From: a virus
Reading direction: 5' to 3' (one strand)
DNA length: 64,000 bases
Virus record (IMG/VR): IMGVR_UViG_3300027973_002292
Location: 1 to 64,000 of that record
Under the pieces are notes generated by a model. It was not told the DNA's origin. It did no database searches and worked only from the letters and a program-made list of their open reading frames with translations. Both the position numbers and the translations under genes were made by a program. Shown here one piece after another: positions 1-64,000 of this stretch. How positions within the stretch are numbered: position 1 is the first letter of the stretch; the number at the start of each line of letters is the position of its first letter.

Positions 1-114
1 CCCTGTCCCCCTTCGCCTGTCCCTGTCCCTGTCCCCCTTCGCCTGTCCCTGTCCCTGTCCCCCTTCGCCTGTCCCTGTCCCTGTCCCCCTTCGCCTGTCC
101 CTGTCCCTGTCCCC
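1..114. repeat. Perfect tandem repeat, 26-bp unit CCCTGTCCCCCTTCGCCTGTCCCTGT x4.4 (may extend left of the window)
   Basis: Identical units at 1-26, 27-52, 53-78 and 79-104, partial unit at 105-114; the minus strand is G-run rich. Confidence 0.97.
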
Positions 115-416
115 AAAGTTGGCGTTTTTTGACCACCTTCACGTTAACGTTAAAATTCGCATCCTGTTTCGCGGGCAGTGTCACCACAGCGGGCAATTTT
201 AAGCCTTTCAAAAAACAGCGTTTTTGTTGGGCTTTTCGCAAAAAATCTCCAAGTCAAGCAAAAAACAAAACGCGCCATATCGAATCCTAGAGCGTTTTTT
301 GACCATATCGACCGCCTAGGGACAACCCACCGATTCCCAAAACTAGCAAGAAAAATCGTAAAAATATTTTCATGCCAAGTGCCTGGGATTTTGTGAAATT
401 TATTTTTTTTAAATGC

Positions 417-445
417 TTGACAGCCCCTTTTTGAAATGTTACAAT
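417..445 (+). promoter_or_regulatory. Near-consensus sigma70 promoter with extended -10
   Basis: TTGACA (417-422), 17-bp spacer ending in TGn, TACAAT (440-445); no credible ORF directly downstream. Confidence 0.7.
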
Positions 446-739
446 CCCGCTCGCCTGGGATCGCGCGGGGGGGCCCTTTCTTCAATCTCCCCTTATTCCA
501 TTAAACTCTTTTAAAAAACCAAAGTAAAAAATTCACGGCAAGTATTTTCTCTTATAGGTCTATTAAGATATCCCATAAAAAAACAAAAGCCCCTCCCGTT
601 TTTCTATTATTTCTATTTAATTTATCTTTATGGGACGCCGTAGGCCGCAAAAAATCCCCAGAGGTTTTTCTCATTTAAAGGCCTTTCTAGTTATAATCTT
701 TAAAATAAATAAAAAGGAGGCGGCCTCGCCGAAAAAAAT

Positions 740-768
740 TTGACAAAATGCCCCGAATGGTCAACAAT
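740..768 (+). promoter_or_regulatory. Possible sigma70 promoter for the beta-barrel gene
   Basis: TTGACA (740-745), 17-bp spacer, weak -10 AACAAT (763-768), ATG at 777. Confidence 0.45.
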
Positions 769-776
769 ACTATGCT

Positions 777-1469
777 ATGAATAAACTATTCAAGATTGCA
801 CTATTAATTGCAACCCTAAATATCTCAGCTTTTGCTGAAAGTAACACAATTACAGCCGCGATTGATGCGGGATACACCTCAAGCTACCTAGTAAACAACC
901 TCGTTCAAGCAAAGGACGCTGCTGTTGCTGGAGTAACACTCGGAAAGACCTATGCGGGAGTTGATTTCTCGCTTAAGGGTCAGTATCTTCCAATTGCCTC
1001 TGGCACAGACTCTAGCCATTGGGGCCTTGGGGTTGGCAAGTCGTTCGAGGCTCTAAAAGAGCTAACCGTTCGCACAGATGCGGGAGTAACTCGTCACCAA
1101 ACCGGGCAAGCCCTAATTCAAAACTACACAGAAGTTAACGCTAGAGTTGCTCTTGAGAATAGTTTCTTTGTTCCTTATGTTAAGGCGATCTACAATGTTG
1201 AGCTAGACCAATCTGGCGCAACAGTTGGTATGGAGAAGCGCTTTTCTCTATACGAATTCCACTTCGCCCCTGCTGTAGAGTATACTATGCTAACAGATGC
1301 TAAGACATACGCTGTTAAGCTTGCAATCTCTCGTAACATCTGGAAGAACCTAGATGCGTTCACTGAAGTAGCTTATATCAAGAACGATTTTTCTACTAGC
1401 AAACACACTTTTGCGCTAAAGGAGTTCGATGGCGCAGTTGGCACCGCTGGTCTTCGCTGGACCTTCTAA
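777..1469 (+). CDS. Secreted outer-membrane beta-barrel (porin-like) protein
   Basis: Signal peptide (MNKLFKIALLIATLNISAFA), alternating amphipathic beta-strands, C-terminal BAM-type signal GLRWTF ending in Phe. Confidence 0.8.
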   Translation: MNKLFKIALLIATLNISAFAESNTITAAIDAGYTSSYLVNNLVQAKDAAVAGVTLGKTYAGVDFSLKGQYLPIASGTDSSHWGLGVGKSFEALKELTVRTDAGVTRHQTGQALIQNYTEVNARVALENSFFVPYVKAIYNVELDQSGATVGMEKRFSLYEFHFAPAVEYTMLTDAKTYAVKLAISRNIWKNLDAFTEVAYIKNDFSTSKHTFALKEFDGAVGTAGLRWTF

Positions 1470-1493
1470 AAAACATATAAGTTCAGTAGTTCT

Positions 1494-1525
1494 AATCCTC
1501 AAGTTGAAAAACTTGGGGATTTTTT
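1494..1525 (+). terminator. Rho-independent terminator
   Basis: AATCCTCAAGTT-GAAA-AACTTGGGGATT stem-loop followed by a T run. Confidence 0.85.
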
Positions 1526-1547
1526 ATTATTACATATATAATAGCTA

Positions 1548-2276
1548 ATGTCAAAACAAGATAAGTCACCAAAGATTCTTCAGAGAGACAAGTTCAAAGA
1601 AGAAATAAAGATTAGAGACCTCAACTGGACAGACAAACAAAAAGAATTCATAAATATAGCTCTAGATAAGAACGTAAAAATGATGTTTATTAGCGGCCCC
1701 GCCGGCTCTTCTAAAACTTTACTAAGTATATATTGCGCTCTTCACCTAATAAAGGAAAAGAAAGTTAGTGACATTATGTATATCCGATCTCCAGTAGAGA
1801 GCAGCGATAGCAAAATCGGTTTCCTACCAGGAGACGCTGATGAAAAGCTAAAGTACTACAACTTACCCTTTGCTGATAAGCTAGACGAACTACTATCTAA
1901 GCCATCTATAGAGTCTCTTAACAATCAAGGCAGACTTCAGAGTCATCCATTGTCATTTGTGCGCGGTATGAGTTGGAACTGCAAGGCTATTATTCTTGAT
2001 GAGGCCCAAAACTGCACTCAAAAAGAAATAGTTACCCTAATGACAAGAGTAGGAGAGTTTAGCAAGTGCTTTATCTTAGCAGATCCTGATCAATCTGACT
2101 TGGCTCATGGTAAGTCTGGCGGATTTGAGAAGCTCCAAGCTGTTTTCGGGGAAGATGACAGCAAAGAAAAGGGAATCTACTCTTTCCACTTCACCGAAGA
2201 AGACATTAAGAGAAGCGATATAGTCAAATTTATAGTTAAAAAACTAAAAAACTTTTCTCCAGCCTTGAGAGTATAA
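1548..2276 (+). CDS. phoH: PhoH-family ATPase
   Basis: GPAGSSKT Walker A variant, IGFLPG, FVRGMS, IILDEAQN, TRVGE, DPDQSDL and DIKRS motifs typical of PhoH. Confidence 0.92.
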   Translation: MSKQDKSPKILQRDKFKEEIKIRDLNWTDKQKEFINIALDKNVKMMFISGPAGSSKTLLSIYCALHLIKEKKVSDIMYIRSPVESSDSKIGFLPGDADEKLKYYNLPFADKLDELLSKPSIESLNNQGRLQSHPLSFVRGMSWNCKAIILDEAQNCTQKEIVTLMTRVGEFSKCFILADPDQSDLAHGKSGGFEKLQAVFGEDDSKEKGIYSFHFTEEDIKRSDIVKFIVKKLKNFSPALRV

Positions 2277-2528
2277 ATATTTTGTTAAGGTAGCTGAAAA
2301 TTTTCTTACCTTTTTTTCCGTTTTTTCAAAAAAGAAAGCATGAGTGAACTCTTCAATAGTAACAGCCAGCTCTCTTCTAGGGAGCAAAGATGGGTCAATA
2401 ACAATCTTGGGGTTTTTAGACTCAGGATTGTCGCAAAGCCCTTCAGCAGCGAACTTATACTTAGGTTTAACCTTATCTACAGTATATTCGTAGCCTTCGT
2501 CTGTTTTGAATTTGAAACCTTTACGCAT
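2244..2528 (-). CDS. Small zincin/ImmA-like fold protein with variant EExxH motif (start moved to ATG at 2528)
   Basis: 94-aa ORF MRKGFKFKTD...; G-L-C...I-V-I-D-P-S-L...TIEEFTHAFF...E resembles phage HExxH metallopeptidase-like proteins; the 2606 start would overlap the divergent gene. Confidence 0.55.
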   Translation of the reverse strand: MRKGFKFKTDEGYEYTVDKVKPKYKFAAEGLCDNPESKNPKIVIDPSLLPRRELAVTIEEFTHAFFFEKTEKKVRKFSATLTKYLYSQGWRKVF

Positions 2529-2566
2529 ATTTCTTATAATAATCAACCATGAAAACTTATTGTCAA
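2512..2566. promoter_or_regulatory. Overlapping divergent sigma70-like promoters
   Basis: Plus strand: TTGAAA (2512-2517), 17 bp, TATAAT (2535-2540), ATG 2549. Minus strand: TTGACA (2566-2561) with TATTAT/GATTAT around 2544-2536, ATG 2528. Confidence 0.55.
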
Positions 2567-2944
2567 AAATGCGGGACAGGAATAGATTACGCATACGAAA
2601 AACCAAATTTCTGTACTAAGTGTGGATTCAATTTCTCGCCAGTCAAGTCTGCACTTGCAAAAACTATTCCCCCCAGACAAAAGATTATTACACCTTCTGA
2701 AGAGGAAACGGAAGATGTCGAGTCTTTGGAAAATATTAAGAACATGTCTTGTTTAGATGTGGAGATCTCAGCATCGCCAGACCGTAAAACTAAATTTAAA
2801 GACATAATTGGCACAAGGTCAGATTCTCCAGCCCAAGAAGACCAAATTCAAGTTGGACCTGTAGATAAGAAAGAATTCTTAGAGTCGTTCAGGAAAGAAG
2901 CTGGATTCTATCCATCCAGAAACCAAAATGATGAAGAAGAATAA
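2549..2944 (+). CDS. Zinc-ribbon protein with acidic tail
   Basis: YCQKCG...NFCTKCG double CxxC at the N-terminus. Confidence 0.8.
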   Translation: MKTYCQKCGTGIDYAYEKPNFCTKCGFNFSPVKSALAKTIPPRQKIITPSEEETEDVESLENIKNMSCLDVEISASPDRKTKFKDIIGTRSDSPAQEDQIQVGPVDKKEFLESFRKEAGFYPSRNQNDEEE

Positions 2945-3611
2945 ATTAAAATTTGAAAAGAATTTAGATTTAATTAATACGGAAATCCTTAAAAGGAAAA
3001 ATAAGTGGACCTTATCCGCTCTTAACTGGATCGATTTTGAAGACGTAGCTCAGATAGTAGTGTTCCATTTATTCAAAAAGTGGGATCTCTACGATCCTGC
3101 AAAACCAATGCTACCTTGGGTAAACAGAATCATATCTAATCAAATAAAAAACATAATTAGAAATAATTATGGTAATTACGCTAGACCATGCTTAAAGTGC
3201 GCCGCTTCTTTAGGCGATTCTGGTTGTAAAATATATGGAGAGCAAAACTCAGATTGCCCCATGTACAAAAATTGGAAAAATACAAAAAAGAACGCTTACG
3301 ATATAAAAATGGCAGTATCAATTGAAGATCACCCAACAGAAATAAACAATAGATGCCAAGAATCTTTAGATATACAAAAAGCTACAGCAAATTTAAACAT
3401 AGTAATGCAAAAGGTTCTTAAACCTATGGAGTGGCAAGTGTATGATTTGCTATATATTCAATTAAAAAGCGAAGAACAAGTTTGCAAAATCTTAAAACTA
3501 AAATTCGATAAGAATTCTAAAACAGGATACAATAAACAGCTTAGAAACATTCAGAAATCTATAATAAAAAAAGCAAAACTTGTTATTAGAAACGGAGAAG
3601 TGGACCTATGA
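2928..3611 (+). CDS. Phage-encoded sigma70/ECF-like sigma factor with a Cys-rich insertion (candidate late sigma)
   Basis: Region-2-like DFEDVAQ...WDLYDPAKPMLPWVNRIISNQIKNIIR, CLKC...C...C insert, region-4-like LKPMEWQVYDLLY...SEEQVCKIL HTH. Confidence 0.75.
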   Translation: MMKKNKLKFEKNLDLINTEILKRKNKWTLSALNWIDFEDVAQIVVFHLFKKWDLYDPAKPMLPWVNRIISNQIKNIIRNNYGNYARPCLKCAASLGDSGCKIYGEQNSDCPMYKNWKNTKKNAYDIKMAVSIEDHPTEINNRCQESLDIQKATANLNIVMQKVLKPMEWQVYDLLYIQLKSEEQVCKILKLKFDKNSKTGYNKQLRNIQKSIIKKAKLVIRNGEVDL

Positions 3612-4699
3612 CCCAACCAATTTTAACAAAAGAACAAGAAGATTTAGTAATACAGCTCTGGAACGATAATAAGGATAACCCCCCAAGTCTTCAAGACCTT
3701 ACTCAAAAAGTTTTTCCCGAAATCGCTAATGTTGATGGCAGAAGTGTTTATGGTAAAGCAGTAAAAGTTTTTTTAGCCTCTAGATCTTTAAATGTAAAAA
3801 CTAAAAGCCAATACACCCCGAAAACCAGAGTAGACTTCTCTCAAGACCAGAAAGATTATATTTGTAATAATGCTTCTTTAATGTCTGCTGTAGAAATATC
3901 TAGGGAACTTTTTCAAAACTACTCTTTAAACAACCTTTCTATAGAATCAAGAAGCGTTCAAGAATATTTAGATTCTTTGCCAAAGCAAGTTAACCCAGGA
4001 ACGAGTCACGAAGAAGAAGAGACTCAAGGAGACTATAAACCGCCTAAAAATATTGAGCGAGCTACAGTTAGAGTAAATAAGTATGTTCTTAATGGTTTAG
4101 ATAAAGATAAAATCTCAGCCAAAAACAAAAAAGAATTAACATCTCTCATATCTTATTTGCATACCTACAGATTTTTGCATCAAATAGCAACATACGGAAA
4201 GCAGGGAGATAGGGATTTATTTGAGAGCAGTTTTATAAGATACACTTATGATAAATCAGACCTAACGCAAGAAGAAGTAGATCAATATATTGTTTTGGCC
4301 ACTGAAGTTGTAATATCATCAAATATTCAAGCGGCAATTCAAACTCTTCAAGAGCAAATAGACATAGAGATAAGTTCTGGTAATAGAATCCCTATGCCTA
4401 TTATAGAAGCAGTGACTTCTGCTCGTACAGAATACAATCAATGCGTAAGTCGTCAGCAAAAACTTCTTAACGATCTAAAAGTAAAAAGAAGCGAAAGACT
4501 TTCTAGTCAAGTAAAAGATAACGCCTCGATTCTTAACCTTGTTCAGATGTGGAAAGACGAAGACACTAGAAAAGAAATGATAAAAATGGCAGATATGAGA
4601 AGAGAAGTCTTAAAGGGAGAGATTGGGCGCTTGTCATCTATGGACGATGTTAAAGCTAGAATTTTTGGTCTTACAGAAGAGGAGGTTTTAGATGGTTAA
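3608..4699 (+). CDS. Hypothetical protein, helical/coiled-coil with possible HTH; positional candidate for terminase small subunit
   Basis: 363-aa ORF overlapping both neighbours, two genes upstream of TerL. Confidence 0.5.
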   Translation: MTQPILTKEQEDLVIQLWNDNKDNPPSLQDLTQKVFPEIANVDGRSVYGKAVKVFLASRSLNVKTKSQYTPKTRVDFSQDQKDYICNNASLMSAVEISRELFQNYSLNNLSIESRSVQEYLDSLPKQVNPGTSHEEEETQGDYKPPKNIERATVRVNKYVLNGLDKDKISAKNKKELTSLISYLHTYRFLHQIATYGKQGDRDLFESSFIRYTYDKSDLTQEEVDQYIVLATEVVISSNIQAAIQTLQEQIDIEISSGNRIPMPIIEAVTSARTEYNQCVSRQQKLLNDLKVKRSERLSSQVKDNASILNLVQMWKDEDTRKEMIKMADMRREVLKGEIGRLSSMDDVKARIFGLTEEEVLDG

Positions 4700-5612
4700 A
4701 TGTAAAATTTGCAATGTAGAGTTCGAAACAGATAAATCTTTTCATGGGCATCTTAAGTCTCATCAATTGAGAATGGTAGAGTACTACCAAACTCATGAAC
4801 CAAGACACGACCTGCTCACTGGAGAATTAATAAACTTTAAAAACAAAGACTATTACTTCTCTAACGATTTCAATAATAAAAACTCCATGAAAAAATGGCT
4901 TAGCCAGCAAACCGCTGAGGGCCAGAAAGAATATTTAAAAAAACTCCTCTCTCAAAGAAAACAAAAACACAACTTAATTTATGCACCTACTGAAGTCGAG
5001 CTTAGATCTATTACTAGCCCGCCCGTTCCTTATTATCATAAGCTTTTTTTGGATTACTATGACATTTGCAATTCTTTGGGCTATAAAATCAAATACGCAT
5101 ACCCAAAAGAAGCGCTAAAATATAAAATTAAAGACGGTTTTAGTATTTATATTGATACAAGAGAGCAGATGCCTCTAGTTATTGATTATCCCACCGAAAT
5201 CAAGGGTTTAAAATTTGGAGACTACGCTATCAATGACCCGAATAACAAATGCTATATAGAAAGAAAGTCTATCTCTGATTTTATTGGCACAATGAGCGGC
5301 GGATACGAGAGATTCTGTAGAGAGATAGAGCGCTCCATAGCAGCAGAGGCTAATCTAATTGTACTAATAGAGCGACCACTACAAGAGTGTTTGAGTTTTC
5401 AACATTTAGATTATGTATCTAAGAAAATTAAAGTTACTCCAGAGTTCGTTTTCTTTAATGTAAGAGAACTAATACAAAAATACACCAATGTTCAGTTTTT
5501 ATTCGTAGACGGCAGAGAAGAGTGCGTAAGAGTAATGAAAAGAATATTCTTTAGCAATGGAGAATATAAAAAATACGACTTACAATTAATGTACGACTTA
5601 AAGCTGTTATAA
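4692..5612 (+). CDS. C2H2 zinc finger fused to ERCC4 (XPF/Mus81-type) nuclease
   Basis: CKIC...FHGHLKSH at the N-terminus; IYIDTREQ, GDY and IERKSISDF (ERKxxxD) ERCC4 motifs. Confidence 0.85.
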   Translation: MVKCKICNVEFETDKSFHGHLKSHQLRMVEYYQTHEPRHDLLTGELINFKNKDYYFSNDFNNKNSMKKWLSQQTAEGQKEYLKKLLSQRKQKHNLIYAPTEVELRSITSPPVPYYHKLFLDYYDICNSLGYKIKYAYPKEALKYKIKDGFSIYIDTREQMPLVIDYPTEIKGLKFGDYAINDPNNKCYIERKSISDFIGTMSGGYERFCREIERSIAAEANLIVLIERPLQECLSFQHLDYVSKKIKVTPEFVFFNVRELIQKYTNVQFLFVDGREECVRVMKRIFFSNGEYKKYDLQLMYDLKLL

Positions 5613-5613
5613 T

Positions 5614-7452
5614 ATGTGGCACGAAACACCTAAATATAAAAAGAAGATTGAAAATTATAACGAAGTTTTTAGTCTGTTAGAAGGCGAGCTTGAAGATAGA
5701 GAGGCTAAGATTACTTTGTGCAAATTTTTGCGACAAAATCTTTATTTAACAACTTATCTATTAACTGGGATAAAACTCTCTGCTTATCAGGAAATCACTC
5801 TTAAAGGAATGTTTAATAGAAACTTTTCTATGTGCGTGTGGGGTCGTGGTTGCGGTAAGTCGTTCATTGCTAGTGTGTATTGTGTGCTACAGTGCATCTT
5901 TGAACCAAATACGAAGATTCTTATAGCAGGCCCAACATTTCGTACAGCTAGAGCTATATTTAATAGCATAGAGAAGATGTCTGAAACTAGAGGCGCAGAG
6001 TTATTGCTGCAAGCTTTTGGCGCTAAGAGCAAAAGAAACGATCTTTACGAATGGGATATTAATGGCGGCTCGATTAGGGCTATTCCTTTAAGCGGCGAAA
6101 AGATTCGTGGTTTTCGCGCGAATATTCTAGTTCTTGACGAGTTCATGCTTTTGCCCGAAGAGATTATTAAAAATGTATTGATGCCATTCCTTGTTGCCCC
6201 GCAAGACATGAAGAGACGTATTGATATTCGTGAAATGGAAGACCTGCTAATCAAAGAAGGCAAAATGAAAGAGGAAGATAGAATGGTGTTTGTAAATAAC
6301 TCGAAAATGATAGCTCTTTCTTCCGCTAGTTATACTTTCGAAAATCTTTATAAAACTTACCAAGAATGGGTTAGCAAAATTACATCTCCAGAGAATGCAG
6401 AGTCTACTTATTTTGTTTCGCAATTAGGTTACGAAGCTTTACCAGCAGAAATGATAGATAAAACTATTATTGAAGAGGCCCAAAGTGGCGGGACTTCTCA
6501 TTCTGCATTTCTTAGAGAGTACTGCGCTCAGTTCACAGATGGATCAGACAGTTACTTTAGCGCAAAGAAGATGGAAGAATGTACTCTTAAAGATGAGTAC
6601 CCGCACACTCTGATTAGAGGATCTTCTGGAAAAAGATATGTTGTAGGAATTGACCCTAACATGAGCGATAGTCCAAATGCAGACTATTTTGCTATGGCGG
6701 TACTAGAGATAGACGACGATACTGGAGTAGGAGTGCTTGTTCATACTTACGCTGGCTTAGGAAATTTAAATAACCATGTTAAATACTTTGCTTACTTGAT
6801 GTCTAGCTTTAATGTTGTTTTAGTTATTTGTGACAATGCTGGAGCAGACATATTCTTAGATACTTGCAACGAATCTGATGTCTTTAAATCTAATAAATTA
6901 AAAATTAGAGCCTTTGATTTTAATTCTGATTTAGATGGTTCAGAGTACGAGGCAGAAGCTCGAAATGCCAAATCCCAATACAATCAAACAGAGGGAAAAA
7001 TAGCTTTTAGCCAAGTCTTCTCTTCTGGATTCATTAGAAAGGGCAACGAATATCTGCAAGCTTGTATCGACTATAAGAAAGTTTTATTCGCTTCTAGGAC
7101 TTGCTCTAACGATAAGTTTTTTAGCCAAGTTATAGACTCTCATTTGCCAAGAGAATTAATATTTAATGGCGACAAGCAGGAATGGACCAACCTTGATTTT
7201 ATTGAGAGCCAAGACGATTATATATATCAAACAAAAAAACAATGCGCTCTAGTAGAATACACAACAAGTTCTAGAGGAATGCAAAATTTTGATTTGCCTC
7301 AGCACCTTAAGCGAGGATCTTCAGCAACAAGAGCTAGAAAAGATAACTATTCTGCATTTATGTTGGCTAACTGGGGATTGAAATCTTATAATGAAATAAT
7401 GAAGCAAAATACTGAAAATAATACATTTACATTTACTCCAGTAATGTTTTAG
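5614..7452 (+). CDS. terL: Terminase large subunit
   Basis: Walker A WGRGCGKS, IRGFRANILVLDE Walker B, REYCAQF, RNase H-like VVGIDP and late KDNYSA. Confidence 0.92.
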   Translation: MWHETPKYKKKIENYNEVFSLLEGELEDREAKITLCKFLRQNLYLTTYLLTGIKLSAYQEITLKGMFNRNFSMCVWGRGCGKSFIASVYCVLQCIFEPNTKILIAGPTFRTARAIFNSIEKMSETRGAELLLQAFGAKSKRNDLYEWDINGGSIRAIPLSGEKIRGFRANILVLDEFMLLPEEIIKNVLMPFLVAPQDMKRRIDIREMEDLLIKEGKMKEEDRMVFVNNSKMIALSSASYTFENLYKTYQEWVSKITSPENAESTYFVSQLGYEALPAEMIDKTIIEEAQSGGTSHSAFLREYCAQFTDGSDSYFSAKKMEECTLKDEYPHTLIRGSSGKRYVVGIDPNMSDSPNADYFAMAVLEIDDDTGVGVLVHTYAGLGNLNNHVKYFAYLMSSFNVVLVICDNAGADIFLDTCNESDVFKSNKLKIRAFDFNSDLDGSEYEAEARNAKSQYNQTEGKIAFSQVFSSGFIRKGNEYLQACIDYKKVLFASRTCSNDKFFSQVIDSHLPRELIFNGDKQEWTNLDFIESQDDYIYQTKKQCALVEYTTSSRGMQNFDLPQHLKRGSSATRARKDNYSAFMLANWGLKSYNEIMKQNTENNTFTFTPVMF

Positions 7453-7458
7453 TGTAAT
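7452..7458 (+). promoter_or_regulatory. GTGTAAT putative phage late promoter
   Basis: Recurrent motif upstream of structural genes; ATG at 7470. Confidence 0.6.
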
Positions 7459-7469
7459 CCCATTGGGGT

Positions 7470-8360
7470 ATGCCTAATTTAATCAGAAGAAAACAAGTTG
7501 ATCAATCAGAGTTTTCTGGCTTTTTTGTAGAAGTCGGAGGTGTTAATTATTATCCTCTCGCAACTAACCCTTCGAATTTTATTGATGCTGGAGACTTGTC
7601 TACAGCTACTGGACAGGTTTATGTAGATCTTAATGCCGTATCAGGCAATCTAAATACTTCAGTTATTTTATCTGGCCAAAATTCAATAACTTATACAAAT
7701 GTAGTTAGCGGAAATTTGTCTGCTAATTTAGTTTCAACCGGAAGCTCGCTAACCTCTTCTGTGAGTTCTTTAAGCGGATACGTAATATCAGTTAGCGGAA
7801 ATTTAACCGCTGGAATATCGAGTACTAGTGGAGTCTTAAATACAAAAATTAATACTACTAGCGGAGATTTAAAATCGTATACGAATACAGTGTCTGGAAG
7901 TTTATCTTCCCAGATAGTTTCTTCTTCTAGCTCTACGGTTGTTAATTCTATTGTTAGCGGAAATAATTTTAACTTCACTGGGCAAAAAATATTTAACTCT
8001 ACAGTATCTGCTTCAAGGATTAATTTAAGTGGGCTGGCAGCGCCTAGTCAAATCGCTATAATAGCGTCTTCTGGAATGGTATCTATAGTTGGGTCTTCTG
8101 GAACTTTCGTGTCTTTTGTTGAGACTGGAATTGGTAGCGCATCTAATTCTTTATTTGCAGTCACAGACGCCGCTGGATTGCCTATGATAGAACTATATGA
8201 CGATTATAAATTAGTTTTAGGTCATGACTCTAGAAAATCTATAGTTCTGAGTGGAATTTCTGGATATGTAATCATGCCTAGCTTACCAGACTATACTCAA
8301 ACCACTAGTTTACCTAGCGGGTCAATTTTCAGAAGCGGCAATTTTTTAATGATTAAATAA
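7470..8360 (+). CDS. Ser/Gly-rich virion fibre-like protein (coiled coil plus fibre module)
   Basis: ~11-residue SG-periodic segment; SLFAVTDAAGLPMIELYDD resembles the module in the 17684 fibre; N-terminus paralogous to 14323. Confidence 0.6.
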   Translation: MPNLIRRKQVDQSEFSGFFVEVGGVNYYPLATNPSNFIDAGDLSTATGQVYVDLNAVSGNLNTSVILSGQNSITYTNVVSGNLSANLVSTGSSLTSSVSSLSGYVISVSGNLTAGISSTSGVLNTKINTTSGDLKSYTNTVSGSLSSQIVSSSSSTVVNSIVSGNNFNFTGQKIFNSTVSASRINLSGLAAPSQIAIIASSGMVSIVGSSGTFVSFVETGIGSASNSLFAVTDAAGLPMIELYDDYKLVLGHDSRKSIVLSGISGYVIMPSLPDYTQTTSLPSGSIFRSGNFLMIK

Positions 8361-8369
8361 GGAACAAGA

Positions 8370-10268
8370 ATGAAAAGAAAAAAACTCCAAGAAATAATTC
8401 CTTTGATGGCATCAGCTTCTACAATCTCAGATACTCCTATCTCTGCTCGTAGAAACGTAGCTGGGACCATTGAGAGAACAGAGCGTTTTCATAATATTGA
8501 ATATGGACTAACGCCATTCAAGTATTCTAATACGATTTCCAACAAAAGCTCTCTTAATGTAAGAGACGCTGTTATTCTTTGCCAGAAAGCTTACTATAAT
8601 TTTTCTTCTTTTAGAAATGTTATTGATTTGATGACAGAGTTTTCTTGCAGCCCTATCTATTTCACCGGAGGCAACAAGAAGTCTAGAGATCTTGTTACAG
8701 CTTTATTTAAAAAAATAAATATCGATAACTTTGTTGATAAATTTTTCAGAGAATACTATCGCTCTGGTAATGTTTTTATATATAGATTCGATTATAAGGT
8801 TTCCCAAGAAGATGTAAATAAAATTACTCAAGTTTTTGGAAGCGAAACTATTGCTGCTGAAACATTGCAACTTCCATCTATGTATATGGTATTGAATCCA
8901 GCAGATATTCAATATGGTGGTAATATTTCTTTCGTTGGTACTAATTATTATAAAATACTTACTGATTACGAACTAGAAAGATTGCGCCACCCAACTACCG
9001 ATGAGGATAGAGAGGTTTTGAAGAGCTTGGACGAGCAAAATAAACTAAGGCTAACTAAAAAGACATTGTCTGGCGCAGGCGCGTTTATAACCATTCCACT
9101 TAACACAGAAAAAGTTTCCGCAGTATTCTACAAAAAGCAAGACTACGAACCATTCTCTGTTCCTATGGGTTTTCCAGTTCTAGAAGATATAAACTGGAAG
9201 CAAGAGATGAAAAAGATGGACATGGCTCTTACGAGAACAACTCAGCAAGCTGTTTTGTTGATTACTATGGGCTCTGAGTTAAAGAGTGGAGCTTTAAATA
9301 TCAATCAAAAGAATATTGAGGCTATGCAAAATCTTTTCCAAAACCAATCGGTTGGAAAAGTTCTAGTTTCAGATTTTACTACCAAAGCTCAGTTTGTTAT
9401 TCCTGATATTGCTAACATTCTTGACCCAAGAAAATACGAAGTAGTAAATACAGACATCCAACAAGGATTAAATAACATTCTTGTTGGTGACGAGAAGTTC
9501 TCGGCCACTAGCATTAAAGTTAATATTTTTATGCAAAGACTTGAGCAAGGAAGGCAAGCTTTTATAAATAATTTTCTAGTCCCAGAGGTCAAGAGACTTT
9601 GTAAAAATTTAGGATTCAAAAATTTTCCTATGCCTCACTTTGAGGAGATAGATATTAGAGACTCTTCAGTTTGGCAAAGAGTTGTTGCTCAGTTAATGCA
9701 ACTAGGAGTTTTAACTGCTGAAGAAGGTATGCAAGCTATTGTTACAGGAAGGCTGCCAACACCAGATGAGTCTATAGAGTCTCAAAGAAAATACAAAGAT
9801 CTTAAAGACGAGGGGCTTTACGCCCCATTAGCTGGAAATGCTGCTGGTGGCGGAGCAACTGGAAGGCCTCCAGGATCTTCTTCTCCTCAATCATCGAAAA
9901 AAACCTCTCCTCCCGGATCTGGTAAAAAGGCTCCAGCTATAGCCAATTATTCTGTATCTAATATCTCTCAGTCTTTCAGAGAATACGAGAGCTTAACTAA
10001 TGATGTAGCCGAAGCATTAAAGAAGAAACACAAGAAAAAATCTTTAAATAAAGAACAGGTACAAGTAGCAGAAGCAATGGCAAAAGCTATCTTTATGAAT
10101 GAAGAAAAAGCAGATTGGACATCATCGATTAAATCTTATTTAGCCGGCAATACTAAATCTAACGTAGAGAAAATTAATAAGCTATCTGCGATATCAGAAG
10201 AGCATTCTGTTGATCTTTTTTCAGCAGCTATATTAAATTTTAGTCAAACATACTTAGAAAAAGTGTAA
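8370..10268 (+). CDS. Portal protein
   Basis: 632 aa between TerL and the protease; FRNVIDLMTEF, REYYRSGNVFIY, YKKQDYEPFSVP, C-terminal GRPPG low-complexity tail. Confidence 0.8.
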   Translation: MKRKKLQEIIPLMASASTISDTPISARRNVAGTIERTERFHNIEYGLTPFKYSNTISNKSSLNVRDAVILCQKAYYNFSSFRNVIDLMTEFSCSPIYFTGGNKKSRDLVTALFKKINIDNFVDKFFREYYRSGNVFIYRFDYKVSQEDVNKITQVFGSETIAAETLQLPSMYMVLNPADIQYGGNISFVGTNYYKILTDYELERLRHPTTDEDREVLKSLDEQNKLRLTKKTLSGAGAFITIPLNTEKVSAVFYKKQDYEPFSVPMGFPVLEDINWKQEMKKMDMALTRTTQQAVLLITMGSELKSGALNINQKNIEAMQNLFQNQSVGKVLVSDFTTKAQFVIPDIANILDPRKYEVVNTDIQQGLNNILVGDEKFSATSIKVNIFMQRLEQGRQAFINNFLVPEVKRLCKNLGFKNFPMPHFEEIDIRDSSVWQRVVAQLMQLGVLTAEEGMQAIVTGRLPTPDESIESQRKYKDLKDEGLYAPLAGNAAGGGATGRPPGSSSPQSSKKTSPPGSGKKAPAIANYSVSNISQSFREYESLTNDVAEALKKKHKKKSLNKEQVQVAEAMAKAIFMNEEKADWTSSIKSYLAGNTKSNVEKINKLSAISEEHSVDLFSAAILNFSQTYLEKV

Positions 10269-10269
10269 T
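10263..10269 (+). promoter_or_regulatory. GTGTAAT putative phage late promoter
   Basis: Recurrent motif; ATG at 10286. Confidence 0.6.
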
Positions 10270-10285
10270 ATTTATAGTTACTAAA

Positions 10286-10672
10286 ATGAATTTAGAAATA
10301 GAAACGAAAATTCCTAATAAAAAATCTGAATCTGCAGATTTTTACATTGACTTTTCTCTTAAATTAATGAATGCATTAAAAGAGAAAGCCCAAGAGCACA
10401 ATAAGAGTAGCGATAGGAAAATATCAGTTAGTCAAGTTATAGAGAAGTATTGCGGCGCGGCAGCTAATTACATTAAAGACGAGTCGATTGATATAAATAC
10501 TTATTCAATGGCTAAGGTTAATGAGTTCTTGGAAGGGAGAAAGGGCGAGTTTAATTTAGATAAAGCAGAAAAGGATATTAAGAAATTTGGATTAGAGTTC
10601 GATTTTGAAAATTTAAATAATTTATATTTATCCTCTTCTAGAGACAAGAACAGTAACTGGTTTGAGATTTAA
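10286..10672 (+). CDS. Hypothetical head-module protein
   Basis: 128-aa ORF between portal and protease; LKEKAQEHNK...YSMAKVNEFL resembles a helical motif seen in phage head-region proteins. Confidence 0.6.
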   Translation: MNLEIETKIPNKKSESADFYIDFSLKLMNALKEKAQEHNKSSDRKISVSQVIEKYCGAAANYIKDESIDINTYSMAKVNEFLEGRKGEFNLDKAEKDIKKFGLEFDFENLNNLYLSSSRDKNSNWFEI

Positions 10673-10674
10673 TT

Positions 10675-12111
10675 ATGAAATTTCAATATACAACAACATT
10701 TAGCTCCATTTTGAAGCCAATGGTTTCGGAGGAGAAGGACAAATATTTAGCATTAGCTTCTTTGGCGCAATTAGGAGATTTTTTGCCTAATATAAACACC
10801 GAGAAGAATGTAGATCTATTGCCGGTAGCTTTTAACGCTGCTGTAATTAATAGAGTAAACAAAAATGGAGACGTAATTGACACTGCTACAGCCTCTTCTG
10901 TTTATAAAGACTTTATTAATAAGCCAATTAATCTAGAGCACAATAGAGAAAAAATTATTGGCGTTATATTAACCGCTGGATTTAGCCAATTTGGATCTGA
11001 CACTATTCTTACCGAAGAAGAGATTGCAAATCTAAAGGGGCCATTTAATATTACTCTAGGAGGAGTTCTCTGGAGAATCGCTAACCCAACATTAGCAGAT
11101 ATGATTGAAGATTCTGGAGACTCATCAAGTGCTAATTATCAAAAAATTAGCGCTAGTTGGGAGCTAGGATTTAGTGAGTATAATTTAATAGTTATAGAGG
11201 GAGAGTCTAAAAATATAGAAGATGGATTAGAGATTTCAGACGCTTCTCAAGTAGAAGATATGAAAGCTAACCTAAGAGCTTTCGGCGGAACTGGTAAAAT
11301 TGGAAAAACAAAATCAATCTATAGAAAAGTAATTGGTAATGTTATTCCTCTTGGAATTGGGTTAACAGAAACGCCTGCTGCTGATGTAAAAGGAATAGTT
11401 TCAACGCAAAATGACTCAAAAGAAGTTAAAGCTGAAGAAATTATTTCCAAAAATGAAAATTTGAATGTAAATAACAATATAAATCAAGATACTATGAAAA
11501 TTACAAGCATCAAGGATATAACAGACGAGAACTTGAAGCAAGTTTCCGCGTCGCAGATTTCTGATCTCATTGAACAAGAGTTGAAGACTGCCTCCGAAAA
11601 ATTCGCTGCTGAAAAGAGTGCTGTCGATACAGCTCTTAAAGCCGCACAAGAACAATACAACACTCTATTAAGCTCGCAAGATGCTCTTAAGCAAGAGGTT
11701 GATTCGTTGAAGTCTGAACTACAATCTACTCAAGAAGAGATGCAGAAAGCTGCTGCTTCTGAAGCCTTTAATTCTAGAATGGCTAGTCTTGAAGCTGAGT
11801 TCGATCTAGATTCAGAGGCCAGAGAAGTCATTGCTAAAGATATTTTTAATCTTGATGATGAATCATTTGCCGCTTACAAGAATAAGATGGCGATTTTCAT
11901 GAAGAACAAAAAGAAGGGCGCTAAAGAAGAGCCCGCCAAAGAAGACGCTGAAGCTAAGGCTTCCGTAAGCGAAGTTGTCGAAGAAGTAACTGATTCAGCT
12001 AAGAAAGAAATTGTTGGAATTCCAATGACTTCTTCAGCATCAGACTCTTCGCTCTTCGATAAGTATAAAAAAGCTTTTGATTACGACGGATTCGTAGTCA
12101 CAAAAAAATAA
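10675..12111 (+). CDS. Prohead protease fused to coiled-coil scaffold
   Basis: NKNGD, KPINLEH, ISASWE and GIGLTETPAA motifs in the N half; acidic coiled-coil C half; lies upstream of the capsid genes. Confidence 0.8.
   Translation: MKFQYTTTFSSILKPMVSEEKDKYLALASLAQLGDFLPNINTEKNVDLLPVAFNAAVINRVNKNGDVIDTATASSVYKDFINKPINLEHNREKIIGVILTAGFSQFGSDTILTEEEIANLKGPFNITLGGVLWRIANPTLADMIEDSGDSSSANYQKISASWELGFSEYNLIVIEGESKNIEDGLEISDASQVEDMKANLRAFGGTGKIGKTKSIYRKVIGNVIPLGIGLTETPAADVKGIVSTQNDSKEVKAEEIISKNENLNVNNNINQDTMKITSIKDITDENLKQVSASQISDLIEQELKTASEKFAAEKSAVDTALKAAQEQYNTLLSSQDALKQEVDSLKSELQSTQEEMQKAAASEAFNSRMASLEAEFDLDSEAREVIAKDIFNLDDESFAAYKNKMAIFMKNKKKGAKEEPAKEDAEAKASVSEVVEEVTDSAKKEIVGIPMTSSASDSSLFDKYKKAFDYDGFVVTKK
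11494..12111 (+). CDS. Probable nested in-frame scaffolding protein (MKITSIKDITD...)
   Basis: In-frame ATG preceded by an intergenic-like A/T-rich stretch and an ATGTAAA variant of the late motif (11465-11471). Confidence 0.5.
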   Translation: MKITSIKDITDENLKQVSASQISDLIEQELKTASEKFAAEKSAVDTALKAAQEQYNTLLSSQDALKQEVDSLKSELQSTQEEMQKAAASEAFNSRMASLEAEFDLDSEAREVIAKDIFNLDDESFAAYKNKMAIFMKNKKKGAKEEPAKEDAEAKASVSEVVEEVTDSAKKEIVGIPMTSSASDSSLFDKYKKAFDYDGFVVTKK

Positions 12112-12136
12112 CACAACAAAAAAATAAAGGATAAAT

Positions 12137-12721
12137 ATGGCTTATCAATTAAGACCTTTTAGAGATTATGATGAACACGATGTACTAAATCTGTTCGCAT
12201 ACGACACAACAAACCTAACTGCCGGTCAAATTCAAGTCCCCAAGGGCGTTCTCGTAAAGATCGCCACTGGTTGGAAAAACTATGATTCTGGCGCTATTCT
12301 TGGTGGTGGAATTGATTTCATCGGAAGCGCTGGCACTTTGGCTCCAAATAACGTTGTTTCTCAACGCTTTGGAGTTATCGCTAAAGTAGTCGCTGCTACT
12401 ACTGGAGAAACTCCAGTTGGTATGATGCTCTATGACGTAAGAGACGTAGATGAGAATGGCGAGCTACTCAAGTATAAACCCCGCAAGGCTGCTGAGATGC
12501 AAGCTGTAATTCCTGGACAAGCTGTTCCAGTTGTTACCCGTGGAGTTTTCCTAGTTCAAGGCGTTCTTGGAACTCCTGCTGCTGGAGGAACAGCCTACGC
12601 TGGTCTAACAGGTCAAATCACCGCCTCAACCGGAACTCACCCAATTTCCAACGTTGCAATCGGTAAATTCCTAGGTGCCGCAGATACAAACGGCGAAACC
12701 CTTGTTAAATTGGCCCTATAA
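12137..12721 (+). CDS. Capsid decoration/cement protein
   Basis: 194 aa directly upstream of the MCP, strong SD (AAGGA), Gly/Ala/Val-rich beta protein ending in IGKFLG...TLVKLAL. Confidence 0.7.
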   Translation: MAYQLRPFRDYDEHDVLNLFAYDTTNLTAGQIQVPKGVLVKIATGWKNYDSGAILGGGIDFIGSAGTLAPNNVVSQRFGVIAKVVAATTGETPVGMMLYDVRDVDENGELLKYKPRKAAEMQAVIPGQAVPVVTRGVFLVQGVLGTPAAGGTAYAGLTGQITASTGTHPISNVAIGKFLGAADTNGETLVKLAL

Positions 12722-12735
12722 TATAAAGGATTAAT

Positions 12736-13872
12736 ATGAGAATTAAACTTAAAAACACACCTGAACAAGTAGAGTTGATTAAGGCTCTCGGTTCTAAAAA
12801 CAGACTAGTTGCTGCTGAGGCTGCTGAAGCTTTCGCCGCTTTTCTTGGACCTGTTATTCAAAGAGTTATTTTGCAAGCCGGTACAGCTTCACAAATCTAT
12901 ACCGATGCCCCATTCGATGAGAATGACTCTCCTAGCTATCCTCTTGATCTCTATTATCAAGAGCTAAATAACGGCTACGTTAGCGTTTGGTCACAAACTC
13001 TAGCTGGCGGTCTTCCTAGCGCTCAAGACGTTTCTGCTATTCAAGAGGTTAAGATTGCTACCTATCGTCTCGATAGCGCAGTCTCAATCAACAAGAGATA
13101 TGCTCGTCAAGCTCGTTTAGACGTAATCGCCAAGTTGGTTGAGCGTATGTCCCAAGAGGTTCTTGTTAAGCAAGAGCGCAATGCTTGGGCCGTTATGCTT
13201 AAGGCTCTCGGAGAGGCTTCAACAACTCCTCAAGGTGCCGCTGCTCTTAAGCACTACACTGAGGCTGGAACTCTTGGTCAATTCAAGCTTGATGATCTTA
13301 ACAAGCTAATGACCCGCGTTAAGAGAATTAACGAGTCATGGGCTGGTGGTACTCCTGCTGATCCATATAGCACTGGCTTGACTGATCTTTATGTTTCTCC
13401 TGAAATTAAAGAAAACATTCGCGCCTTTGCTTATAACCCATTGAACACTGTTGCTCCTGGCGGTGGCGCTGCCACTGATAGCACTGTTGGTATTGCTCTC
13501 TCAGACAACATGAGAGATGAGATCTACCGCAGCTCTGGTATGCAAGAGATCTATGGTGTAAATATCGTTGAGTTGATTGAGCTTGGTAGGTCTAAGAAGT
13601 ACAACATTCTATTCGATAACTACATCGCTAATCTTCCTGTCACTACCGGAACAGGTTTCAATCCTGGAGTTCATCAAATCTTGGTTGGTGTTGATAACAC
13701 TAAGGGAGCTTTGATCCGCCCAATTGCTACTACCTCTGAAACCGGTAGTCAATTCAATGTGCAACCAGACGATCAGTTCCTACAAAGAACCGATAAGACT
13801 GGATTCTACGGATCAATGGAAGAGGGCCGCATCTGTATTGATGCCCGTGCTCTTTCTGGTATCATTGTCTAA
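12736..13872 (+). CDS. Major capsid protein (HK97 fold expected)
   Basis: 378 aa, strong SD, biased codon usage, position after protease and decoration genes, followed by a strong terminator. Confidence 0.8.
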   Translation: MRIKLKNTPEQVELIKALGSKNRLVAAEAAEAFAAFLGPVIQRVILQAGTASQIYTDAPFDENDSPSYPLDLYYQELNNGYVSVWSQTLAGGLPSAQDVSAIQEVKIATYRLDSAVSINKRYARQARLDVIAKLVERMSQEVLVKQERNAWAVMLKALGEASTTPQGAAALKHYTEAGTLGQFKLDDLNKLMTRVKRINESWAGGTPADPYSTGLTDLYVSPEIKENIRAFAYNPLNTVAPGGGAATDSTVGIALSDNMRDEIYRSSGMQEIYGVNIVELIELGRSKKYNILFDNYIANLPVTTGTGFNPGVHQILVGVDNTKGALIRPIATTSETGSQFNVQPDDQFLQRTDKTGFYGSMEEGRICIDARALSGIIV

Positions 13873-13888
13873 TATTTAACGCAACTAT

Positions 13889-13921
13889 AAAACCCGCTGG
13901 GGAAACCTAGCGGGTTTTTTT
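13889..13921 (+). terminator. Rho-independent terminator
   Basis: AAAACCCGCTGGG-GAAA-CCTAGCGGGTTTT followed by a T run. Confidence 0.9.
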
Positions 13922-13923
13922 AT

Positions 13924-13952
13924 TTGATTTATCTAAATTATAATTTTATAAT
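13924..13952 (+). promoter_or_regulatory. sigma70-like promoter
   Basis: TTGATT (13924-13929), 17 bp, TATAAT (13947-13952); ATGs at 13955 and 13958. Confidence 0.65.
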
Positions 13953-13954
13953 TT

Positions 13955-14305
13955 ATGATGAATAAAAAGACAAAACTCAAACAACTTAATCAAATCGACG
14001 CTAAAGCCGAACCCCCAAAGGCAATGACACTTGACCAATTGTGGGGAAGTCAAGGCCTGTCGAAGTATACTGTAGACAACGCTGAAGATTACAAGTCTTA
14101 TCTTCGGTCTTTAAATAGAACAGATATTCATGCTCATGCTATTCAAGTAGGAATTTTGCCTAATGATAACATGGAAATTCTTTTCTCAAGACTAGAGAGA
14201 GAGTTCCAAAGACACATCTGTTCTTACCAAACTCCTACCCAAGTGCCTAAAAAAGAAAAGAAGGTTTCTAAAGAAATCGAGAAGATTTTATCAGAGGGTA
14301 GATAA
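13955..14305 (+). CDS. Hypothetical protein (start may be 13958)
   Basis: 116-aa ORF with its own promoter after the MCP terminator. Confidence 0.7.
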   Translation: MMNKKTKLKQLNQIDAKAEPPKAMTLDQLWGSQGLSKYTVDNAEDYKSYLRSLNRTDIHAHAIQVGILPNDNMEILFSRLEREFQRHICSYQTPTQVPKKEKKVSKEIEKILSEGR

Positions 14306-14308
14306 TTT

Positions 14309-14315
14309 GTGTAAT
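14309..14315 (+). promoter_or_regulatory. GTGTAAT putative phage late promoter
   Basis: Recurrent motif; ATG at 14323. Confidence 0.6.
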
Positions 14316-14322
14316 TCAATAG

Positions 14323-15111
14323 ATGGGAAACTTAGTTAGGATAAAACAAATTGACAAACCCGAACTTTCTGGTTACATAAAGGAGGTCGGGGATGTTAGT
14401 TATTATCTAGGCTCAAATCCATCTGGGTTTATTTCTTCAGTAGTTCAAGACGCTAGCTTTCAGCAGCTGACGGTTGATCTCTCTACCTTAAGCGGTAATT
14501 TATATACTAATTTAGCCGCTACTGGGGCTACTCTTACCTATAGCTTAAGCTCTACTGGAAATATTTTAGATGTTAAGATTAATAATTTAAGCGGTTATGT
14601 TGAAATATCTAATGTAAAAATTGCTGCTGTTTCTGGTGATGTTGATTACGCTAAGTATTTAGCTACTGGATTAGACTATTCTAGCAACGTTACTATTTCT
14701 GGAAATATTATTAGCACTAGCGGGTATGCTAGTGGTATAAGTGGGTTCTTAGACTCAAAGATATCAACAACAAGCGGAAGTTTATCTTCTAGAATCACTT
14801 CTCTAGAAGGAGTTTTTGTTGCTAGTGGCGGGAACTTTATAGATATATACTCCAACAACCAAACGGTAATAGGGGAAAAAAATTTCAACGGTAAAACTAG
14901 TTTTAAATTAATTAATATTGTGCCGGTTTCTGGAGACTACTCTAATCCTGGCGGATTAAATAATTATTTATATACACAATTCATAGATAACAATATTTTT
15001 TATGTTAGCGGATTAGGATATAGAACTGGAGATTTTTTCATAACGAAAGTTATGTATCCAAACAACGAAGAGTGTATAATCTCTTCGAATATTTATACAG
15101 GAAATTATTAA
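14323..15111 (+). CDS. Ser/Gly-rich virion fibre-like protein, paralogue of 7470
   Basis: N-terminus MGNLVRIKQIDKPELSG...YYLGSNPSGFI versus MPNLIRRKQVDQSEFSG...YYPLATNPSNFI; SG-periodic coiled coil; QTVIGEKNF fibre motif. Confidence 0.65.
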   Translation: MGNLVRIKQIDKPELSGYIKEVGDVSYYLGSNPSGFISSVVQDASFQQLTVDLSTLSGNLYTNLAATGATLTYSLSSTGNILDVKINNLSGYVEISNVKIAAVSGDVDYAKYLATGLDYSSNVTISGNIISTSGYASGISGFLDSKISTTSGSLSSRITSLEGVFVASGGNFIDIYSNNQTVIGEKNFNGKTSFKLINIVPVSGDYSNPGGLNNYLYTQFIDNNIFYVSGLGYRTGDFFITKVMYPNNEECIISSNIYTGNY

Positions 15112-15112
15112 T

Positions 15113-17680
15113 ATGTCTACAGTATATGGAACTTATGATTCTACTTCAAAAAATTGTGTTTTATTGTACGATTTTTCAGCTGGATCTTACGATGGCGAGC
15201 CAACAACTAATTTATTTTATCAACCACCGGGATTCGTTCAGTATTCTGGCACATATTATAACTCTGACTCTTATTGTGGCGGCGGAAAATATAGAACATT
15301 TATTCATACCCAAAACCCTGTTCTTTTTCCAGCAGGCTCTCAAAAGATAACTGGGTATGCAGAATTCACTAGAACAAGTGGCTCAAATGATCAAGGATCT
15401 CCTGGATATTTAACATTAAATACTAGCGGATTTTCTGATTTTTATTATTGCGACACTGCTGAGTCTAGCGCTGGAAATGCTAAAATTTTTTACGAAGGTT
15501 TTGATCTTAGCCCGTTTTCTTACGACACAGGAAGAGCATTCTTCAAGCTAGACTATTATCAAAATTTAAATAATCAAGGAACATTTTCTGATAATGCTGC
15601 TGGGGCTTATTTGGCATCTGATTCTATTTATAAATACAACTATCAATCTGGAAAATTTGAGATTAATGCAAATGTAGGAAACAAACACGGTTTTAATATT
15701 AAAATAACAAGGGGAGAAACTTACACTGTTTCTACTGACGTTTTCATTTCCACAGGACACCCAAGAACTGGATTGGTTCCTGTTCTTAGTTTAACTCCAA
15801 ATTTAACTGGAACTTTTGCTACTCTTTCTGGAGCGTATGATTGCAATCAAAAAGGAACTTGGCAAAGTATAAAGCAAAAAATATTTGTCCCGTCTGCAAT
15901 TAATACTGTATCTCCAAATCCAACTTATTATGAAGTTACAGTAGCGGCAAAAACTGCCCAACACCCTTATTTCACTTCTGGTTCAAATTACGGATTCGTA
16001 GTTGGAAATACTCAAGGTAGAACTCTTAATTTATACAAAGGAGGAACTTATGTATTTGTGCAATCTAACGATACAAATATTGATAACGAGCTATACGTAT
16101 CAACAAGCCCAGACGCTGGAGCTGGATCTAACGCTTATGCTAATGGGTTTTCTTATTATGGAAATAAAGGGTTCGATGGATATGCTGTATTTAATGTGCC
16201 GTATAATGCTCCTTCTATTCTTTATTATAATTCAAGAGCTCAATCTAGCTCTTATGTTGGTGGAAAAATAAATGTAGTTGGCGGATACAATTCAGGCAAC
16301 ACAGGCAACACTGGAAACGTAGGCTCTTCTGGATCAGCAGGAAGCGCTGGATCAAGCGGCACGGTTTTAACTTCAGAGTCTTATTCTGTTTGTTTTGATC
16401 CTACAAGAGGAGTGTTTAACTCTTCTCAAGGAAATCTAAGCGGAGGATACATTCTTTATAAGAACATGCAATTTGAGAAAAACAAAAAGATGTTCAAAGG
16501 CACAATTCATAAAAGTCAATTTACTTCTACAACTAGATCTGATCTTGCAACTTGCATTGACTTAACCGGAAGAAGCAACAATTCTAACTTTGTTAATGCT
16601 AATTACGATGCTAATGGTTATTTATTTTTTTCTAAAAGGCAAAATGTTGGAGATGGCGGATTTTTAGACATTAATCTTAAATACGATAAAGCAAAGCAAT
16701 TTTTAATTGGCAGCGCCAAAACTCAAACTTATGATTTTTGGTTTAAGCAAACTAGCATATCTAATACTAGAGCGTTTTTATTTTCGAGAGCTTCTTCTTT
16801 ATCAAATGACTTATTTATAGAAAATGAAGGCTACCCACAATTAATATATATCCAAGATAAAAGAATTTACTTCTTCTTCACTTCTTCTGTTAATAGATCT
16901 TTTGCTGGCTATTCTGCTCAGGTAATAGAACCGAATGTATTGTATAATGTTAGCGTTTCTTTGAATTTTAATGCTGTAGTTGGAGAAAAAATAAATATAT
17001 ATGTAAATGGCCAGCGAACTGCATCAACTGTTCTTTCTATCGTTGACGCTCCTGAAAATTTAAATTTTGCAAACGTGACTTCTGCTACTCAAATTGTTGG
17101 CAATTCGTCTGTTGTTTCTGAAAGAGGCTTCAATAGCAATTCGAATCAATTTTATTGCATATCTTCTTACGATAGTAATGGAGAGTCTAGAGCTTCGGAG
17201 CCGATTTCAGTTCCAACAAGCACTGTAAAAAAATCAATACAACTTTCTTGGCGCGCAGCAGAAGGAGCAATAGGATATTATATTTATAGATCCAAGTCTT
17301 CATCATTCGGGGCTTCTTCATTACTAGCTGATATAAGCAGTGGAAAAATACTCTCTTTTACTGATGAAAATTTTCCTACCAGAGCAGGAGCACCAAAACA
17401 AGTTGCTGCTTATTCTTATTTTTACGACCCTAATACTTTGAACCTTGTTGACGATTCTTCAGCTAAGGTTTGCTTTGGAGATTATCCAACTACCAATGCG
17501 GTTCCTCATTATTTTGAAGGATACATCTATCGAATTGGAATATATAATACAAGCATTAGTGATAAACAAGCTTTTAGGAATTATAATTCTTTGCTTTATA
17601 AATATGTTTCTGGAAATCCTTATTTATCTAGAGAGGTATTCAGGCCAAGAAGTGTAATCTATAAAAAGGTGCAAAATTAA
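15113..17680 (+). CDS. Multidomain virion adhesin (LamG-like scaffold with cupredoxin-like and FN3-like inserts)
   Basis: LamG-like FDFWFK, IYVNG and FEGYIYRIGIYN; FN3-like LSWRAAEGAIGYYIYRS; TLNLYKGGTYVF...APSILYY module. Confidence 0.65.
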   Translation: MSTVYGTYDSTSKNCVLLYDFSAGSYDGEPTTNLFYQPPGFVQYSGTYYNSDSYCGGGKYRTFIHTQNPVLFPAGSQKITGYAEFTRTSGSNDQGSPGYLTLNTSGFSDFYYCDTAESSAGNAKIFYEGFDLSPFSYDTGRAFFKLDYYQNLNNQGTFSDNAAGAYLASDSIYKYNYQSGKFEINANVGNKHGFNIKITRGETYTVSTDVFISTGHPRTGLVPVLSLTPNLTGTFATLSGAYDCNQKGTWQSIKQKIFVPSAINTVSPNPTYYEVTVAAKTAQHPYFTSGSNYGFVVGNTQGRTLNLYKGGTYVFVQSNDTNIDNELYVSTSPDAGAGSNAYANGFSYYGNKGFDGYAVFNVPYNAPSILYYNSRAQSSSYVGGKINVVGGYNSGNTGNTGNVGSSGSAGSAGSSGTVLTSESYSVCFDPTRGVFNSSQGNLSGGYILYKNMQFEKNKKMFKGTIHKSQFTSTTRSDLATCIDLTGRSNNSNFVNANYDANGYLFFSKRQNVGDGGFLDINLKYDKAKQFLIGSAKTQTYDFWFKQTSISNTRAFLFSRASSLSNDLFIENEGYPQLIYIQDKRIYFFFTSSVNRSFAGYSAQVIEPNVLYNVSVSLNFNAVVGEKINIYVNGQRTASTVLSIVDAPENLNFANVTSATQIVGNSSVVSERGFNSNSNQFYCISSYDSNGESRASEPISVPTSTVKKSIQLSWRAAEGAIGYYIYRSKSSSFGASSLLADISSGKILSFTDENFPTRAGAPKQVAAYSYFYDPNTLNLVDDSSAKVCFGDYPTTNAVPHYFEGYIYRIGIYNTSISDKQAFRNYNSLLYKYVSGNPYLSREVFRPRSVIYKKVQN
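17652..17658 (+). promoter_or_regulatory. GTGTAAT putative phage late promoter
   Basis: Recurrent motif; ATG at 17684. Confidence 0.55.
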
Positions 17681-17683
17681 TTT

Positions 17684-20600
17684 ATGGCTATAACAAGGTA
17701 TGCGGGAGATAGATTTTATGGTTTAGACGCAGAAAAAAACTCTCTGTTATCTAAGGTCATTGATGGAGCAATATATAATGCTTCAGATAGTCTATTTCAA
17801 TATGTCAAGATTAATGGATCTTGGGTATTGTCGTCTGGAGGATCTGGATCTGGGTCTAGCGGATCGTCTGGTTCTAGAGGATCTAGTGGTTCGTCTGGTA
17901 GTAGTGGGTCATCTGGCTCTAGCGGATCTAGTGGGTCATCTGGGTCTAGCGGTTCATCTGGGTCTAGCGGTTCATCTGGGTCTAGTGGGTCATCTGGGTC
18001 TAGCGGTTCATCTGGGTCTAGCGGTTCATCTGGCTCTAGTGGGTCATCTGGGTCTAGCGGATCATCTGGGTCTAGCGGTTCATCTGGCTCTAGTGGGTCA
18101 TCTGGGTCTAGCGGATCTAGTGGGTCATCTGGGTCTAGCGGTTCATCTGGCTCTAGCGGTTCATCTGGGTCATCTGGATCTAGCGGAGCTGCTGGAGGTG
18201 TTAGATATAATTTTTCAAATAGTACTGTAGACTCCGATCCGGGTAGTGGAATCTTAAGATACGATAATGCTTCTCCCGCAGGCATAGATTTCATATTCAT
18301 AGATAACGTTGACCAATTGGGAAATTCTCAAACAGCGTGGTTTGACACTTGGAGTAATGGTATTACGTCGACTGATCACGGCACGATAACTATTTACAGT
18401 AGAGATTCGGGAAATGTAGTTAACCAATTTACGGTCTACAACGTTTACGTCAGTTCCGGATATTATAGGATATACGTTAGCCATATTGCAGGCGCTATAC
18501 CTAGCAATGGGGCATTGTTAGCTGTAAGTTTTTCTAAGACTGGAAATAGTGGATCTAGCGGATCTAGTGGGTCTTCTGGCTCTAGCGGATCATCCGGTTC
18601 TAGCGGATCATCTGGCTCTAGCGGTTCATCTGGGTCATCTGGCTCTAGCGGATCATCTGGGTCATCTGGCTCTAGCGGATCTTCAGGCGCTAATGGAACT
18701 CCAGGAGGACCAGGGTCTAGTGGTTCATCGGGAGTCACTGGATCTGGAGGATCTCCAGGAGGACCAGGGTCATCTGGATCTAGCGGATCTAGTGGGTCTT
18801 CTGGCTCTAGCGGATCATCCGGTTCTAGCGGATCATCCGGTTCTAGCGGATCATCTGGCTCTAGCGGTTCATCTGGGTCATCTGGCTCTAGCGGATCATC
18901 TGGGTCATCTGGCTCTAGCGGATCTAGTGGGTCTTCTGGCTCTAGCGGATCATCCGGTTCTAGCGGATCATCTGGCTCTAGCGGATCATCCGGTTCTAGC
19001 GGATCATCTGGCTCTAGCGGATCTTCAGGCGCTAATGGAGCGACAGGCCCAACTGGTCCAACTGGCCCTACAGGATCAACTGGCGGAACTGGATCTAGCG
19101 GTTCGTCTGGGTCATCTGGAACTAGCGTTGCCGTTTCTGGATCATCAGGTTACCTAGTTAGATTCACAAGCGCTACCACGATAGGAAATTCTTCTGTAGC
19201 TTTTGATAATGGATCCAATATTGGTATAGGTACAACAGTTCCTGCTTATAAATTACATGTTGCGGGACCAGGCTTTATTGGTAGACAAAATAGCTATGGT
19301 GCTTATGATGCCGCTGATGCTGATTTAATAATATCAAATTATAATAGTGATAATACATCAATATTACTTTTTAATAATGCTGGTGCTTACCACTCTAGTT
19401 TAATAAATTACTATAATAATATTCTTTCTTTAGGATTAAATAATAGCAATAGTACCAATTCAATATTAACATCAACCGCTATAAACATTACCTCTACTGG
19501 TGTTGGTATAGGTACAAGTAGTCCTGCTGCAATATTACAAGTTGAAAATTCTGGAAGAATACTTGGGGTTTTAAGATTGCAAATAACACCACAAACTACA
19601 TTCTATGACCATACATTTGCAATTGGCACCGATGGAGGAGGCGCTCAAGGATTTATTTATACAAGTGGAACTGGCGGTACATTTCCGCTTGATACATATG
19701 GTGAATTAATTTTACAAGCCGGACCAAGAACTGGTTTTAATAATGGTATTAGTTTGGTTACTGGAACAACATCTCCGAGTGTTAAACTAAGAATTGCAGA
19801 AGGTGGTAATGTTGGTATAGGAACAACAAGTCCATCTACCAATCTTCATATCGGCGCGACAGCCGCAAGTGGAGGAGCCGGTGGCACTCTAGGAGTATTT
19901 TTAAGTCGTGGAGTAACAACAAACTTTTTTGAAGCATTTGATGGTACTAAATCATTTATAGCTGGCGTAGATAATACTCAAGGTTTTGCCAAAGTTGGAA
20001 CATTATCAAATCATCCAGTTTCAATTACCCAAAATAATGGTAGTGCAATATATATCGATACTAGTAAATACATAGGAATAGGAACAACTAGCCCATCGAC
20101 TTACTCTTCTCAATTAGCAATAGAAACATCTCAGACAAGAGCAATAATGGCATTCAATACTGCATTAGCTGATGCAGGAACACTGTATGGGTTGGGCTTC
20201 GGTTATGCAATGAGCAATTACAACAGTGCTTATATAAGTTTTTATAAAGCTGGTGTTAGTAGCACTTCTAATCGTTTATCTTTTAGCTTATGGAATAAAG
20301 ATGACATCTTAAATATAAATGGTGCCGGGAATGTTGGCGTAGGAGTGACTGTTCCTTCAAGCAAATTTCATGTAAATTCAACAACAGCAGGAGAAACGAT
20401 AATTAGAGCAGATGGCACAAATGGGACATTGTTTTCTGTAGTCGATGATTTGAGCGACTCTTTGATGTCAGTAAATAACTCAGCGGGGCTTCCTGTGATG
20501 GAAGTTTTTGCAGACGATAGAGTAGTGATGGGGCAATATGGCAGCGGAGATTTTGTATTAAAAAACAACAAGGTAGGAATTGGCCAAAGCAATCCTTTAT

Positions 20601-23600
20601 ATACTCTTGATGTTTCTGGAACTATTAGATTTACTGGGATCTCTCCGAGCTCTAGCACCAATTGCTTAGTAATAGACTCGGATGGGGCCGTAAAGACAAA
20701 AATAAACGCTGCAAGTTCTGGATCTTCTGGCTCTAGCGGTTCATCTGGCTCTAGCGGATCTTCAGGCGCTAATGGAACTCCAGGAGGACCAGGGTCATCT
20801 GGATCTAGCGGTTCATCTGGCTCTAGCGGTTCATCTGGCTCTAGCGGATCTTCAGGCGCTAATGGAACTCCAGGAGGACCAGGGTCATCTGGATCTAGCG
20901 GTTCATCTGGCTCTAGCGGATCTTCAGGCGCTAATGGAACTCCAGGAGGACCAGGGTCATCTGGATCTAGCGGTTCATCTGGATCTAGCGGTTCATCTGG
21001 CTCTAGCGGATCTTCAGGCGCTAATGGAACTCCAGGAGGACCAGGGTCATCTGGATCTAGCGGTTCATCTGGCACTAGTGGATCTTCTGGTTCCTCAGGC
21101 ACAAGCGTAGCAGTTTCTGGATCATCAGGTTACCTAGTCAGATTCACAAGTGCTACCACAATAGGAAATTCTTCTGTAGCCTTCGACAATGGGTCTAACA
21201 TTGGAATAGGAACAGTAACTCCTACTGCTAAATTGCATGTATACAATGGATCATCTCATTTTGAAGCAACAAGCACTGGTGCTGCCGTAATATCTTCTGG
21301 ACTATACGCATTACAAATTGGGCCGCTTCACGACAGACTTGCAACGGCAGGAACATACTATGGAGGCATAGCGTTTAATCATTTATTAAATTTTGTAGGA
21401 GCGACGACTTGGAACGTCGCACCTCAAGCTTGGATAGGAACTAGACTACAAGACACTGCGGGTTCAGAAAGAGACTATCTAGTATTCGCAACAAAACCAG
21501 GCACTGGTACTTCAGGAGCAGGTAATGATATTCCAATAGAAAGAATGTGTATTGATTATAATGGTGCTGTTGGCATAGGCACAACAACTCCTGGTTATAA
21601 ATTAGATGTAAATGGAAATAGCGCTTTCAGAGATACTGTTAATTTTGGCCCAAGTGTAGGAATAATTTCATGGGGTTCTATGGGTGGTGGAACTGGATTT
21701 GGAATTAGAGGAGAGAGCGGAAGAGGATTTAGTTTGGGAGCTAATGGAAGTTGGGATTATTTAGTTATAAATACAGCGGGCAACGTAGGCATAGGTCAAA
21801 CAAGCCCAGCTAGATTGCTAGAAGTAAAAGGCACCACTACTCCTCCTTTAAGATTAAATACTACTATTGGAAATTGTGCGATTGAATTTTTGACCTCTTC
21901 TAGCACTTATAGTTGGTTAGTCGGAGCTCAATACACTGCGAGTAATTTATTTGAAATTACACCTTCGACAGCGGCTGCTGGGACAACATTTAGCACTCCT
22001 GCCTTAGCAATAAAATCAGATGGAAACGTAGGAATAGGAACAATTACTGCGTCAGCAAAACTTCACTTAAGTTCTACGGTAGCTGGCGCAACATTAGTCA
22101 GAGCAGACGGGACAAACGGGACACTCTTTTCTGTAGTTGATGATTTATCAGATTCTTTAATGTCTGTAAATAATAGCGCAGGATTGCCAGTAGTGGAAGT
22201 CTTCGCTGACGACAGAGTTGTAATGGGTCAGTATGGTAGCGGAGATTTTGTTCTTAAGAATAATAAAGTTGGAATCGGCCAAAGTAATCCTCTCTATACT
22301 TTAGATGTTTCTGGTACAATTCGTTTTACTGGTATAGCAGCTAGCGCAAGCACTAACTGTTTAGTGATAGATGGAGATGGAGCCGTAAAGACAAAAGTTA
22401 ATGCGGCAAGCTCTGGCTCATCTGGGACTAGCGGAACCAGCGGGACTAGTGGATCTTCAGGCGCTAACGGAGCGACAGGTCCAACTGGTCCGACTGGCCC
22501 TACAGGATCAACTGGCGGAACTGGATCTAGCGGATCTTCAGGCGCTAATGGAGGAACAGGCCCAACTGGTCCAACTGGTCCAACTGGCCCTACGGGATCA
22601 ACTGGCGGGACTGGATCTAGCGGTTCATCTGGAACTAGCGTAGCAGTTTCTGGATCATCAGGTTATTTAGTTCGCTTTACCGGAGCAACAACTATAGGCA
22701 ACTCATCAGTTGCTTATGATAACGGAACTAATATAGGTATAGGGACTGTAAGCCCTAAACAATTACTACATATAAACGGCAATATATTATTAGATGGTCT
22801 TGATAATGGATATACACAAAGCGCTACTAGAGGTATAGGGTATGGATCTGGTAATGGAGCGGTAAGTGTAGATGGATTTTCAGGAATGGATATCCAGAGT
22901 GTAAGCGTTGGCGGAAATTATAGTCAAAATGTAAGATTTTGGGCACATCATTATGCTACAGGTACAGGCGGTACGCCAAGAATGTTTATTCAATATAATG
23001 GAAATGTTGGTATAGGCACAGTAACTCCTGCTGAAAAATTAGATGTATCAGGATCGATCATCGCAAATAGTATAGCATCTACAGATTATACAAGACAACT
23101 ATTCCCAAGTGGAGGTTATTTTTATGCAGGTGGCGCTCAAACAGGTGCAATAAAAATTAAATTGCCAGCAAATACCAAGTCGACATTTCCGATGTTGAGT
23201 TTCACATGTCATATTTACAATTATTCAACAGGAACATCAAGAACGTTTAAAATTGGCGGTCATTTTTCAACCGCAAGTTGGTATAATCAATTCGCATATT
23301 GTCTAACTGAAAGTGGTACTAATTTAAATGTAAGATGGGGATTTGAAGGAACATCTATTTGCGTATGGATTGGCGAAACTAATAGTGGTTGGTCGTATCC
23401 TAATGTATTTATCACAGATTTTCAAAATGGATATGGTTCCATAAGTAATATTTGGATGACTGGTTGGACTGTATCATTAGCAACAGCATTTGATACGATT
23501 ACAAATGGTCCAACTGCCGCAGGATATTTTTGGAATCAAAATAATGACGGTGCCGGTTCAGGGTTAGATGCAGATTTGTTAGATGGATATAATTCAGCTA

Positions 23601-23980
23601 CCGCGAATACTGCAAATACAATTGTTTTGAGAGATGCTTCGGGTAATTTTTCAGCAGGAACGATCACTGCATCTGTAGTAGTAGCAGGGACACTAACAGA
23701 ATCTTCTTCTATACGTTACAAAGAAAACATAGAAACAATAACCGAACCAACATTAGATAAATTAAATAATATCCGCCCCGTAACATATAATAAAAAAGAC
23801 AATAAAGACAAAAAAGAATACGGTTTAATTGCAGAAGAGCTATACGAAATATTCCCAGAACTAATTAACAAAAATCAAGACGGCGAAATTGAATCGGTTA
23901 ATTACTCTAGGTTAACTGTGTTATTAATAAAGGCTGTCAAAGAACTAAAAGAAGAAATAGAAATACTAAAGAACAAATAA
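17684..23980 (+). CDS. Long fibre protein with Gly-Ser-Ser collagen-like linkers and C-terminal peptidase S74 intramolecular chaperone
   Basis: (GSS)n and GPT repeats, many GNVGIGTxxP fibre repeats, [20 protein letters not shown]...YGLIAEE...VNYSRL S74 motifs. Confidence 0.85.
17841..18186 (+). repeat. (Gly-Ser-Ser)n coding minisatellite, block 1
   Basis: Degenerate 9/18-bp GGNTCATCT/GGNTCTAGC units. Confidence 0.95.
18543..19120 (+). repeat. (Gly-Ser-Ser)n/(Gly-X-Y) coding minisatellite, block 2
   Basis: Same units plus GANGTPGGP and GPT inserts. Confidence 0.95.
20713..21100 (+). repeat. (Gly-Ser-Ser)n block 3 with four GANGTPGGP units
   Basis: Repeated GGATCTTCAGGCGCTAATGGAACTCCAGGAGGACCAGGGTCATCT. 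Confidence 0.95.
22408..22635 (+). repeat. Gly-X-Y collagen-like block 4
   Basis: GSS, GTS and GPT triplets. Confidence 0.9.
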
Positions 23981-23986
23981 AAATTT

Positions 23987-26900
23987 ATGGCAAGTTTACA
24001 AGGAACAACGGTTAATAATTACCTACGAACATTAGAGCAAGTAAGAGCTATGGGCTGGTATGGAACTCCTACAGGAACTTCTTATACTGCCCTTGGAGCA
24101 GAACTTGGCGTCTCTGGCGGCGAAGCATATTTGCTTTGCTACAATAGAGATACTAGCGCATATGGCGTATTAAATATAGCTGGCAGCGCGTCTAACTTAA
24201 GAATATCTGGATCGGTTTTTAATTTACAAACAGGCTCTTTACAGCAAGCAGGCAACCAAGTCCTCCACGCTGGTAACGTCGCGACTTACGCCCTGCCGAT
24301 AGGTGGAGGGACGTTGACTGGCGCTCTTAACGGAACCTCTGCGGCGTTTAGCGGAGCTGTTTCAGGAGCTTCATTGAGCATCTCAGGCGCAAGTTCTTTA
24401 AACAGGATAAATTTAAATTCAGCGACAAACGCCATTATACAGTACAGATCCCCAGGTCAAGGAACATCAACTCTAAACTTCCCTTTTTATAATAATGTAA
24501 GTAATGGGTCTATCTGTATAGAAATGGCAGATAACGACACTGGTGGACTAATGATCGACAATGAAGGTGTCACTGTTTATGGAGCTGGGGATATAGGAGA
24601 GGTTTTTAGAGTTATAGATGAAGATGTCTATCAATCGAATAGTAATATAACATTATCAAGAACATTCTGGATAAATCAAGGTCTAAACGGAGGAGGTGGA
24701 ATACTTGGGGCCTTTACAATATCCGGCAACACAGCCATTCACGCTGGTAACGTCGCAACGTATGCCCTTCCGATTGGAGGAGGAACACTCACTGGCGGAC
24801 TTAGCGGAACTACAGGTTCTTTTTCAGGTGATTTATCTATCGCAGGATATTATCAAATAAGAGGTGGTGACCCTACGATTACATTTAGAGACACAAATAA
24901 CAGAACGGCGTATATACATGTTAATAACGATATTTTTTATGTGTTAAGTGGCCCAGCGGATTCTGCTTTCGGTAATTGGGGTACAGTTGCTAATGGCAGA
25001 TGGCCTATGGAGCTTAATATATCAAATAATAATGCTACTTTTGGCGCAGACGTAAATGCAATTAGTTTTACTGGAGCAGGAACAGGTTTAACAGGAACCG
25101 CATCTAGTTTAAGTATCGGAGGTAATTCTGCTAATGTTAATATTTCTAATTTAGCCACACAACAAGTAAGTATATCTTTAGCTGCTGGTTCTTGGTACAC
25201 AATCGCCGCCAATGATAGCAATAGAGCTTCTGCAAAATTCACTATTACAGACACATCAAGCGGCTTACATCAAGCTATACATTTTTATGCTACCGCTCAT
25301 TACGGAACTGATTCAGGGGCAAAAATATCAGTAATAAGTAATACTTACTATGGTGGCCCTCCTGTTAGTGCAATAAAAATAATGAAAGGAAGCACCTATG
25401 ATGGAGCTATGGTTCAAATATATGCTATGAGCGCATGCGCTTTAACTGTTTCTATATATGATAATCAACAATCTAGCGGATGGGTAATTAAGAGCGGTGT
25501 GGTGTCTACTACAAATCCTGGAACTGTAGCGGCTTTTGCTTCTTTGACTACGATAGCGGCGGCGGTTGATTTAAGTGCCGCAAAATCATTTAGTGTGTCT
25601 GATGAAATTTATATTGGTGGAGCAACAACTCAGTATAAAGCTTTACATACTAATAACTACAACTCATATGCACTGCCGCTGTCGGGTGGAGCTATCACCG
25701 GGAACAGCACTTTCTCGGCGGATAACTATCTCACCTTTGGACCCAATTCATCCTGGAGTCGGTATCTACGCATCGGTGGAAATGGGTACACCGCTCCTGT
25801 GACTACAACCGCATCAGTTGTTACTACAAACGGCAACCTTCATTTGGATGCAGCCAAGGCAGCGGGTATGGCAATATACCTTAACTGGTATGGTGGTGCT
25901 GGTGGAACAATTTTTGGAAATGGATCTGGAACACAAGTAGGTGCGGTAGATAGTGCGGGTAACACTTCGTTCATTGGAACTCTGGCTATCACTGGCGCAA
26001 TCACTGGCGCTAGCTTTTCGGGTGCTGGTACAGGCCTCACTGGTACTGCTGCTAGTTTAACTGCGGGAGCTGTCCCGTGGTCAGGCATTACCAGCAAACC
26101 GACTACTCTAGCTGGGTTTGGTATCACCGATGCAGCAGCAATAAATGGTGCAAGTAATCAGACTTTTAGTGCCAGTGCAATTTATCAATACGAGTGGCTA
26201 AGAATTATGACGGATGCAGGTATTTACTGGCAATCTGGAACATATGCTGGTTGGCACATATATCCTCAAGCTGCCTGGGGGATGAGTTTAAGATCTGCAA
26301 GCACTGATTGTGGATTACAGCTTAGAAGAAGTGATAACACGCTTCTAGGCAGTCTGTATTCAGACGGAACAAGTATAGGGTTTTTAAACGCTTCAAATGG
26401 ATGGGGAGCTTCTTTTACAATTGCAGGAGCAATGAACAGAGGTTCTGTTCCCGGTTCATTGGTTACGGGTAATATATCTGGCAACGCAGGTTCGGCCACA
26501 AACGTCTCATGGTCGGGTATCACCAGCAAACCAACTACGTTGTCTGGATTTGGAATCACCGACGCCCTGCCATTGGCTGGGGGGGCGTTGACCGGAACTG
26601 TGTCTATTGATACCTCCGGTACAGGGGTTAACAGTACGGTGGCCATAAAGCGGAGCGGTCAAGGTGTTGTTAACTTTGGATCGTATGCTGGATCTTGGAG
26701 ATCCGCGTTGCAGATTCAAAGTAACGCTAACGACAGGATGCTGTTCTTTGTCCCTCCTGAGGCTGATTACCAGTACGGCGTAATTCGATCCATTAACGGA
26801 GGGTTGAAAATTGATGTCGGAGGAACAACAGGAAACGGCGGGGGTAACGCGATAAGCATTGAAACTTCTGGTGCTGTCTCGATGCCAGGGACGTTGAACG

Positions 26901-28636
26901 TGGTTGGCGCGGTTACGCAGAACGGCAACCAAGTCCTCCACGCTGGTAACTACATCGGTTCCTACATTGCCAATGAAACCAGTTACACGACTGCAATCAA
27001 CGCAAGTGGGTATACTTGGATTCGCATACCTTACGCTAGTGGGTACTCATTTAATGATGGGCAGAGTCCAGTTGAGTTTTACGTAACACGCAGTATTTTT
27101 GCTAACGGCAGCACCCCATACGGTGGACCGACAGCAAAGTTCATCATCCAGAGCAATGAGTGGCACAACGGTCAACAGATGGGGACAGTCCAGTATGGTG
27201 AGCGCGGAGACAGCGCAAGCTTAGGTGCAGCGAACTGGATAACGCATGCTAAGGTAACAAACTTGGCTGGAGGCGGGTACTGGATGTACCTGCGGCTCAA
27301 AACAGGCACAGCAGCCGGTGTTACATACTACATCCGAAGGTCCGCAGTCGGCGGTCAGGGACTTAACGCCTCTGAAATTGAAGTAACAACTGACCCCGGT
27401 GGCGCGGCTACACTTTATTACGGGTTCAACCTGATCTCAGCGGGTAATGAGGCGAGGTTTTATCGCGATGGAAATCAGGTGCTAGACGCTGGTAACTACA
27501 CCAGCTACCCAGACGCCACTAAGTTACCATTGGCTGGAGGCACACTCACAGGTTCATTATTTCTTTCGTCAGTGACTGCCGGCACAAGCACAACTTGTTT
27601 AGTTCTAGAGTCTAACGGAGAAGTTAGAACAAAAGTAAACGCTGCAAGCTCTGGCTCGTCTGGTTCATCTGGAGCAAACGGCGGCGCAGGCGGAGCTGGA
27701 CCTCCAGGGCCTCCCGGAGGAGCTGGAGGAACTGGATCTAGCGGATCTAGCGGTTCATCTGGAGCAAACGGCGGCCCAGGAGGACCAGGAGGAACTGGAT
27801 CTAGCGGATCTAGCGGTTCATCTGGAGCAAACGGCGGCCCAGGAGGACCAGGAGGACCAGGAGGAACTGGATCTAGCGGATCTAGCGGTTCATCTGGAGC
27901 AAACGGCGGCCCAGGAGGAGTTGGGCCTCCCGGGCCTCCCGGGTCTCCCGGGAGTGGAACCTCTGGTTCTTCTGGCTCAAGCACAGCAAGTGCATTAGTT
28001 GCAGCAAATAGTTATACAGTCGCGGAATTAAACGTCTCGACTTCGGCTTATCCTTCGCTATATGTAACATCTACTGGAGGCGCGGCATCAATAAGGCTTT
28101 TAGCGTATTCAAGTTCAAATTATATACAATCAGCGACTTCCGCAGGCTCTGGTAGTGCTGACCTGATTTTTAGTAGTGGAGGAGCCGCTAGTGAGTGGAT
28201 GCGTATACTAGGAACTAACGGTAACATTGGCATAAAAACTGCAAGCCCTGGGTATCATTTAGATGTAAATGGAAACGTCCACGCAGTATCTCATCCAACC
28301 TCTTCAGATGTTAGATTTAAAAAGAATATTAAGCCAATAGAAAATGCTCTTTCTAAAGTACTAAAATTAAGAGGAGTAAAATACGAATGGAATGAATTCA
28401 TAAACAACACAAGAGACGGATACGATTTAAATTCTCCTATCATTGGGTTCATTGCTCAAGAATTGGAACTCATCGTGCCCGAATTGGTCTCTAAATGGAA
28501 ACTTAACGAAGACTGCCAAGACGCAAGAGCTGTAGATTACCCAAGAGTTGTTGTCTTATTAACAGAAGCTATAAAAGAACAGCAAGCACAAATAAATGAC
28601 TTAAAAACAAGAATTTCTATTTTAGAAAATAAATAA
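23987..28636 (+). CDS. Second long fibre protein with collagen-like segment and C-terminal S74 chaperone
   Basis: Repeats GNQVLHAGN..ALPIGGGTLTG and WSGITSKPTTLxGFGITDA; GPP/GSS segment at 27645-27980; SDVRFKKNI...IGFIAQE...VDY S74 motifs. Confidence 0.85.
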   Translation: MASLQGTTVNNYLRTLEQVRAMGWYGTPTGTSYTALGAELGVSGGEAYLLCYNRDTSAYGVLNIAGSASNLRISGSVFNLQTGSLQQAGNQVLHAGNVATYALPIGGGTLTGALNGTSAAFSGAVSGASLSISGASSLNRINLNSATNAIIQYRSPGQGTSTLNFPFYNNVSNGSICIEMADNDTGGLMIDNEGVTVYGAGDIGEVFRVIDEDVYQSNSNITLSRTFWINQGLNGGGGILGAFTISGNTAIHAGNVATYALPIGGGTLTGGLSGTTGSFSGDLSIAGYYQIRGGDPTITFRDTNNRTAYIHVNNDIFYVLSGPADSAFGNWGTVANGRWPMELNISNNNATFGADVNAISFTGAGTGLTGTASSLSIGGNSANVNISNLATQQVSISLAAGSWYTIAANDSNRASAKFTITDTSSGLHQAIHFYATAHYGTDSGAKISVISNTYYGGPPVSAIKIMKGSTYDGAMVQIYAMSACALTVSIYDNQQSSGWVIKSGVVSTTNPGTVAAFASLTTIAAAVDLSAAKSFSVSDEIYIGGATTQYKALHTNNYNSYALPLSGGAITGNSTFSADNYLTFGPNSSWSRYLRIGGNGYTAPVTTTASVVTTNGNLHLDAAKAAGMAIYLNWYGGAGGTIFGNGSGTQVGAVDSAGNTSFIGTLAITGAITGASFSGAGTGLTGTAASLTAGAVPWSGITSKPTTLAGFGITDAAAINGASNQTFSASAIYQYEWLRIMTDAGIYWQSGTYAGWHIYPQAAWGMSLRSASTDCGLQLRRSDNTLLGSLYSDGTSIGFLNASNGWGASFTIAGAMNRGSVPGSLVTGNISGNAGSATNVSWSGITSKPTTLSGFGITDALPLAGGALTGTVSIDTSGTGVNSTVAIKRSGQGVVNFGSYAGSWRSALQIQSNANDRMLFFVPPEADYQYGVIRSINGGLKIDVGGTTGNGGGNAISIETSGAVSMPGTLNVVGAVTQNGNQVLHAGNYIGSYIANETSYTTAINASGYTWIRIPYASGYSFNDGQSPVEFYVTRSIFANGSTPYGGPTAKFIIQSNEWHNGQQMGTVQYGERGDSASLGAANWITHAKVTNLAGGGYWMYLRLKTGTAAGVTYYIRRSAVGGQGLNASEIEVTTDPGGAATLYYGFNLISAGNEARFYRDGNQVLDAGNYTSYPDATKLPLAGGTLTGSLFLSSVTAGTSTTCLVLESNGEVRTKVNAASSGSSGSSGANGGAGGAGPPGPPGGAGGTGSSGSSGSSGANGGPGGPGGTGSSGSSGSSGANGGPGGPGGPGGTGSSGSSGSSGANGGPGGVGPPGPPGSPGSGTSGSSGSSTASALVAANSYTVAELNVSTSAYPSLYVTSTGGAASIRLLAYSSSNYIQSATSAGSGSADLIFSSGGAASEWMRILGTNGNIGIKTASPGYHLDVNGNVHAVSHPTSSDVRFKKNIKPIENALSKVLKLRGVKYEWNEFINNTRDGYDLNSPIIGFIAQELELIVPELVSKWKLNEDCQDARAVDYPRVVVLLTEAIKEQQAQINDLKTRISILENK

Positions 28637-28707
28637 AAAAATCTCTATAATAAAAAAACAAACGCTCAATTAATGACACCCGTATTGTGAGATTTGAGTT
28701 TTTTAAA

Positions 28708-28714
28708 GTGTAAA
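28708..28714 (+). promoter_or_regulatory. GTGTAAA putative phage late promoter
   Basis: Recurrent motif; ATG at 28722. Confidence 0.55.
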
Positions 28715-28721
28715 GATATGT

Positions 28722-29975
28722 ATGTCCGTTCAGCATGCCAACCGAGGAGTAGTAAAAAAAGATTTACAGTTATATTATAACCGTGAATTTCCTAAAAGCT
28801 TTAGAGGACAAGCTACTACAAATATTGCATATGCTACCAACAGTTTTTTAAATTCAAATGGTAATTGGTGGGTGAATTCTGGAAATACTGTTTTTAATGA
28901 TAATGATACAACTATTGATAAACCAGTAATATTAAATGTAGATACTTCAAATTTAAGAATATTTAGTTCAACTGTTACGGTAGTTGGAAATCAACAATTA
29001 GGTTCATCAATTATTCCCATTTCAGGAAGCACTCAATATTCGATGTCTATTTATTATTGGTTTAGTGGAGGGTCCATGCAAGTACCGCCTTATGTAAGAA
29101 CGAATATTAACAATAATGACTTGGCGTATTTTGGATATAATGGAGATACAAATTATTTAAATTGGCCGAGAAGAACTTGGATACGATTAACTGCAACATT
29201 TACTACTCAAGCTAATGAAACAGGAGTGTATATGAGTAGTTATACAGGTGATACTGCTGGTGAAAAACTTGCGTATTTTGGTTATCAAATTGAACAAAAA
29301 GCTTATGTTACTCCATTAGTTTTAGGAAGTAGAACAGCTAATACTGTTGCTGGTGGTGGTGGTTTGTTGGATATGAGTGGAAATAATGTTAATGTAAGTT
29401 TATCAAATGTTGCATTTGATTCTGGTGGTTATTATTTTACTACAGCGGGGAGCAATTATATAAATACAGGAATAACAACATTACCAAGTAATACTCAATT
29501 AACAATTGATGTGTGGACAAAACCTACAAGTACGTCGCAAACTAAAACTTTAGTATCTAAATGGGGGTCTGGTAGTCAGTCAAATTTTTGTTTTTTATTA
29601 TTTTTAAATTGGTTTGCTCAAGGAAATATTTATTTTCTGGTGGGGAATTCTGCTGGAACTAATTATAGCCTACATTCTATCGCTCATAATTTATCTACAT
29701 CTGTTTATATCAATTATACAGTAGTATACGATAACGGATATGTTTCTTGGTATAGAAATGGAGTTTTTATTCAAACTGATACTAATGGCAGTCCGTTATT
29801 AAAATCAGTTACAACTGCTATTACAATAGGCGCAGATTTTGATGGAGGAAATCCAGATACATTGACGAGAAGTTATGATGGAACAATTCCAAATGTAAGA
29901 TTGTATAGTAGACCATTAACTGCCGCAGAAGTATTGCAAAATTTCAATGCAACCCGTACAACTTATGGATTATAA
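28722..29975 (+). CDS. LamG/concanavalin-like virion protein with carbohydrate-binding-like insert
   Basis: LTIDVWTKP, YRNG, VRLYSRPLTAAEVLQNFNATRTTYGL. Confidence 0.8.
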   Translation: MSVQHANRGVVKKDLQLYYNREFPKSFRGQATTNIAYATNSFLNSNGNWWVNSGNTVFNDNDTTIDKPVILNVDTSNLRIFSSTVTVVGNQQLGSSIIPISGSTQYSMSIYYWFSGGSMQVPPYVRTNINNNDLAYFGYNGDTNYLNWPRRTWIRLTATFTTQANETGVYMSSYTGDTAGEKLAYFGYQIEQKAYVTPLVLGSRTANTVAGGGGLLDMSGNNVNVSLSNVAFDSGGYYFTTAGSNYINTGITTLPSNTQLTIDVWTKPTSTSQTKTLVSKWGSGSQSNFCFLLFLNWFAQGNIYFLVGNSAGTNYSLHSIAHNLSTSVYINYTVVYDNGYVSWYRNGVFIQTDTNGSPLLKSVTTAITIGADFDGGNPDTLTRSYDGTIPNVRLYSRPLTAAEVLQNFNATRTTYGL

Positions 29976-29978
29976 AAT

Positions 29979-31211
29979 ATGAGTACAGTAAATAATGGGC
30001 CGCAAATAGTTAGGAGTGGATTGGTTTTAGATTTGGATGCTTCTTATATGAGAAGTTATAGTCCAAATGTTATGCCTAATCCTACCAATATTTTTGCTTG
30101 GTCTGGAACTGGTAATAATAACTGCACTCTTTCTGGAGATACTACCATAACTAGACAATATGGTTCAATACCTTTAAAAATGGTAATGACTGGAACTGAT
30201 CCTTATGTTGGAAGTTATAATAGTTCTATTTGGAATTTAGCTCCAGCAGCGTCTGGACAAACTTGGACTCTTAGTTTTTATGCCAAAGGAAGTGAAACAT
30301 TAACTGGAAATTGTTATATCTTTGGAGCGAATTCTGGAGGAGTATATATTGAAGCTGCTGCTACATCTTTTACTGTAACAACTAGTTGGCAAAGATTTAC
30401 GTTTACGACTACACTTGGCAATGCTTCTACGGCTTTTATTCAAATGAGATTTGGCGGATCAAGTGGACAAGTTGGAAAAACAATTTGGTGGGACGGTGTC
30501 CAATTAGAAAGAGCTTCCGCCGCAACAAATTTTAATCCATATTATTTTGGAAATACGAGTTGGAGGGATGTTAGCAGCAGCGGTAATATATTTAATTCAA
30601 CCCTCTATACATATCCAAGTTTTGTGCAAAGTGGCTCACAATCTTATTTTTCATTTATAAATAATGGAACAATACAAAATAATATTTATTGTTATTCTAC
30701 AGGATTAGTTACTGCCACAAGTACGCAGACACAATATACAAGATTGGGGTGGTTTTATCTGACATCATACAGTGACGCATGGAGTCCTATATTTCAAAAT
30801 GTAATAGGAAATAATAGTGATATGGGATTAACTGTATATAGTAACGGCACTATTCATTTTAGACAATATACAAATTCTATAACTGGAGGAACAGCTTCAC
30901 AAGATTATGGTGTTTCTTCAGATGGAACTGTATTAATTAACAGATGGAATTTTGCTGCTATTGTGGTAAACAGAACTGGTAATCAGGTGTCATTTTATAT
31001 TAATGGAAATTTTGATAGTACAAAAGCTATAAATGTTATAGGAAATTCTAATTCAAATGAAATGTTAATAGGTGGTGTTTATGCAGATTCTTATTCTGGA
31101 GCTAGAATGTTTAAAGGTAGAATTGCGAGTGTGTGTCATTATAACAGATTATTAACGGCGGCTGAAGTATCTCAAAATTACGAAGCAACAAAAACAAGAT
31201 TCGGATTATAA
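29979..31211 (+). CDS. LamG/concanavalin-like virion protein with CBM-like insert
   Basis: IVRSGLVLDLDA, TLSFYAKG...WQRF...WWDGVQLE, FYING, YNRLLTAAEVSQNYEATKTRFGL. Confidence 0.8.
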   Translation: MSTVNNGPQIVRSGLVLDLDASYMRSYSPNVMPNPTNIFAWSGTGNNNCTLSGDTTITRQYGSIPLKMVMTGTDPYVGSYNSSIWNLAPAASGQTWTLSFYAKGSETLTGNCYIFGANSGGVYIEAAATSFTVTTSWQRFTFTTTLGNASTAFIQMRFGGSSGQVGKTIWWDGVQLERASAATNFNPYYFGNTSWRDVSSSGNIFNSTLYTYPSFVQSGSQSYFSFINNGTIQNNIYCYSTGLVTATSTQTQYTRLGWFYLTSYSDAWSPIFQNVIGNNSDMGLTVYSNGTIHFRQYTNSITGGTASQDYGVSSDGTVLINRWNFAAIVVNRTGNQVSFYINGNFDSTKAINVIGNSNSNEMLIGGVYADSYSGARMFKGRIASVCHYNRLLTAAEVSQNYEATKTRFGL

Positions 31212-31214
31212 TAT

Positions 31215-33293
31215 ATGTCAAAAATATACTCTCCAAAAATCGTGCAAGATAGTTTAGTGATGTGTTTAGATGCATCAAATAATAAATCATATCCAACTGA
31301 TTTGCCTGTAAAAAATGGATTGTTGGTTTGGTTAGATGCTGCCGATGATACAACTTTTAGTTATAGTTCAGGAACTGTAGTGAGTCAATGGAGAGATAAA
31401 AGCGGATTAAATAATCATGTAAGTCAAGCCACAGTAGCAAATCAACCAAGTAGAAGTACAATAAAAAATAGCAGAAAAACTCTTGTTTTTGATGGGTCAA
31501 ATGATACTTTATTTAATGCAGGGAATGTATTTCCATCAAATACAACCGACTATACAAAAATAGCAGTCGTATATCAAACTTCAACATCTACTACTGGAAA
31601 CATAATAAGTAGTAAAACAGATACATCTGGAACTAATAATGCTCATGCATTTTATTTCGGCAATAGTACTTTTATACAATTATGGCATAACAGTACATTT
31701 GTTACTTCTCCAAATGCGTTAGCTATAAATACTTTAGGAGTTATATCTGGAACTTATATAAATTCATCTGGTTTGGGATCTTTATATGTAAATGGAACAG
31801 CTTCTGGTACGGGAACGACTGCCAGTAGAAATATAGTAAGAGATATACAAATTGGCGCAATTATTGATAGTAGTTTTTTTACAGGAGAAATTTGTGAAGT
31901 ATTAGTATTTAGTAGAGTTTTATCAGCTACAGAATTAAAACAAGTCCACACATATCTTGGACAAAAATGGGGTATATCTAATACTGATAGAAGTATAGTT
32001 GATTTGAGTAACAATAATAATAATGGATTATTTGGCAATGGAACTGTGGCAAATATGCCAGATTATGATTTTTATAACAAAGGAGCTTTTAAATTTAATG
32101 GAACTTCCGATTTTGTTAAAGTAGGACCGAACTCTTCATTACAAGTAAATAATGTAACAATAGCGGCTTTTTTTAAAACAGTAAATAATGGTCAAGGTGT
32201 TCAATTTATAGCTGGATATGGCGACACTGGAATTGCTGGATATTGGCTAGGAACTAGTGGCGGCCCGATAAGATTTTCTATAGGTGGCGGATCAGGAAAT
32301 TATTTACAACAAAGTTCTGGCGTCACTCCGAATAATGATCAAATTTATTATGTAGTAGGAACTTATGACGGCGCAAATCAAAGAGTTTATGTGGATGGAG
32401 TTTTGCAATATTCAGCGACTACAGTCACTGGTAATATATCTTATGCTGGCTTAACAGATGGATTTTTATTGGGTCAAGTGCAAGGATTTTCTGCTGCTAG
32501 ATATTTAACGGGTAACATTTATAATGTTTCTGTTTATAGTCGAGCTTTATCTCAAGCTGAAATAAGTCAAAATTACGAAGCTCTAAAGTCAAAATTTGCA
32601 AATACAATTGTACAACAAGGATTAGTATTAAATCTTGATGCTGGTAATCCATATGGTTATGCAGGAGCAGGTACGGTTTGGTATGATGTTAGCGGAAATG
32701 CAATAGATGCATCTGCTACTGGAAATATTAATTATAGTAAGTTATATAATGGAGTATTTTCAGTTTATCCATCAGTTAATAGTTACTTTGCCACATCAAC
32801 AGTGTCTGCTTTAAATTTAGGATCATCTTCTTTTTCAATAGAAGCTTGGGTTTATTTTGATGCTTCAGTTGCGTCAGATGACGTATATAGAGGAGTAATG
32901 AGTTTGGGTACAAATTCAAGTAATTACGTTTACATATCAAAATGGAGATCTGGTTTATATTCTGGTTTGTATGTTCAATATATTGCTGCGGGTGGCACAG
33001 TAACAGGAGTTTATCAAGCTAATGATTATAATCCAGTTTCAAGATGGACACACGTTGTTGCGACAAAATCTTCAAATGTTTTATATTTTTATGTTAATGG
33101 AGTTTTATATTCAACTGCAAGTAATTTAAATACGACATTTACAGGTAATAGTTATGTTCTTATTGCTAATGCTCATGCAGGAGTAGGAACTTTAAATGGT
33201 TACGTTGGGGAATCAAGAGTTTATAACACTTCATTATCTGCCGCTCAAGTTTTACAAAATTACAATGCTACAAAAGGAAGATTTGGATTATAA
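31215..33293 (+). CDS. Triple LamG-like virion protein
   Basis: Three LVxxLDA starts; YNTSLSAAQVLQNYNATKGRFGL at the C-terminus. Confidence 0.8.
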   Translation: MSKIYSPKIVQDSLVMCLDASNNKSYPTDLPVKNGLLVWLDAADDTTFSYSSGTVVSQWRDKSGLNNHVSQATVANQPSRSTIKNSRKTLVFDGSNDTLFNAGNVFPSNTTDYTKIAVVYQTSTSTTGNIISSKTDTSGTNNAHAFYFGNSTFIQLWHNSTFVTSPNALAINTLGVISGTYINSSGLGSLYVNGTASGTGTTASRNIVRDIQIGAIIDSSFFTGEICEVLVFSRVLSATELKQVHTYLGQKWGISNTDRSIVDLSNNNNNGLFGNGTVANMPDYDFYNKGAFKFNGTSDFVKVGPNSSLQVNNVTIAAFFKTVNNGQGVQFIAGYGDTGIAGYWLGTSGGPIRFSIGGGSGNYLQQSSGVTPNNDQIYYVVGTYDGANQRVYVDGVLQYSATTVTGNISYAGLTDGFLLGQVQGFSAARYLTGNIYNVSVYSRALSQAEISQNYEALKSKFANTIVQQGLVLNLDAGNPYGYAGAGTVWYDVSGNAIDASATGNINYSKLYNGVFSVYPSVNSYFATSTVSALNLGSSSFSIEAWVYFDASVASDDVYRGVMSLGTNSSNYVYISKWRSGLYSGLYVQYIAAGGTVTGVYQANDYNPVSRWTHVVATKSSNVLYFYVNGVLYSTASNLNTTFTGNSYVLIANAHAGVGTLNGYVGESRVYNTSLSAAQVLQNYNATKGRFGL

Positions 33294-33313
33294 CGCTCAA
33301 ATCATTTTAAACA

Positions 33314-33320
33314 GTGTAAT
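33314..33320 (+). promoter_or_regulatory. GTGTAAT putative phage late promoter
   Basis: Recurrent motif; ATG at 33344. Confidence 0.6.
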
Positions 33321-33343
33321 AAATTTCATATAATAACAAAACT

Positions 33344-34225
33344 ATGAGCGAAGACATGCAACTAAAGTGGAAAGTAACAGCAATGGACTGCTACCCTGAG
33401 TTCAGCGGCGCAACCGATTATGTGTTTAACGTCCACTGGGACTGCTTGTCTTATTATAACGGCGTAAGCGGCGGGCCATACTATGGTAGAGTTTATAGCG
33501 TAACTAGCATTCCAGCCGCTCCTGGGCCAGCCACGCCTTACCTTGACTTGCAGGAAAATCAAGTGTTAGATTGGGTTTATTCGGTTTTTCAATCTGGAGA
33601 TAAAGAAAGATTTGAAAACTCATCAATTCAACAAATAGTTAACCAAATTGCTCCTCCAGTAGTAACTCCTCCAGCTCCTTGGCCCGCAGATATATTTCCA
33701 GTTATTGCCCCGTCCATTACAATACAGCCTCAATCTGGCATTTCTTTATGGTCTGGGCAGAATATCTATGTGTCATTAATGGCTGCCGGCCAACCTCTAA
33801 ATTATCAATGGAGAAAAGATTCTGAAAATCTATCAGGAGTGAATGGAGACGGATTACAAATTTTAAACATACAACTAGATCAAGCTGGGCTCTATGATGT
33901 TGTAGTATCGAACTCTTTGGGGTCAGTTACAAGTTCTGGGTGCCAAATTTCTGTCGCTCCTCCAGTTGTTCCAGTGATAGTAGATCAACCAGCGGGAGGA
34001 GAAGCCGTTACTGGATCTTCATTTATATTTAATGTAATAGCGACGGGATATCCGACTCCATCTTATCAATGGATGTTTAATAGTTCAGAGATTTCTGGAG
34101 CTGTATGGGCAGGATATGATTTACCGAATTTGCAAGAGAATCAAGCCGGAGATTATACGGTTAAAGTATCTAATGCTGCTGGAGAAGTTTTGAGTAATGT
34201 TGCTCATTTGAATGTTGTAATTTGA
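33344..34225 (+). CDS. Fibre-associated protein with two I-set immunoglobulin-like domains
   Basis: N-terminal WKVTAMDCYP...VFNVHW domain; two Ig repeats PxIxxQP...YQW...AGxYxVxVSN. Confidence 0.8.
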   Translation: MSEDMQLKWKVTAMDCYPEFSGATDYVFNVHWDCLSYYNGVSGGPYYGRVYSVTSIPAAPGPATPYLDLQENQVLDWVYSVFQSGDKERFENSSIQQIVNQIAPPVVTPPAPWPADIFPVIAPSITIQPQSGISLWSGQNIYVSLMAAGQPLNYQWRKDSENLSGVNGDGLQILNIQLDQAGLYDVVVSNSLGSVTSSGCQISVAPPVVPVIVDQPAGGEAVTGSSFIFNVIATGYPTPSYQWMFNSSEISGAVWAGYDLPNLQENQAGDYTVKVSNAAGEVLSNVAHLNVVI

Positions 34226-34253
34226 ACTTAATAAGAGATTATCTCTGGATAGA

Positions 34254-34260
34254 GTGTAAT
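34254..34260 (+). promoter_or_regulatory. GTGTAAT putative phage late promoter
   Basis: Recurrent motif; ATG at 34268. Confidence 0.6.
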
Positions 34261-34267
34261 AAAAAGC

Positions 34268-34711
34268 ATGGCTTCTTTACTGACATCAGCCCAGAAAACA
34301 ATATTTAAAAAAGGATTGAATGATTTATTCGATACCTTTAAGCAAGATATTGTAATTTATAAAGACGCTCAGATAGAAATCGTAGATGTTAACAAGCCAA
34401 GAATGTATGGCTACAATGAAAGAGTTGACATTTCTAATATCAATTTTGTGCCAGTGACTGGAGTATTTTCAGCACTGGTTAATTTCAATGTTAATCAGAA
34501 ACAAGCTTACTTGGACGAAGTGGGAAACGTAGTTCCTAAAGGAGACACTTCAATAAAAGTAAAAAGTGACGCTTATGATTTTATAGAAAACGATAGCAAC
34601 ACTTTGAATGTAGGCATTAACGACACTCTATATAAAATAATATCATCAGAATCTTTTAGAAGATATATCACTCCAGACTACTATACTTATTATTTAGAAA
34701 GGGTAAGGTAA
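34268..34711 (+). CDS. Putative head-closure/neck protein
   Basis: 147 aa, FDTFKQDIVIYK...YYLERV pattern, first gene of the neck cluster. Confidence 0.55.
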   Translation: MASLLTSAQKTIFKKGLNDLFDTFKQDIVIYKDAQIEIVDVNKPRMYGYNERVDISNINFVPVTGVFSALVNFNVNQKQAYLDEVGNVVPKGDTSIKVKSDAYDFIENDSNTLNVGINDTLYKIISSESFRRYITPDYYTYYLERVR

Positions 34712-35364
34712 TGACCTTTACTAACATCAAAGTAAATGGAGATTTAATATCTGACGCTTTGGAGAATAAATTTATCCAAAAACAAATAGAAAACTTAATC
34801 AAAAACAATTTTGAGTCTCAAAAAATCGAAATGATTCAAGGCTTTTTAAAAGACAAAATTTCTCAAGAGATTGCGAGTCCAGATTTAGGAAACATATCGG
34901 GAACTCTTGGAGGTTATGGAGATTTATTTGGTTTTATTGGCTTTTTCGAAGGCTCTTCTCCTATCGAAGAGGTTTCTAAAATATTATTTAGTACAACACA
35001 ATTAAAATCTATAAGAATAGAAAGGATATTTAATAGAGACGCAAAAGGCAGATTCACGACTGGGCGAACATATAGAAATATAAATATATCATTTTCTGTT
35101 CCTGACCTTGATGATTTTGACGAAACTTCTCGAAGCGTTGTTAGAGATTACTCAGGAAGAAACTGGATTAAAGGAGTAGAGAAAGGCATCTCTGGATTTA
35201 ATAGATACGCAAATTATCCAAGAGGCGAATCTCGTAGAGGCGTAGAATTAGATGGCGTTATAAAAAACCCATCAGTATCTAGGCCTAGACTTTCTAATTA
35301 CAAACCAAGAGGATACGTGACTCCTTTAATAAAAGAATTCATTAAAAAAATTAGCGGAATATGA
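34711..35364 (+). CDS. Putative neck/tail-completion protein
   Basis: 217 aa, basic, coupled to both neighbours, located between the closure and tail tube genes. Confidence 0.5.
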   Translation: MTFTNIKVNGDLISDALENKFIQKQIENLIKNNFESQKIEMIQGFLKDKISQEIASPDLGNISGTLGGYGDLFGFIGFFEGSSPIEEVSKILFSTTQLKSIRIERIFNRDAKGRFTTGRTYRNINISFSVPDLDDFDETSRSVVRDYSGRNWIKGVEKGISGFNRYANYPRGESRRGVELDGVIKNPSVSRPRLSNYKPRGYVTPLIKEFIKKISGI

Positions 35365-36218
35365 AAGCCAATTATCAAAATACTTTAACCAGCAGCTTCC
35401 TTTTGTATATAGATCACGAAGTCACAAAAAGAGGCGAGGCTTATACTAATTTGTCTTCTTACTTTTATCCAGTAACTGGAGTGTATAGAAATTACTACAC
35501 ATACGCTGCGCCATATAAACAATTGGTAAGCGACTCTTCTGTAAATGGGCCGACTAAATGTTCTGGGGTATATTTGAATGGCAATTTTATAACTCCTGGC
35601 CAAAGCGGGCTAGTTGCTATAAATCACTACGATGGTCAAGTGATTTTTAATGTTAATAGAAACTCTTCTGTAATAAGCGGAAATTATGCTATAAAAGATT
35701 ACAACGTTTACCTAACAGATAAAACCGAAGACAGAATTCTATTCTATACTAAAATAGAAAACAAGAATAGAAAACCTCAAACGGTAAGAGGATTGCAGGT
35801 TAACGAAATAACTTACCCGGCTATCTTTTTAACAATGATCAATTCTAAGAATGATCCATTTGCTTTCGGGGGAGTAGATATGACTAGTTCTTATTTTAGA
35901 GCTATTGTTATGTCTGATTCTCAATTTTCTTTAGACGCAGCTTGCGGCATATTAAGAGACTCTTCTCATAATTTTTTCAGACTAATTGATAACAATGATC
36001 TAAAAATGAACGCAATGAGTTCCTATACTGGAACTGCTTATAATTATACCGGAATAGCAACCGGAGCGCCAGTGTATATATCTGATGTTAGCGTCTCAAG
36101 AGTAGCGGTTAATAAATCTGCTGATTTTGTAGACTTGAATCCAGATGTCTTTTCAGCTTTTGTTGATTTTGATTTAGAGTCAGTAAGAAATCCTCACACA
36201 GACGGCGTTGCGTCTTAA
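35361..36218 (+). CDS. Putative tail terminator-like protein
   Basis: YPAIF...FAFGG...FVDFDL pattern, directly upstream of the tail tube gene. Confidence 0.5.
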   Translation: MKANYQNTLTSSFLLYIDHEVTKRGEAYTNLSSYFYPVTGVYRNYYTYAAPYKQLVSDSSVNGPTKCSGVYLNGNFITPGQSGLVAINHYDGQVIFNVNRNSSVISGNYAIKDYNVYLTDKTEDRILFYTKIENKNRKPQTVRGLQVNEITYPAIFLTMINSKNDPFAFGGVDMTSSYFRAIVMSDSQFSLDAACGILRDSSHNFFRLIDNNDLKMNAMSSYTGTAYNYTGIATGAPVYISDVSVSRVAVNKSADFVDLNPDVFSAFVDFDLESVRNPHTDGVAS

Positions 36219-36253
36219 AATTATAAAAAATAATTCCAAAGTCAAATTTCTGA

Positions 36254-36260
36254 GTGTAAA
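36254..36260 (+). promoter_or_regulatory. GTGTAAA putative phage late promoter
   Basis: Recurrent motif; SD AAGGA and ATG at 36290. Confidence 0.6.
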
Positions 36261-36289
36261 ACTAAGTTAGAACTATATAAGGAACATAT

Positions 36290-37426
36290 ATGCCAAGAAA
36301 TAGAGTAATTTACCAAAGCGACGCTGTATATTCAGCACCAACAGGAGAAGCTACGCTCTCTGCGGCAAATCACAGCCTCAGAAGAGTCCAGAGTTGTAAC
36401 TACAACTTTAGCATTCAACGTCAAGATATTAATCAATTTGGAGAGCTAGCGGCTATTGATAGGTTGATTATTCAAGAGCCTACGGTAGCGGTTGATTTAT
36501 CTTATTACTTTGAGCCAACAGGGTTCAATGAAAGGCATTTAGGTCTAAGAACCAATGCTGTCACAGGCGTGTCTAGCATTGCAGATCACATGCTAGATTT
36601 CATTATAGCTAGCGGAGCTGATTATAATCAAAAAAATATATTTATTATGACTAGTGACGCTGGTATCGATGCCAACGATACTACGGCAATGGCAGTTACA
36701 TCGAACTACGATGGTATCATTGGTATTGGTAACGCATTCTTAACTTCTTGGTCTCTAGAAGCTGCTGTAGGAGGAATCCCAACAGTAACTTGCGCTCTAG
36801 AAGGGCAAAATATAGTATTTACTGGCGGAATTTCAACTTTAGTAGCTCCAAATCCATCTATCGTAAATGGAACTGATCCTGGCACAACAGTCACTTTACC
36901 AGCTGGAGCTGGATCGTTTGATGCGACAGCAGAAGTTGCGGCAATAAGACCCGGTGACGTTACATTGTTTTTAGGCACTACTGATACAGACGACAAGCCA
37001 ATGGTTGGTCTATCTGAGGCTGATTTGAAGATTCAAAGTGCTAGCGTATCATTAACAATCAATCGCGAACCAATCAGAAAACTTGGAAATACATTCGCAT
37101 TTGCAAGAGAAATAACATTCCCAATTAACTGCACAATGTCTGTAAATGCAGTAGTTGGTGACTTAGCCAATAATAGATTATTTAGTCTTGTTAATAGAGC
37201 TTGCGACGATGGTACTAAATATACAGCAATGCTAACTCTAAACGGTTACAAAGGTTCTACTTGCACAGCAAATTTTGCTCAGATTATTCTAAAGGGAGCT
37301 AAGTTAGATTCTCAAAATATAACCTCTTCTATAGGACCAAATAAGACTGTCACCTTTGAGCTCTCTGCTCAAATCGGCAAAAACTCTGGATTGCACTTCA
37401 GATCTTCGCAAACGAATAATCCATAA
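36290..37426 (+). CDS. Major tail tube protein
   Basis: RVQSCNYNFSIQRQDINQFGE and a second tube-like half (IQSASVSLTINREPIRKLG); strong SD; followed by a terminator; upstream of chaperones and TMP. Confidence 0.75.
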   Translation: MPRNRVIYQSDAVYSAPTGEATLSAANHSLRRVQSCNYNFSIQRQDINQFGELAAIDRLIIQEPTVAVDLSYYFEPTGFNERHLGLRTNAVTGVSSIADHMLDFIIASGADYNQKNIFIMTSDAGIDANDTTAMAVTSNYDGIIGIGNAFLTSWSLEAAVGGIPTVTCALEGQNIVFTGGISTLVAPNPSIVNGTDPGTTVTLPAGAGSFDATAEVAAIRPGDVTLFLGTTDTDDKPMVGLSEADLKIQSASVSLTINREPIRKLGNTFAFAREITFPINCTMSVNAVVGDLANNRLFSLVNRACDDGTKYTAMLTLNGYKGSTCTANFAQIILKGAKLDSQNITSSIGPNKTVTFELSAQIGKNSGLHFRSSQTNNP

Positions 37427-37443
37427 TTTTAAATTAATGAAAC

Positions 37444-37474
37444 AAACCCTCGCCTTAACTGGCGGGGGTTTTTT
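37444..37474 (+). terminator. Rho-independent terminator
   Basis: AAACCCTCGCC-TTAACT-GGCGGGGGTTT followed by a T run. Confidence 0.88.
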
Positions 37475-37517
37475 ATTTTATATTTATTACTATTATTCTT
37501 TTATAATAGATAGGAAT

Positions 37518-37799
37518 ATGGATAATTTAAAACTAAAAGAGTATGTAAAGTTCCAAATTGATCGGGGCGTTATTTCTCTATACAAAAAATACTTTGAAAT
37601 GGTTGAAGATTTACACAAAGAACATTTGCTTCTTTTGGAAAAAGTTAAAGACAAAACGTCTGAAGACTTTGTAAAAAACATTGATTATTTTGATACTGAT
37701 AAATATAATTATATACGCAAAAAGATTTTGGACGCTGGCAACGACACAATAAGAACAATTGATGCCAATCTTAAGTCTGTAAACGTAACTTTAAAATAA
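37518..37799 (+). CDS. Hypothetical protein (start moved to ATG 37518)
   Basis: The upstream extension crosses the terminator; TATAAT at 37502 and AGGA precede ATG 37518. Confidence 0.7.
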   Translation: MDNLKLKEYVKFQIDRGVISLYKKYFEMVEDLHKEHLLLLEKVKDKTSEDFVKNIDYFDTDKYNYIRKKILDAGNDTIRTIDANLKSVNVTLK

Positions 37800-37801
37800 A
37801 T

Positions 37802-38515
37802 ATGAAAGAAAAATGGCTCCACGTTTTTACATTAGATAAAACGCAAAAGGTAAAAGAAACGATTGTTGAAAAAGACGAATCTGGAAACGAAGTGCAGATT
37901 ACTAAAGAAGTAGAGAAGAAAGTCCCTCAACGTTTTTGTATCTTAAAGCCTACCAGAAAGATACAAGATGATTCTTCTATTTTTTATTCTGTTAAGGTCT
38001 CTGAGGCTATTAAACTAGGATTAATAACTAAAGCATTTTTGCTGAGGAAATTTCAAAAGGATGGAGTTCTAGCTTCAGATGACGAGAAGAAGGAATATAC
38101 GAATAATTATTCTAGAGCTATAATGATAGAGGTAGACGCTGAAAAGATTAAGAATGACTCTAGCCTTTCAGATGCTGAGAAGGATCTTAAGATTGCTAAT
38201 ATTAATGATGACTATAAGTCTTTGAGACAAAAGCTTTTTGATTACGAAAGCGTTCAAAATTCTTTATTTGATAATACGGCAGAAAAGAGAGCTGCGGATT
38301 TGCTCAATCTTTGGTTTGTACTAAACTTGCTATATTCAGGAGACGAAGGTTCCGAAACTTGCCTTTTCGGAGATGGAACTTTTGACCAAAGAATGGAAAG
38401 GTTGAATCAAATTGAAGACTCTGAAGATCAATTCTTAACTGGAGTTGTTGAAAAGGGAGCCTTCTTGATTGGCCAATTGAATTCAGGCGTTAGCAAGGAA
38501 GACCTTGTAACCTAA
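37802..38515 (+). CDS. Putative tail assembly chaperone
   Basis: Charged helical 237-aa ORF between tube and TMP genes. Confidence 0.55.
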   Translation: MKEKWLHVFTLDKTQKVKETIVEKDESGNEVQITKEVEKKVPQRFCILKPTRKIQDDSSIFYSVKVSEAIKLGLITKAFLLRKFQKDGVLASDDEKKEYTNNYSRAIMIEVDAEKIKNDSSLSDAEKDLKIANINDDYKSLRQKLFDYESVQNSLFDNTAEKRAADLLNLWFVLNLLYSGDEGSETCLFGDGTFDQRMERLNQIEDSEDQFLTGVVEKGAFLIGQLNSGVSKEDLVT

Positions 38516-38520
38516 TAGAT

Positions 38521-39513
38521 GTGACAGACACTTATACAAAAATAAATTTACTAAAAAGTTTATACGGAGAAATTTGCTTGGGCTTTTCTGAGTTTGAACA
38601 TTCAGGAAAGCCTATTTTTATTAGACATTTCACAGAGATAGAAAATGGAATGCTCAATAAGAAAAGAGAAGCATTTCTCAAGGAGGCTGTCGAGAAAGGT
38701 TTAGATCAAAAAGAAGACAAGCTAATTTTCTTAATGCGGGAAAATATTTGGGATAGAGAAAATGAAATACGAATAGAATCTCTAAAAAAACAAATATCAG
38801 ACACTAACTTAATCCTTCAGAATTTGATAGTAAAGAAGCAAATTAATGAAACTAAAAGTAGAATAAAATTGCTAGAAACCGAAGCCTCAGAATTAGAAAA
38901 AGAAAAATCTTATCTTTTAGGTTTTTGTGCTGAAGATTATGCGGAAAAGTTATTTAATGAGCTGTTTATATTTCAAGCTTTCTTTAAAAACGAAGATCTT
39001 AAAGAGAGGTATTTTACAAAAGAAGAATTCGAAGAGTTAGATGAAATAGAACTTACAGATCTTGTGAGGTCTCTAAATTTATTTTATCAAAAATTTTCAC
39101 TTAAAGAAATCAAAAGAGTAGCTGCTTGTTCGTTTTTAATGAGCTTATTTCATTTATGTAATGATAACGCTTATTACTTTTACGGTAAGTATATTAAAGA
39201 CTTAACTGTCTTTCAAGCTAATTTATTTTCTCAATGCAAGTACTTTAAATCATTAATACAAAACAAAGCTCAAGCTAACCCTCCCGAAGATGTTTCCGAA
39301 GATCCTGATAAGATGATTGATTGGTACGAAATGGTGATAAATTCTGACATTGGAAAGGCTGACGATAACGTTTTAGGAGTTGGCCATATTGGAGCTTCTA
39401 CAGAAGAATTGCAAAAGATGGCGGGCGGAGGAGCTTCCACATTGTCAGAAATAGCTAAAAAGAAAGGAAATAAGCTTACTAGAGAAGATTTTATTAAAAT
39501 GCATGGAATATAG
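38521..39513 (+). CDS. Putative second tail assembly chaperone
   Basis: 330-aa ORF (GTG start) just upstream of the TMP; DLTVFQ...PPEDVSEDPDKMIDW motif. Confidence 0.55.
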   Translation: MTDTYTKINLLKSLYGEICLGFSEFEHSGKPIFIRHFTEIENGMLNKKREAFLKEAVEKGLDQKEDKLIFLMRENIWDRENEIRIESLKKQISDTNLILQNLIVKKQINETKSRIKLLETEASELEKEKSYLLGFCAEDYAEKLFNELFIFQAFFKNEDLKERYFTKEEFEELDEIELTDLVRSLNLFYQKFSLKEIKRVAACSFLMSLFHLCNDNAYYFYGKYIKDLTVFQANLFSQCKYFKSLIQNKAQANPPEDVSEDPDKMIDWYEMVINSDIGKADDNVLGVGHIGASTEELQKMAGGGASTLSEIAKKKGNKLTREDFIKMHGI

Positions 39514-39519
39514 TGTAAT
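39513..39519 (+). promoter_or_regulatory. GTGTAAT putative phage late promoter
   Basis: Recurrent motif; SD AAGGA and ATG at 39542. Confidence 0.6.
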
Positions 39520-39541
39520 AAATAAAGGTTAAAGGAAAAAT

Positions 39542-42500
39542 ATGTCTACTACAATTACAGCGGGACTTAGAGTTGATACGTCTGCGGCTTACAAAGATAT
39601 TGATCTTTTTAAGTCAAGAATAAATAAAAGCTTCAGTCAACCACTAGGAAGAATTAGTGGTGACGCAGCAGAGTTTTCTAAATCACTGCAAGCAGCCGCT
39701 GCCCGCGTAACAGCATTCGGGGCTACTACTGGAAGCATTTATTTAGTTACTAAAGCTATCTCAGAAACAGCAAGAGCCACAATAGAAGTAAATAAACAGT
39801 TAACAGAACTAAATACTTTCTTAGGAGAGTCTGAGTCTAGTCTTCAGAACTTTAGCAAAACTTTATTTTCAATCGCTAGAAATACAGGCTCAACTTTTTC
39901 TGACGCTACAGAAGCTGCTAAAGAGTTCGCCAGACAAGGCTTGTCAACTGAAGAGACATTAACCAGAACTAACGATGCGCTTGTCTTATCTAGAATTTCT
40001 GGTTTAAATTATGCTCAATCGGTAAACAGTATAACGACTGCTCTTAACGGTTTTAGTAAAGAAGCTTTAACTAGCACAGATATCATAAATAAGCTAATTG
40101 CTGTTGACACAAGATTTGCAGTTAGCTCTAAAGACCTAAGCGAAGCTCTAACCCGCGTAGGAAGTGCTGCTGAAGAAGCCGGCTTGTCTTCTGATCAATT
40201 GGTTGCTACAATTACTACTGCCCAACAAATCACTGGTCGTGGCGGTGCTGTAATCGGTAACGCTTTAAAAACAATCTTTACAAGAGTAAGAAGACCAGAA
40301 ATATTAGATCAGCTTAAGCAAATCGGAGTAGTCGTTACTGATCAAAATGGATCTCTGCTTAATGCTATTGATATTCTTAAGAACTATACGAATGTAACAA
40401 AAAATCTAAGCCAAGCTGAAAAATCAAGAACAGCAGAGCTTCTTGGCGGTGTTTATCAGATTAACCAATTACAATCAGTCATTAGAGACTTGGGAAGCGC
40501 CAACAGTATTTATGCAAGCTCTCTTAAGATTTCTATAGGAGCTACAGATGAGGCTATTAAGAAAAATTCCGAATTAAATAAAAGCTATGCTGCGCTAATT
40601 AATGACACTGCAAATTTAGCAACGCAAGTTGGGTCGGATATAGGTAAAAGCTTGTTTGGGCCAATTATTTCTGGCGGGGCTGGTGTTACAAAAGCAATAT
40701 TAGAATTTCTTTCTCCAGAGAGCATTGCTCCTCAAATTGGTAAAGCTGGGCAAGAAATTGGAAAAAATTTATCTAGAGAAATTGGTAAGGGAGTTCTAGA
40801 CACGCTTGGTAATGCATTGGTTTTCGTTGGAGCGCCAGTTGCGGCTGTAGTTGCTGGGTCTATAGGTAAAAGGCTGCTTTCGTTTTTAGGCGCATCAGTA
40901 AAAACGCAAATAAAAGGCATCACAGATCCATTAGGGAGAGTCGTTACGGGAGGCTCTTTCAGCGGAGATAAAGAAAGAGAGCAATTAAATTTAATAAATC
41001 AAATTTCAGATGTTGTAAAGAAAAATAATTTTATTGGTGAAGCTACCGTTAAGGGAGTCTATAATGAAGGCAAAGCTAGAAGAGAGGTTTTAAAAGAAAT
41101 TTTAGCACAAAATTCTCTACTAGAAAGACAAGCAAATTTAGCCCAAACAATTTTTAATACAATAAGTAAAATAAAGCCCACTGTTACAACTATAGGGCAA
41201 GTAAATTCTTTTGGATTAAATCAAGTTAACCCAAGGAGAAATGCTAAAGGAAGATTTGTTGCTTCTGGATATATTCCAAATTTTTCAATGGGATTAGCAG
41301 AACAAGAAGAGTCTGCTGCAAAAGGGTTCGGAGCCAAAAATCCTAAGGCTCGATTAATCAGAGCTACAATCAAAGGTAAAACTGGCCCAGTAATGATTAA
41401 CGACGAAGAGGATGTGGTTCCTAATTTCGCTGGCACAGGAGAAACAGCAATCATTCCTAGATACAGAAACGTTAAAGACATCCCCAGAATGGCTAAGGGA
41501 TATGTTCCTAATTTTAGTAACGCATCAGGAAGTTTTGGAACTGTTTCTAAGATTAATGAAAGCCAAGTTAGAAAAGAGTTTTTTTCTGGAGCAGGACAAT
41601 CAGGAGCAGGAGAAATAGCTAATGAATTTTTGGCTTCTAGAAAATTATCTGAGCAGATTCAAGCAAGCAGAGAGCTTGGTTATCAGGGCATGCGTGGAGG
41701 ATATATAGGAAAACTTTTTGAGGCTCCTCATACATATGGCACATTAGAAGACTCTATTAGATCTGGATCTATAGTCAAAGGCTTAGCTCCGGGAAAAACC
41801 GCCAAAGATATCGGAGATAATCTAGATAAATATACAGGAGAGTATAAAAATTATTATGAATTAGTAACAAATTTGGGAAGACTATCTGCTAAACAAATCA
41901 ACTCTGGAAAAGCAATGGAGGCCAGAGATTTAGCTAATTTTGGAAATTTAATGCTTAATAAAAAAGCAGAAGATCTTATTACTAAAATAGTTTCCAGAAA
42001 AGGGAGCGATAGACTTGTAGGGAAAATGAATAGTTCTTGGCAATCTACTAGTAGAGTAGCAGAAGGATTAGCTAGACAAGGAGCAAGAATTAGTATAGTT
42101 GATCCAGGTATTTTTGGAGGCTTAGGCGAAAAGAGAAAAAAAGAATTAGCAAAACTTGGCTATCAAGATAATTATCGTGAAATGACTGGGGCAAATGCTG
42201 CTGGTTATATTCCTAATTTTGCTAAAAAAGATAAATATAAATTCCCAAATATTTCTTCTAATAAGATGGAAGCAAATATTGGCAAAAATTTTGAAAAACT
42301 AACCCCTGAGAATCAAAGATATTTCGCAAGAGCTTACGAAGATTACAACAATTTAATTAAAGTTTTTTCTAAGGCTTCTGGAACTTCTCCAGAAAAGTTT
42401 GCTAATGTAATGTCTGCCCTTTCTCCTGCTAACCCATTAGAGAGAAACGCATTAGACGCTTTAAGATATAACTTGTTCTACCAAAAGAAACTCTCAACAG

Positions 42501-45500
42501 CAGCTTCTCCAATTTTCATAGACGAAAGAGAAATAGGGTCGGTAAAGGCTCAAACATATGGAGCAAACAGAACTAAAGCTGCAAATTTACTTGTTGGTTT
42601 AGAAAAGCTTACAGGAAATAAGAGAAAATCGTTCGTAAACAACATGTTAGATCCATTTCAAAGCACGGATGTTACAGTTGACTACAGAGCTCAAGGCGAC
42701 GCATTGAATAAACAATTTAATGTAAAAAATGCCCCTTCTATGAATAGGGAGCAATATGATAAAGTTTCCCAAGCGTTCAGAAACGTTGGATCTAAAGCAG
42801 GCGTTAGTGGTTTGGGGGTTCAAGCAGCGACTTGGATTGGTGGAAGAATGGGTTCTAAAGCTGCAAGAGGACAAGATTTCAATAGAGGAATTTTAAAATT
42901 TTTCTATGATAATCCAGATAAGATTAGTTTAGAGAATCTTGAGTTTTTGCTTTCTGTTCCAGGAAAAGGAAAGGCTAGAAAGGATTTCTTTAAAAACGCT
43001 TCAGCGATGGGTGTTTCTAAATTGGGATCTGATAGTCTTATTTCAATTCCAAGGGTAGGCGGGTATGTTCCTAATTTTGCAGGGTTTAATTTATCTACTA
43101 TAAGATTCTTGACTAAAGCTAGTGCTAAAATGTCTGGTTCAGTTCTTTCGCCTAAAACGTTAATAAAATTTGCTACTGGAAAAGGAAAAGTGGAGGATCT
43201 TGTAAATCCATTCTTAGATTTCTTAAAAAAACCTGCTGATCTTATTAATAGCCCTCAAGATTTAGAGGATGCAAAATCTGTTATAAATCTTATATTTAAA
43301 AATAATCAAGCTAGAGAAATGGCAGCTAGCAGGCTAGCTCCAATTATTAATGAGTCAAGTTTTAGTGTTAAATCTCAAGAAGAAGCGGTTTCTACAGGAA
43401 TACAATACCCCGACGGCGGAAGAGGCTATAGAGACTATAGAGATTTTTTACGTTATAAATTATTGGGCGGCCAAAAAGAATACGAAGAGTATGTAGGCAA
43501 CGAGTATGGCCCAAAAGCTTTAATTAAAAATAAAGATGGAAGTTATAGATTCAATCCGAAATCTACACAAGGACAATTAGAGTTGTCTGATGTTAGACAA
43601 GCAGCTAAAGTTTTATTTTCTACTCCAGAACAAATTGCTGAATCGAGAGCATTAATGGTTGGCAGGGATGTCCAAAAACAGTATAAAGCAAGAAAATTAG
43701 GACCAGAAGATAATGTTCCTGGACCTAACCCATTTTTAGGCTATACATATAAATTAGGAAGATTTATTGGTAACGTAGGAAAGAAAAGAAAAGCTGTAAA
43801 ATACACAGATAGATGGGATGTAGAATTACACCAAGGAGAAAGAGATGTGATGGAGAATTTTTTAAAAAACACATCTGAAATTTCAGATTTAGAGACAAGA
43901 AAACAAGTCGCCAATTATTATATAGATAGAGACTTAAGCGATAGTAGTTACGCTGGAGATATAAATAGTTTAATAGTGAAAGAATTATTATCTTCTATTC
44001 CTGGAGCAAACCCAATACTTTTAAAAGGCGCAGCTAGAGCTCCAAAAGGAGAGAGCATTTTCGCAAAAGGCTATATTCCTAATTTCTCTGGCTTATCTGA
44101 TTCAATAAGCAGAGAGAAATCTATGACTGGTCTTCCGGTTTCTCAAATCATGGCTCATTTTGATAAGAGCGGAAATCCAATAGCAGTAACAAACAAAAAA
44201 GATGAGCCTAATGGTCTCAAAGATGTAGTCCCAAATTTTGCACCGAGAGTAAAGGTTCCAAAAACTCCAAGAGGTAAAAAAGGAACAACTGCGGCTCAAG
44301 TTTCTGATTTATTTAGTTCTTTTTTTGGTGAGTCAATTGGAATAGGGCTTTTTCAATCTTTATCAAGCACATTAGCTGACAGAGAAGTCTTGTCTGAAGA
44401 TGTTAATACAGCAACGCAAATTGGTGCGCCTGCTCTCCTGGCGATTTTGCAGGGCATGAGAGGCTTAAAAGCTTCTAAAGGTCAAAAGCTGGGAGCAAGA
44501 GCTGCAGCGTTAGGCGTACCAGTAGCTTTAGGGGGAGCGCAAGCAGCCATGGGGTTTTATGCTTCCAGATCTGTTGGCGAAGATCTCCAAAGAAGAAAAC
44601 TTGAAAAAGAATCAGACAAAGCAGCAAAAGAGTTTAAAGACTTAACAGAAGGAACTCAAGAACTTGCAGATACTCTGTCCAAATTAAATGAATCTTTTAA
44701 AGACGCCTCATCGTCTCCAGAGCAATTATTTAATTTAAGTAAAAGAGCCTCTGAGTTAACAAAAAACGTAACTAAAAATAATCCTGCACTAGCAGCGGCA
44801 ATTTCTTCAGAGCCTAATGTAGAAAAGAAAATTAATTTAATAGAAGATGCTCGCAGAAAAGCCTCTCAACAACAAGCGGTAAAACAAGAAATCATACAAT
44901 TCGAAGGGTCTAAAACAAAATCTCCAGAAGATTTAATTAATTTATTTTCTAAAGAAATTTCTTTGGCTAATGATAAATTATTGCAATTAAACAGCAAAGA
45001 TTTAGTGCCTGCAAATTTTGATAAAATTCTTTCTGATGCTGATTTAGTGCCTTTAAAAACTTTCTTTGACCTTCAAAAAGAAGAGATAAAAAACAAATTA
45101 ATCCCATCATTTTTAGAGGCTGTAAAATTAGAAATAGAATACAATAAAATAAGTAAAGAAAGCATTAAACAAATAAAAGTTTTAAAAAGCGAAGAGATCA
45201 AAGCTAGCAAAGAGATAGAGGGAAAAAAAGTAAGAAGACAAGCCGGTTTAGAAGCTTTAAAATCGGGAGCTGAAGAGCTGAAGCCTTTTGCCGGTCAATT
45301 CGGGGCTAGAGCAGCTATTTCATTCGAGTCAGATCTTCAAAAAACAAAAGAGTCTATTTCAGCAATTACATCTTTCAGAACTCAAATAAACACAAAGCTA
45401 ATAGACAAAGACTTAAAACTTCCAACTAATGTTACTGATAAATTGCAAGGAATTCAAACTCCTGGGCAAGACGCTGGGGCTGTATTAGCAGAATTATCTA

Positions 45501-48500
45501 AGACTCCTGGTTTAAATGAAAAACAAATAGAAGCTCTAGAAGAATTAATTACTACTAATGAAACCCAATCTAGAGAGCTTAAAAAGATTTCCGACATTTC
45601 AGAAATAAATAAAAATGCTCAGCTTAGGGTTTTAAGTATTCAAGAAAAGTTAACCTATGGCGGCGGCATAAAAACCAGCATAGACTCTAGATCAAGAATC
45701 GATTCTATCAATGCTCCAATAAAGGGCCTTCTAGAAAGCAGACTAGGAGCAACTCTTGGTTCCGAAAGATCTCAAACTTCTGGAATGGTTAATGTAGTTA
45801 AATCTATTAAAGACTTATATCCTGGTCTTATAGAAAATTCTAAAGCTCTTGGGTCTGTAAGAGATAGGTTAACTAATCTTAGAGCTAATGACTTGAGAAA
45901 AGATCTTTTTAGGAACGCTTCTTTATTAGAATCCGCTGGCGGATATGGAGATATTCCTGGAATGCTAAGGGCTAAAGGGCTTGATTCTGAAGGATTGAAA
46001 ACTTTAGCAGCTACTCAAGCCGAAGCGGAGCTATCTGGAGGGAACTCTCCTCAAGAAACTACTAGATACTTAGCGGATGTAATTAAAGCCGCTACTGCTG
46101 ATTTAAATCTAACAATACAAGAAGGCCAACAAATTAAGGCTTTGCAAGAAAAGACTGCTGCTCCAGTAGCAGAAATAAATAAAGAAACTGAAGTCGCTAG
46201 ACAAAAATTTTTAACTTCGCTTACAGATTCTGTAAAAAAAGCTTTTGGAGAAAAAATAGACGTCCAAACTGTAAACATATCTAATGCTAGTGTCAATATA
46301 ACTCCGTCTTCGACATCTCAATCTGGAGAATCTTCTGGCGCAGCCCAAGCTAGGGCTTCCATGGCCACTATGGCATCTGGAGCGTCTGGTCCCAGAAGCA
46401 AAGGGTTTATTCCTTCTTTCTATAACCCCTTAAGAGAGGCGGTCCAAAGAGAAAGCCAATATGTTCCATTTAGTTCAATAAGAATTAACAAGAGCAATAA
46501 ATTAATAAATCAAAATAACCCACTAGGTTTAGGCGTGACTAATACAATTGATGAGCCAAATGGTTTAGCAAGTATTGGTTTAGCTTCAAAGGGATATGTT
46601 CCTAATTTTGCTTCTAAATCTAAAATTTTAGATAAAGTTCTAACAGATAAAAGTTTGTATGGGCCTAAAATATCTAAACAAGCTCAAGGATTGGCTAAGA
46701 AAGGTGAATTATGGGGTCTTGATTACGCAGCTTCTAATCCAAAGAAGGGAGATTACGTTCTATATAAAATAAAACCAGATGGCTCTTTAGGAGAAAGAGG
46801 TATGCCAAATAAAGGCGATACCGTTTTGAGCCACGTTGCAGCAAGCAAGTTCTTAGGAGGAGTAAAAGATCTCCTTCCTATATCTAAATTAGCTGAACCT
46901 CCAAAGAGTCAAGAAGCTTCGTTGGCTGGCGGAACTATTTTACCAACTTCAAGCATAGATAAGATAATCAGAGATGTTAAAAAGAAAGGCGGATCAGCTA
47001 CAGATCTTCAAAAAGCTGTAGAAACATTTGCTAAACAAAATTTATCTACATCTAATTTCTTAATTAAAACTGGAGTAGGCGATTTGTCAATCCAAAGCAA
47101 AGGAGTTTTCGGAATCAATTCAAAGCCACTAGATTCTTCAGCTTATGGAACAATTTTAAATGATTATGGAAGAGGAAAAGGTAAAAGTTCAGATTTCTTT
47201 ATTCAAGAAAAAGCTCAACTTTCTGATCAACATAATGAGTCAAGAGTACATGTAGCTATTGATGGGAAAGGCAACGTTAAACTTGTAAGGAATGGAACTA
47301 TAGACAAATCAACAGGAGGGAACCTTGCTAAAGGGTCTTATAGAAGAGCTGCGGAAAGAGCCGCTTTGCAAGCTGCCGAAGCATTCGTTAAAGCTAATCC
47401 AAAATTGGCAAAAAATCAATTTTTAGGTTTAGATGTAGGAGCGGTCGCAGCTACAGAAGGTAAGAGACTTGGGTTAACAACAAAACCTTTTAGCGAGTTG
47501 GGCCAAAAATTTAATCCAATTGTTTTTGAAATAAACCCAACAAGCAGAAGAGGAAGTCAAGGCGGATCTGGATTCGTTTCCGCTGAAAACCCTTTTTCAA
47601 AAGCAAGCCCATCTGTTTTTAATTCTATTTTATCAAGACTTGGAGTTAAATCAAATAATAAATTAGTCCAATCTAACGTTTTAGAAGCCTTATCTAAGGG
47701 AGTAATGGGAAATGATACATTATTAGGATCTGTAAAAAATAAAATTGCAGATACAAATATTCCATTTCCAAGCTCATTTTTTGGAAAAGTCAAAGGAGCT
47801 TTTTCAAGCAGTTCTTCTAAAGTTAAGTCTTTGTTCCAGAATGCTGGAGCTAAAATTTCAAATCTTGGCAATTCAGTTTTTGGTTCAGTTGGCTCTAAGT
47901 TTTCTGGTGTAACCGACAAAATTGGAGCTGGGTTATCTGGTCTCACTGGAAGAGTTAAAGGAGGCTTAGGGGGCATGGCGGCTGGGTTATCTGGTCTCAC
48001 TGGAAGAGTTAAAGGAGGCTTAGGGGGCATGGCGGCTGGGTTATCTGGTTCCTCTGGAAGAGTTAAAGGAGGTCTTTCTGGAGTTTTGACTGGATTAGGA
48101 TTTTTGGGCAATGTGCAGCAAATAGGGGAAAATAGGGAAGCTGATAGAAATTTAGAGGAGTATCTTTCAAAAGCAGCTGCTACATCCATTATACCCGCTG
48201 CGGCACTTGGTCTTACAGACTTTCTTGCGGGGGGGAAACTTTCGGCTAAGCATGAGGTTATTAAGGGTAAGATAGGTAAGGTAGCATCGAAAGGTTTACA
48301 AGCCGCTTCAGCTTTTAGCACCGCTGCCGAATCAGCAACAGAGTTTAGAGAAGGAAATTTCGGATTAGGGGCAGTAAAAGGAGCCGAAGCGGCAGCTTAT
48401 GCTGCTTCGCTGTTCGAAGGGGTAGGCAAAACGTTACCTAAGGGAAAAGGCCTTTTAGGCTCGCTTGGTAATGTTACTCCAAAAGCTTTATCTCAAGTAG

Positions 48501-49951
48501 GCGGAAAAGCATACGGAATAGGCTCTGCTTTGGGCTTAGGCGCAGAGATAGCTAAAGCTAAGGATAACGCTATAGCTGAAGACTATTCTGACATACTATT
48601 TGGCAAAAAAGAAGAGGATATAGATCCTGAGACTGGAGAAGTGACCAAGGGAAGATCTATACTAGGTGCAGGATTCGATGTTTATGGAACCGCTATGGGT
48701 GCTATAGCTGGCGGACCAGTTGGTCAAGGAGTAGCTGCATTTAAGATAGGCTATAGAGCCGGAAATGTAATAGAAAATCAAGCTGGCCTTGGAGAAAAAC
48801 TCGGCAAAATATATGAAGATAAAATCAATAAAGAAAGAGGTGGAGAAATAGCCATTAGAGAAGCTAGATTAAAAGCAAAGAAAGAGCTCTTTAAAGACGC
48901 AAAAGATCTTGAAATCAGGATAGCTAAAATAGAAGAGCAGGGCAAAAAAGGCGTAGAAGAAGAGAGAATTAAAGGAGCAAAAGGTCTTGCTGAAGTTTAT
49001 AAGGGATCTCAAGCCGATAAAGAGAAAAACGACAAAGAAAAAACAGCCCCTTTGAGAAAAGGAATTATAGAAGGTATTGTAAAAAATCAAGAGGCTAATG
49101 GCTTATTCACCTCAAGAGACAAGGCCAATTACTTGATGAGCCAAGAAGCTATCTATGGAAAATTTAAGCCCGAAGAATTTGCAGACAAGGAACTCTACAA
49201 GTCTTACGAAGCTTATTCTAAAGAAAGAGAAACTACTCAAGCAAGAGAGCAAAAATTTAATTCTGCAGTAATGAATCCAGAAATGGCTGGATCTCAAACC
49301 TATAAAATTGATCAATTTAGAGCCGAATCAGAAAGACAATCTGCTATGTTAGCTTCTGCGCCAAAAGACGCTTTAGAAGAAGCTATGAGAAGGGGAGTCT
49401 CTGTTGAGCAGGTAATAGAAGAGAGAAAAAAGATTAATAAATCTAGAGGCTTTATTCCTAACTTCTCTAACGCTTACAATAGAGAAAAATTAGACATCCT
49501 TAGAAATCCAGATTACTCTGGCTATAGAAACGCTGTTCCTCAGCCATCTAAATACTATAAAAATATAGTAAAAAACAGCGCAGAGATTGAAGTCCCGGCA
49601 GCTGAGGTTTATAACAGAATGGGATATTTTGGAGCAACCCCAAAGAACCCTTCCGAGCAATACGCTATTCTCAATCCAGCTCAGCAATCTAAATTGGGAT
49701 ACGCTTCAGGCGGATTCGTGCCAAACTTTGCTGCTGAACAATTTGCTGGCGCTGTTAGTGACGCTATGCAAAAAGCGCTATCTCCATTAATAGACAAGGT
49801 CGGAACTTCAGTTAGTAACTCTAATGTTATTAATGTAAGCGATCAAAGATCTTATCAAACTGGCTCCGATAGAATTACTGGTATAATGGAATTCTTATAT
49901 TCTCAATTCCCTAAGGAAATGGGAAGACAAATGGGCCCTAAACTAGTATAA
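39542..49951 (+). CDS. Tape measure protein (3469 aa) with embedded enzyme-like domains
   Basis: N-terminal TMP core (EFARQGLS...DKL/NKLIAVD...GAVIGNALKTIFTR...LKQIGV); position after tube and chaperones; 11 PNF-type motifs delimiting globular inserts. Confidence 0.88.
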   Translation: MSTTITAGLRVDTSAAYKDIDLFKSRINKSFSQPLGRISGDAAEFSKSLQAAAARVTAFGATTGSIYLVTKAISETARATIEVNKQLTELNTFLGESESSLQNFSKTLFSIARNTGSTFSDATEAAKEFARQGLSTEETLTRTNDALVLSRISGLNYAQSVNSITTALNGFSKEALTSTDIINKLIAVDTRFAVSSKDLSEALTRVGSAAEEAGLSSDQLVATITTAQQITGRGGAVIGNALKTIFTRVRRPEILDQLKQIGVVVTDQNGSLLNAIDILKNYTNVTKNLSQAEKSRTAELLGGVYQINQLQSVIRDLGSANSIYASSLKISIGATDEAIKKNSELNKSYAALINDTANLATQVGSDIGKSLFGPIISGGAGVTKAILEFLSPESIAPQIGKAGQEIGKNLSREIGKGVLDTLGNALVFVGAPVAAVVAGSIGKRLLSFLGASVKTQIKGITDPLGRVVTGGSFSGDKEREQLNLINQISDVVKKNNFIGEATVKGVYNEGKARREVLKEILAQNSLLERQANLAQTIFNTISKIKPTVTTIGQVNSFGLNQVNPRRNAKGRFVASGYIPNFSMGLAEQEESAAKGFGAKNPKARLIRATIKGKTGPVMINDEEDVVPNFAGTGETAIIPRYRNVKDIPRMAKGYVPNFSNASGSFGTVSKINESQVRKEFFSGAGQSGAGEIANEFLASRKLSEQIQASRELGYQGMRGGYIGKLFEAPHTYGTLEDSIRSGSIVKGLAPGKTAKDIGDNLDKYTGEYKNYYELVTNLGRLSAKQINSGKAMEARDLANFGNLMLNKKAEDLITKIVSRKGSDRLVGKMNSSWQSTSRVAEGLARQGARISIVDPGIFGGLGEKRKKELAKLGYQDNYREMTGANAAGYIPNFAKKDKYKFPNISSNKMEANIGKNFEKLTPENQRYFARAYEDYNNLIKVFSKASGTSPEKFANVMSALSPANPLERNALDALRYNLFYQKKLSTAASPIFIDEREIGSVKAQTYGANRTKAANLLVGLEKLTGNKRKSFVNNMLDPFQSTDVTVDYRAQGDALNKQFNVKNAPSMNREQYDKVSQAFRNVGSKAGVSGLGVQAATWIGGRMGSKAARGQDFNRGILKFFYDNPDKISLENLEFLLSVPGKGKARKDFFKNASAMGVSKLGSDSLISIPRVGGYVPNFAGFNLSTIRFLTKASAKMSGSVLSPKTLIKFATGKGKVEDLVNPFLDFLKKPADLINSPQDLEDAKSVINLIFKNNQAREMAASRLAPIINESSFSVKSQEEAVSTGIQYPDGGRGYRDYRDFLRYKLLGGQKEYEEYVGNEYGPKALIKNKDGSYRFNPKSTQGQLELSDVRQAAKVLFSTPEQIAESRALMVGRDVQKQYKARKLGPEDNVPGPNPFLGYTYKLGRFIGNVGKKRKAVKYTDRWDVELHQGERDVMENFLKNTSEISDLETRKQVANYYIDRDLSDSSYAGDINSLIVKELLSSIPGANPILLKGAARAPKGESIFAKGYIPNFSGLSDSISREKSMTGLPVSQIMAHFDKSGNPIAVTNKKDEPNGLKDVVPNFAPRVKVPKTPRGKKGTTAAQVSDLFSSFFGESIGIGLFQSLSSTLADREVLSEDVNTATQIGAPALLAILQGMRGLKASKGQKLGARAAALGVPVALGGAQAAMGFYASRSVGEDLQRRKLEKESDKAAKEFKDLTEGTQELADTLSKLNESFKDASSSPEQLFNLSKRASELTKNVTKNNPALAAAISSEPNVEKKINLIEDARRKASQQQAVKQEIIQFEGSKTKSPEDLINLFSKEISLANDKLLQLNSKDLVPANFDKILSDADLVPLKTFFDLQKEEIKNKLIPSFLEAVKLEIEYNKISKESIKQIKVLKSEEIKASKEIEGKKVRRQAGLEALKSGAEELKPFAGQFGARAAISFESDLQKTKESISAITSFRTQINTKLIDKDLKLPTNVTDKLQGIQTPGQDAGAVLAELSKTPGLNEKQIEALEELITTNETQSRELKKISDISEINKNAQLRVLSIQEKLTYGGGIKTSIDSRSRIDSINAPIKGLLESRLGATLGSERSQTSGMVNVVKSIKDLYPGLIENSKALGSVRDRLTNLRANDLRKDLFRNASLLESAGGYGDIPGMLRAKGLDSEGLKTLAATQAEAELSGGNSPQETTRYLADVIKAATADLNLTIQEGQQIKALQEKTAAPVAEINKETEVARQKFLTSLTDSVKKAFGEKIDVQTVNISNASVNITPSSTSQSGESSGAAQARASMATMASGASGPRSKGFIPSFYNPLREAVQRESQYVPFSSIRINKSNKLINQNNPLGLGVTNTIDEPNGLASIGLASKGYVPNFASKSKILDKVLTDKSLYGPKISKQAQGLAKKGELWGLDYAASNPKKGDYVLYKIKPDGSLGERGMPNKGDTVLSHVAASKFLGGVKDLLPISKLAEPPKSQEASLAGGTILPTSSIDKIIRDVKKKGGSATDLQKAVETFAKQNLSTSNFLIKTGVGDLSIQSKGVFGINSKPLDSSAYGTILNDYGRGKGKSSDFFIQEKAQLSDQHNESRVHVAIDGKGNVKLVRNGTIDKSTGGNLAKGSYRRAAERAALQAAEAFVKANPKLAKNQFLGLDVGAVAATEGKRLGLTTKPFSELGQKFNPIVFEINPTSRRGSQGGSGFVSAENPFSKASPSVFNSILSRLGVKSNNKLVQSNVLEALSKGVMGNDTLLGSVKNKIADTNIPFPSSFFGKVKGAFSSSSSKVKSLFQNAGAKISNLGNSVFGSVGSKFSGVTDKIGAGLSGLTGRVKGGLGGMAAGLSGLTGRVKGGLGGMAAGLSGSSGRVKGGLSGVLTGLGFLGNVQQIGENREADRNLEEYLSKAAATSIIPAAALGLTDFLAGGKLSAKHEVIKGKIGKVASKGLQAASAFSTAAESATEFREGNFGLGAVKGAEAAAYAASLFEGVGKTLPKGKGLLGSLGNVTPKALSQVGGKAYGIGSALGLGAEIAKAKDNAIAEDYSDILFGKKEEDIDPETGEVTKGRSILGAGFDVYGTAMGAIAGGPVGQGVAAFKIGYRAGNVIENQAGLGEKLGKIYEDKINKERGGEIAIREARLKAKKELFKDAKDLEIRIAKIEEQGKKGVEEERIKGAKGLAEVYKGSQADKEKNDKEKTAPLRKGIIEGIVKNQEANGLFTSRDKANYLMSQEAIYGKFKPEEFADKELYKSYEAYSKERETTQAREQKFNSAVMNPEMAGSQTYKIDQFRAESERQSAMLASAPKDALEEAMRRGVSVEQVIEERKKINKSRGFIPNFSNAYNREKLDILRNPDYSGYRNAVPQPSKYYKNIVKNSAEIEVPAAEVYNRMGYFGATPKNPSEQYAILNPAQQSKLGYASGGFVPNFAAEQFAGAVSDAMQKALSPLIDKVGTSVSNSNVINVSDQRSYQTGSDRITGIMEFLYSQFPKEMGRQMGPKLV
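47927..48072 (+). repeat. 54-bp tandem repeat x2.7 inside the TMP (AGLSGLTGRVKGGLGGMA)
   Basis: Identical units at 47927-47980 and 47981-48034, partial third copy. Confidence 0.92.
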
Positions 49952-49958
49952 TATATAT

Positions 49959-51824
49959 ATGGCTTTTACATCAGAAACAGTCTTAAAGTTTGGTTCAACA
50001 GCAATTGAGTTTGCTGTAGTTACTCTTCTGAATTATAGCCTAGAGAATGAGAAAGCTGGCGCTTTTAACTATAGAAGAAAAGAGAACATTAGTGTTACTG
50101 GTTATTTTTCTAATAGAGAATCTTCTGTTCCTGTATCTGAACATTTTAGGCAAATAAAATTACTTCTAGAAAACGCTACTGACTTTATTGATTTAAAGCT
50201 TAATGACCTGTCTTATGGTAAAGTAAGATTTTTAAATTTTACTTTTCCAACCTCTGTAAACTTTGATGAGAACGCTGTAAGATTCAGTAAATTCACAATA
50301 ACAATGGAGGTTTTCAAAGACGATTCTTCAGGAGATTTCGCTTCGAATAATTTGCCTAGTGCTGTTGGCTCTTTAATTTCTTCATGGTATAAGGTCAAAT
50401 CCTTTACAGAAAGTTTTAGTTTTACTCTGCAAGAGGATGGTAACTTCTTGGCTTCTCACTCTTTGTCTTTCGGGATAGATAATATAGATAAGCAATCTCC
50501 AGAAGAAGTAACAAAACTTGCAAACACAATAGCAAATAAATTTTTTGCTCAAGGCTTAGACTCTTTATCTAGTATACGTTCTTTATATAGTTCTACTAAT
50601 TTTCAAGTATCTAATACTGACTACGGATCTTCGTTAGTAAATCAAACAAACGACATCATAAACTATCAATATAGTTATGGAAAAAACTACACAGTATTTT
50701 CAGACAATTCATCTACCACAACTGAAACTTTAACAAACGACATCTCTTACATGCAAGATGGCGTAATTCAAATAATAGAAAGAGGAAGAATAAAAGGAAA
50801 AGGAGACACAAGAGAAGCAGCAAGGCAAAACGCTTTAACTAAATTAGAGTCAAATTTATCAACAGCATATACAAGATGCAATGGTTATTTTACATCTTAT
50901 TTTTCCACTTACTATTTAAAATTTGCTGCTAATGTTCCTAAAATATATCCTACCGAAACTCTAAAAACAAATCCAATATCAATAAATAAAGACTTGGGTG
51001 GAGTAGAAACTGAGGTTGGTTACGATATTACTTTTACAACCAGTGGAACTTACTCTAGCCCAACTAGAATTCATTCTTATTCAATTGCGCTAGTAAAGAA
51101 TCCTAGAGGTATAGTAGAAGCAAATATAGAAGGATCGGTAAAATACTATACCAATAAAAATCAAAATTTTAATAAGATTTCTGATTTCAAAACTAATATC
51201 ATAGACTCTCCAAGTTTATCTGACATAAGCGTTATAAGTCCATATTATAAAAAACTAATGGACTCATCGAGCAACTATGCTGGTTCAAGAATAAGTTTAC
51301 AAATTCAATATTTAAAATTTGGCGTAGAGATACAATACAACAAATTATTTTCCGATTCGCCAACAATTCAGCCTGCTGGAGGTTTAGTTAGCGAGCTAAA
51401 TGTAAGTGAAAGTATGAATTTGCCAGTTAACAGATTTTCTACAGTAAACGTTCCAAATTTCAAAGAAATAATTTATCAAACAAGACAGTTATCCGAAGGG
51501 AATAAAAATATATCTATAGGAATGAAAATCAACAGAGATGTTTTATTCTCTGGGTCTGCGCCGGCATCTAACCAAGATCCTGCTGTCGTGTTTTCAAAAA
51601 TAAAAACACTAATGACTACAAGTATGCTAAACAAAACTTCGGGTTATTTATTTGGCTCGTCTCCAATAGCTGTTAATATTTTTGCTAAAATTTTTCAAAA
51701 CACAAAATATAACAGAGGAGAGTTAACTTATTTCTTAGAAAATTTTAAATTAGCTTTTGATAGTTCTTATACTTTAACAGCAGATTTATCGTTTAAGTTC
51801 TTAGCTGAAAAGGAAAAGATCTAA
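49959..51824 (+). CDS. Putative tail-tip/distal tail protein
   Basis: 621-aa beta-rich ORF directly after the TMP. Confidence 0.5.
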   Translation: MAFTSETVLKFGSTAIEFAVVTLLNYSLENEKAGAFNYRRKENISVTGYFSNRESSVPVSEHFRQIKLLLENATDFIDLKLNDLSYGKVRFLNFTFPTSVNFDENAVRFSKFTITMEVFKDDSSGDFASNNLPSAVGSLISSWYKVKSFTESFSFTLQEDGNFLASHSLSFGIDNIDKQSPEEVTKLANTIANKFFAQGLDSLSSIRSLYSSTNFQVSNTDYGSSLVNQTNDIINYQYSYGKNYTVFSDNSSTTTETLTNDISYMQDGVIQIIERGRIKGKGDTREAARQNALTKLESNLSTAYTRCNGYFTSYFSTYYLKFAANVPKIYPTETLKTNPISINKDLGGVETEVGYDITFTTSGTYSSPTRIHSYSIALVKNPRGIVEANIEGSVKYYTNKNQNFNKISDFKTNIIDSPSLSDISVISPYYKKLMDSSSNYAGSRISLQIQYLKFGVEIQYNKLFSDSPTIQPAGGLVSELNVSESMNLPVNRFSTVNVPNFKEIIYQTRQLSEGNKNISIGMKINRDVLFSGSAPASNQDPAVVFSKIKTLMTTSMLNKTSGYLFGSSPIAVNIFAKIFQNTKYNRGELTYFLENFKLAFDSSYTLTADLSFKFLAEKEKI

Positions 51825-51825
51825 T

Positions 51826-53661
51826 ATGTCAGATATTAAAATTACATATAATGGAAATAGAATTCCTGCAAATGGAACTGGGCCAACTCCTTATATATCA
51901 CTAAATGATGACGTCTCTACTTTTGGAGACAGATGGGGATTAAGTAATAGGATAACTTTAAATGGATTAATAACTGGATGTGAGTATGGTAATTTATATA
52001 GTGGTCAGACTGGATTGGTTGGTCTTTTTGCCAATTCTTACAAGACTTTAGAAGTGTTAGAGAGCGATGACGATCAAAATGCTTACTCTACAGTTTACTC
52101 ATTCTCTGGGTGTTCTGTAGACAACATATCTTTTTCTGAAGCTCCGTATCTAAATGTTATTAGCTACTCAGTAGAGCTAACCTCTTATCCTTCTGGGCTT
52201 ACGGGTTATTTTTCTGGAAACTATGGCGTTTTAGATCCTAGAGATGAAATAAACATTTCTGAAGGAGACGATGGGTTTGGCACCATCAACAGAACAATTT
52301 CAGCAAGAGGTTTCGTTACAAATTCCGTAGATACAGCAGTGAATAATGCTAAAAATTATGTAGCTGGCAGAACCGGAACAACTTCAATTTTACAAGCTTC
52401 TCAAATTTCTGGATTTCAAAATTCTGGAAGTTTTACTCCAGTCTTAGTTCAAGTAGCTGAAAATTTAGATAGACTTTCGCTGACTTATTCGGTAGATCAA
52501 ACCTATCGATTTAAAATGATCTCTGGCGACTCAGAGGCTAGCAATAATTATTCATTTAATAATTATTATTTGACAACATACTCTACAAACCTGTCTTCAG
52601 GAGCAGGCGACGATTTCGTGACAGCAACGATTCAAGGAGAGATTAAGGCCGGCGTAACAGGTTCTACAGGAGACGCTTTAGTTTCAGAGTTGATAACTCA
52701 ACTTTCAGGACTAAATCCATACTTAATTGTTTGTGGTAAATATGGTTCTCCAAACTCTTTTGATTTCTGCAAAGACCCAATTACCTTCTCAGTAACTCAA
52801 GATCTGAAAGCTAGGAAAATAAACTTCAACGCTTCTTACGATAATCTAGATTTATACGGGCCATCAAATAATAAATACGTTTTTTCTGGTTGTTATTTAG
52901 ACGCCACTATAAGTCACGCAATAGATGAGTTGACAAAAACAACTATAATTCAAGTCAGGGGAGATATAAAAGCAAGAGGATCAACTTCTAATAGATATTA
53001 TAATACTTTGGAATACTTAGGCGTCTTAATGAAAGAAGGCTCTAGCGCAAGTCAACCTAGAATCTATGATTTTGCCAATGATTACTATACAGCTTATATC
53101 GGAACAGCTTCTCCAGTTTTTGCTTTGAATACTAAGCCAGTAAATATATCAGTAAATAGTAATTCTATATTAGGTACTATTTCTTTAGATATAACTTATG
53201 ATAATAAAGACAGATTCTCTGGATTAACAGCATCAGACTATAATATATCTTATGAGCCATATAATACAATTTTTTCTTACGCTTCTTCCTGTAATGATTC
53301 TATTAAACATTTAGCTGTTGATATGAATGTGAAAAAAAGAGAAAAGGTTAGCGTAAGTCTAAAAATAGCTGGATCAGGAAAATCTGAATACACTTTAGTG
53401 AATGACGCAAAAGCTTTGATTGAACCAGAAACGGCTGGTAGTTTTTATAATAGTTTTCCAAAAGTTTTGTCTGTAGGCAATTCGGTACAAGAAGAAGCCT
53501 CGGCTTTAAATGTTGAAAACTCTAGCTCAAAAACTCCTATCACTACAAATCAATATGGCGCAGAAATATCAATAAATAAAACTTACTCTTACGAATTATT
53601 AGAGTCAGAAAAAAGCACAAGAAGAATTGTAAAATCAGCGGGCAATTTAGGAAACATATGA
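51826..53661 (+). CDS. Putative tail-tip/hub protein
   Basis: 611-aa beta-rich ORF (PTPYISLN...ITLNG), similar in character to the preceding gene. Confidence 0.5.
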   Translation: MSDIKITYNGNRIPANGTGPTPYISLNDDVSTFGDRWGLSNRITLNGLITGCEYGNLYSGQTGLVGLFANSYKTLEVLESDDDQNAYSTVYSFSGCSVDNISFSEAPYLNVISYSVELTSYPSGLTGYFSGNYGVLDPRDEINISEGDDGFGTINRTISARGFVTNSVDTAVNNAKNYVAGRTGTTSILQASQISGFQNSGSFTPVLVQVAENLDRLSLTYSVDQTYRFKMISGDSEASNNYSFNNYYLTTYSTNLSSGAGDDFVTATIQGEIKAGVTGSTGDALVSELITQLSGLNPYLIVCGKYGSPNSFDFCKDPITFSVTQDLKARKINFNASYDNLDLYGPSNNKYVFSGCYLDATISHAIDELTKTTIIQVRGDIKARGSTSNRYYNTLEYLGVLMKEGSSASQPRIYDFANDYYTAYIGTASPVFALNTKPVNISVNSNSILGTISLDITYDNKDRFSGLTASDYNISYEPYNTIFSYASSCNDSIKHLAVDMNVKKREKVSVSLKIAGSGKSEYTLVNDAKALIEPETAGSFYNSFPKVLSVGNSVQEEASALNVENSSSKTPITTNQYGAEISINKTYSYELLESEKSTRRIVKSAGNLGNI

Positions 53662-55448
53662 ATTCATCTGTAAAATCTGGATTTTTAAATGAAATTTTCT
53701 TACCAGAAGAAAATCTAATAATCGATTATGACTTTAGAACTCCAGTATCTAATGTTAATTATCTGCAATTGAATTTAGCTTCAGGAGCGGTAGCTTATCT
53801 AACTTATAACTTACAAAATCAAACAGGAGAACAATACGCTTCATCTAAAATTATAGATACAGGGCATCCTGCATTAAGTTATTCTGATGCTGGAAATATA
53901 CCATTGAGTTTAGTGAGTGGATATTTTAATGGAAGCTCTAAGTATCAAATACTTGGAAATATAGCTAGTGAAGACTGGACAGCTTATATAGCTTTCAAGC
54001 ATTTAGATACAGGAATTTATAACGAGAGCAAAGTTTTGTGGTCAAGTAAACCTACGGATTCTTCCTTATCTGGATTTGCATTTGGAATTAATGGTTGCAA
54101 TCGTTTGTTTCTAGAATACAACGTTGCGGTAAATGATAAAAGAATTTTCACTTTTAATAAAGAGTTAGATAATAAAAATGTAGCATCAATATCTAAAATT
54201 GATTCTAATGTTTATATTGGTTTACATCAGTATGGGGATTTGAATTCTTTTTCTACCGAAGAGAAGTTTATTTTTTCTGGATACAATCCTTCTTATAGTT
54301 ATTATTTAGGAGGGCTAGGAACATCTGGACAGTCTTATAGGAATTTTAGCGGATACATTGACCAGTTCATGTTTATGGATAGGGGTTTAGATTTCCCAGA
54401 AAGAAATACTTTTTCAGAAGCTTTTTATTGTTCAGGGTATTTTACCGGACAATACCAATCGTTAGTAACTTCATTTAATGCGGTCACTGGAGCTGAGTAT
54501 CAAAATATTATCATAGGAACAGGAATCACTGGTTACCAAGAATATTTGAAAGGATACCAAATAATAAATGGGCAAAATGTAGCAATTTACAGCTATTCTG
54601 GTTTAACTGGATTAGTTTATGAGGAAAAACTCGTTGAATTAACAGGATCCGTCTCTGGAGATTCTGAACTTCAAACTTTTACAGTGGGAAGTGGTTTGCC
54701 TGACTATCAATATATATTTTCATTCACTAATTCTAAAATATTATCTTTTAACAACTTCGATAATTCATATAAAGAAATATACTCATATTCTGGTAAAAAT
54801 ACAGATGATATCAATTTAAACTCAGCGTTTATAGCTGGTAACAATAGATTTTCAATACTATCTACTGGGAGCGGAGAGACTGTTAACCTTTATCTGAATG
54901 GATTAGCAGAGCCATTAGTTAATGCTTTGTCTGATTCGTATACTGGGGATTTTGTATTGTCTGGAAATTATGTAGATTCTCAAGGGTTTTACGATAAAGA
55001 CGATGTCGTGACCTACGATATAATAAAAGGATCTGGAAATATTACTGGAATAAGTTCTATTCAAGAAGCTAATGGGTTTGTAGTTTTGCCATTGTCTTTC
55101 GTGAGTAACAGAGACGTTTATTTAAATGGAGTGAAAATGATATCAGGCATAGACTACTATTCTACTGCAACTGGAGTAATTTTGAATCCAAGCGGATTTT
55201 CTGCTGGTGATGTGTTAATTCTCCCAAGACATGAATCTAATTTAACTAGATACACTGGATACACGGATAATAACTTTGACACGCAGCTAAGATTGTTTGA
55301 CGAACAGGTTTGGATAAATGGACTTAGACAAGTTAAATACGCAGATTACGAAAAGGTGCCAGACTTCAGTCTTAAATATTCATCATTTTCATTGGAGCCT
55401 TACACAGAGACTATTTATAATAATGACACGGGCTTTTTTAACGTGTAA
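53658..55448 (+). CDS. Virion protein with LamG-like N-terminal domain, (S/T)G rich
   Basis: LIIDYDF...FSGYIDQFMF; repeated YLNG/WING motifs. Confidence 0.55.
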   Translation: MNSSVKSGFLNEIFLPEENLIIDYDFRTPVSNVNYLQLNLASGAVAYLTYNLQNQTGEQYASSKIIDTGHPALSYSDAGNIPLSLVSGYFNGSSKYQILGNIASEDWTAYIAFKHLDTGIYNESKVLWSSKPTDSSLSGFAFGINGCNRLFLEYNVAVNDKRIFTFNKELDNKNVASISKIDSNVYIGLHQYGDLNSFSTEEKFIFSGYNPSYSYYLGGLGTSGQSYRNFSGYIDQFMFMDRGLDFPERNTFSEAFYCSGYFTGQYQSLVTSFNAVTGAEYQNIIIGTGITGYQEYLKGYQIINGQNVAIYSYSGLTGLVYEEKLVELTGSVSGDSELQTFTVGSGLPDYQYIFSFTNSKILSFNNFDNSYKEIYSYSGKNTDDINLNSAFIAGNNRFSILSTGSGETVNLYLNGLAEPLVNALSDSYTGDFVLSGNYVDSQGFYDKDDVVTYDIIKGSGNITGISSIQEANGFVVLPLSFVSNRDVYLNGVKMISGIDYYSTATGVILNPSGFSAGDVLILPRHESNLTRYTGYTDNNFDTQLRLFDEQVWINGLRQVKYADYEKVPDFSLKYSSFSLEPYTETIYNNDTGFFNV

Positions 55449-55449
55449 T
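55443..55449 (+). promoter_or_regulatory. GTGTAAT putative phage late promoter
   Basis: Recurrent motif; ATG at 55464. Confidence 0.6.
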
Positions 55450-55463
55450 TACTAATAAGGTTT

Positions 55464-58400
55464 ATGGGAGAAGTCAAAAAAAATAGCTCGATAAATATAA
55501 CTAGAAGAATTGGTTCAAGCGTAGAAAATCTTTCGAACAAATTATTCAATGGTTATATTTATAATATGTCACTAGATGTCGGCTACAATGGGGCCGCGAC
55601 AGTATTGACTTTGAACTTAGCTCTAAATAGAACCATTAACCAAGTAAAACTAAATAAAGACGTAATATCTGACAGAAAAAAAGATATTAAAAGAGTTAAA
55701 TCTCTAGTCGCTACTCAAAAAACAGTTCCGTTAAATTACGTTGGCAACACAGGGAATTCTGGAGCAGGAACATATATAGGAGCTCAAAATCAAATAGCGC
55801 AAATTTCAGACAAGGATTTCAATATTGATCCAAATTACATTGGTACAACATGTTCTTATGATATCGCTATCTACGATCCTCTTGGAAATCCAACTTATAA
55901 TTTTAGAAATTTTAAGATAGTTACTTTTTCAATTAGCAAAAAGAATGATCAGAAAATTCTTACTTTAGTACTTAAGGATAATTCTTTCGTTTTAGATAAG
56001 GTTTTTGTTGGGCTATTGGGGCAAGAAATAGCTATTGATTATAGATCAGAAACTGACGCGTTAGTAAGTGGTATTACAATATCTTGCCCACAAATAGGAA
56101 CAACATGCAAAGCTGGCACTGTAACTCTTAATAATTTGAGGCAGAGTTTGCATTTTTCAAATAACAATTTCAAAAATAATTTTTATAATCAATTAGGAAT
56201 AGGAAAAGATAAAAACTATTCTAATATTAATATTTCTGCTGGAGATGTGGTGTCGACCGATAAGGCTAATTACGTTATTATATCATCTAAAGACGCGAAT
56301 AAAAGCATATACAAAGGCTATGGAGCGGTAATTATTCTTGGAGAAGAGGAGTTTAAGGATGCGCCTTGCGCAGCCGCAGAAGTTTCTTATTCGTTTGACA
56401 CTTTCTTAAAAGCGATAAAAAAATTAGGAATAACAATAACTGAAAATGATAGACCAGCGAATGCTCCGCTTACAGTTGATTATAGTTCAATAAAAGATAA
56501 ATCTGCTGGTAAATTAAAGAAGTCTTTTCATGGCACTCTAAGACAAGTATTAAATCAATGGTGCGAAGAATTTGGATACTCTTACTGTATTGATTTCACC
56601 AAGTCTTCAAGCGATGCTTTTGTTATTAAAGGTATTGATCTATCTTCCAGCTTAGGAAAAGAGACTGTTCTTTCTACTAAATTAGCGCTAGAAGATCTAG
56701 AATCAAGCGCGTCGAATTCTACATTTGTTGTAAAATCAGAAGATTTTTCTTATGATTTATCCCAACAAAAATTAAAGATTTACTCTTCTTATTACTTTAA
56801 AGACGCAAAAGAAAAAACAATAACTCACCAAAATGATTTGGGAAATAAAGCTTTCAGAAGCATTAGTTTGTTAACTGAATTCCCTCAGCTATTTGGAAGC
56901 GGAATGACGGGAAAAAAAGAGTATGGAGCTGGGTCTACTAGAGTTAGAGATTTTTCTGGAGCTTATAGAAGTTATGAGGAGGTTCTTACGTCTGCTATCC
57001 TTGGAAAACACTCCCCAAGACTAAGGGAAATATATAATTACAGCATTGGAGCTTATCAAGCTTTGGGATTTGTTCCTTTTTATGGAGACTCATCTTCTTC
57101 TAGAGTCCAGTTGCCAGCAGATAAAACATTAATATTCTCAGAAGCAATTTCTCACGTTTTAGAATATCAAAGTCAAAATTTATTTCATGAAGACGGCTCG
57201 CCTTGCTACGATATGGGTTTAGGATTTTATAATGAAGAGCTTTCAAGAACAGTATTGGAACTAGAGTCTTTTATCGCTGATTTCGTAGGAAGATATTATT
57301 GGACTGATTTAATATCAGTGCTAGATGGAGAATATGGAAATGAAAATTACTATGCTAAATACGAAGTGTCTTCTTCGGCTCCAGTGCAGAAAGTCTTAGC
57401 CGGACAGTTATATAATTTAGATGTTTTCAAAAAAGCTAGATATTTAATTCAATCTATAGCGGCCGTTTTCTCCACAGGAACGACTCAATACTTCAACGCT
57501 TACAATTCTTTAAACGAAGCCGCTGTTAATATAAATAATATATGCGATCAAGCTCAGAAAGCTTACGCTCAATTGCAAGGAAACTCTTTGGCTTTGAAAA
57601 AATTCAGATTCTTCTACGAAAGAAGTACTGCGTCTTATGGTGTATACCAAGAATTTATTAATGACATTCAAAACTTAAAGGTTTCAATAGCTGGCAATAC
57701 AACTGCAGCACCAGAGCAGATTGATTTAGCGCAAGTTTACTCTCCTACTTTTAAAGAGATGTCTCCAGTGTCTCTTGGGTTATTGCAAGCAGCTTTACCA
57801 ATTGACATATCTAACGTAGCATTAGGATCATTTAAATTTGGTGTTTTGATTGGAGTTGTTTCGTACAGACAAATTTTTAATTTCACGCCTCAAACAAATA
57901 AACCTAATCAAATAGAAATACAAAACAGCATTTACTCAAGATGCGCAGAGCTTCTTAAAATTAATACCTCTGGTCGTCCTAGTACTGTAGCTAAAAATAA
58001 AAAATCATGCAGTAAAACTTTACTTTATGAAACTTGCGTCAAGCCTTGCGATCAAGCGTCCACAGACATGGGCATAGATGATACTGTAAACTTTGTTTCT
58101 GGCCCAAATCCATATAGTTGCTTTAGAGTAAGAATAGATAGATATAATACTAAATTCTTGGATAATTTTGTTTTGGGACAATTATTCAGACCCGTGTCTA
58201 GTAATGGGTCTTTAAGCTTAGAGGCAATGGTTGATAATCAAGCTTCGGTTTTAGTATCTAGCGTAAGAAAAGCTGGAAACACGCCTTATACGGAATTTAA
58301 AACATCAAATCAATACGAAAGTATAACTGCGCCATCTACTGAGACTTACCAAATAAGACTGATAAGCACTACAACTTCTGAGAGTTTTATGCCTTTTAAA

Positions 58401-58934
58401 AATTATATTTTAGGAGGAGTAGAAAATCCCGACGATTTATTAAAAATTCTAAATAACGAAAATTTTTCATTAGATTTAAATGTAAATAATATTACCCCGA
58501 ATGTTAGAGAGCTTTTTGGAGATGAAACAAATCCATCATTTATTAACGCTCCGGTTGATCTAACAAGAGTCGCAGACTATCCTGTTTTTATTCAATATCA
58601 GGGATACAATGGAGATAATCCTACTTATGAGTTTTCTACTTTTTATAAATACCATAACGCATTAAAGACTTACTACGATTCTGCTTCAATATCGCTTTCA
58701 GAGCCTAGCGTGAAATTTTCAGCAGACATTTTTTGCAGTGAAATATCTTCTGGGCTTAGAAATTTGCTTACGGTTGATAACGGATTAACAAAATTAAATA
58801 TAAATTTAGCAGAAAATGGTTTAAATATCAATTGCTCTTTCGATAGCTCTCCAGCTTCATTAGTGAATCTGGAAACGTTAATAAATAAAAATAAGCCAAA
58901 CATTAAACTTTTAAATACAAATTATTTCCAATGA
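55464..58934 (+). CDS. Large putative baseplate hub/central tail-tip protein
   Basis: 1156-aa ORF; GTLRQVLNQWCEEFGYSY resembles hub-protein helices; tail-tip position. Confidence 0.5.
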   Translation: MGEVKKNSSINITRRIGSSVENLSNKLFNGYIYNMSLDVGYNGAATVLTLNLALNRTINQVKLNKDVISDRKKDIKRVKSLVATQKTVPLNYVGNTGNSGAGTYIGAQNQIAQISDKDFNIDPNYIGTTCSYDIAIYDPLGNPTYNFRNFKIVTFSISKKNDQKILTLVLKDNSFVLDKVFVGLLGQEIAIDYRSETDALVSGITISCPQIGTTCKAGTVTLNNLRQSLHFSNNNFKNNFYNQLGIGKDKNYSNINISAGDVVSTDKANYVIISSKDANKSIYKGYGAVIILGEEEFKDAPCAAAEVSYSFDTFLKAIKKLGITITENDRPANAPLTVDYSSIKDKSAGKLKKSFHGTLRQVLNQWCEEFGYSYCIDFTKSSSDAFVIKGIDLSSSLGKETVLSTKLALEDLESSASNSTFVVKSEDFSYDLSQQKLKIYSSYYFKDAKEKTITHQNDLGNKAFRSISLLTEFPQLFGSGMTGKKEYGAGSTRVRDFSGAYRSYEEVLTSAILGKHSPRLREIYNYSIGAYQALGFVPFYGDSSSSRVQLPADKTLIFSEAISHVLEYQSQNLFHEDGSPCYDMGLGFYNEELSRTVLELESFIADFVGRYYWTDLISVLDGEYGNENYYAKYEVSSSAPVQKVLAGQLYNLDVFKKARYLIQSIAAVFSTGTTQYFNAYNSLNEAAVNINNICDQAQKAYAQLQGNSLALKKFRFFYERSTASYGVYQEFINDIQNLKVSIAGNTTAAPEQIDLAQVYSPTFKEMSPVSLGLLQAALPIDISNVALGSFKFGVLIGVVSYRQIFNFTPQTNKPNQIEIQNSIYSRCAELLKINTSGRPSTVAKNKKSCSKTLLYETCVKPCDQASTDMGIDDTVNFVSGPNPYSCFRVRIDRYNTKFLDNFVLGQLFRPVSSNGSLSLEAMVDNQASVLVSSVRKAGNTPYTEFKTSNQYESITAPSTETYQIRLISTTTSESFMPFKNYILGGVENPDDLLKILNNENFSLDLNVNNITPNVRELFGDETNPSFINAPVDLTRVADYPVFIQYQGYNGDNPTYEFSTFYKYHNALKTYYDSASISLSEPSVKFSADIFCSEISSGLRNLLTVDNGLTKLNINLAENGLNINCSFDSSPASLVNLETLINKNKPNIKLLNTNYFQ

Positions 58935-60334
58935 TAATTTCTGGACTTAAATATAGAAGCTTAGTTAGAGATAATGCGTTTTCAGCAGCGTTTGATTTGT
59001 CTTTCTCTAATGTTGCAGGAACAGCTCAAGTAGGTTTCAGCGGTCAAAATAAAACGTATAAATTTTCATTCATAAGCGGAAAAGTTTTAGATGACCAGGG
59101 AAGATATTTCTATTCATACACTCCGAATCAATTGTTTTCTTTAAGCACCAATTTTTCTGGGGTAGCTTACGATTACGCTGTAAACAACCAAATTGTTACA
59201 TACTCTGGATCAAAGCAGAATTTTTATGTTGATAATTTTTACGTCAATACTACCGGTGTTAATTTAGAAACATCAATAACCATAAACGCTGATAAGCCAA
59301 GTTTAACGCTTTATTACCCAGATTCTTTTATAACTGGTCAGTTTATCACTGGTTATTTAGTAACAGATTCTCTAAGTGGAATTAAATTATTCACTGGTTC
59401 TTTTGATGATTTATCTTCTTTTTCTTTCGAGAGTCTGCCCACTGGATATGTAACTTCAGTTTCTAGCGGTCAAGTGATAATAAAACAAAAAGATCCCTTT
59501 GTGGGAAAATTAATTTCAGCTTTTAATTTGGATACTAATGCTGGAGCTTATTCTCAAGATATTACAGTTACTGCTGCGGAAAAACCGTTTTTAAATTATG
59601 TTTTTAATTTTAATAGCTCTTCTCCAGATCCGAATTCTTCTAATGATTGGGTTTCTTCTTTAAGTGCTCAAGGGGTTGAAACTGGAATATTGAAAACTGC
59701 CGAAGCGGAATTCGTTTATTCCTACGCAACAAATTATACAAATTTACAGCCAACATCCTTGCCGTTAGTTATTTCTTTGTCTTACGTTTCTGGGACTACT
59801 GGATATTACGGATTAGTTACTGATGTTTCTATGGTCAGTGGAGGCAATGGTTACTTAAGCTCTCCAACAGTAATTTTTAGCGGAGGAGGAGCGTCTGTTG
59901 CTGCGTCTGGGCAAGCTGTGCTAGGTGAAACAAGAAGCAATTTCGATCAGGTTAATTCTATTTTAATGTCTTATGATGGTTTAGGATACACATCGGCTCC
60001 TAAAGTATTGTTTTCTGGAGGCTCAGGCATCATAAATAATGCTTATCCATCAATAGCTTCTGGAAATGCAAATGTGGTTCAATATACAAAATCTTTTACA
60101 GGATGCTTTAATCTCTACACTGGAATCAATGGAGACTATAAAGAGTTCAGATCTCAAAACTATACTTCTCCAAGCGGATACGCTAGGTCTACTTCTTTTA
60201 TTTATTTCGATAGTCCAATTAATATAAAAGTTGAATATAAAACAACTTACGATAACAATCCTCTAGTGGCTAAACTGTCTGTTAGTGGAGTAGATGGAAA
60301 TATAACAGAAACATTGATAACAGGAATAAAATAA
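58931..60334 (+). CDS. Virion structural protein, (S/T)G rich
   Basis: Two GxGYxSxPxVxFSGG repeats typical of phage baseplate/tail proteins. Confidence 0.6.
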   Translation: MIISGLKYRSLVRDNAFSAAFDLSFSNVAGTAQVGFSGQNKTYKFSFISGKVLDDQGRYFYSYTPNQLFSLSTNFSGVAYDYAVNNQIVTYSGSKQNFYVDNFYVNTTGVNLETSITINADKPSLTLYYPDSFITGQFITGYLVTDSLSGIKLFTGSFDDLSSFSFESLPTGYVTSVSSGQVIIKQKDPFVGKLISAFNLDTNAGAYSQDITVTAAEKPFLNYVFNFNSSSPDPNSSNDWVSSLSAQGVETGILKTAEAEFVYSYATNYTNLQPTSLPLVISLSYVSGTTGYYGLVTDVSMVSGGNGYLSSPTVIFSGGGASVAASGQAVLGETRSNFDQVNSILMSYDGLGYTSAPKVLFSGGSGIINNAYPSIASGNANVVQYTKSFTGCFNLYTGINGDYKEFRSQNYTSPSGYARSTSFIYFDSPINIKVEYKTTYDNNPLVAKLSVSGVDGNITETLITGIK

Positions 60335-60867
60335 TGCAATCAAGAACTTTAAAAACATCAACGCTAACGACATCTTTTTTAGATCTTTATATTTTTAATT
60401 ATAATGGTGATCAAACAGCTTTTGGGTTTAATTCTTTGCCGGCCACTAATCTTATGTTGCGTCAAAAAATTGCTAAATTCGTACCAACTGCCGCGACTGT
60501 TTTCGCTTCTGATTTTATTAATTATACCGAGGGCAAAATACTATGCGTCAATACTCAAACCTTAATGAATAAAGATGTATTTAAAACTTTTAACTCCGTA
60601 TCTAATACTTTGAAATTTACATTAGTGTTAATGCCAGAAGAATTTATTAACTCTAAGCCTAATCAGCTGACGTCTCCATATGTTTATGGAGAAAAGATAA
60701 GAGTAATTGGATGTTTCGAAGCAGTAAAAGAAACAACAACTGTTGCTGGTACAACTCAGACTAAGTTGTCTAGAAATAAAATTTATATCTATAGAGATTC
60801 TAATCTCAAAGGAAGAAGCAAGGGCGGCCAATCTCAATCTGGAACTGGAGTAGGAGTGTGGAGTTAA
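60334..60867 (+). CDS. Hypothetical virion-region protein
   Basis: 177-aa ORF translationally coupled (TAATG) to the upstream gene. Confidence 0.65.
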   Translation: MQSRTLKTSTLTTSFLDLYIFNYNGDQTAFGFNSLPATNLMLRQKIAKFVPTAATVFASDFINYTEGKILCVNTQTLMNKDVFKTFNSVSNTLKFTLVLMPEEFINSKPNQLTSPYVYGEKIRVIGCFEAVKETTTVAGTTQTKLSRNKIYIYRDSNLKGRSKGGQSQSGTGVGVWS

Positions 60868-60868
60868 A

Positions 60869-63800
60869 ATGGTTAAAATTTCTAAAGCTTCTAAAGTTGC
60901 TAAAGATAGCAAAACGCTTCATACCCAGCACAATGCATTGGCGGAAGCTTTCAATTCAAGAATATTATCTGGACTAGGCGACTGTGCTTGGAGAATTTTT
61001 TATTACGCTTTCTCTACTTTTAGAGGAGTAAGAAACCCTGATGGAGACGCTTATCCGGCTCAAGACGAATGGTTTAAATTTTACGCTTATTTAGAACCCA
61101 AAGCAATGATTGGTAAGTTTGGTTGGCCCGAAGCTCCAGCAGGAGAAGCTCAGGGCGCTAATGTCGCAAATCCATTCATGGCTTGGATTTTTGGCAACAA
61201 TACTAGAGTAAAGAAAATAGATGGAACTAGTGATAATACTAAGGATAGAATTCACGGCCTTTGGTCTGAACCGATTAGATTGGGAGGGCTAGAGGCTCAG
61301 CCTCCGAGACCGGGAGTAACTGAAGGTCCAATATATAGAGCTAGCGGACACTCAAGATTAAGTCAGGTCTGGTTCGATTCAGAGATTCAAAGGGGTTGCT
61401 GTGCTTATATACCAAATTATATATATACTCTTCCTAATGGTCAAAGAGCTCAAAAAGTAGTTCAGCTTTTATCTTTAGGAATCGCTGGAGCAGCAAGAAG
61501 ACACTTAAAATACGTAATGGAAACTGTTTCGATGGGAAGATATGCTCCAAGTTATGTTCCGGATGTGAGAGGCAAAGGGGGGATATTTAGGAAAAAGAAC
61601 GCAGTAAAAGATCAAATAGACCAAGCTATGTTTTATTATTTGTCTTTTTTTAGAGGCACTGAAGATCAAAGAGCAGATCATAATAAAATATCTCCTAATG
61701 TTGCGGACAATGGTTTTAATTTTGAAACATTTTTTTCTCGTCAATTTTTGCTAGCTCCTAATTATTCTGAACCTAAATACGAATTAGATCAAAGCGGAAA
61801 AATTAAGAAAGATCAATTTGGTAATGGAATAGTAAAATACGATAGTATTGGATACCCAGAACTTTTCCCTCAAAGCCCAAGTTTTTACTGGAGTGTGCCG
61901 GTAACAAATGCTATTGATAATACTTTTGTACCCTGTTCGTCTTCTGTAGATCAAAAATTTAAACAGTTAGACAGTTATTCTTTCACAAGTTCTTCTGGTC
62001 CATTTTTTGATACTAATCCTCCAAATTCTTTTAATAAATTTTGTTTGGCATCTTTATTCATACAAACTTCAGATATAGCATCGACAACAGACTCTGGGTC
62101 TTCAGCCTTGTTAAGGGGTTTATCTATAGATGTTTATTTAAATGAAAAATTCTATGTTGGAATCCCAATCGGATCAGAGTCTATATACCCAGTCAACAAA
62201 AGAACAGGAGCGGTTAATAATCGAATAACAGGAGTGGTAAATCAATATCAGATATATCAATTTAATAAAATTTATTATTTTGAATATCCGGTAAAAGGAA
62301 AAGTAAGCTTTAAAGTAAGAAGCACTACAGACAATGGGGTCTTGAACGTTGGAAAAAAAATAGTTGATGGTTCAACTTTTACTTTAAATAATTTTTCAAT
62401 TTTCTTGAAGTTCGCTCACGTTTTTGAAATGAAACCAACCGTTGCTGACGCTTATACTCTAATGAGAGTCACTACTACAGAAGAGCAAGGAGCAGATGCT
62501 GGGCAAATGGATCCAGTAGGACATTTCAATGGAGAGTCATGCAAGACTGTTTTTGCTAATTATTATAAATTTGGAGTAGGATATACGTTGAGACAAAATG
62601 CGTCTTTATTCCAAAACGAGGCTTATGTTAGCGCAAATCCAGTTTACGAGTCTGCTAGAAAATTTATATCTAGTAATGTAAAAATGGCCGATAGAGTCAC
62701 TTTAGTTGATTATGAGGTTGATGCAGGAGGTAAATCGGTTTTATATTTTTTGAGATTTGCTTACGGAATGAAAAACTCAGGAGTAGATATTTTTAGAGGG
62801 CTTGGCCCTTCTATTACTCCGGTTGGTAATAGAAACATTCGTGGTTCAAAAACAGAAGTATTTATTCCAATAGTCAAAGGAAAGAAGTATATTGTTTTAG
62901 ATTCTTCTTCCGCTAGAGATGGCTATGTGCTGTATAGGATTGATGAAGCTAGGGTTGAAAAATATCGCCACTCTGAAACTTTTATAGGTGGAGATTATTA
63001 TTATATTTCTAAGCACTCTAATGATACAGTTGGCCTTTACGAAATAGAAGGAATCACATCTTCAAATTTAATAAATAAAACCCCAAAGATAAAAATCAAA
63101 CCTGATGATAAAAATCTTCAATATTCAAATGGTAACGTAAGTAATGAGTGGACAATGTTCATGTCTTATAACCTTTATCACTGGTCAAATAGCTCAGCTT
63201 GGAAGCCTGCTATGTATGGTGATATAATGGGAGCATTAAATGGGAGATGCTTAACCGCAAGCGATACTTTAGAATATAATAGAGGCACATCTAAAAATGT
63301 AAAAAAACATCTAGCAAATGTAACTTGGAAACCATACGATATTCCATTAGTAGTAGAGGCCCCAACTGGATACAACTATATAGAAGGAGCTAATACAGAC
63401 TTATCTAAATCTGGCTCTTCAGATCCAAATTACGCTTTAAGTTTTGCTTCTAGCTGTCCAGTTTACAAGTCTCCATATTATTTAGAATCAGCAGTTAGAG
63501 TTAATCCATTTGATCCTAATTGCGAAGTCATAAAAGTGACTCTGAATACTCGTCTTACTCCATCTAAGGTTAATGGTGCTACTGCTCAATTCAAAGGAAA
63601 AGTAAGTGAAAATTTAGCAGATTTTGTCAATAAAGCTAATGCGTTCGAATTTAGAACTGACGAGTCCGCTGTTATCGATTACGTTTTGCACACAATATCT
63701 AACAGATCGTGTCCCAGAGGTATTCCTGGAGATGTCTCTTTAGACAATAGACAATTTTGGACTAAACAAAGACCTTTCGGATGCTGCTATCCAAGATTCT

Positions 63801-64000
63801 ATTTTGTTAAATTAATACCTAAAGTATCTGCAGATACAGTAATGTATTCAGATCACTATACTCAGATGGAGTATTATCTTAGAGCAATGTGTAATGGATT
63901 TGTGAACAACAGCACAGAGATAGCTCCTCAAGAAATTCAAAAAATAATTTCAGAAAATGAAACAGGTATTGATTATGTTGGGGGTTATGACTCTGCGGTT
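60869..64000 (+). CDS. Large hypothetical protein, truncated by the window edge and absent from the ORF track
   Basis: ATG at 60869 (MVKISKASKVAKDSKTLHTQHNALAEAFNSRILSGLGDCAWRIFYY...). The same frame reads ...TGIDYVGGYDSAV at the right edge; both ends checked by hand, and no competing long + ORF is listed. Confidence 0.8.
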   Translation, partial: MVKISKASKVAKDSKTLHTQHNALAEAFNSRILSGLGDCAWRIFYYAFSTFRGVRNPDGDAYPAQDEWFKFYAYLEPKAMIGKFGWPEAPAGEAQGANVANPFMAWIFGNNTRVKKIDGTSDNTKDRIHGLWSEPIRLGGLEAQPPRPGVTEGPIYRASGHSRLSQVWFDSEIQRGCCAYIPNYIYTLPNGQRAQKVVQLLSLGIAGAARRHLKYVMETVSMGRYAPSYVPDVRGKGGIFRKKNAVKDQIDQAMFYYLSFFRGTEDQRADHNKISPNVADNGFNFETFFSRQFLLAPNYSEPKYELDQSGKIKKDQFGNGIVKYDSIGYPELFPQSPSFYWSVPVTNAIDNTFVPCSSSVDQKFKQLDSYSFTSSSGPFFDTNPPNSFNKFCLASLFIQTSDIASTTDSGSSALLRGLSIDVYLNEKFYVGIPIGSESIYPVNKRTGAVNNRITGVVNQYQIYQFNKIYYFEYPVKGKVSFKVRSTTDNGVLNVGKKIVDGSTFTLNNFSIFLKFAHVFEMKPTVADAYTLMRVTTTEEQGADAGQMDPVGHFNGESCKTVFANYYKFGVGYTLRQNASLFQNEAYVSANPVYESARKFISSNVKMADRVTLVDYEVDAGGKSVLYFLRFAYGMKNSGVDIFRGLGPSITPVGNRNIRGSKTEVFIPIVKGKKYIVLDSSSARDGYVLYRIDEARVEKYRHSETFIGGDYYYISKHSNDTVGLYEIEGITSSNLINKTPKIKIKPDDKNLQYSNGNVSNEWTMFMSYNLYHWSNSSAWKPAMYGDIMGALNGRCLTASDTLEYNRGTSKNVKKHLANVTWKPYDIPLVVEAPTGYNYIEGANTDLSKSGSSDPNYALSFASSCPVYKSPYYLESAVRVNPFDPNCEVIKVTLNTRLTPSKVNGATAQFKGKVSENLADFVNKANAFEFRTDESAVIDYVLHTISNRSCPRGIPGDVSLDNRQFWTKQRPFGCCYPRFYFVKLIPKVSADTVMYSDHYTQMEYYLRAMCNGFVNNSTEIAPQEIQKIISENETGIDYVGGYDSAV

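Follow-up and report, generated by a model that had tools for sequence, protein, structure and literature searches.

We suggest that the giant tape measure protein (TMP) of this phage is a modular carrier with exchangeable enzyme cargo, which is delivered together with the tail protein; we give this explanation as a whole a probability of about 60%. Four conserved scaffold parts (N, H1, H2 and Ct) are joined by small double-motif modules, and two slots, behind N and behind H1, accept exchangeable globular modules, here a kinase-like domain, a DUF7178 domain, the alpha+beta cassette f12 and an ATP-grasp domain. Every joint is made of the same 9-10-residue peptide, kept by selection at the protein level.

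Tape measure gene and joint peptide

The gene comes from the 127,648-bp genome of an uncultured phage, of which the first 64,000 nucleotides are the window. It is one open frame without internal stop (Table 1). Judged from its family matches, the product is a TP901-type tape measure protein: PF10145 of Pfam covers residues 113-301 (E 1.4e-28, 100.6 bits, cutoff 33.2), TIGR01760 of NCBIfam covers residues 68-371 (E 6.1e-34, 117.6 bits, cutoff 28.8), and there are matches to 14 PHROG families, 13 of which bear the name tail length tape measure protein. By composition H1 is rich in helix-favouring residues (A+E+L+K+Q = 0.45). The first half of H2 (residues 2721-3010) consists of hydrophobic repeats with 20% Gly, and its second half (residues 3011-3302) is the helical tail, kept in 42 relatives.

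Table 1. Parts of the tape measure gene, with residue numbers of the protein and nucleotide positions in the window
Feature	Residues	Position	Strand	Remarks
TMP gene	3469 aa	39542..49951	+	open frame; PF10145, TIGR01760, PHROG
Scaffold part N, TP901-type TMP core (by family match)	1-575	39542..41266	+	family 0, kept in 46/51 proteins
First junction module	576-658	41267..41515	+	GYIPNF, 42-aa mini-module, DVVPNF, degenerate AIIPRY, GYVPNF
Cassette f5, protein-kinase-like fold (predicted)	659-887	41516..42202	+	24.7 kDa; model pLDDT mostly >88
Junction motif GYIPNF	888	42203..42220	+	model linker 233-248, pLDDT <50
Cassette f6, DUF7178	894-1173	42221..43060	+	all-helical, HhH-DNA-glycosylase-like
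Junction motif GYVPNF	1174	43061..43078	+	model linker 521-531, pLDDT <50
Cassette f12, confident alpha+beta fold (model)	1180-1509	43079..44068	+	36.8 kDa
Second junction module	1510-1566	44069..44239	+	GYIPNF, 45-aa mini-module, DVVPNF
Scaffold part H1	1567-2287	44240..46402	+	family 1, found in 45/51 proteins
Third junction module	2288-2356	46403..46609	+	GFIPSF, 57-aa mini-module, GYVPNF
ATP-grasp domain	2357-2720	46610..47701	+	38.5 kDa; second cargo slot; model pLDDT 71
Scaffold part H2	2721-3302	47702..49447	+	Gly-rich repeats, then helical tail
Fourth junction module	3303-3396	49448..49729	+	GFIPNF, 82-aa mini-module, GFVPNF
C-terminal piece Ct, plus stop codon	3397-3469	49730..49951	+	family 3, in 27 proteins

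The pattern [GD][YFV][IV]P[NS]F occurs in 11 copies, all of them in the TMP frame, at residues 576, 624, 653, 888, 1174, 1510, 1561, 2288, 2351, 3303 and 3391 (first bases 41267, 41411, 41498, 42203, 43061, 44069, 44222, 46403, 46592, 49448 and 49712); those at 41411 and 44222 read DVVPNF and that at 46403 reads GFIPSF. The other five frames of the window hold no copy, and under the strict pattern neither does the rest of the 127,648-bp genome in any frame. Composition predicts 0.0005 copies, and none of 20,000 shuffles contained more than 1. A degenerate twelfth copy, AIIPRY (residues 636-641, nucleotides 41447-41464), is also found in the homologous sequence L001. The first-pass annotation had counted nine G-type and two DVVPNF copies, and all were recovered in this frame; its two DVVPNF positions were exact, and its nine G-type positions lay 6 nt upstream of the Gly codon because the two preceding residues were included.

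The fuller consensus of the joint peptide is [AS]-x-G-[YF]-[IV]-P-N-F-[AS]. In a logo of 264 distinct G-type contexts out of 51 proteins, A or S stands at -2 in 94% and at +6 in 91%, neither position being part of the search pattern; a hydrophobic residue or Arg stands at -3, and further out there is no conservation. Codon choice varies synonymously across the 11 copies, which points to selection acting on the protein level. A signal in the DNA or for frameshifting was considered and rejected on account of this variation and of the slippery A-AAT-TTT (codons CCA AAT TTT), present in only 2 of the 11 copies. A literature search with four spellings of the motif gave no occurrence in a phage context and one unrelated match.

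Spacing of the copies is irregular, from 45 to about 950 residues, with none inside H1 and H2, the long helical parts. All four scaffold joints carry double-motif mini-modules. In an AlphaFold2 model of 871 residues, with three confident globular domains and an overall pLDDT of 82.9, the stretches of more than 9 residues with pLDDT <50 are 1-14, 233-248, 521-531 and 861-871, and these coincide with the four motif sites; the ATP-grasp model, too, starts with a disordered motif. Hence, the joint peptide is predicted to sit in disordered linkers between folded modules.

Folds of the cargo modules

The segments between the motifs had been described from the letters as non-helical and of about 225-330 residues. 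They measure 229, 280 and 330 residues, and the AlphaFold2 model renders them as globular rather than coiled-coil. Three of the four fold guesses made for the modules hold (kinase-like, DUF7178 and ATP-grasp), and the segments are not predicted to be ordinary helical tape measure.

For the ATP-grasp domain, Foldseek against the PDB returned 48 matches at E <= 0.001, those listed being ATP-grasp enzymes (3tin, 2.4e-5). Structural matches, among the rows listed, are consistently ATP-grasp as well, with 7r8q_A (Z 13.2, rmsd 2.9, 169 aligned) followed by DcsG, Ddl, LysX and RimK with Z of 12.5, 11.9, 10.8 and 10.0. The invariant columns K, E, D, E-x-R-x-H, D and E-x-N include K108, K162, E219, D284 and E316-x-N318, in a numbering that counts from residue 2348; they are candidates for the nucleotide- and Mg-binding positions of the superfamily, a Lys and acidic residues including E-x-N. 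The guessed fold thus stood; its supposed location did not, as the domain occupies the second slot, after H1, outside the main cargo array. This slot is fixed among relatives, the module being present in 22 of 58 long ones.

Cassette f6 matches PF23802 (DUF7178) at residues 903-1099 (E 2.6e-19, 70.3 bits, cutoff 27). Its structural matches are 3n0u_A (Z 10.4, rmsd 3.6, 175/209 aligned), 1xqp_A (Z 8.0) and OGG1 8vx4_A (Z 7.5); for all-helical folds the search tool warns that Z below about 13, as is the best value here, may reflect a common arrangement. The earlier guess of an HhH-glycosylase-like segment agrees with a DUF7178 domain of resembling fold (PF23802, 3n0u_A). Asp D1047 is invariant in the alignment and is a candidate counterpart of the catalytic Asp of HhH-GPD enzymes. 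Homologues of this part gave 115 matches, most of them stand-alone proteins of roughly 200 residues, and a literature search found no paper with "DUF7178".

Cassette f5 is predicted to be protein-kinase-like, with weaker support than for the DUF7178 and ATP-grasp modules. In a wide structural search with the model, protein-kinase-like chains that align on model residues 1-253 fill 47 of the best 50 rows. The best are 5yjz_A, with Z 9.4 (rmsd 3.2, 138 aligned), and Rio1 1zp9_A, with Z 9.1; these VIA Z of 8-9.4 lie only slightly above the tool's stated background of 7-8. Foldseek with the three-domain model gave no match in the PDB at E <= 0.001 and a weaker list made up mostly of kinases, so that the call relies on the VIA Z together with conserved residues. 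Across the 8 rows of the comparison, conservation reaches 90% or more at G663, K678, E695, D796, N802 and N806, and every f5 fragment examined contains the segment [IV]D[PT]G. The D-to-N spacing is +6 against +5 in canonical kinases, the residues being matched by order only to the kinase positions (Gly-rich loop, beta3 Lys, helix-C Glu, catalytic D...N and DFG-like Asp). In the ESM Atlas f5 fell into an unnamed cluster (score 0.92). A kinase-like fold guessed from the letters is thus consistent both with the structural matches and with the conserved K/E/D/N.

Cassette f12 has no Pfam, NCBIfam or PHROG match and no named cluster in the ESM Atlas (score 0.77), and its best PDB sequence match is a guanylate kinase at only E 0.053. 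It was modelled jointly with its neighbours, and none of the best 50 rows of the wide structural search covers residues 531-860, which is no sign of a new fold. Its homologues, save three short pieces, are confined to giant TMPs and conserve YRLxGG, NxD and WDVxL...E.

Cassette exchange among relatives

Each of the 50 long relatives that the first search gave has the motif, in 3-12 copies, and so have seven more distant giant TMPs, in 2-7 copies. All four TMPs of viral contigs carry it as well, in 3-13 copies, two of them being cut by the contig end. Among the 41 TMPs that have both N and H1, and counting cassettes of at least 75 residues, there are 31 distinct cassette orders built from 26 cassette families, with 1-8 cassettes per protein and array lengths of 272-1783 residues. 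The cargo therefore varies over a conserved scaffold, as had been proposed.

Exchange follows the motif. P0001 has the order f6, motif, f12, motif, f7, and the close relative P0003 the order f5', motif, f12, motif, f6, motif, f7, that is, f6 and f12 are swapped with the breakpoints at the motif. In the comparison with P0003, f12 and f6 are 96-97% identical and f5 only 35%. The motif flanks 13 of 16 f12 homologues and 20 of 23 f5 homologues on both sides, the latter down to 24% identity. At the DNA level, the homology blocks shared by the window and L001 have both their ends only a few codons away from motifs: the block at the first junction is exactly residues 576-658, that at the second is residues 1508-1567, and that at the third is residues 2288-2357. 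The swapped cassettes, the motif-flanked homologues and these blocks bear out the earlier idea that the motif is a cassette-exchange boundary.

The search also recovered 99 short proteins, mostly stand-alone DUF7178, and the motif is present in one of them, which resembles a piece of a TMP. By these sequences the motif is a property of the carrier and not of the cargo. A separate word search for shorter stand-alone homologues gave 7 matches only, all resembling TMP pieces and most on contigs <8 kb. Pfam scans of ten relatives left most cassette families without a recognised family; in relative P0017 they include an ART-PolyVal ADP-ribosyltransferase cassette between two motifs (E 6.7e-25).

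With the same peptide flanking all modules, recombination between its copies adds, drops, replaces and reorders whole domains with their folds intact. The peptide might instead be a functionless recombination scar or a neutral linker, made uniform through repeated exchange. Exchange at the motif does occur, and AT-rich codon use makes the copies alike over about 15 nt; however, such a length is short for homologous recombination, the copies differ in synonymous codons, and the peptide with its flanking A/S is kept where scaffold and cassettes are only 24-45% identical. Together these three points argue for purifying selection on the peptide, and we regard the scar as very improbable.

Proposed delivery, known systems and genomic surroundings

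We suggest that the TMP would exit the tail before the DNA and that the enzymes would enter the cell with it, so that the tail probably brings ready-made enzymes into the host. Since the kinase-like, ATP-grasp and ADP-ribosyltransferase modules need ATP or NAD+, their expected site of action is the cytoplasm at an early stage of infection, where their role may be host takeover or counter-defence. The analogy is with Thermus phage P23-45, whose TMP gp96 has 5,002 residues and bears at its N terminus a virion RNA polymerase for the transcription of pre-early genes (PMC10770324). It shares with the present protein a giant TMP fused to an enzyme, there active in the cytoplasm on entry, and has established in print that, in principle, an enzyme carried by a TMP can function inside the host. 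Unlike the TMP described here, gp96 carries one fixed N-terminal enzyme, and the available part of that report describes no cassette array, joint motif or exchange. Against our explanation stands the size of the cargo, as three chains of folded 25-38-kDa domains would go only with difficulty into a tail-tube lumen some 4 nm wide (an estimate); the ATP-using enzymes could alternatively act in the producing cell.

In that alternative the modules would serve the virion or its assembly, by modification of tail proteins in the producing cell or by action on the envelope at penetration. ATP is present in the producing cell, the ATP-grasp slot is fixed, and the known TMP-embedded enzymes are, in the portions of the literature available, mostly cell-wall hydrolases (PMC12617516, PMC10038345). 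However, no recognised fold here is a wall hydrolase, ART-PolyVal and DUF7178 are common to polyvalent-type multi-domain phage proteins, and fast turnover and reordering fit conflict-driven cargo better, which makes a service to the virion quite improbable.

How the modules would be freed is suggested by T5. According to the accessible part of PMC10038345, pb2 is cut after R1127 in tail morphogenesis, between scaffold and enzyme domain, and both products, pb2* and pb2C, remain in the tail. The sole [YF][IV]P tripeptide of pb2 (1219 residues) stands at 1124-1126, and the cut follows one residue after. This tripeptide matches the core of the joint motif, a likeness of three residues that was noticed post hoc; the linkers that hold the motif here lie in places like that of the T5 cut, and cleavage in them would follow by analogy only. 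Unlike the present TMP, pb2 has one site, one wall-degrading domain and no cassette exchange. No [YF][IV]P occurs close to the C-terminal cut region of lambda gpH, for which the available text of PMC12617516 gives no exact cut site. We tentatively suggest, at somewhat less than even odds, that processing takes place at the joint peptide, with the cut at or directly behind Pro-x as in pb2. It is doubtful whether it would be a general processing signal of siphophage TMPs, used by a host or virion protease, with the TMP a true polyprotein that releases reshuffled free enzymes before gene expression; the released set would then comprise kinase-like, DUF7178, ATP-grasp and ADP-ribosyltransferase enzymes and some twenty unassigned families, and the tail ruler would amount to a programmable effector-injection system.

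Pfam, NCBIfam and PHROG scans found no protease domain in the TMP, nor did scans of ten neighbouring ORFs, and Pfam scans found no peptidase family in the TMPs of ten relatives, although such scans could miss a highly divergent peptidase. The lack of a protease match in the TMP and its neighbouring ORFs would also suit an uncut docking or handling motif, bound by an assembly factor (the tail assembly chaperone, the tube lumen) or a host factor, with the cargo staying attached to the TMP conduit and acting there. A short linear peptide in a disordered linker, with an aromatic-aliphatic-Pro-x-aromatic core, has the typical form of a ligand, the double-motif mini-modules at the scaffold joints suggest a structural role, and the P23-45 authors hypothesise, in the part of PMC10770324 available, that the enzyme remains with the TMP pore. 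However, the irregular spacing and motif-free H1 and H2 would be unexpected if a chaperone coated the TMP. More distant relatives have their homologues of the TMP-upstream ORFs on the opposite strand, which leaves no evident conserved chaperone position. We consider docking unlikely.

Should the cargo indeed be delivered, the tail ruler would also serve as a carrier of exchangeable effectors, giving pre-made takeover or counter-defence enzymes a way into the host that differs from that of capsid-packaged proteins. In that case the twenty-odd unassigned cassette families would supply a list of candidates for phage enzymes that act early. With the joint peptide as a simple sequence handle, such carriers can be sought in metagenomes and their domain borders marked, and in phage engineering a natural plug-in joint would help to add domains to a virion protein. 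The likeness to T5 also makes testable an old question, how and by what TMPs are cut, which the available text of PMC12617516 describes as unknown for T5 and lambda.

Polyvalent proteins are giant proteins of phages and conjugative elements with unrelated enzyme domains in mosaic arrangement, proposed to enter together with the DNA (Iyer et al. 2017, PMC5512222). The present TMP is similar to them in joining several unrelated enzyme-type domains in one giant protein, in its mosaic variation and in the ART-PolyVal cassette of P0017; DUF7178-like folds are likewise found in multi-domain phage proteins of BFVD, one of which is named ART-PolyVal-like. However, separation of their domains was inferred through embedded MPTase peptidases (PMC5512222), none of which appeared in the family scans of this TMP and of ten relatives, and the carrier here is a TMP with one repeated peptide at every joint; "tape measure" has 0 occurrences in PMC5512222. 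TMPs that bear peptidoglycan hydrolase motifs (PMC12617516) and the MuF-VIP2 fusions of Microbacterium phages, predicted virion components (PMC7302621), are further cases, as excerpted, in which a virion protein carries an extra enzyme domain. Unlike the present protein, these hydrolase-TMPs and MuF-fused ADP-ribosyltransferase toxins have a single terminal or embedded domain, different carriers and no repeated joint peptide. Literature searches on tape measure protein with polyvalent, ADP-ribosyltransferase, ATP-grasp and proteolytic or ejected domains, covering article texts, gave no description of a cassette TMP. The combination of TMP-fused enzymes with the architecture of polyvalent proteins, each known separately, appears to be new.

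In the "phages" collection neither the whole gene (megablast) nor residues 576-1566 (tblastn) had a match. Family scans of the ORFs downstream of the TMP gave no match. Upstream, the ORF at 36290-37426 has a weak tube match only (PF18906, E 0.031, below cutoff), and its homologue lies directly upstream of the TMP in the viral contigs L002-L004.

Architecture of the tape measure protein and its joint peptide

The tape measure protein (TMP) begins with a TP901-type core in residues 1-370 (PF10145, E 1.4e-28; TIGR01760, E 6.1e-34) and matches 13 PHROG families named tail length tape measure protein. The joint peptide [GD][YFV][IV]P[NS]F occurs in 11 copies, every one in the TMP frame, and the strict G-type spelling is found nowhere else in six frames of the whole genome. 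Composition alone would give 0.0005 copies, and the maximum in 20,000 shuffles is 1. The two DVVPNF positions of the first-pass annotation are exact, while its nine G-type positions start two residues early.

A word-indexed search with residues 560-1600 recovers 50 proteins of 1969-4722 aa, and all 50 carry the motif, in 3-12 irregularly spaced copies. Exhaustive HMMER search with residues 650-1520 gives 115 matches, among them seven giant proteins that are more distant and carry 2-7 copies. Four viral contigs found via the N-terminal core also encode motif-bearing TMPs (N cores 41-69% identical). By contrast, only 1 of the 99 short proteins recovered, most of them stand-alone DUF7178 proteins, has the motif, and it is apparently a TMP piece. 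Hence, the peptide belongs to the carrier and not to the cargo domain. The 51 proteins supply 264 distinct G-type contexts, which share the core [AS]-x-G-[YF]-[IV]-P-N-F-[AS]. The flanking A/S positions, both outside the search pattern, are occupied at 94% and 91%, and no conservation is seen beyond them, which identifies a short linear motif. Synonymous codons differ among the 11 copies; thus the constraint acts on the peptide.

Splitting the 51 proteins at the motif and clustering the pieces reveals a constant frame: the N part, the cargo array, the H1 scaffold, the second slot with the H2 scaffold, and the C-terminal part. Some of the long "families" are composite units with an internal joint in a variant spelling (e.g. 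GRIPNF) that escaped the pattern. The four scaffold joints are small double-motif modules, and single motifs stand between cargo modules. In the 41 proteins with both N and H1 the array spans 272-1783 aa and each protein holds 1-8 cassettes of at least 75 aa, drawn from 26 families in 31 different orders. This bears out the earlier expectation that cargo varies while the scaffold stays constant.

The cassette order is f5/f6/f12 in the window TMP (residues 659-887, 894-1173 and 1180-1509) and f5'/f12/f6 in its relative P0003. Between the two proteins f12 and f6 are 96-97% identical and f5 only 35%, with similarity changing exactly at the motif on both sides. Besides the order swap, the whole f5 cassette of P0003 has been replaced by a distant allele from its own family. 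The motif lies on both sides of 13 of 16 f12 homologues and 20 of 23 f5 homologues, down to 24% identity, the exceptions being mostly contig-end fragments or spellings outside the pattern. Both ends of the DNA homology blocks shared with the TMP gene of the viral contig L001 lie no more than a few codons from motifs (e.g. residues 576-658, 886-1181, 1508-1567 and 2288-2357). The P0003 swap and the L001 blocks uphold the proposal that the motif is a cassette-exchange boundary; judged from sequence comparison, phages evidently exchange cassettes at the joint peptide.

Folds of the cassettes

The AlphaFold2 model of residues 650-1520 (mean pLDDT 82.9), built from a block alignment of 33 rows that had been checked, contains three compact domains. 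Its segments of more than nine residues with pLDDT below 50 are the four motif sites. We conclude that one conserved peptide stands at every joint, in flexible linkers and under protein-level selection, and that the scaffold holds two slots of exchangeable folded modules. Foldseek with this model gives no match at E <= 0.001, and the structural search was run without Foldseek pre-filtering. Of the best 50 matches to the model, 47 are protein-kinase-like chains on f5, at Z values with a modest margin over the tool's stated background (Rv3197, Z 9.4, rmsd 3.2, 138 aligned; Rio1, Z 9.1; Rio2 and Bud32, Z 9.0; OspG, Z 8.0; APH enzymes, about Z 8). In the order expected of a kinase, f5 retains a Gly loop, a Lys, a Glu, D796...N802/N806 and an [IV]D[PT]G segment. 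On f6 the search gives three HhH DNA glycosylases, a match of helical fold with Z under the tool's caution level (Tm1821, Z 10.4, rmsd 3.6, 175 aligned; Pa-AGOG, Z 8.0; OGG1, Z 7.5). Pfam assigns f6 to DUF7178 (70.3 bits).

A separate model of residues 2348-2720 (pLDDT 71) has the ATP-grasp fold. Foldseek returns 48 matches at E <= 0.001, those listed being ATP-grasp enzymes, and the second-look aligner gives Z 13.2 to 10 for SAOUHSC_02373, DcsG, Ddl, LysX and RimK. The Lys, acidic and E-x-N columns are invariant in the ATP-grasp alignment. Only some of the long relatives, 22 of 58, carry the module, and it begins at most ten residues from a motif in the matches examined; therefore it is second-slot cargo and not scaffold. 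The suggestion of enzyme-like cargo thus holds for the kinase-like f5, the DUF7178/glycosylase-like f6 and the ATP-grasp module. The third domain, f12, is confidently folded within the three-domain model and matches no family in the sequence searches or in the structural search with that model, a result that does not mark it as a new fold. Every module is basic; the four enzyme-like cassettes have pI values of 9.4-9.9.

The relative P0017 carries an ART-PolyVal ADP-ribosyltransferase between two motifs (E 6.7e-25). Several cassette families are DUF7178 paralogues, and a Pfam scan of ten relatives assigns no family to most of the others. BFVD matches to the model of residues 650-1520 include multi-domain uncultured-phage proteins with names such as ART-PolyVal-like, helicase, N-acetyltransferase and SleB-type hydrolase, which links the cargo repertoire to polyvalent proteins (Iyer et al., PMC5512222).

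Possible role of the cargo and of the joint peptide

ATP- or NAD+-dependent enzymes can work only in a cytoplasm. TMPs are reported to exit the tail ahead of the DNA (PMC10770324; PMC10038345). Taken together, these points suggest that the TMP cargo would probably act inside the newly infected cell. The TMP-fused RNA polymerase of P23-45 shows that action of a TMP-borne enzyme in the host is possible (PMC10770324).

In the proposed mechanism, what the peptide does is the least secure step. The leading reading, to which we give a probability of about 0.4, is that it would serve as a processing site. In T5, pb2 is reported to be cut after R1127, between scaffold and enzyme domain (PMC10038345), and the sole [YF][IV]P tripeptide in the 1219 residues of pb2 ends one residue before this cut. 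By our post hoc estimate, a single such tripeptide falls within three residues of the cut with a chance of about 0.6% by position alone. The main competing reading is a docking motif that is not cut, the cargo remaining tethered to the TMP. That the peptide is a neutral recombination scar is unlikely, as both the synonymous variation among copies and the deep conservation of the peptide argue against it.

TMP-borne enzymes are already known (wall hydrolases, the T5 pb2 peptidase, the P23-45 RNA polymerase), as are polyvalent multi-enzyme phage proteins. We found no description of a TMP with a motif-fenced, reshuffled array of enzyme domains in the literature searched on the motif, DUF7178 and TMP enzymes. 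The polyvalent-protein paper (PMC5512222) makes no mention of tape measure, whereas the carrier here is the TMP.

Gene neighbourhood and minor observations

The window covers the first half of one contig, which is 127,648 bp long and has 36% G+C. The region upstream of the TMP gene holds two giant genes for tail fibres, virion structural genes, a tail protein with Ig domains and a tail-tube candidate, whose match is weak. No sheath gene is recognised among the 20 ORFs scanned, which fits a long non-contractile tail without proving one.

Features of the TMP gene and its surroundings
Feature	Position	Observation
Giant ORF	17684-23980	2098 aa
Giant ORF, adjacent	23987-28636	1549 aa; overlaps local G+C peak of 0.52 at 26001-28000
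Ig-domain protein	33344-34225	293 aa; DUF7936 at N-terminus, two Ig-like domains
TMP ORF	39542-49951 (+)	3469 codons, no interrupting stop
Double-motif module	41285-41410	conserved, 42-82 aa across the four modules, motif either side, at scaffold joint
Double-motif module	44087-44221	as above
Double-motif module	46421-46591	as above
Double-motif module	49466-49711	as above
Gly-rich H2 repeats	47900-48150 (about aa 2790-2850)	near-exact tandem repeats of about 19 residues, type G-L-S-G-L-T-G-R-V-K-G-G-L-G-G-M-A-A
Minus-strand ORF	47557-48321	overlaps H2 repeats; probably spurious

Among the many tail-fibre PHROGs matched by the two giant ORFs are collagen-like minor tail and long-tail-fibre distal subunits. 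The Ig-domain protein, a candidate decorated tail-tube or tube-associated protein, has PHROG matches to tail protein, major tail protein and Hoc-like decoration. In the more distant viral contigs L002-L004 a tube-like gene directly adjoins the TMP gene, and homologues of the three ORFs that immediately precede the window's TMP gene (37356-39513) lie further upstream on the opposite strand; these ORFs therefore do not consistently occupy the usual chaperone position.

Three of the four double-motif modules share a loose pattern, in this order: acidic/RE, G-x-P, a hydrophobic strand and N-x-x-DE-P-x-G. The H2 repeats resemble a glycine zipper, and P0017 has a weak Pfam Gly-zipper match. No terminal repeat shared with the contig start was found. 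At the contig end, outside the window (about 127,430-127,648), the last 20, 50 and 100 bases each recur about 117 bases upstream, which indicates a tandem repeat.

Follow-up and report, generated by a model that had tools for sequence, protein, structure and literature searches.

Residues ~662–861 of a giant tape measure protein (TMP) encoded in the window (by which we mean the whole 64,000-nt stretch of viral DNA that was analysed) are predicted, on the strength of structure models, to fold as a minimal protein-kinase-like (PKL) domain with an N-lobe, a D..N catalytic loop and a DFG-like Asp. The first-pass annotation of this DNA had proposed a protein-kinase-like domain at this place, and the proposal is supported by invariant residues, by a profile search against PDB sequences and by the predicted fold. 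This suggests that the phage brings a ready-made kinase into its host cell as infection begins.

Results

The tape measure protein and its genome

The module's host protein is a TMP of 3469 aa, encoded as a single ORF on the plus strand (39542..49951). Its location inside a TMP, as already claimed in the first pass, is borne out by a match of aa 113–301 to Pfam PhageMin_Tail (PF10145, E 1.4e-28) and by PHROG, where 13 of the 14 matches are to tape-measure families. The protein also has the features of its class, namely an N-terminal PhageMin_Tail/TP901-type domain, great length and a tail-gene setting, and a tail protein gene lies upstream of it (33344–34225). No other ORF of at least 80 aa overlaps positions 41519–42196 on either strand. 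A Pfam search of the TMP found no peptidase domain able to free the kinase-like cassette. The terminase of the virus is just 24–29% identical to Bacillus and Clostridioides phage terminases, and no tRNA was found within the 64,000-nt window.

Parts of the kinase-like module and their conservation

The first-pass annotation had listed five kinase-like motifs in canonical order, and we found all five in that order, at the positions given below, in the frame of ORF 39542–49951; each occurs once in the TMP. Conservation was read from an alignment of 12 homologous modules, which are 29–91% identical to the window's module. Twenty columns of this alignment are invariant, six of them in two flanking motifs and 14 inside the module, where they stand among ~230 columns. 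Half of these (7/14) are G663, G666, K678, E695, D796, N802 and D854, which are residues that had been flagged as kinase-like in the motifs and which are invariant across all 12 modules; the same seven were invariant in a re-ordered 11-sequence alignment.

All features are on the plus strand. The Gly-rich loop SGSFGTV starts at aa 662 (41525..41545), and its invariant G663 and G666 come from the alignment, where they pair with the kinase Gly loop; in the window's clade Ala replaces the first Gly of GxGxxG, which is kept in 9/12 modules. VRKEF (aa 676, from 41567) holds K678 (41573..41575), the equivalent of the beta3 (VAIK) Lys, which is invariant in 12/12 modules and pairs with the AIK Lys of 3dxn_A. 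In EIANE (aa 691, from 41612), rightly described before as helix-C-like, the conserved Glu is the second E, E695 (41624..41626), which is invariant in 12/12 modules, pairs with the alphaC Glu of 3is5_A and lies within helix 35–69 of the AF2 model. The last N-lobe strand (model residues 92–96) holds an invariant Lys, K746.

RDLANFGNLML (aa 795, from 41924) contains the catalytic loop D796...N802 (DLANFGN, 41927..41947), in which the D and the N are invariant and align with HRDL--KPEN across a 2-residue gap. The D-to-N spacing had been described as one residue beyond HRDLKxxN, and so it is, being 6 in the window's module and 5–7 across the family, which makes the loop 0–2 residues longer than canonical. 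The insert of ~50 aa reported before DPG is likewise present, not as a disordered loop but as a conserved three-helix element (model residues 156–194). It occupies aa 807–845 (41960..42076), separating the catalytic loop from the DFG-like Asp, and its helices were seen in two AF2 models (156–167, 171–180 and 182–194 in the window's model; 146–156, 159–171 and 175–185 in that of a relative, P0007). In the 12-sequence alignment an invariant Asn (N806) adjoins it, an invariant Lys (K815) lies within it and an invariant Gly (G847) comes after it. As modelled, the three-helix insert is a family-specific element of the minimal PKL domain. The DFG equivalent is IVDPG (aa 852, 42095..42109), whose D854 is invariant in the alignment and directly follows strand 199–201 of the AF2 model.

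By invariance and HMM alignment, the module appears to have the beta3 Lys/alphaC Glu pair that is expected of PKL proteins. The conserved residues likewise point to a Gly-rich nucleotide loop and to a catalytic Asp and a metal-binding Asn in one loop.

Sequence-based searches for a kinase relationship

When a profile of the 12-module alignment was compared with PDB sequences, the best match was a Ser/Thr kinase (3is5_A, E 8.9e-6). The search returned 87 sequences at E ≤ 10, of which the best 27 (E ≤ 0.14) were all protein kinases, and kinases made up 56 of the best 60. Residue by residue, the profile's Gly loop falls on that of calcium-dependent protein kinases of known structure, its Lys on their VAIK Lys, its Glu on their alphaC Glu and its D..N loop on their HRDLKPEN. 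Together with the invariance of K678, E695, D796, N802 and D854, these pairings lend indirect support to the view, raised as a check in the first pass, that the five residues may meet at an ATP site.

A phmmer search of the window's module against the PDB gave nothing below E 0.18, and Pfam gave it no kinase match, the sole match being a viral movement-protein model (E 0.07). At E ≤ 10, Pfam Pkinase (PF00069) matched neither the window's module nor any member of the 12-module set; at the same cutoff it also matched nothing across the entire 127.6-kb record, whereas control models did. For the same 12 members, there was no match to the APH, choline-kinase, Kdo or RIO Pfam models at E ≤ 10 and no kinase family among the PHROGs; one member touches Pfam ABC1 (E 0.11), and 3/12 touch the NCBIfam model of the MADS6 defence protein kinase (best E 2.1e-4). 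A tblastn search of the module against 50,697 phage records found no match, and the ESM Atlas was uninformative (best score 0.81, unnamed clusters).

Predicted fold

Structure prediction had been proposed in the first pass as the check on a PKL fold, and it came out in favour of one: the AF2 models of the window's module (pLDDT 83.0, pTM 0.82) and of the P0007 relative's module (pLDDT 82) both retrieve only PKL folds among the matches listed (Foldseek, VIA, 48,161-chain search). In the wide VIA-align search of the window's model against the 48,161 chains, the best 50 rows were all kinases or kinase-containing complexes (Z 5.5–8.3), with Rv3197 (Z 8.3, rmsd 3.7, 135 aligned), Bud32 (8k20_B; Z 7.8, rmsd 3.5, 142 aligned) and ULK4 (Z 7.6) at the top and Rio1/2, APH, MPH, OspG and WaaP in the next rows; Z values of 7–8.5 are in the range that the tool labels "middling". 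A second look with VIA over Foldseek's top 1000 again gave kinases, in agreement with the wide search. Foldseek itself gave no match at E ≤ 1e-3 for the window's own model (best 1.5e-2, TM 0.3–0.4), its top rows all being kinases; for the P0007 model it gave 36 chains at E ≤ 1e-3, and all rows listed were kinases (best 9ay7_A, 1.7e-4). The VIA kinase alignments cover model residues 11–210/238, of which 11–210 are TMP aa 662–861 (41525..42124), and we took this latter stretch as the protein-kinase-like core on the basis of the AF2 model, these alignments and the PDB profile. The models place the module in the PKL fold superfamily, with an N-lobe beta-sheet and helix C set on a catalytic core.

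The predicted domain does not have what would make it a Hanks-type kinase, as the model lacks an activation segment/APE, helices F–I and a C-terminal lobe. Beyond D854 the AF2 model shows only one helix (211–220), from which a disordered linker runs on to the next PNF motif, and the modules of relatives end 5–15 residues past DPG. The HRD motif is not kept either: the residues leading up to the catalytic Asp read A-R-D in the window and AND, AYD, TSD, VDD or ALD in relatives, and because the relatives vary there, neither the His nor the Arg is conserved. Among minimal kinases of similar shape the best known are Bud32 and RIO, whose main activity is that of an ATPase.

Junction motifs and cassette behaviour

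The kinase-like segment is flanked by copies of G[YF][IV]PNF at aa 653–658 and 888–893, a motif that is enriched (12 copies vs 0.08 expected). The upstream junction motif, KGYVPNF (aa 652–658, 41495..41515), has G, P and N invariant in 12 sequences and lies outside the fold in the AF2 model, with a pLDDT of ~65. The downstream one, GYIPNF (aa 888–893, 42203..42220), was placed from the alignment and is considered linker because its pLDDT is below 50.

The relatives are 2600–5300 aa long and share the N-terminal TMP domain, PhageMin_Tail being present in 6/6 distant relatives tested and in 9/9 closer relatives (precomputed Pfam). Two of them differ in which part resembles the window's protein. 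In P0014 the kinase is 89% identical and the backbone only 52% (N-terminal part) or 29% (coiled part), whereas P0018 has a backbone that is 86% identical, a kinase that is just 34% identical and neighbouring modules in swapped order. Judged by such comparisons, the module appears to be a cassette, with G[YF][IV]PNF at its bounds, that is swapped from one TMP backbone to another.

As far as the sequence searches reach, the module seems to be known only from giant TMPs. A profile search of proteins of 116–441 aa found only the fragments P0020 and P0021, both on short contigs, and one of proteins of 432–2000 aa found a single fragment, P0011; the kinase-like module may perhaps have no free-standing form. 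A 1051-aa repeat protein (P0009, E 1.2e-4 in 5 stretches) was considered a low-complexity false match and was left out of the alignments and counts. We also looked for P0001 in viral contigs and metagenome contigs, and for A3 in genome contigs and viral contigs, and found no related DNA in either case. For the neighbouring TMP modules at aa 1176–1511 and 2353–2700, Pfam gave nothing at E ≤ 1, and PDB sequences gave no meaningful match.

Discussion

A proposed tail-delivered kinase and its alternatives

We lean, with slightly more confidence than doubt, towards the reading that the minimal PKL domain is an active, tail-delivered effector kinase of a host target, carried as a TMP cassette; the kinase activity, the substrate and the delivery into the host are what we infer. 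The TMP is a part of the virion and leaves it at infection, so that a kinase housed in a TMP would be delivered by the virion. It would be one among several TMP cassettes strung between G[YF][IV]PNF linkers, and within the tail it would be extended and non-native, since the tail-tube lumen would have no room for several TMP copies each with a folded 25-kDa domain. Leaving the tail with the TMP, before the DNA, the kinase would refold in the host, where the PKL domain would bind ATP-Mg and transfer phosphate to a host target before any phage gene expression. Since the closest relatives by sequence are Ser/Thr kinases, that target would most likely be a protein. In function, the module would come nearest to a minimal effector kinase such as OspG, which goes through an injection machine in the unfolded state and is active without a C-lobe.

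The same phosphotransferase might instead act on a non-protein substrate (a small molecule, an envelope glycolipid or a nucleic acid), either at penetration or on a host signal or metabolite. We consider this unlikely, while noting that there are precedents in the APH/MPH antibiotic kinases, the WaaP LPS kinase and the Ark1 RNA kinase, and that Rv3197 (ABC1-like), the Cph001 capreomycin phosphotransferase, Ark1, MPH, APH(2'') and WaaP match the fold as well as protein kinases do (Z 6.1–8.5). For the P0007 relative's model, APH(2'')-IVa is Foldseek rank 2. The AF2 model lacks a protein-substrate-binding lobe, and several relatives have a D-x-H-x-x-N-like catalytic loop, which resembles the motif of APH and choline kinases. 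Small-molecule kinases, however, own C-terminal substrate lobes, and these are absent here too. Moreover, the sole significant profile matches are eukaryote-type Ser/Thr kinases, and the Pfam models at E ≤ 10 gave no APH, choline-kinase, Kdo or RIO match and one for ABC1, at 0.11.

It is less probable again that the domain is an ATPase or nucleotide-dependent switch of the Bud32/PRPK and RIO kind, used in the handling of the TMP (e.g., its refolding or release after ejection). The best full-length structural matches are Bud32/PRPK (141–147 residues, Z 7.3–7.8) and Rio1/Rio2/RIOK3, all minimal kinases without a C-lobe, and the module is kept in every TMP of the family seen, though those TMPs were found by searching with it. 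Against such a switch, the virion and the periplasm offer no ATP, no partner is known, and sequence similarity favours conventional kinases over Bud32/RIO. The swapping of divergent cassette alleles also fits an effector under conflict better than a conserved assembly part.

A pseudokinase or structural filler, whose fold is kept merely as a tail spacer or plug, strikes us as very improbable. Such a reading would agree with the failure to reach Pfam Pkinase, with the degenerate Gly loop and HRD motif, with the variable length of the catalytic loop and with the difficulty of fitting a folded domain in the tail tube. Pseudokinases, however, typically lose one or more catalytic or metal-binding residues, and here five such residues and the two Gly-loop glycines are invariant at 29–91% identity, in a module where 14 of ~230 columns are invariant. 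A chance likeness of motifs in a non-kinase segment, to which the shortness of each motif and the lack of a Pfam or PDB sequence match for the window's own sequence might have pointed, is refuted by the invariant residues, the profile match (E 8.9e-6 with correct residue pairing), the unbiased fold search (50/50 best rows are kinases) and the Foldseek matches of the relative's model at E ≤ 1e-3 (all rows listed are kinases).

Giant tape measure proteins as possible carriers

Beyond the effector kinase that we favour, we put forward a broader idea tentatively, with rather more doubt than belief. The giant TMPs of this family might be delivery scaffolds for pre-made enzymes (a "polyvalent TMP"), with globular cargo cassettes (the kinase, DUF7178 and others) inserted at G[YF][IV]PNF into a series of helical ruler segments, exchanged between phages by recombination there, threaded unfolded through the tail and refolding in the host. 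The kinase would then be a new effector clade that acts before phage transcription, for example by disarming defence or by redirecting host machinery. The minimal kinase is the one cargo that every family member seen so far has, these members having been found by searching with the kinase.

The known enzymatic modules inside TMPs are cell-wall hydrolases that act outside the cytoplasm. An ATP-dependent TMP kinase, if true, would require part of the TMP to enter the cytoplasm and to regain the fold of an active enzyme in it, and phages would have an added route for ready-made effectors ahead of the DNA. The kinase clade goes unrecognised by Pfam, PHROG or NCBIfam models at threshold. Motif-bounded, swappable cassettes also mark the neighbouring unannotated TMP modules as candidate effectors, and the cassette architecture may serve as a natural blueprint for equipping phage tails with foreign proteins. 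Finally, the kinases that were computationally predicted in polyvalent proteins (Iyer et al, 2017, PMC5512222) would be extended to a new carrier.

Comparison with known systems

Phage polyvalent proteins, as presented in PMC5512222, include truncated Ser/Thr/Tyr-type kinases without the C-terminal subdomain that are predicted to be injected effectors. Like the TMP module, they are phage-borne on a virion-delivered multidomain carrier, with suspected cassette-like recombination; they lack the whole C-terminal subdomain while keeping the ATP-binding/phosphotransfer residues, and their predicted role is the one that we propose for the module, host protein modification at invasion. Both have an insert in the catalytic region, which in polyvalent-protein kinases stands between the conserved phosphotransfer His and Asp and in the TMP module is the conserved ~40-aa three-helix element that runs from the catalytic loop to the DFG-like Asp; the two may or may not be equivalent. 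Other details differ. Ahead of strand 2 polyvalent-protein kinases have a conserved Glu, whereas the TMP module has no conserved Glu on its way from the Gly loop to the beta3 Lys; their last N-lobe strand contains a conserved Gln, and that of the module the invariant K746 instead (strand equivalence from the AF2 model). Polyvalent proteins are also head-packaged (MuF, DarA and N4 RNAP types) and metallopeptidase-processed, whereas the module sits in a tail protein, and PMC5512222 contains 0 occurrences of "tape measure", "tape-measure" or "TMP". We found no description of a kinase in a tape measure protein in the literature searched, a body of work that leaves most subscription journals outside its scope.

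The type III effector kinases OspG and NleH (4bvu_A, 4q5h_A) resemble the module in their very small core without the usual C-lobe and in the proposed injection via a narrow conduit. They superpose on the window's model with Z 6.2 and rmsd 3.7–3.8 over 132–133 aligned residues, and OspG/NleH is Foldseek rank 6. They belong, however, to a bacterial secretion system and not to a phage tail, and have no detectable sequence relationship to the TMP module. OspG also needs host E2~ubiquitin for its activation, whereas no such partner is known for the TMP module.

The kinase of T7, gp0.7, is a loose analogy, as it is expressed from the genome that enters the cell and is no component of the virion, whereas the TMP kinase would come in the virion. 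Its phosphorylation of host proteins early in infection is a precedent given in PMC5512222. Bud32/PRPK and RIO share with the module a comparable size and the absence of an activation loop, and they give the best overall superpositions (8k20_B, Z 7.8; 6wqx_D, Z 7.5; 1zp9_A, Z 7.0). They differ in being cellular housekeeping ATPases/kinases (tRNA modification, ribosome maturation) without the three-helix insert, and had no sequence-level match to the TMP module.

Enzymes embedded in TMPs include the peptidoglycan hydrolase motifs of mycobacteriophage TMPs and the C-terminal peptidase of T5 Pb2, which are likewise catalytic modules inside a TMP and are used at ejection. Their target, the cell wall, lies outside the cytoplasm and they need no ATP, whereas a kinase needs ATP and would therefore require delivery into the cytoplasm.

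A kinase-like module within the tape measure protein

The window comprises the first 64 kb of a linear viral contig (127.6 kb, estimated completeness ~84%) and has a G+C content of ~35%, with nearly all genes on the + strand. When compared with 50,697 phage records, its terminase (5614-7452) reaches only 24-29% identity, which marks the virus as one of a deep, uncultured lineage. The module of interest lies in a single 3469-codon ORF (39542-49951, + strand), downstream of a tail protein gene (33344-34225). This ORF encodes the tape measure protein (TMP), as residues 113-301 match Pfam PhageMin_Tail (E 1.4e-28) and tape-measure families account for 13 of its 14 PHROG matches, which places the module in a virion protein. 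No second ORF of at least 80 aa overlaps 41519-42196 on either strand. Upstream of the tail genes, 17684-28636 holds a pair of very long ORFs, of 2098 aa and 1549 aa, the shorter with a local G+C of 0.47, clearly above the ~0.35 found elsewhere. The stretch 28722-33293 holds three adjacent ORFs (417, 410 and 692 aa) that each match PHROG virion structural protein family 8510, which suggests a tandem paralogous set.

The first-pass annotation had proposed a virion-delivered kinase here on the basis of five motifs (SGSFGTV, VRKEF, EIANE, RDLANFGNLML and IVDPG). All five were correctly placed and in frame, and each occurs once in the TMP.

Conserved residues and sequence homology

The module belongs to a rare family. 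When the 226-aa segment was run exhaustively by phmmer against 1.84 billion representative proteins, eight matched at E<=1e-3, one of which (P0009, a repeat protein) was discarded as a low-complexity false match; word-seeded searches found 11 further proteins. All full-length members are giant TMPs (2613-5338 aa), with PhageMin_Tail present in 6/6 distant relatives scanned and precomputed in 9/9 closer ones. The kinase motifs are much plainer in the distant relatives than in the window's module, including the complete GxGxxG loop, the Lys within 'GKK-F', the Glu within 'AKEF', catalytic loops of the 'D-L-H-x-G-N' type and 'G-x-x-x-x-[VI]-D-P-G'. In an alignment of 12 sequences, which are 29-91% identical to the window's module and average 44% identity per column, all members agree at 20 columns: 6 in flanking G[YF][IV]PNF motifs (hereafter PNF motifs) and 14 within the module. 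Half of these 14 correspond to canonical residues of nucleotide binding and catalysis (G663, G666, K678, E695, D796, N802 and D854, in TMP numbering), and the others are F680, P729, K746, G751, N806, K815 and G847. A re-ordered alignment of 11 sequences gave the identical invariant set.

Taken alone, the module's sequence has no kinase match in Pfam, PDB or PHROGs. The family profile does match kinases: searched against 177,635 distinct PDB sequences, it gave 87 matches at E<=10. Of the best 60 of these, the first 27 are protein kinases without exception and 56 are kinases, and the top match is a calcium-dependent protein kinase (3is5_A, E 8.9e-6). In these alignments the Gly loops of family and kinase face each other, the family's invariant Lys and Glu pair with the AIK Lys and the alphaC Glu, respectively, and 'A-r-D-l-v-g-k-s-g-N-l-v-l-N' lies opposite 'HRDL--KPENLLL'. 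Among NCBIfam models, the MADS6 defence kinase was matched weakly by 3/12 members (best E 2.1e-4). The 12 members did not reach the Pfam kinase models, apart from a lone ABC1 match at E 0.11, and PF00069 (Pkinase) had no match at E<=10 in the whole 127.6-kb record.

Predicted fold

An AF2 model of the window's module, built from the 12-row alignment (pLDDT 83.0, pTM 0.82; model residues 11-210 are the core, aa ~662-861), has N-lobe strands at model residues 15-19 and 24-29, the latter carrying the Lys, and a long helix C (35-69) bearing the Glu, followed by short strands and one helix. A strand with K746 (92-96) and helices at 103-108 and 116-137 lead to the D..N loop, after which come a strand (152-154), a three-helix insert (156-167, 171-180 and 182-194) and a strand (199-201) with the DPG Asp directly after it. 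The last helix (211-220) gives way to a disordered linker to the next PNF motif.

Foldseek against PDB found nothing at E<=1e-3 for this model; its top rows are PKL (protein-kinase-like) proteins throughout, led by Ark1 (1.5e-2) and then Bud32, ERK7, OspG, PRPK and PKC. VIA-align on Foldseek's top 1000 ranked Rv3197 first (Z 8.5, rmsd 3.1, 127 aligned), with PRPK/Bud32 next (Z 7.3-7.8, 141-147 aligned). Independently of Foldseek, the model was aligned to 48,161 representative chains, and the matches listed (best 50, Z 8.3-5.5) are all kinases or kinase-containing complexes, the matched chain in six complex entries being inferred from title and length; they include Rv3197, Bud32, ULK4, Cph001, Ark1, Rio1/2, MPH, APH, PknE, OspG and WaaP. 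As a Z of 7-8 is 'middling' on the tool's own scale, what gives the structural evidence its weight is that the list is uniform and that the sequence profile agrees with it. A second AF2 model, of the module of the distant relative P0007 (pLDDT 82.0, pTM 0.78), has the same architecture, three-helix insert included, and gave 36 Foldseek matches at E<=1e-3, with kinases throughout the matches listed (best 9ay7_A at 1.7e-4, then APH(2'')-IVa, TNNI3K, MEK1 and CDKL1). Both predictions have the PKL fold. The profile match to PDB kinases, the fold searches and the invariant columns support the proposed kinase as far as its fold and catalytic residues are concerned.

Cassette architecture

Two PNF motifs (aa 653-658 and 888-893) bound the module. 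The TMP has 12 copies of the core [IV]P[NS]F, between 41273 and 49729 (aa 578-3396), against a residue-shuffle mean of 0.08 (max 2 in 2000), and nine of the 12 have the form G[YF][IV]P[NS]F; the window's other 34 ORFs (16,131 residues) contain one copy. In TMPs at only ~40% identity, modules are bounded by the same motif as G-L-[IV]-P-N-[FY], and one relative has G-G-F-[IV]-P-N-L in its place. The motif, an unstructured linker in both AF2 models, may serve as a junction for recombination or a site of processing, or may contact the tail tube or a chaperone.

We compared the window's TMP with 16 relatives by module-by-module BLAST; all 16 were found via the kinase, whose presence in them is by construction. 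Modules have been gained, lost, reordered and replaced among otherwise near-identical TMPs (P0003 and P0012-P0019 against the window), and the breakpoints coincide with the PNF motifs to the resolution of protein comparison. In P0014, the kinase (89%) and the DUF7178 module (91%) are far closer to the window's than the backbone is (52% at the N-terminus, 29% in the coiled part), whereas P0018 has a backbone 86% identical, yet a kinase at 34% in the same slot, and carries the DUF7178 module and a 336-aa module in swapped order. P0003 is without the 336-aa module, P0012 has ~200 different residues in its stead, P0015 and P0016 have ~240 additional residues ahead of the kinase, and P0004 and P0006 carry a tandem pair of kinase modules. 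By these sequence comparisons, the kinase moves independently of the TMP backbone.

The DUF7178 module (42209-43066, aa 890-1175; Pfam E 8.3e-21; PHROG 3842, unknown function) directly follows the kinase and accompanies it in P0014 on the diverged backbone. Two further globular modules, of 336 aa (43067-44074) and ~348 aa (46598-47641), matched no Pfam model at E<=1, nor did PDB sequences give a meaningful match. Two paralogous mini-modules between PNF motifs (44075-44227, aa 1512-1562; 46409-46597, aa 2290-2352) retain 40-47% identity even in P0004, P0006, P0007 and P0010, the TMPs furthest from the window's, more than most of the surrounding TMP sequence does. In P0006 (5338 aa), an 'HGT ... 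G-x-[YM]-F' pattern, seen by eye, recurs in three repeated modules (~aa 1300-2320) and may be reminiscent of ADP-ribosyltransferase-like domains.

Possible mode of action

The tail-tube lumen cannot hold folded 25-kDa domains from several TMP copies at once, so the module would be stored extended within the tail. The TMP and module would be ejected ahead of the DNA, and the module would then refold, bind ATP-Mg and transfer phosphate to a host target. Domain searches of the TMP revealed no peptidase able to free the cassettes. The putative kinase would most likely act on a protein, since Ser/Thr kinases are its only significant sequence matches. The same matches count against a small molecule, glycolipid or RNA, which may nonetheless be the substrate given that APH/MPH/WaaP/Ark1-like kinases score equally well in structure. 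Equally good structural scores for Bud32/RIO mean that an ATPase role of that kind may apply instead. A pseudokinase is unlikely because the catalytic residues are invariant.

Comparison with known kinases

From alignment and model, the module is best described as a minimal PKL domain that departs from canonical protein kinases. It lacks the activation segment and helices F-I, neither the His nor the Arg of HRD is conserved across the 12 sequences, the catalytic loop exceeds the canonical length by 0-2 residues, Ala replaces the initial Gly of the Gly loop in the window's clade, and a conserved insert of ~40 aa separates the catalytic loop from the DFG-like Asp. By Pfam threshold, C-lobe and HRD motif, it falls outside the Hanks-type kinases.

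Full-text literature searches, over a collection with few subscription journals, did not turn up any kinase carried by a tape measure protein. The closest published description concerns phage polyvalent proteins (PMC5512222), whose truncated Ser/Thr/Tyr-type kinases are called a 'distinctive monophyletic group'; tape measure proteins go unmentioned in that paper. Two signatures given there for these kinases, a conserved Gln in the final strand of the N-lobe and a Glu ahead of strand 2, are not seen in the module, and on the published description we do not place it in their clade. Both lack a C-terminal subdomain and keep their active-site residues, and each has an insert in its catalytic part, perhaps at an equivalent position. 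We accordingly class the module, on sequence and model, as a probable truncated effector-type kinase with a new carrier, the tape measure protein.

Follow-up and report, generated by a model that had tools for sequence, protein, structure and literature searches.

The usual picture of phage tape measure proteins (TMPs) is one of rulers and channel formers, and the passenger activities known in them cut the cell wall. On ejection from a siphophage, the TMP precedes the DNA out of the tail with its C-terminus in front; ATP is confined to the cytoplasm. T5 Pb2 is a further TMP with an embedded enzymatic motif. The ATP-grasp ligases RimK, LysX and ArgX extend the C-termini of proteins with amino acids; in the case of RimK, glutamates are added to ribosomal protein S6. 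The ATP-grasp fold comprises a RAGNYA domain and a protein-kinase/PIPK-like domain, and the positions listed as catalytic are a lysine on strand 2, a glycine loop, a Q-x-K hinge, ExR, an aspartate and ExN (PMC4431377). The canonical loop after strand 2 spans about nine residues with an ssxGbGl motif, and the peptide-bond-forming assemblage is marked by ExR in strand 1 of the kinase-like domain (PMC4431377).

Here we examine a 64,000-nucleotide stretch of DNA (the window) from the virus record IMGVR_UViG_3300027973_002292, in which a sequence-only reading had picked out five motifs inside a TMP and proposed an injected RimK/LysX-type peptide ligase that tags host proteins. A well-conserved but very divergent ATP-grasp domain would be an unusual passenger for the giant TMP of an uncultured aquatic phage, a protein that enters the host as infection begins. 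On balance, the whole is best explained by a real, divergent ATP-grasp module within the TMP, for which we infer a virion-delivered role.

The carrier protein and the distribution of the domain

All five motifs match exactly, at the positions given in Table 1, in the frame of a single open reading frame of 3469 aa. That this frame encodes a TMP was borne out: PF10145 PhageMin_Tail matches aa 113–301 with an E-value of 1.4e-28 (Pfam profile search), TMP PHROGs match the ORF with a best E-value of 1.2e-49, and its close relatives, of 3065–3535 aa, bear the source name 'TP901 family phage tail tape measure protein'. The gene lies downstream of a major-tail-like gene at 33344–34225 and is the longest of the tail module; no sheath gene was detected. 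By these profile matches the ORF is a true TMP. It carries a second non-TMP passenger, DUF7178, a name under which we found no literature.

Table 1. Features of the TMP gene and its predicted ATP-grasp domain. Fractions give the family sequences that hold the residues among those covering them; motif starts are in the TMP frame.
Feature	TMP residues	Nucleotides	Strand	Basis or remarks
TMP gene		39542..49951	+	PF10145 PhageMin_Tail, TMP PHROGs, named relatives
DUF7178 domain, second non-TMP passenger	903-1099	42248..42838	+	PF23802 E 2.6e-19; phrog_3842 6.9e-18
GYVPNF motif, directly 5' of the domain		46592..46609	+	Seventh of nine strict G[YF][IV]P[NS]F copies
N-terminal sub-domain	2358-2467	46613..46942	+	One helix, four short strands, poorly modelled linker
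Predicted ATP-grasp catalytic core	2468-2667	46943..47542	+	Core model blocks, structural matches, conservation
K2509 (LIK), strand-2 lysine of the ATP-phosphate contact type	FLIK from 2506 (nt 47057)	47066..47068	+	16/16; model strand E149-153; pairs with RimK 'VVK' (hhalign)
QSKGVFG glycine loop	QSKGV from 2518 (nt 47093)	47093..47113	+	G2521, V2522, G2524 in 16/16; pairs with RimK 'TQGIGV' (hhalign)
FFIQEK hinge strand	FFIQE from 2552 (nt 47195)	47195..47212	+	F2553, Q2555, K2557 in 16/16; model strand E195-199; pairs with RimK 'ILVQEY'
ESRVHV, ExR motif, first strand of the kinase-like half	From 2566 (nt 47237)	47237..47254	+	E2566, R2568, H2570 in 17/17; model strand E210-216
G2629-L-D2631, predicted Mg2+-binding aspartate strand	FLGLDV from 2627 (nt 47420)	47426..47434	+	G and D in 16/16; model strand E269-279
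VFEINP, ExN motif (E2663, N2665, P2666), end of last core strand	From 2661 (nt 47522)	47522..47539	+	16/16; model strand E298-309
Gly/Ser-rich domain tail (RRGSQGGSGF...)	GSG from 2675 (nt 47564)	47543..47680	+	Poorly modelled, pLDDT 30-46; 'GSSG[FY]' kept in relatives

The domain had been placed after the ninth copy of a short repeated motif. It does follow directly on such a motif, but that G[YF][IV]P[NS]F copy (46592) is number seven of the nine strict ones. A G[FY][IV]PN[FY]A motif also lies upstream of the domain in L001, L003, L004, P0003, P0006 and P0007, and in the relatives compared either this motif or GVPGF always stands 5' of it. A cassette at aa 1189–1507, flanked by two such motifs, is present in P0001 and absent from P0002, which indicates that motifs of the G[YF][IV]PNF type delimit units.

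We found the domain, of about 320 aa, in 17 distinct sequences, seven in the window's own clade (above 90% identity) and ten at about 30% identity. All of the full-length carriers that we tested are giant TMPs. The domain occupies aa 2372–2690 of 3469 in the window's protein, and aa 1728–2058 of 3189, 603–931 of 2151 and 608–944 of 2164 in other carriers. Besides the window's TMP, P0004, P0005 and P0007 also have PF10145; the domain region is the sole part that P0004 shares with the window's TMP, and P0005 shares the domain region and a weak N-terminal match. As judged from these alignments, the domain is a portable unit: it recurs at differing positions in uncultured-phage TMPs whose backbones are otherwise unrelated. 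Relatives mostly carry a helical insert of about 35 residues before the aspartate strand, a stretch in which the window's clade is shorter.

Among sequences of 652–2000 aa, the search returned P0003 alone. A search for free-standing relatives of 79–651 aa found none, a weak negative given that it scored the 8000 candidates with most shared words and missed P0008, a 167-aa relative from another library. By tblastn, neither the domain nor its core matched any of 50,697 phage records even at E<=10.

Against P0002, the closest TMP, the core is identical at 194 of 200 residues (97%), compared with 2597 of 3065 (85%) for the whole protein, and the five motifs coincide with invariant columns of the family. 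On these comparisons the domain is the best-conserved part of the TMP, with a strongly constrained site.

Predicted fold and active-site residues

The domain belongs to a family that is invisible to Pfam, NCBIfam and PHROGs as ATP-grasp: searches of the segment and its sub-segments gave no ATP-grasp match even at E<=10, and none of the 12 members of alignment A2 matched an ATP-grasp Pfam family, their Pfam matches being weak and to four unrelated families, each in a single member. PF08443, the RimK HMM (cut-off 21 bits), gave no hmmscan match at E<=10 to the domain or the A2 members, and a six-frame search of the whole phage record with it returned nothing, while 13 of 14 control genomes matched. 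Among PDB sequences, no ATP-grasp chain was retrieved by phmmer with the segment or by hmmsearch with alignment A1. The phmmer search did give an FKBP-like match (E 0.0019, query residues 28–69), which we rejected: it reflects a short 'KKGD..L..I.P....GE.G.P' stretch confined to the window's clade and absent in other members. In local mode, hhalign of A2 against E. coli RimK paired the K, G-loop, QE and xxR motifs with a probability of 1%; global mode gave a meaningless alignment of 22 columns, which we discarded.

An AlphaFold2 model built on the shallow alignment A2, with 12 homologues, is of medium confidence (mean pLDDT 62.7, pTM 0.56), with core values of 64–90 per 10-residue block and one loop block at 49; the single-sequence model of the domain had a pLDDT of 35.8. 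Foldseek returned 133 PDB matches at E<=1e-3, and all those listed are ATP-grasp enzymes, led by PurK (4ma0, 9.7e-6) and TTL (3tig, 1.5e-5) and including MdnC (5ig9); TM-scores were low, at 0.24–0.39. By VIA-align, 291 of 996 chains on the Foldseek-seeded list reached Z>=8, with DcsG (6jil) at Z 11.6 (rmsd 3.6, 187 aligned). A scan of 48,161 chains independent of Foldseek gave 17 at Z>=8, topped by DcsG at Z 10.6, and its best 50 rows were all ATP-grasp. The structural matches all cover about model residues 64–346. Matches in a viral structure library were TTL-like, CDC123 and ATP-grasp proteins, and language-model neighbours fell in RimK/TTL/GSH-S clusters at 0.88–0.92.

In the model, a RAGNYA domain is followed by a protein-kinase/PIPK-like domain, and aa ~2370–2690 very probably adopt an ATP-grasp fold. 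Since no sequence method links the domain to ATP-grasp families, this assignment rests on one medium-confidence model. A modelling artefact with coincidental motifs would account for the lack of any HMM or sequence match and for the mean pLDDT, but we regard it as very improbable: all 50 top rows of the unbiased-by-Foldseek scan are ATP-grasp, the language-model features point independently the same way, and the motif residues are invariant columns. A composite regular expression of the five motifs in order, written after the motifs were seen and matching E. coli RimK as a control, has a single match across the six frames of the window and matches none of 5000 shuffles of the TMP.

Upstream of the core, the N-terminal sub-domain is modelled at pLDDT 25–75 and is reached by some structural alignments only (BacD from model residue 32, LysX from 35). 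It is kept in relatives as 'KLYVxD...KVNPxG...LPxGxxTIS...LKDPxxTKLDEL' and is possibly a degenerate pre-ATP-grasp domain.

The canonical ATP-grasp order first noted along the sequence is supported by the conservation of the predicted nucleotide- and Mg2+-binding residues, which fall on the strands of the model where they would be expected (Table 1). The superfamily features present are the strand-2 lysine K2509, the strand-4 acidic residue D2631 and the ExN pair E2663/N2665 at the last conserved strand. ExR, the mark of the peptide-bond-forming assemblage, is also present as E2566 and R2568. The glycine loop departs from the canonical form, with 11 residues between the lysine and the first glycine and a GbbG rather than GbG pattern, although G2521-V-F-G2524 is invariant and is paired with RimK GIGV in the hhalign alignment. 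At the start of the linker helix, D2473-K2474 resembles the 'DK' of RimK (mapped by eye); the other rows of A1 have S, P, P, G, R and K in this lysine column, and in this alignment the basic residue, usually lysine, that the superfamily has in the linker joining the pre-ATP-grasp and RAGNYA domains is not kept throughout the family. Taken together, the model and its conserved positions suggest that the domain is probably a very divergent ATP-grasp module of the carboxylate-amine (peptide-bond-forming) ligase type.

Could such a domain keep its fold and bind nucleotide without ligating, as an ATP-sensing switch or plug that signals arrival in the cytoplasm, or as a structural spacer? The non-conserved linker lysine and atypical loop are in keeping with this, no acceptor-binding motif can be named, and TMPs are primarily structural. 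A spacer, however, would not hold K, ExR, D and ExN invariant at ~30% identity or be the best-conserved part of its TMP, and active members that form peptide bonds typically have ExR (PMC4431377); we judge the idea improbable. With its predicted ATP/Mg2+ site intact and strongly constrained, the domain is probably an active enzyme.

Possible roles of the domain

An ATP-dependent ligase is sensible only where ATP is present. The conservation of such a domain inside TMPs would then mean either that part of the TMP acts in the host cytoplasm or that TMPs are polyproteins from which processing yields assembly enzymes. Given the C-terminal-first exit of the TMP and the restriction of ATP to the cytoplasm, the most likely role is that of a virion-delivered ligase. 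The TMP would leave the tail before the DNA with its C-terminal end leading, the ligase domain would enter the host cytoplasm, and host ATP would be used early in infection to attach a single amino acid or a peptide to one of the host's proteins or metabolites. By analogy with other TMPs, we tentatively propose that the domain is delivered and acts in the newly infected cell.

A more specific version, about which we are doubtful, would make the TMP an enzyme injection vehicle: its C-terminal third would thread into the cytoplasm, where the ligase, once refolded, would use host ATP to attach amino acids to a protein of the host, such as a component of translation or defence, in the first seconds of infection and ahead of any phage gene expression. 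Delivery meets a physical difficulty: the lumen of a tail tube should be too narrow for three or more folded domains of ~35 kDa, so the domain would have to be unfolded in transit or be placed elsewhere. A Gly/Ala-rich hydrophobic stretch at aa 2878–2896, on the C-terminal side of the domain and close to it, is compatible with delivery.

The ligase could instead act in the producer cell, where ATP is available as the TMP, a late protein, is made. There it would modify the TMP or other tail proteins at assembly, by adding residues or cross-linking side chains, or be freed by cleavage at the G[YF][IV]PNF motifs and never enter the virion. The difficulty of fitting a folded 320-aa domain into a tail tube would favour this, as would the motif that always lies upstream of the domain, the motif-delimited cassette, and structural neighbours that include peptide macrocyclases and ligases (MdnC 5ig9, 8ynq/8ynd). 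We nevertheless consider it unlikely. The Pfam profile search detected no protease or peptidase family in the TMP, nor is there evidence of cleavage; an assembly enzyme would be simpler as a separate gene, and our searches for relatives, among them that at 79–651 aa, found no free-standing copy. The movement of the family among unrelated TMP backbones further suggests that it is not tied to one substrate in cis.

Either outcome, a carrier of cytoplasmic enzymes or a polyprotein, would change how TMPs are read. If the injection-vehicle version is true, the domain would represent the first peptide ligase delivered by a virion, as well as direct evidence that TMP segments act in the cytoplasm. 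The earlier statement that no TMP with such a domain is known agrees with our literature and database searches, within their limits: we found no report of a TMP with an ATP-grasp domain, and in the papers retrieved in which both terms co-occur they are unrelated. A model of the domain family would improve the annotation of large aquatic phages.

Comparison with ATP-grasp enzymes and virion-borne proteins

Of the RimK/LysX assignment made from the motifs, the ATP-grasp part is supported, by the predicted fold and by conservation, and the RimK part is not established. The domain resembles RimK, LysX and ArgX in its predicted fold (RimK 5zct, Z 10.3, 158 aligned, 19% identity; LysX 3vpd, Z 9.8; LysX/ArgX 5k2m, Z 9.0–9.4) and in the order K, G-loop, QE, ExR, D and ExN. 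It differs in the 18–19% identity of the structural alignments, the absence of PF08443 at E<=10, the longer GbbG loop, the helical insert of most relatives, and its place inside a 3469-aa structural protein, the three ligases being free-standing.

The best structural matches are DcsG (6jil, Z 11.6 and 10.6), the D-Ala-D-Ala ligase Ddl (3rfc, 10.8), carbamoyl-phosphate synthetase (CPS; 1ce8, 10.9) and BacD (3vmm, 10.1, 234 aligned). Unlike the proposed ligase, DcsG, D-Ala-D-Ala ligases, BacD/YwfE and CPS are small-molecule enzymes of cellular metabolism, and identities are 9–20%. RimK ties with DcsG, Ddl, CPS and the L-amino-acid ligases (Z 10–11.6), within about 1.3 for the first three; as the Z values of this group lie within ~1 of RimK/LysX, the structural ranking assigns no sub-family, and RimK as the specific sub-family is not shown. 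Only the nearest language-model neighbours, short RimK-like phage proteins at 0.91–0.92, lean towards RimK, which is a lead rather than a test.

The R2K clade (CDC123, R2K.2 and R2K.3) consists of ATP-grasp enzymes proposed as T6SS-toxin and phage effectors (PMC4431377; PMC7824862) and offers a precedent for an ATP-grasp peptide ligase in phage–host or inter-bacterial conflict. As in that clade, the domain has ExR and shows no conserved linker lysine in its alignment, and Cdc123 (4zgo) aligns at Z 8.8. R2K members, as characterised in PMC4431377, lack the Gly-rich loop motif and have a second conserved K/R in the loop, whereas here G2521 and G2524 are invariant and the K2520 position is K/R in four of the eight rows of A1. 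The R2K phage proteins are also separate genes, and the domain here is part of a TMP.

Polyvalent proteins of phages and conjugative elements join unrelated enzyme-like domains on one polypeptide and are considered to reach the host together with the DNA (PMC5512222). Here two passengers, DUF7178 and the predicted ATP-grasp domain, share one chain. A zinc metallopeptidase is pervasive among polyvalent proteins (PMC5512222), whereas no peptidase family was detected in this TMP; that paper makes no mention of TMPs and refers to ATP-grasp only for RNA ligases.

A parallel among TMPs with embedded enzymatic motifs is that of mycobacteriophage TM4, which carries a peptidoglycan-hydrolase motif (PMC1796659). 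The two TMPs agree in gene position and in having PF10145 at the N-terminus, and the passenger activity of TM4 is used at infection, as we propose here. Known TMP passengers target the cell wall, a task that requires no ATP, whereas the domain described here is a predicted ATP-dependent ligase.

Tape measure protein and its passengers

The ATP-grasp domain lies in a 3469-residue protein that, judged by sequence, is a tape measure protein (TMP). In a profile search, PF10145 PhageMin_Tail matches its N-terminus (aa 113–301, E 1.4e-28), as do TMP PHROGs (best E 1.2e-49). A major-tail-like gene at 33344–34225 precedes the TMP gene, and a terminase gene also lies upstream, as do genes for collagen-like fibres. 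The phage record comprises 127,648 bases and is rated 84% complete; no sheath family was detected. Two of the fibre-like genes, at 17684–28636, are very large (2098 and 1549 aa), with collagen triple-helix repeats (E 9.4e-53) and C-terminal Peptidase_S74 intramolecular-chaperone domains. GC content is 0.52 at 26001–28000 of the window and about 0.35 elsewhere. The TMP carries a second passenger, DUF7178, for which we found no mention in the literature searched.

Features of the TMP gene and of the surroundings of its ATP-grasp domain
Feature	Position	Strand	Details
TMP gene	39542–49951	+	Single open frame, 3469 aa
DUF7178 passenger domain	42248–42838 (TMP aa 903–1099)		PF23802, E 2.6e-19; also phrog_3842
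GYVPNF motif	46592		Directly before the ATP-grasp domain
Gly-rich tandem repeat	47927–48072		Just after the ATP-grasp domain; 54 nt unit (18 aa, 'GLSGLTGRVKGGLGGMAA'), 2.7 copies, 96% match

After the tandem repeat comes a hydrophobic region rich in Gly and Ala, where aa 2878–2896 form a candidate membrane segment. P0002, a related TMP of 3065 aa, has one copy only of the 54-nt unit. A reverse-strand ORF of 254 aa (47557–48321) overlaps the repeat region and is probably spurious.

GYVPNF is one copy of a repeated motif, G[YF][IV]PNF. Between the copies at aa 1174 and 1510 lies a segment of about 320 residues (window 43106–44062, aa 1189–1507) that is precisely missing from P0002, which is otherwise 80–87% identical, and close relatives of the TMP range from 3065 to 3535 aa. 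Cassettes bounded by the motif are therefore gained or lost whole. In the carriers P0004 and P0005, the ATP-grasp module is flanked instead by repeated 'D(T/S)VPA(L/M)L(T/S)PGEVVLN...GVPGF' modules, which suggests that the short motif serving as a junction differs from one TMP lineage to another.

Motifs and predicted fold

The sequence-only reading had placed a RimK-like ATP-grasp ligase at 46613–47580, and its five ATP-grasp-like motifs lie exactly where it claimed, within the TMP frame. A composite pattern of the five, written post hoc and matched by E. coli RimK as a control, occurs at one place in the window's six frames and in 0 of 5000 TMP shuffles. When 1.84 billion representative proteins were scanned in full, the 356-aa segment around the domain found only seven relatives; scans of viral and metagenomic contigs and a length-matched search supplied further ones. 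The 17 distinct domain sequences comprise seven in the window's >90% clade and ten at roughly 30% identity. Residues K2509, G2521, G2524, Q2555, K2557, D2631, E2663 and N2665 are kept in 16/16 sequences, the rows absent from these counts being the partial sequences P0008 and L009, and E2566, R2568 and H2570 are kept in 17/17. These invariant columns coincide with the motif residues picked out earlier. Against P0002, the core (aa 2468–2667) is identical at 194 of 200 positions and the whole protein at 2597 of 3065; this comparison places the ATP-grasp core among the TMP's most constrained regions.

The metagenomic relative L009:1-456 has the C-terminal half of the domain only, preceded by an in-frame stop and 'ETAFGESRVHV', resembling a deletion that fuses the strand of the Gly loop to that of ExR. 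Either this copy has decayed, or its low-coverage contig was wrongly assembled.

Sequence searches gave no ATP-grasp match to the domain in Pfam, NCBIfam or PHROGs even at E≤10, no ATP-grasp Pfam model matched any of 12 family members, and searches of PDB sequences found no ATP-grasp chain. An hhalign comparison with E. coli RimK (probability 1%) paired LIK with VVK, the Gly loops, FIQE with VQEY, and SRV with IRC. A weak FKBP-like match, to wheat FKBP chains (window 46694–46819, segment residues 28–69, E 0.0019), falls in the N-terminal sub-domain; it is confined to the window's own clade and was judged to be chance. The null searches would fit an artefactual ATP-grasp match, which we nonetheless regard as very improbable; the predicted structure points the other way.

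From a single sequence, AlphaFold reached a pLDDT of only 35.8. With a 12-row family alignment, the model had a mean pLDDT of 62.7 and a pTM of 0.56, its core blocks at 64–90 and one loop block at 49. The strands follow the expected order and bear K2509, FFIQE, SRVHVAI, LGLDVG and VFEINP. Foldseek of this model against the PDB gave 133 matches at E≤1e-3, the best being PurK, TTL, PurD, Ddl, MdnC, YwfE, ArgX and DcsG; among the matches listed, all were ATP-grasp enzymes. VIA-align over Foldseek's list scored Z≥8 for 291 of 996 chains, led by DcsG (11.6), carbamoyl-phosphate synthetase (10.9), Ddl (10.8) and a Streptomyces ATP-grasp peptide ligase (10.7), with RimK at 10.3, LysX at 9.8 and TTL at 9.5. 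In a further scan that did not depend on Foldseek, 17 of 48,161 chains reached Z≥8, and the best 50 listed were all ATP-grasp folds (50/50). A viral structure library returned TTL-like, CDC123 and ATP-grasp proteins from giant viruses and phages, with no apparent TMP by name or length (several rows are unnamed). As leads only, language-model neighbours of the segment were RimK, TTL, Ddl and GSH-S clusters (0.88–0.90), and those of the core alone were short RimK-like phage proteins (0.91–0.92). The domain very probably has an ATP-grasp fold.

Enzyme type

ATP-grasp catalytic positions are described in PMC4431377 as a linker Lys, a Lys ending RAGNYA strand 2, an acidic residue on the kinase-like half's strand 4, and an ExN at the end of the last strand; an assemblage almost wholly of peptide-like-bond ligases is recognised there by ExR on the first strand of the kinase-like half. 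The strand-2 Lys, Asp, ExN and ExR are invariant across the family wherever covered. The linker Lys candidate, D2473-K2474, was mapped by eye, and its position is unconserved in the family. This lack of conservation would suit a non-ligating nucleotide-binding role, which we find improbable beside the invariant ExR. The Gly loop is retained but longer than canonical, reading GbbG. The R2K clade lacks the Gly motif and has a conserved loop K/R (PMC4431377); we rejected membership because the Gly residues are invariant here and the loop K/R occurs in just 4 rows of an eight-row alignment of the family.

The ATP-grasp part of the sequence-only reading stands in predicted fold and motifs, but its RimK assignment gains no support from the PF08443 HMM, and structure does not settle it because the Z values tie. 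In our reading, the domain represents a new ATP-grasp family whose modules are of the carboxylate-amine ligase type. Sequence conservation and modelling together show a conserved module with an intact predicted nucleotide/Mg2+ site inside a TMP, and we lean towards its being catalytically active.

Distribution, site of action and known systems

Every full-length carrier tested is a TMP: P0004, P0005 and P0007 bear PF10145, and P0002 and P0009–P0013 bear PF10145 and DUF7178. Its place differs between TMP backbones: the module occupies aa 2372–2690 of 3469, 1728–2058 of 3189, 603–931 of 2151 and 608–944 of 2164. It is the sole region that P0004 has in common with the window's TMP; P0005 adds a weak N-terminal match. 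No free-standing module turned up in the scan of 1.84 billion representative proteins or in a search for short relatives (79–651 aa), the latter being weak evidence, and no domain relative was found among 50,697 deposited phage genomes. Because positions and backbones vary and no free-standing copy was found, the module behaves as a mobile domain that is particular to TMPs.

A siphophage TMP is expelled C-terminus first and makes the DNA path across the envelope. A virion-delivered ligase would act in the newly infected cell, which is the simplest reading since ATP is cytoplasmic, and one that we hold tentatively. Under this reading, several copies of a 35-kDa domain and the other TMP passengers would have to fit in a tail tube and to pass it unfolded, a difficulty for delivery. 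The same difficulty speaks for the main alternative, which we consider rather unlikely: that the ligase works in the producer cell while virions are being assembled, possibly once the repeated motifs have been cleaved.

We found no published TMP described as carrying a peptide-ligase domain of the ATP-grasp type, and rate as new both the family and its placement inside a TMP. Among known systems, RimK/LysX-type protein-modifying ligases have the fold and motifs in common with the domain, but their family HMM is not matched; in structure, its model comes closest to DcsG, Ddl and L-amino-acid ligases. The idea of an ATP-grasp enzyme serving in a conflict system has a precedent in the R2K/CDC123 effectors, and the closest systems to an ATP-grasp-bearing TMP include polyvalent proteins and TMPs with cell-wall hydrolase motifs.
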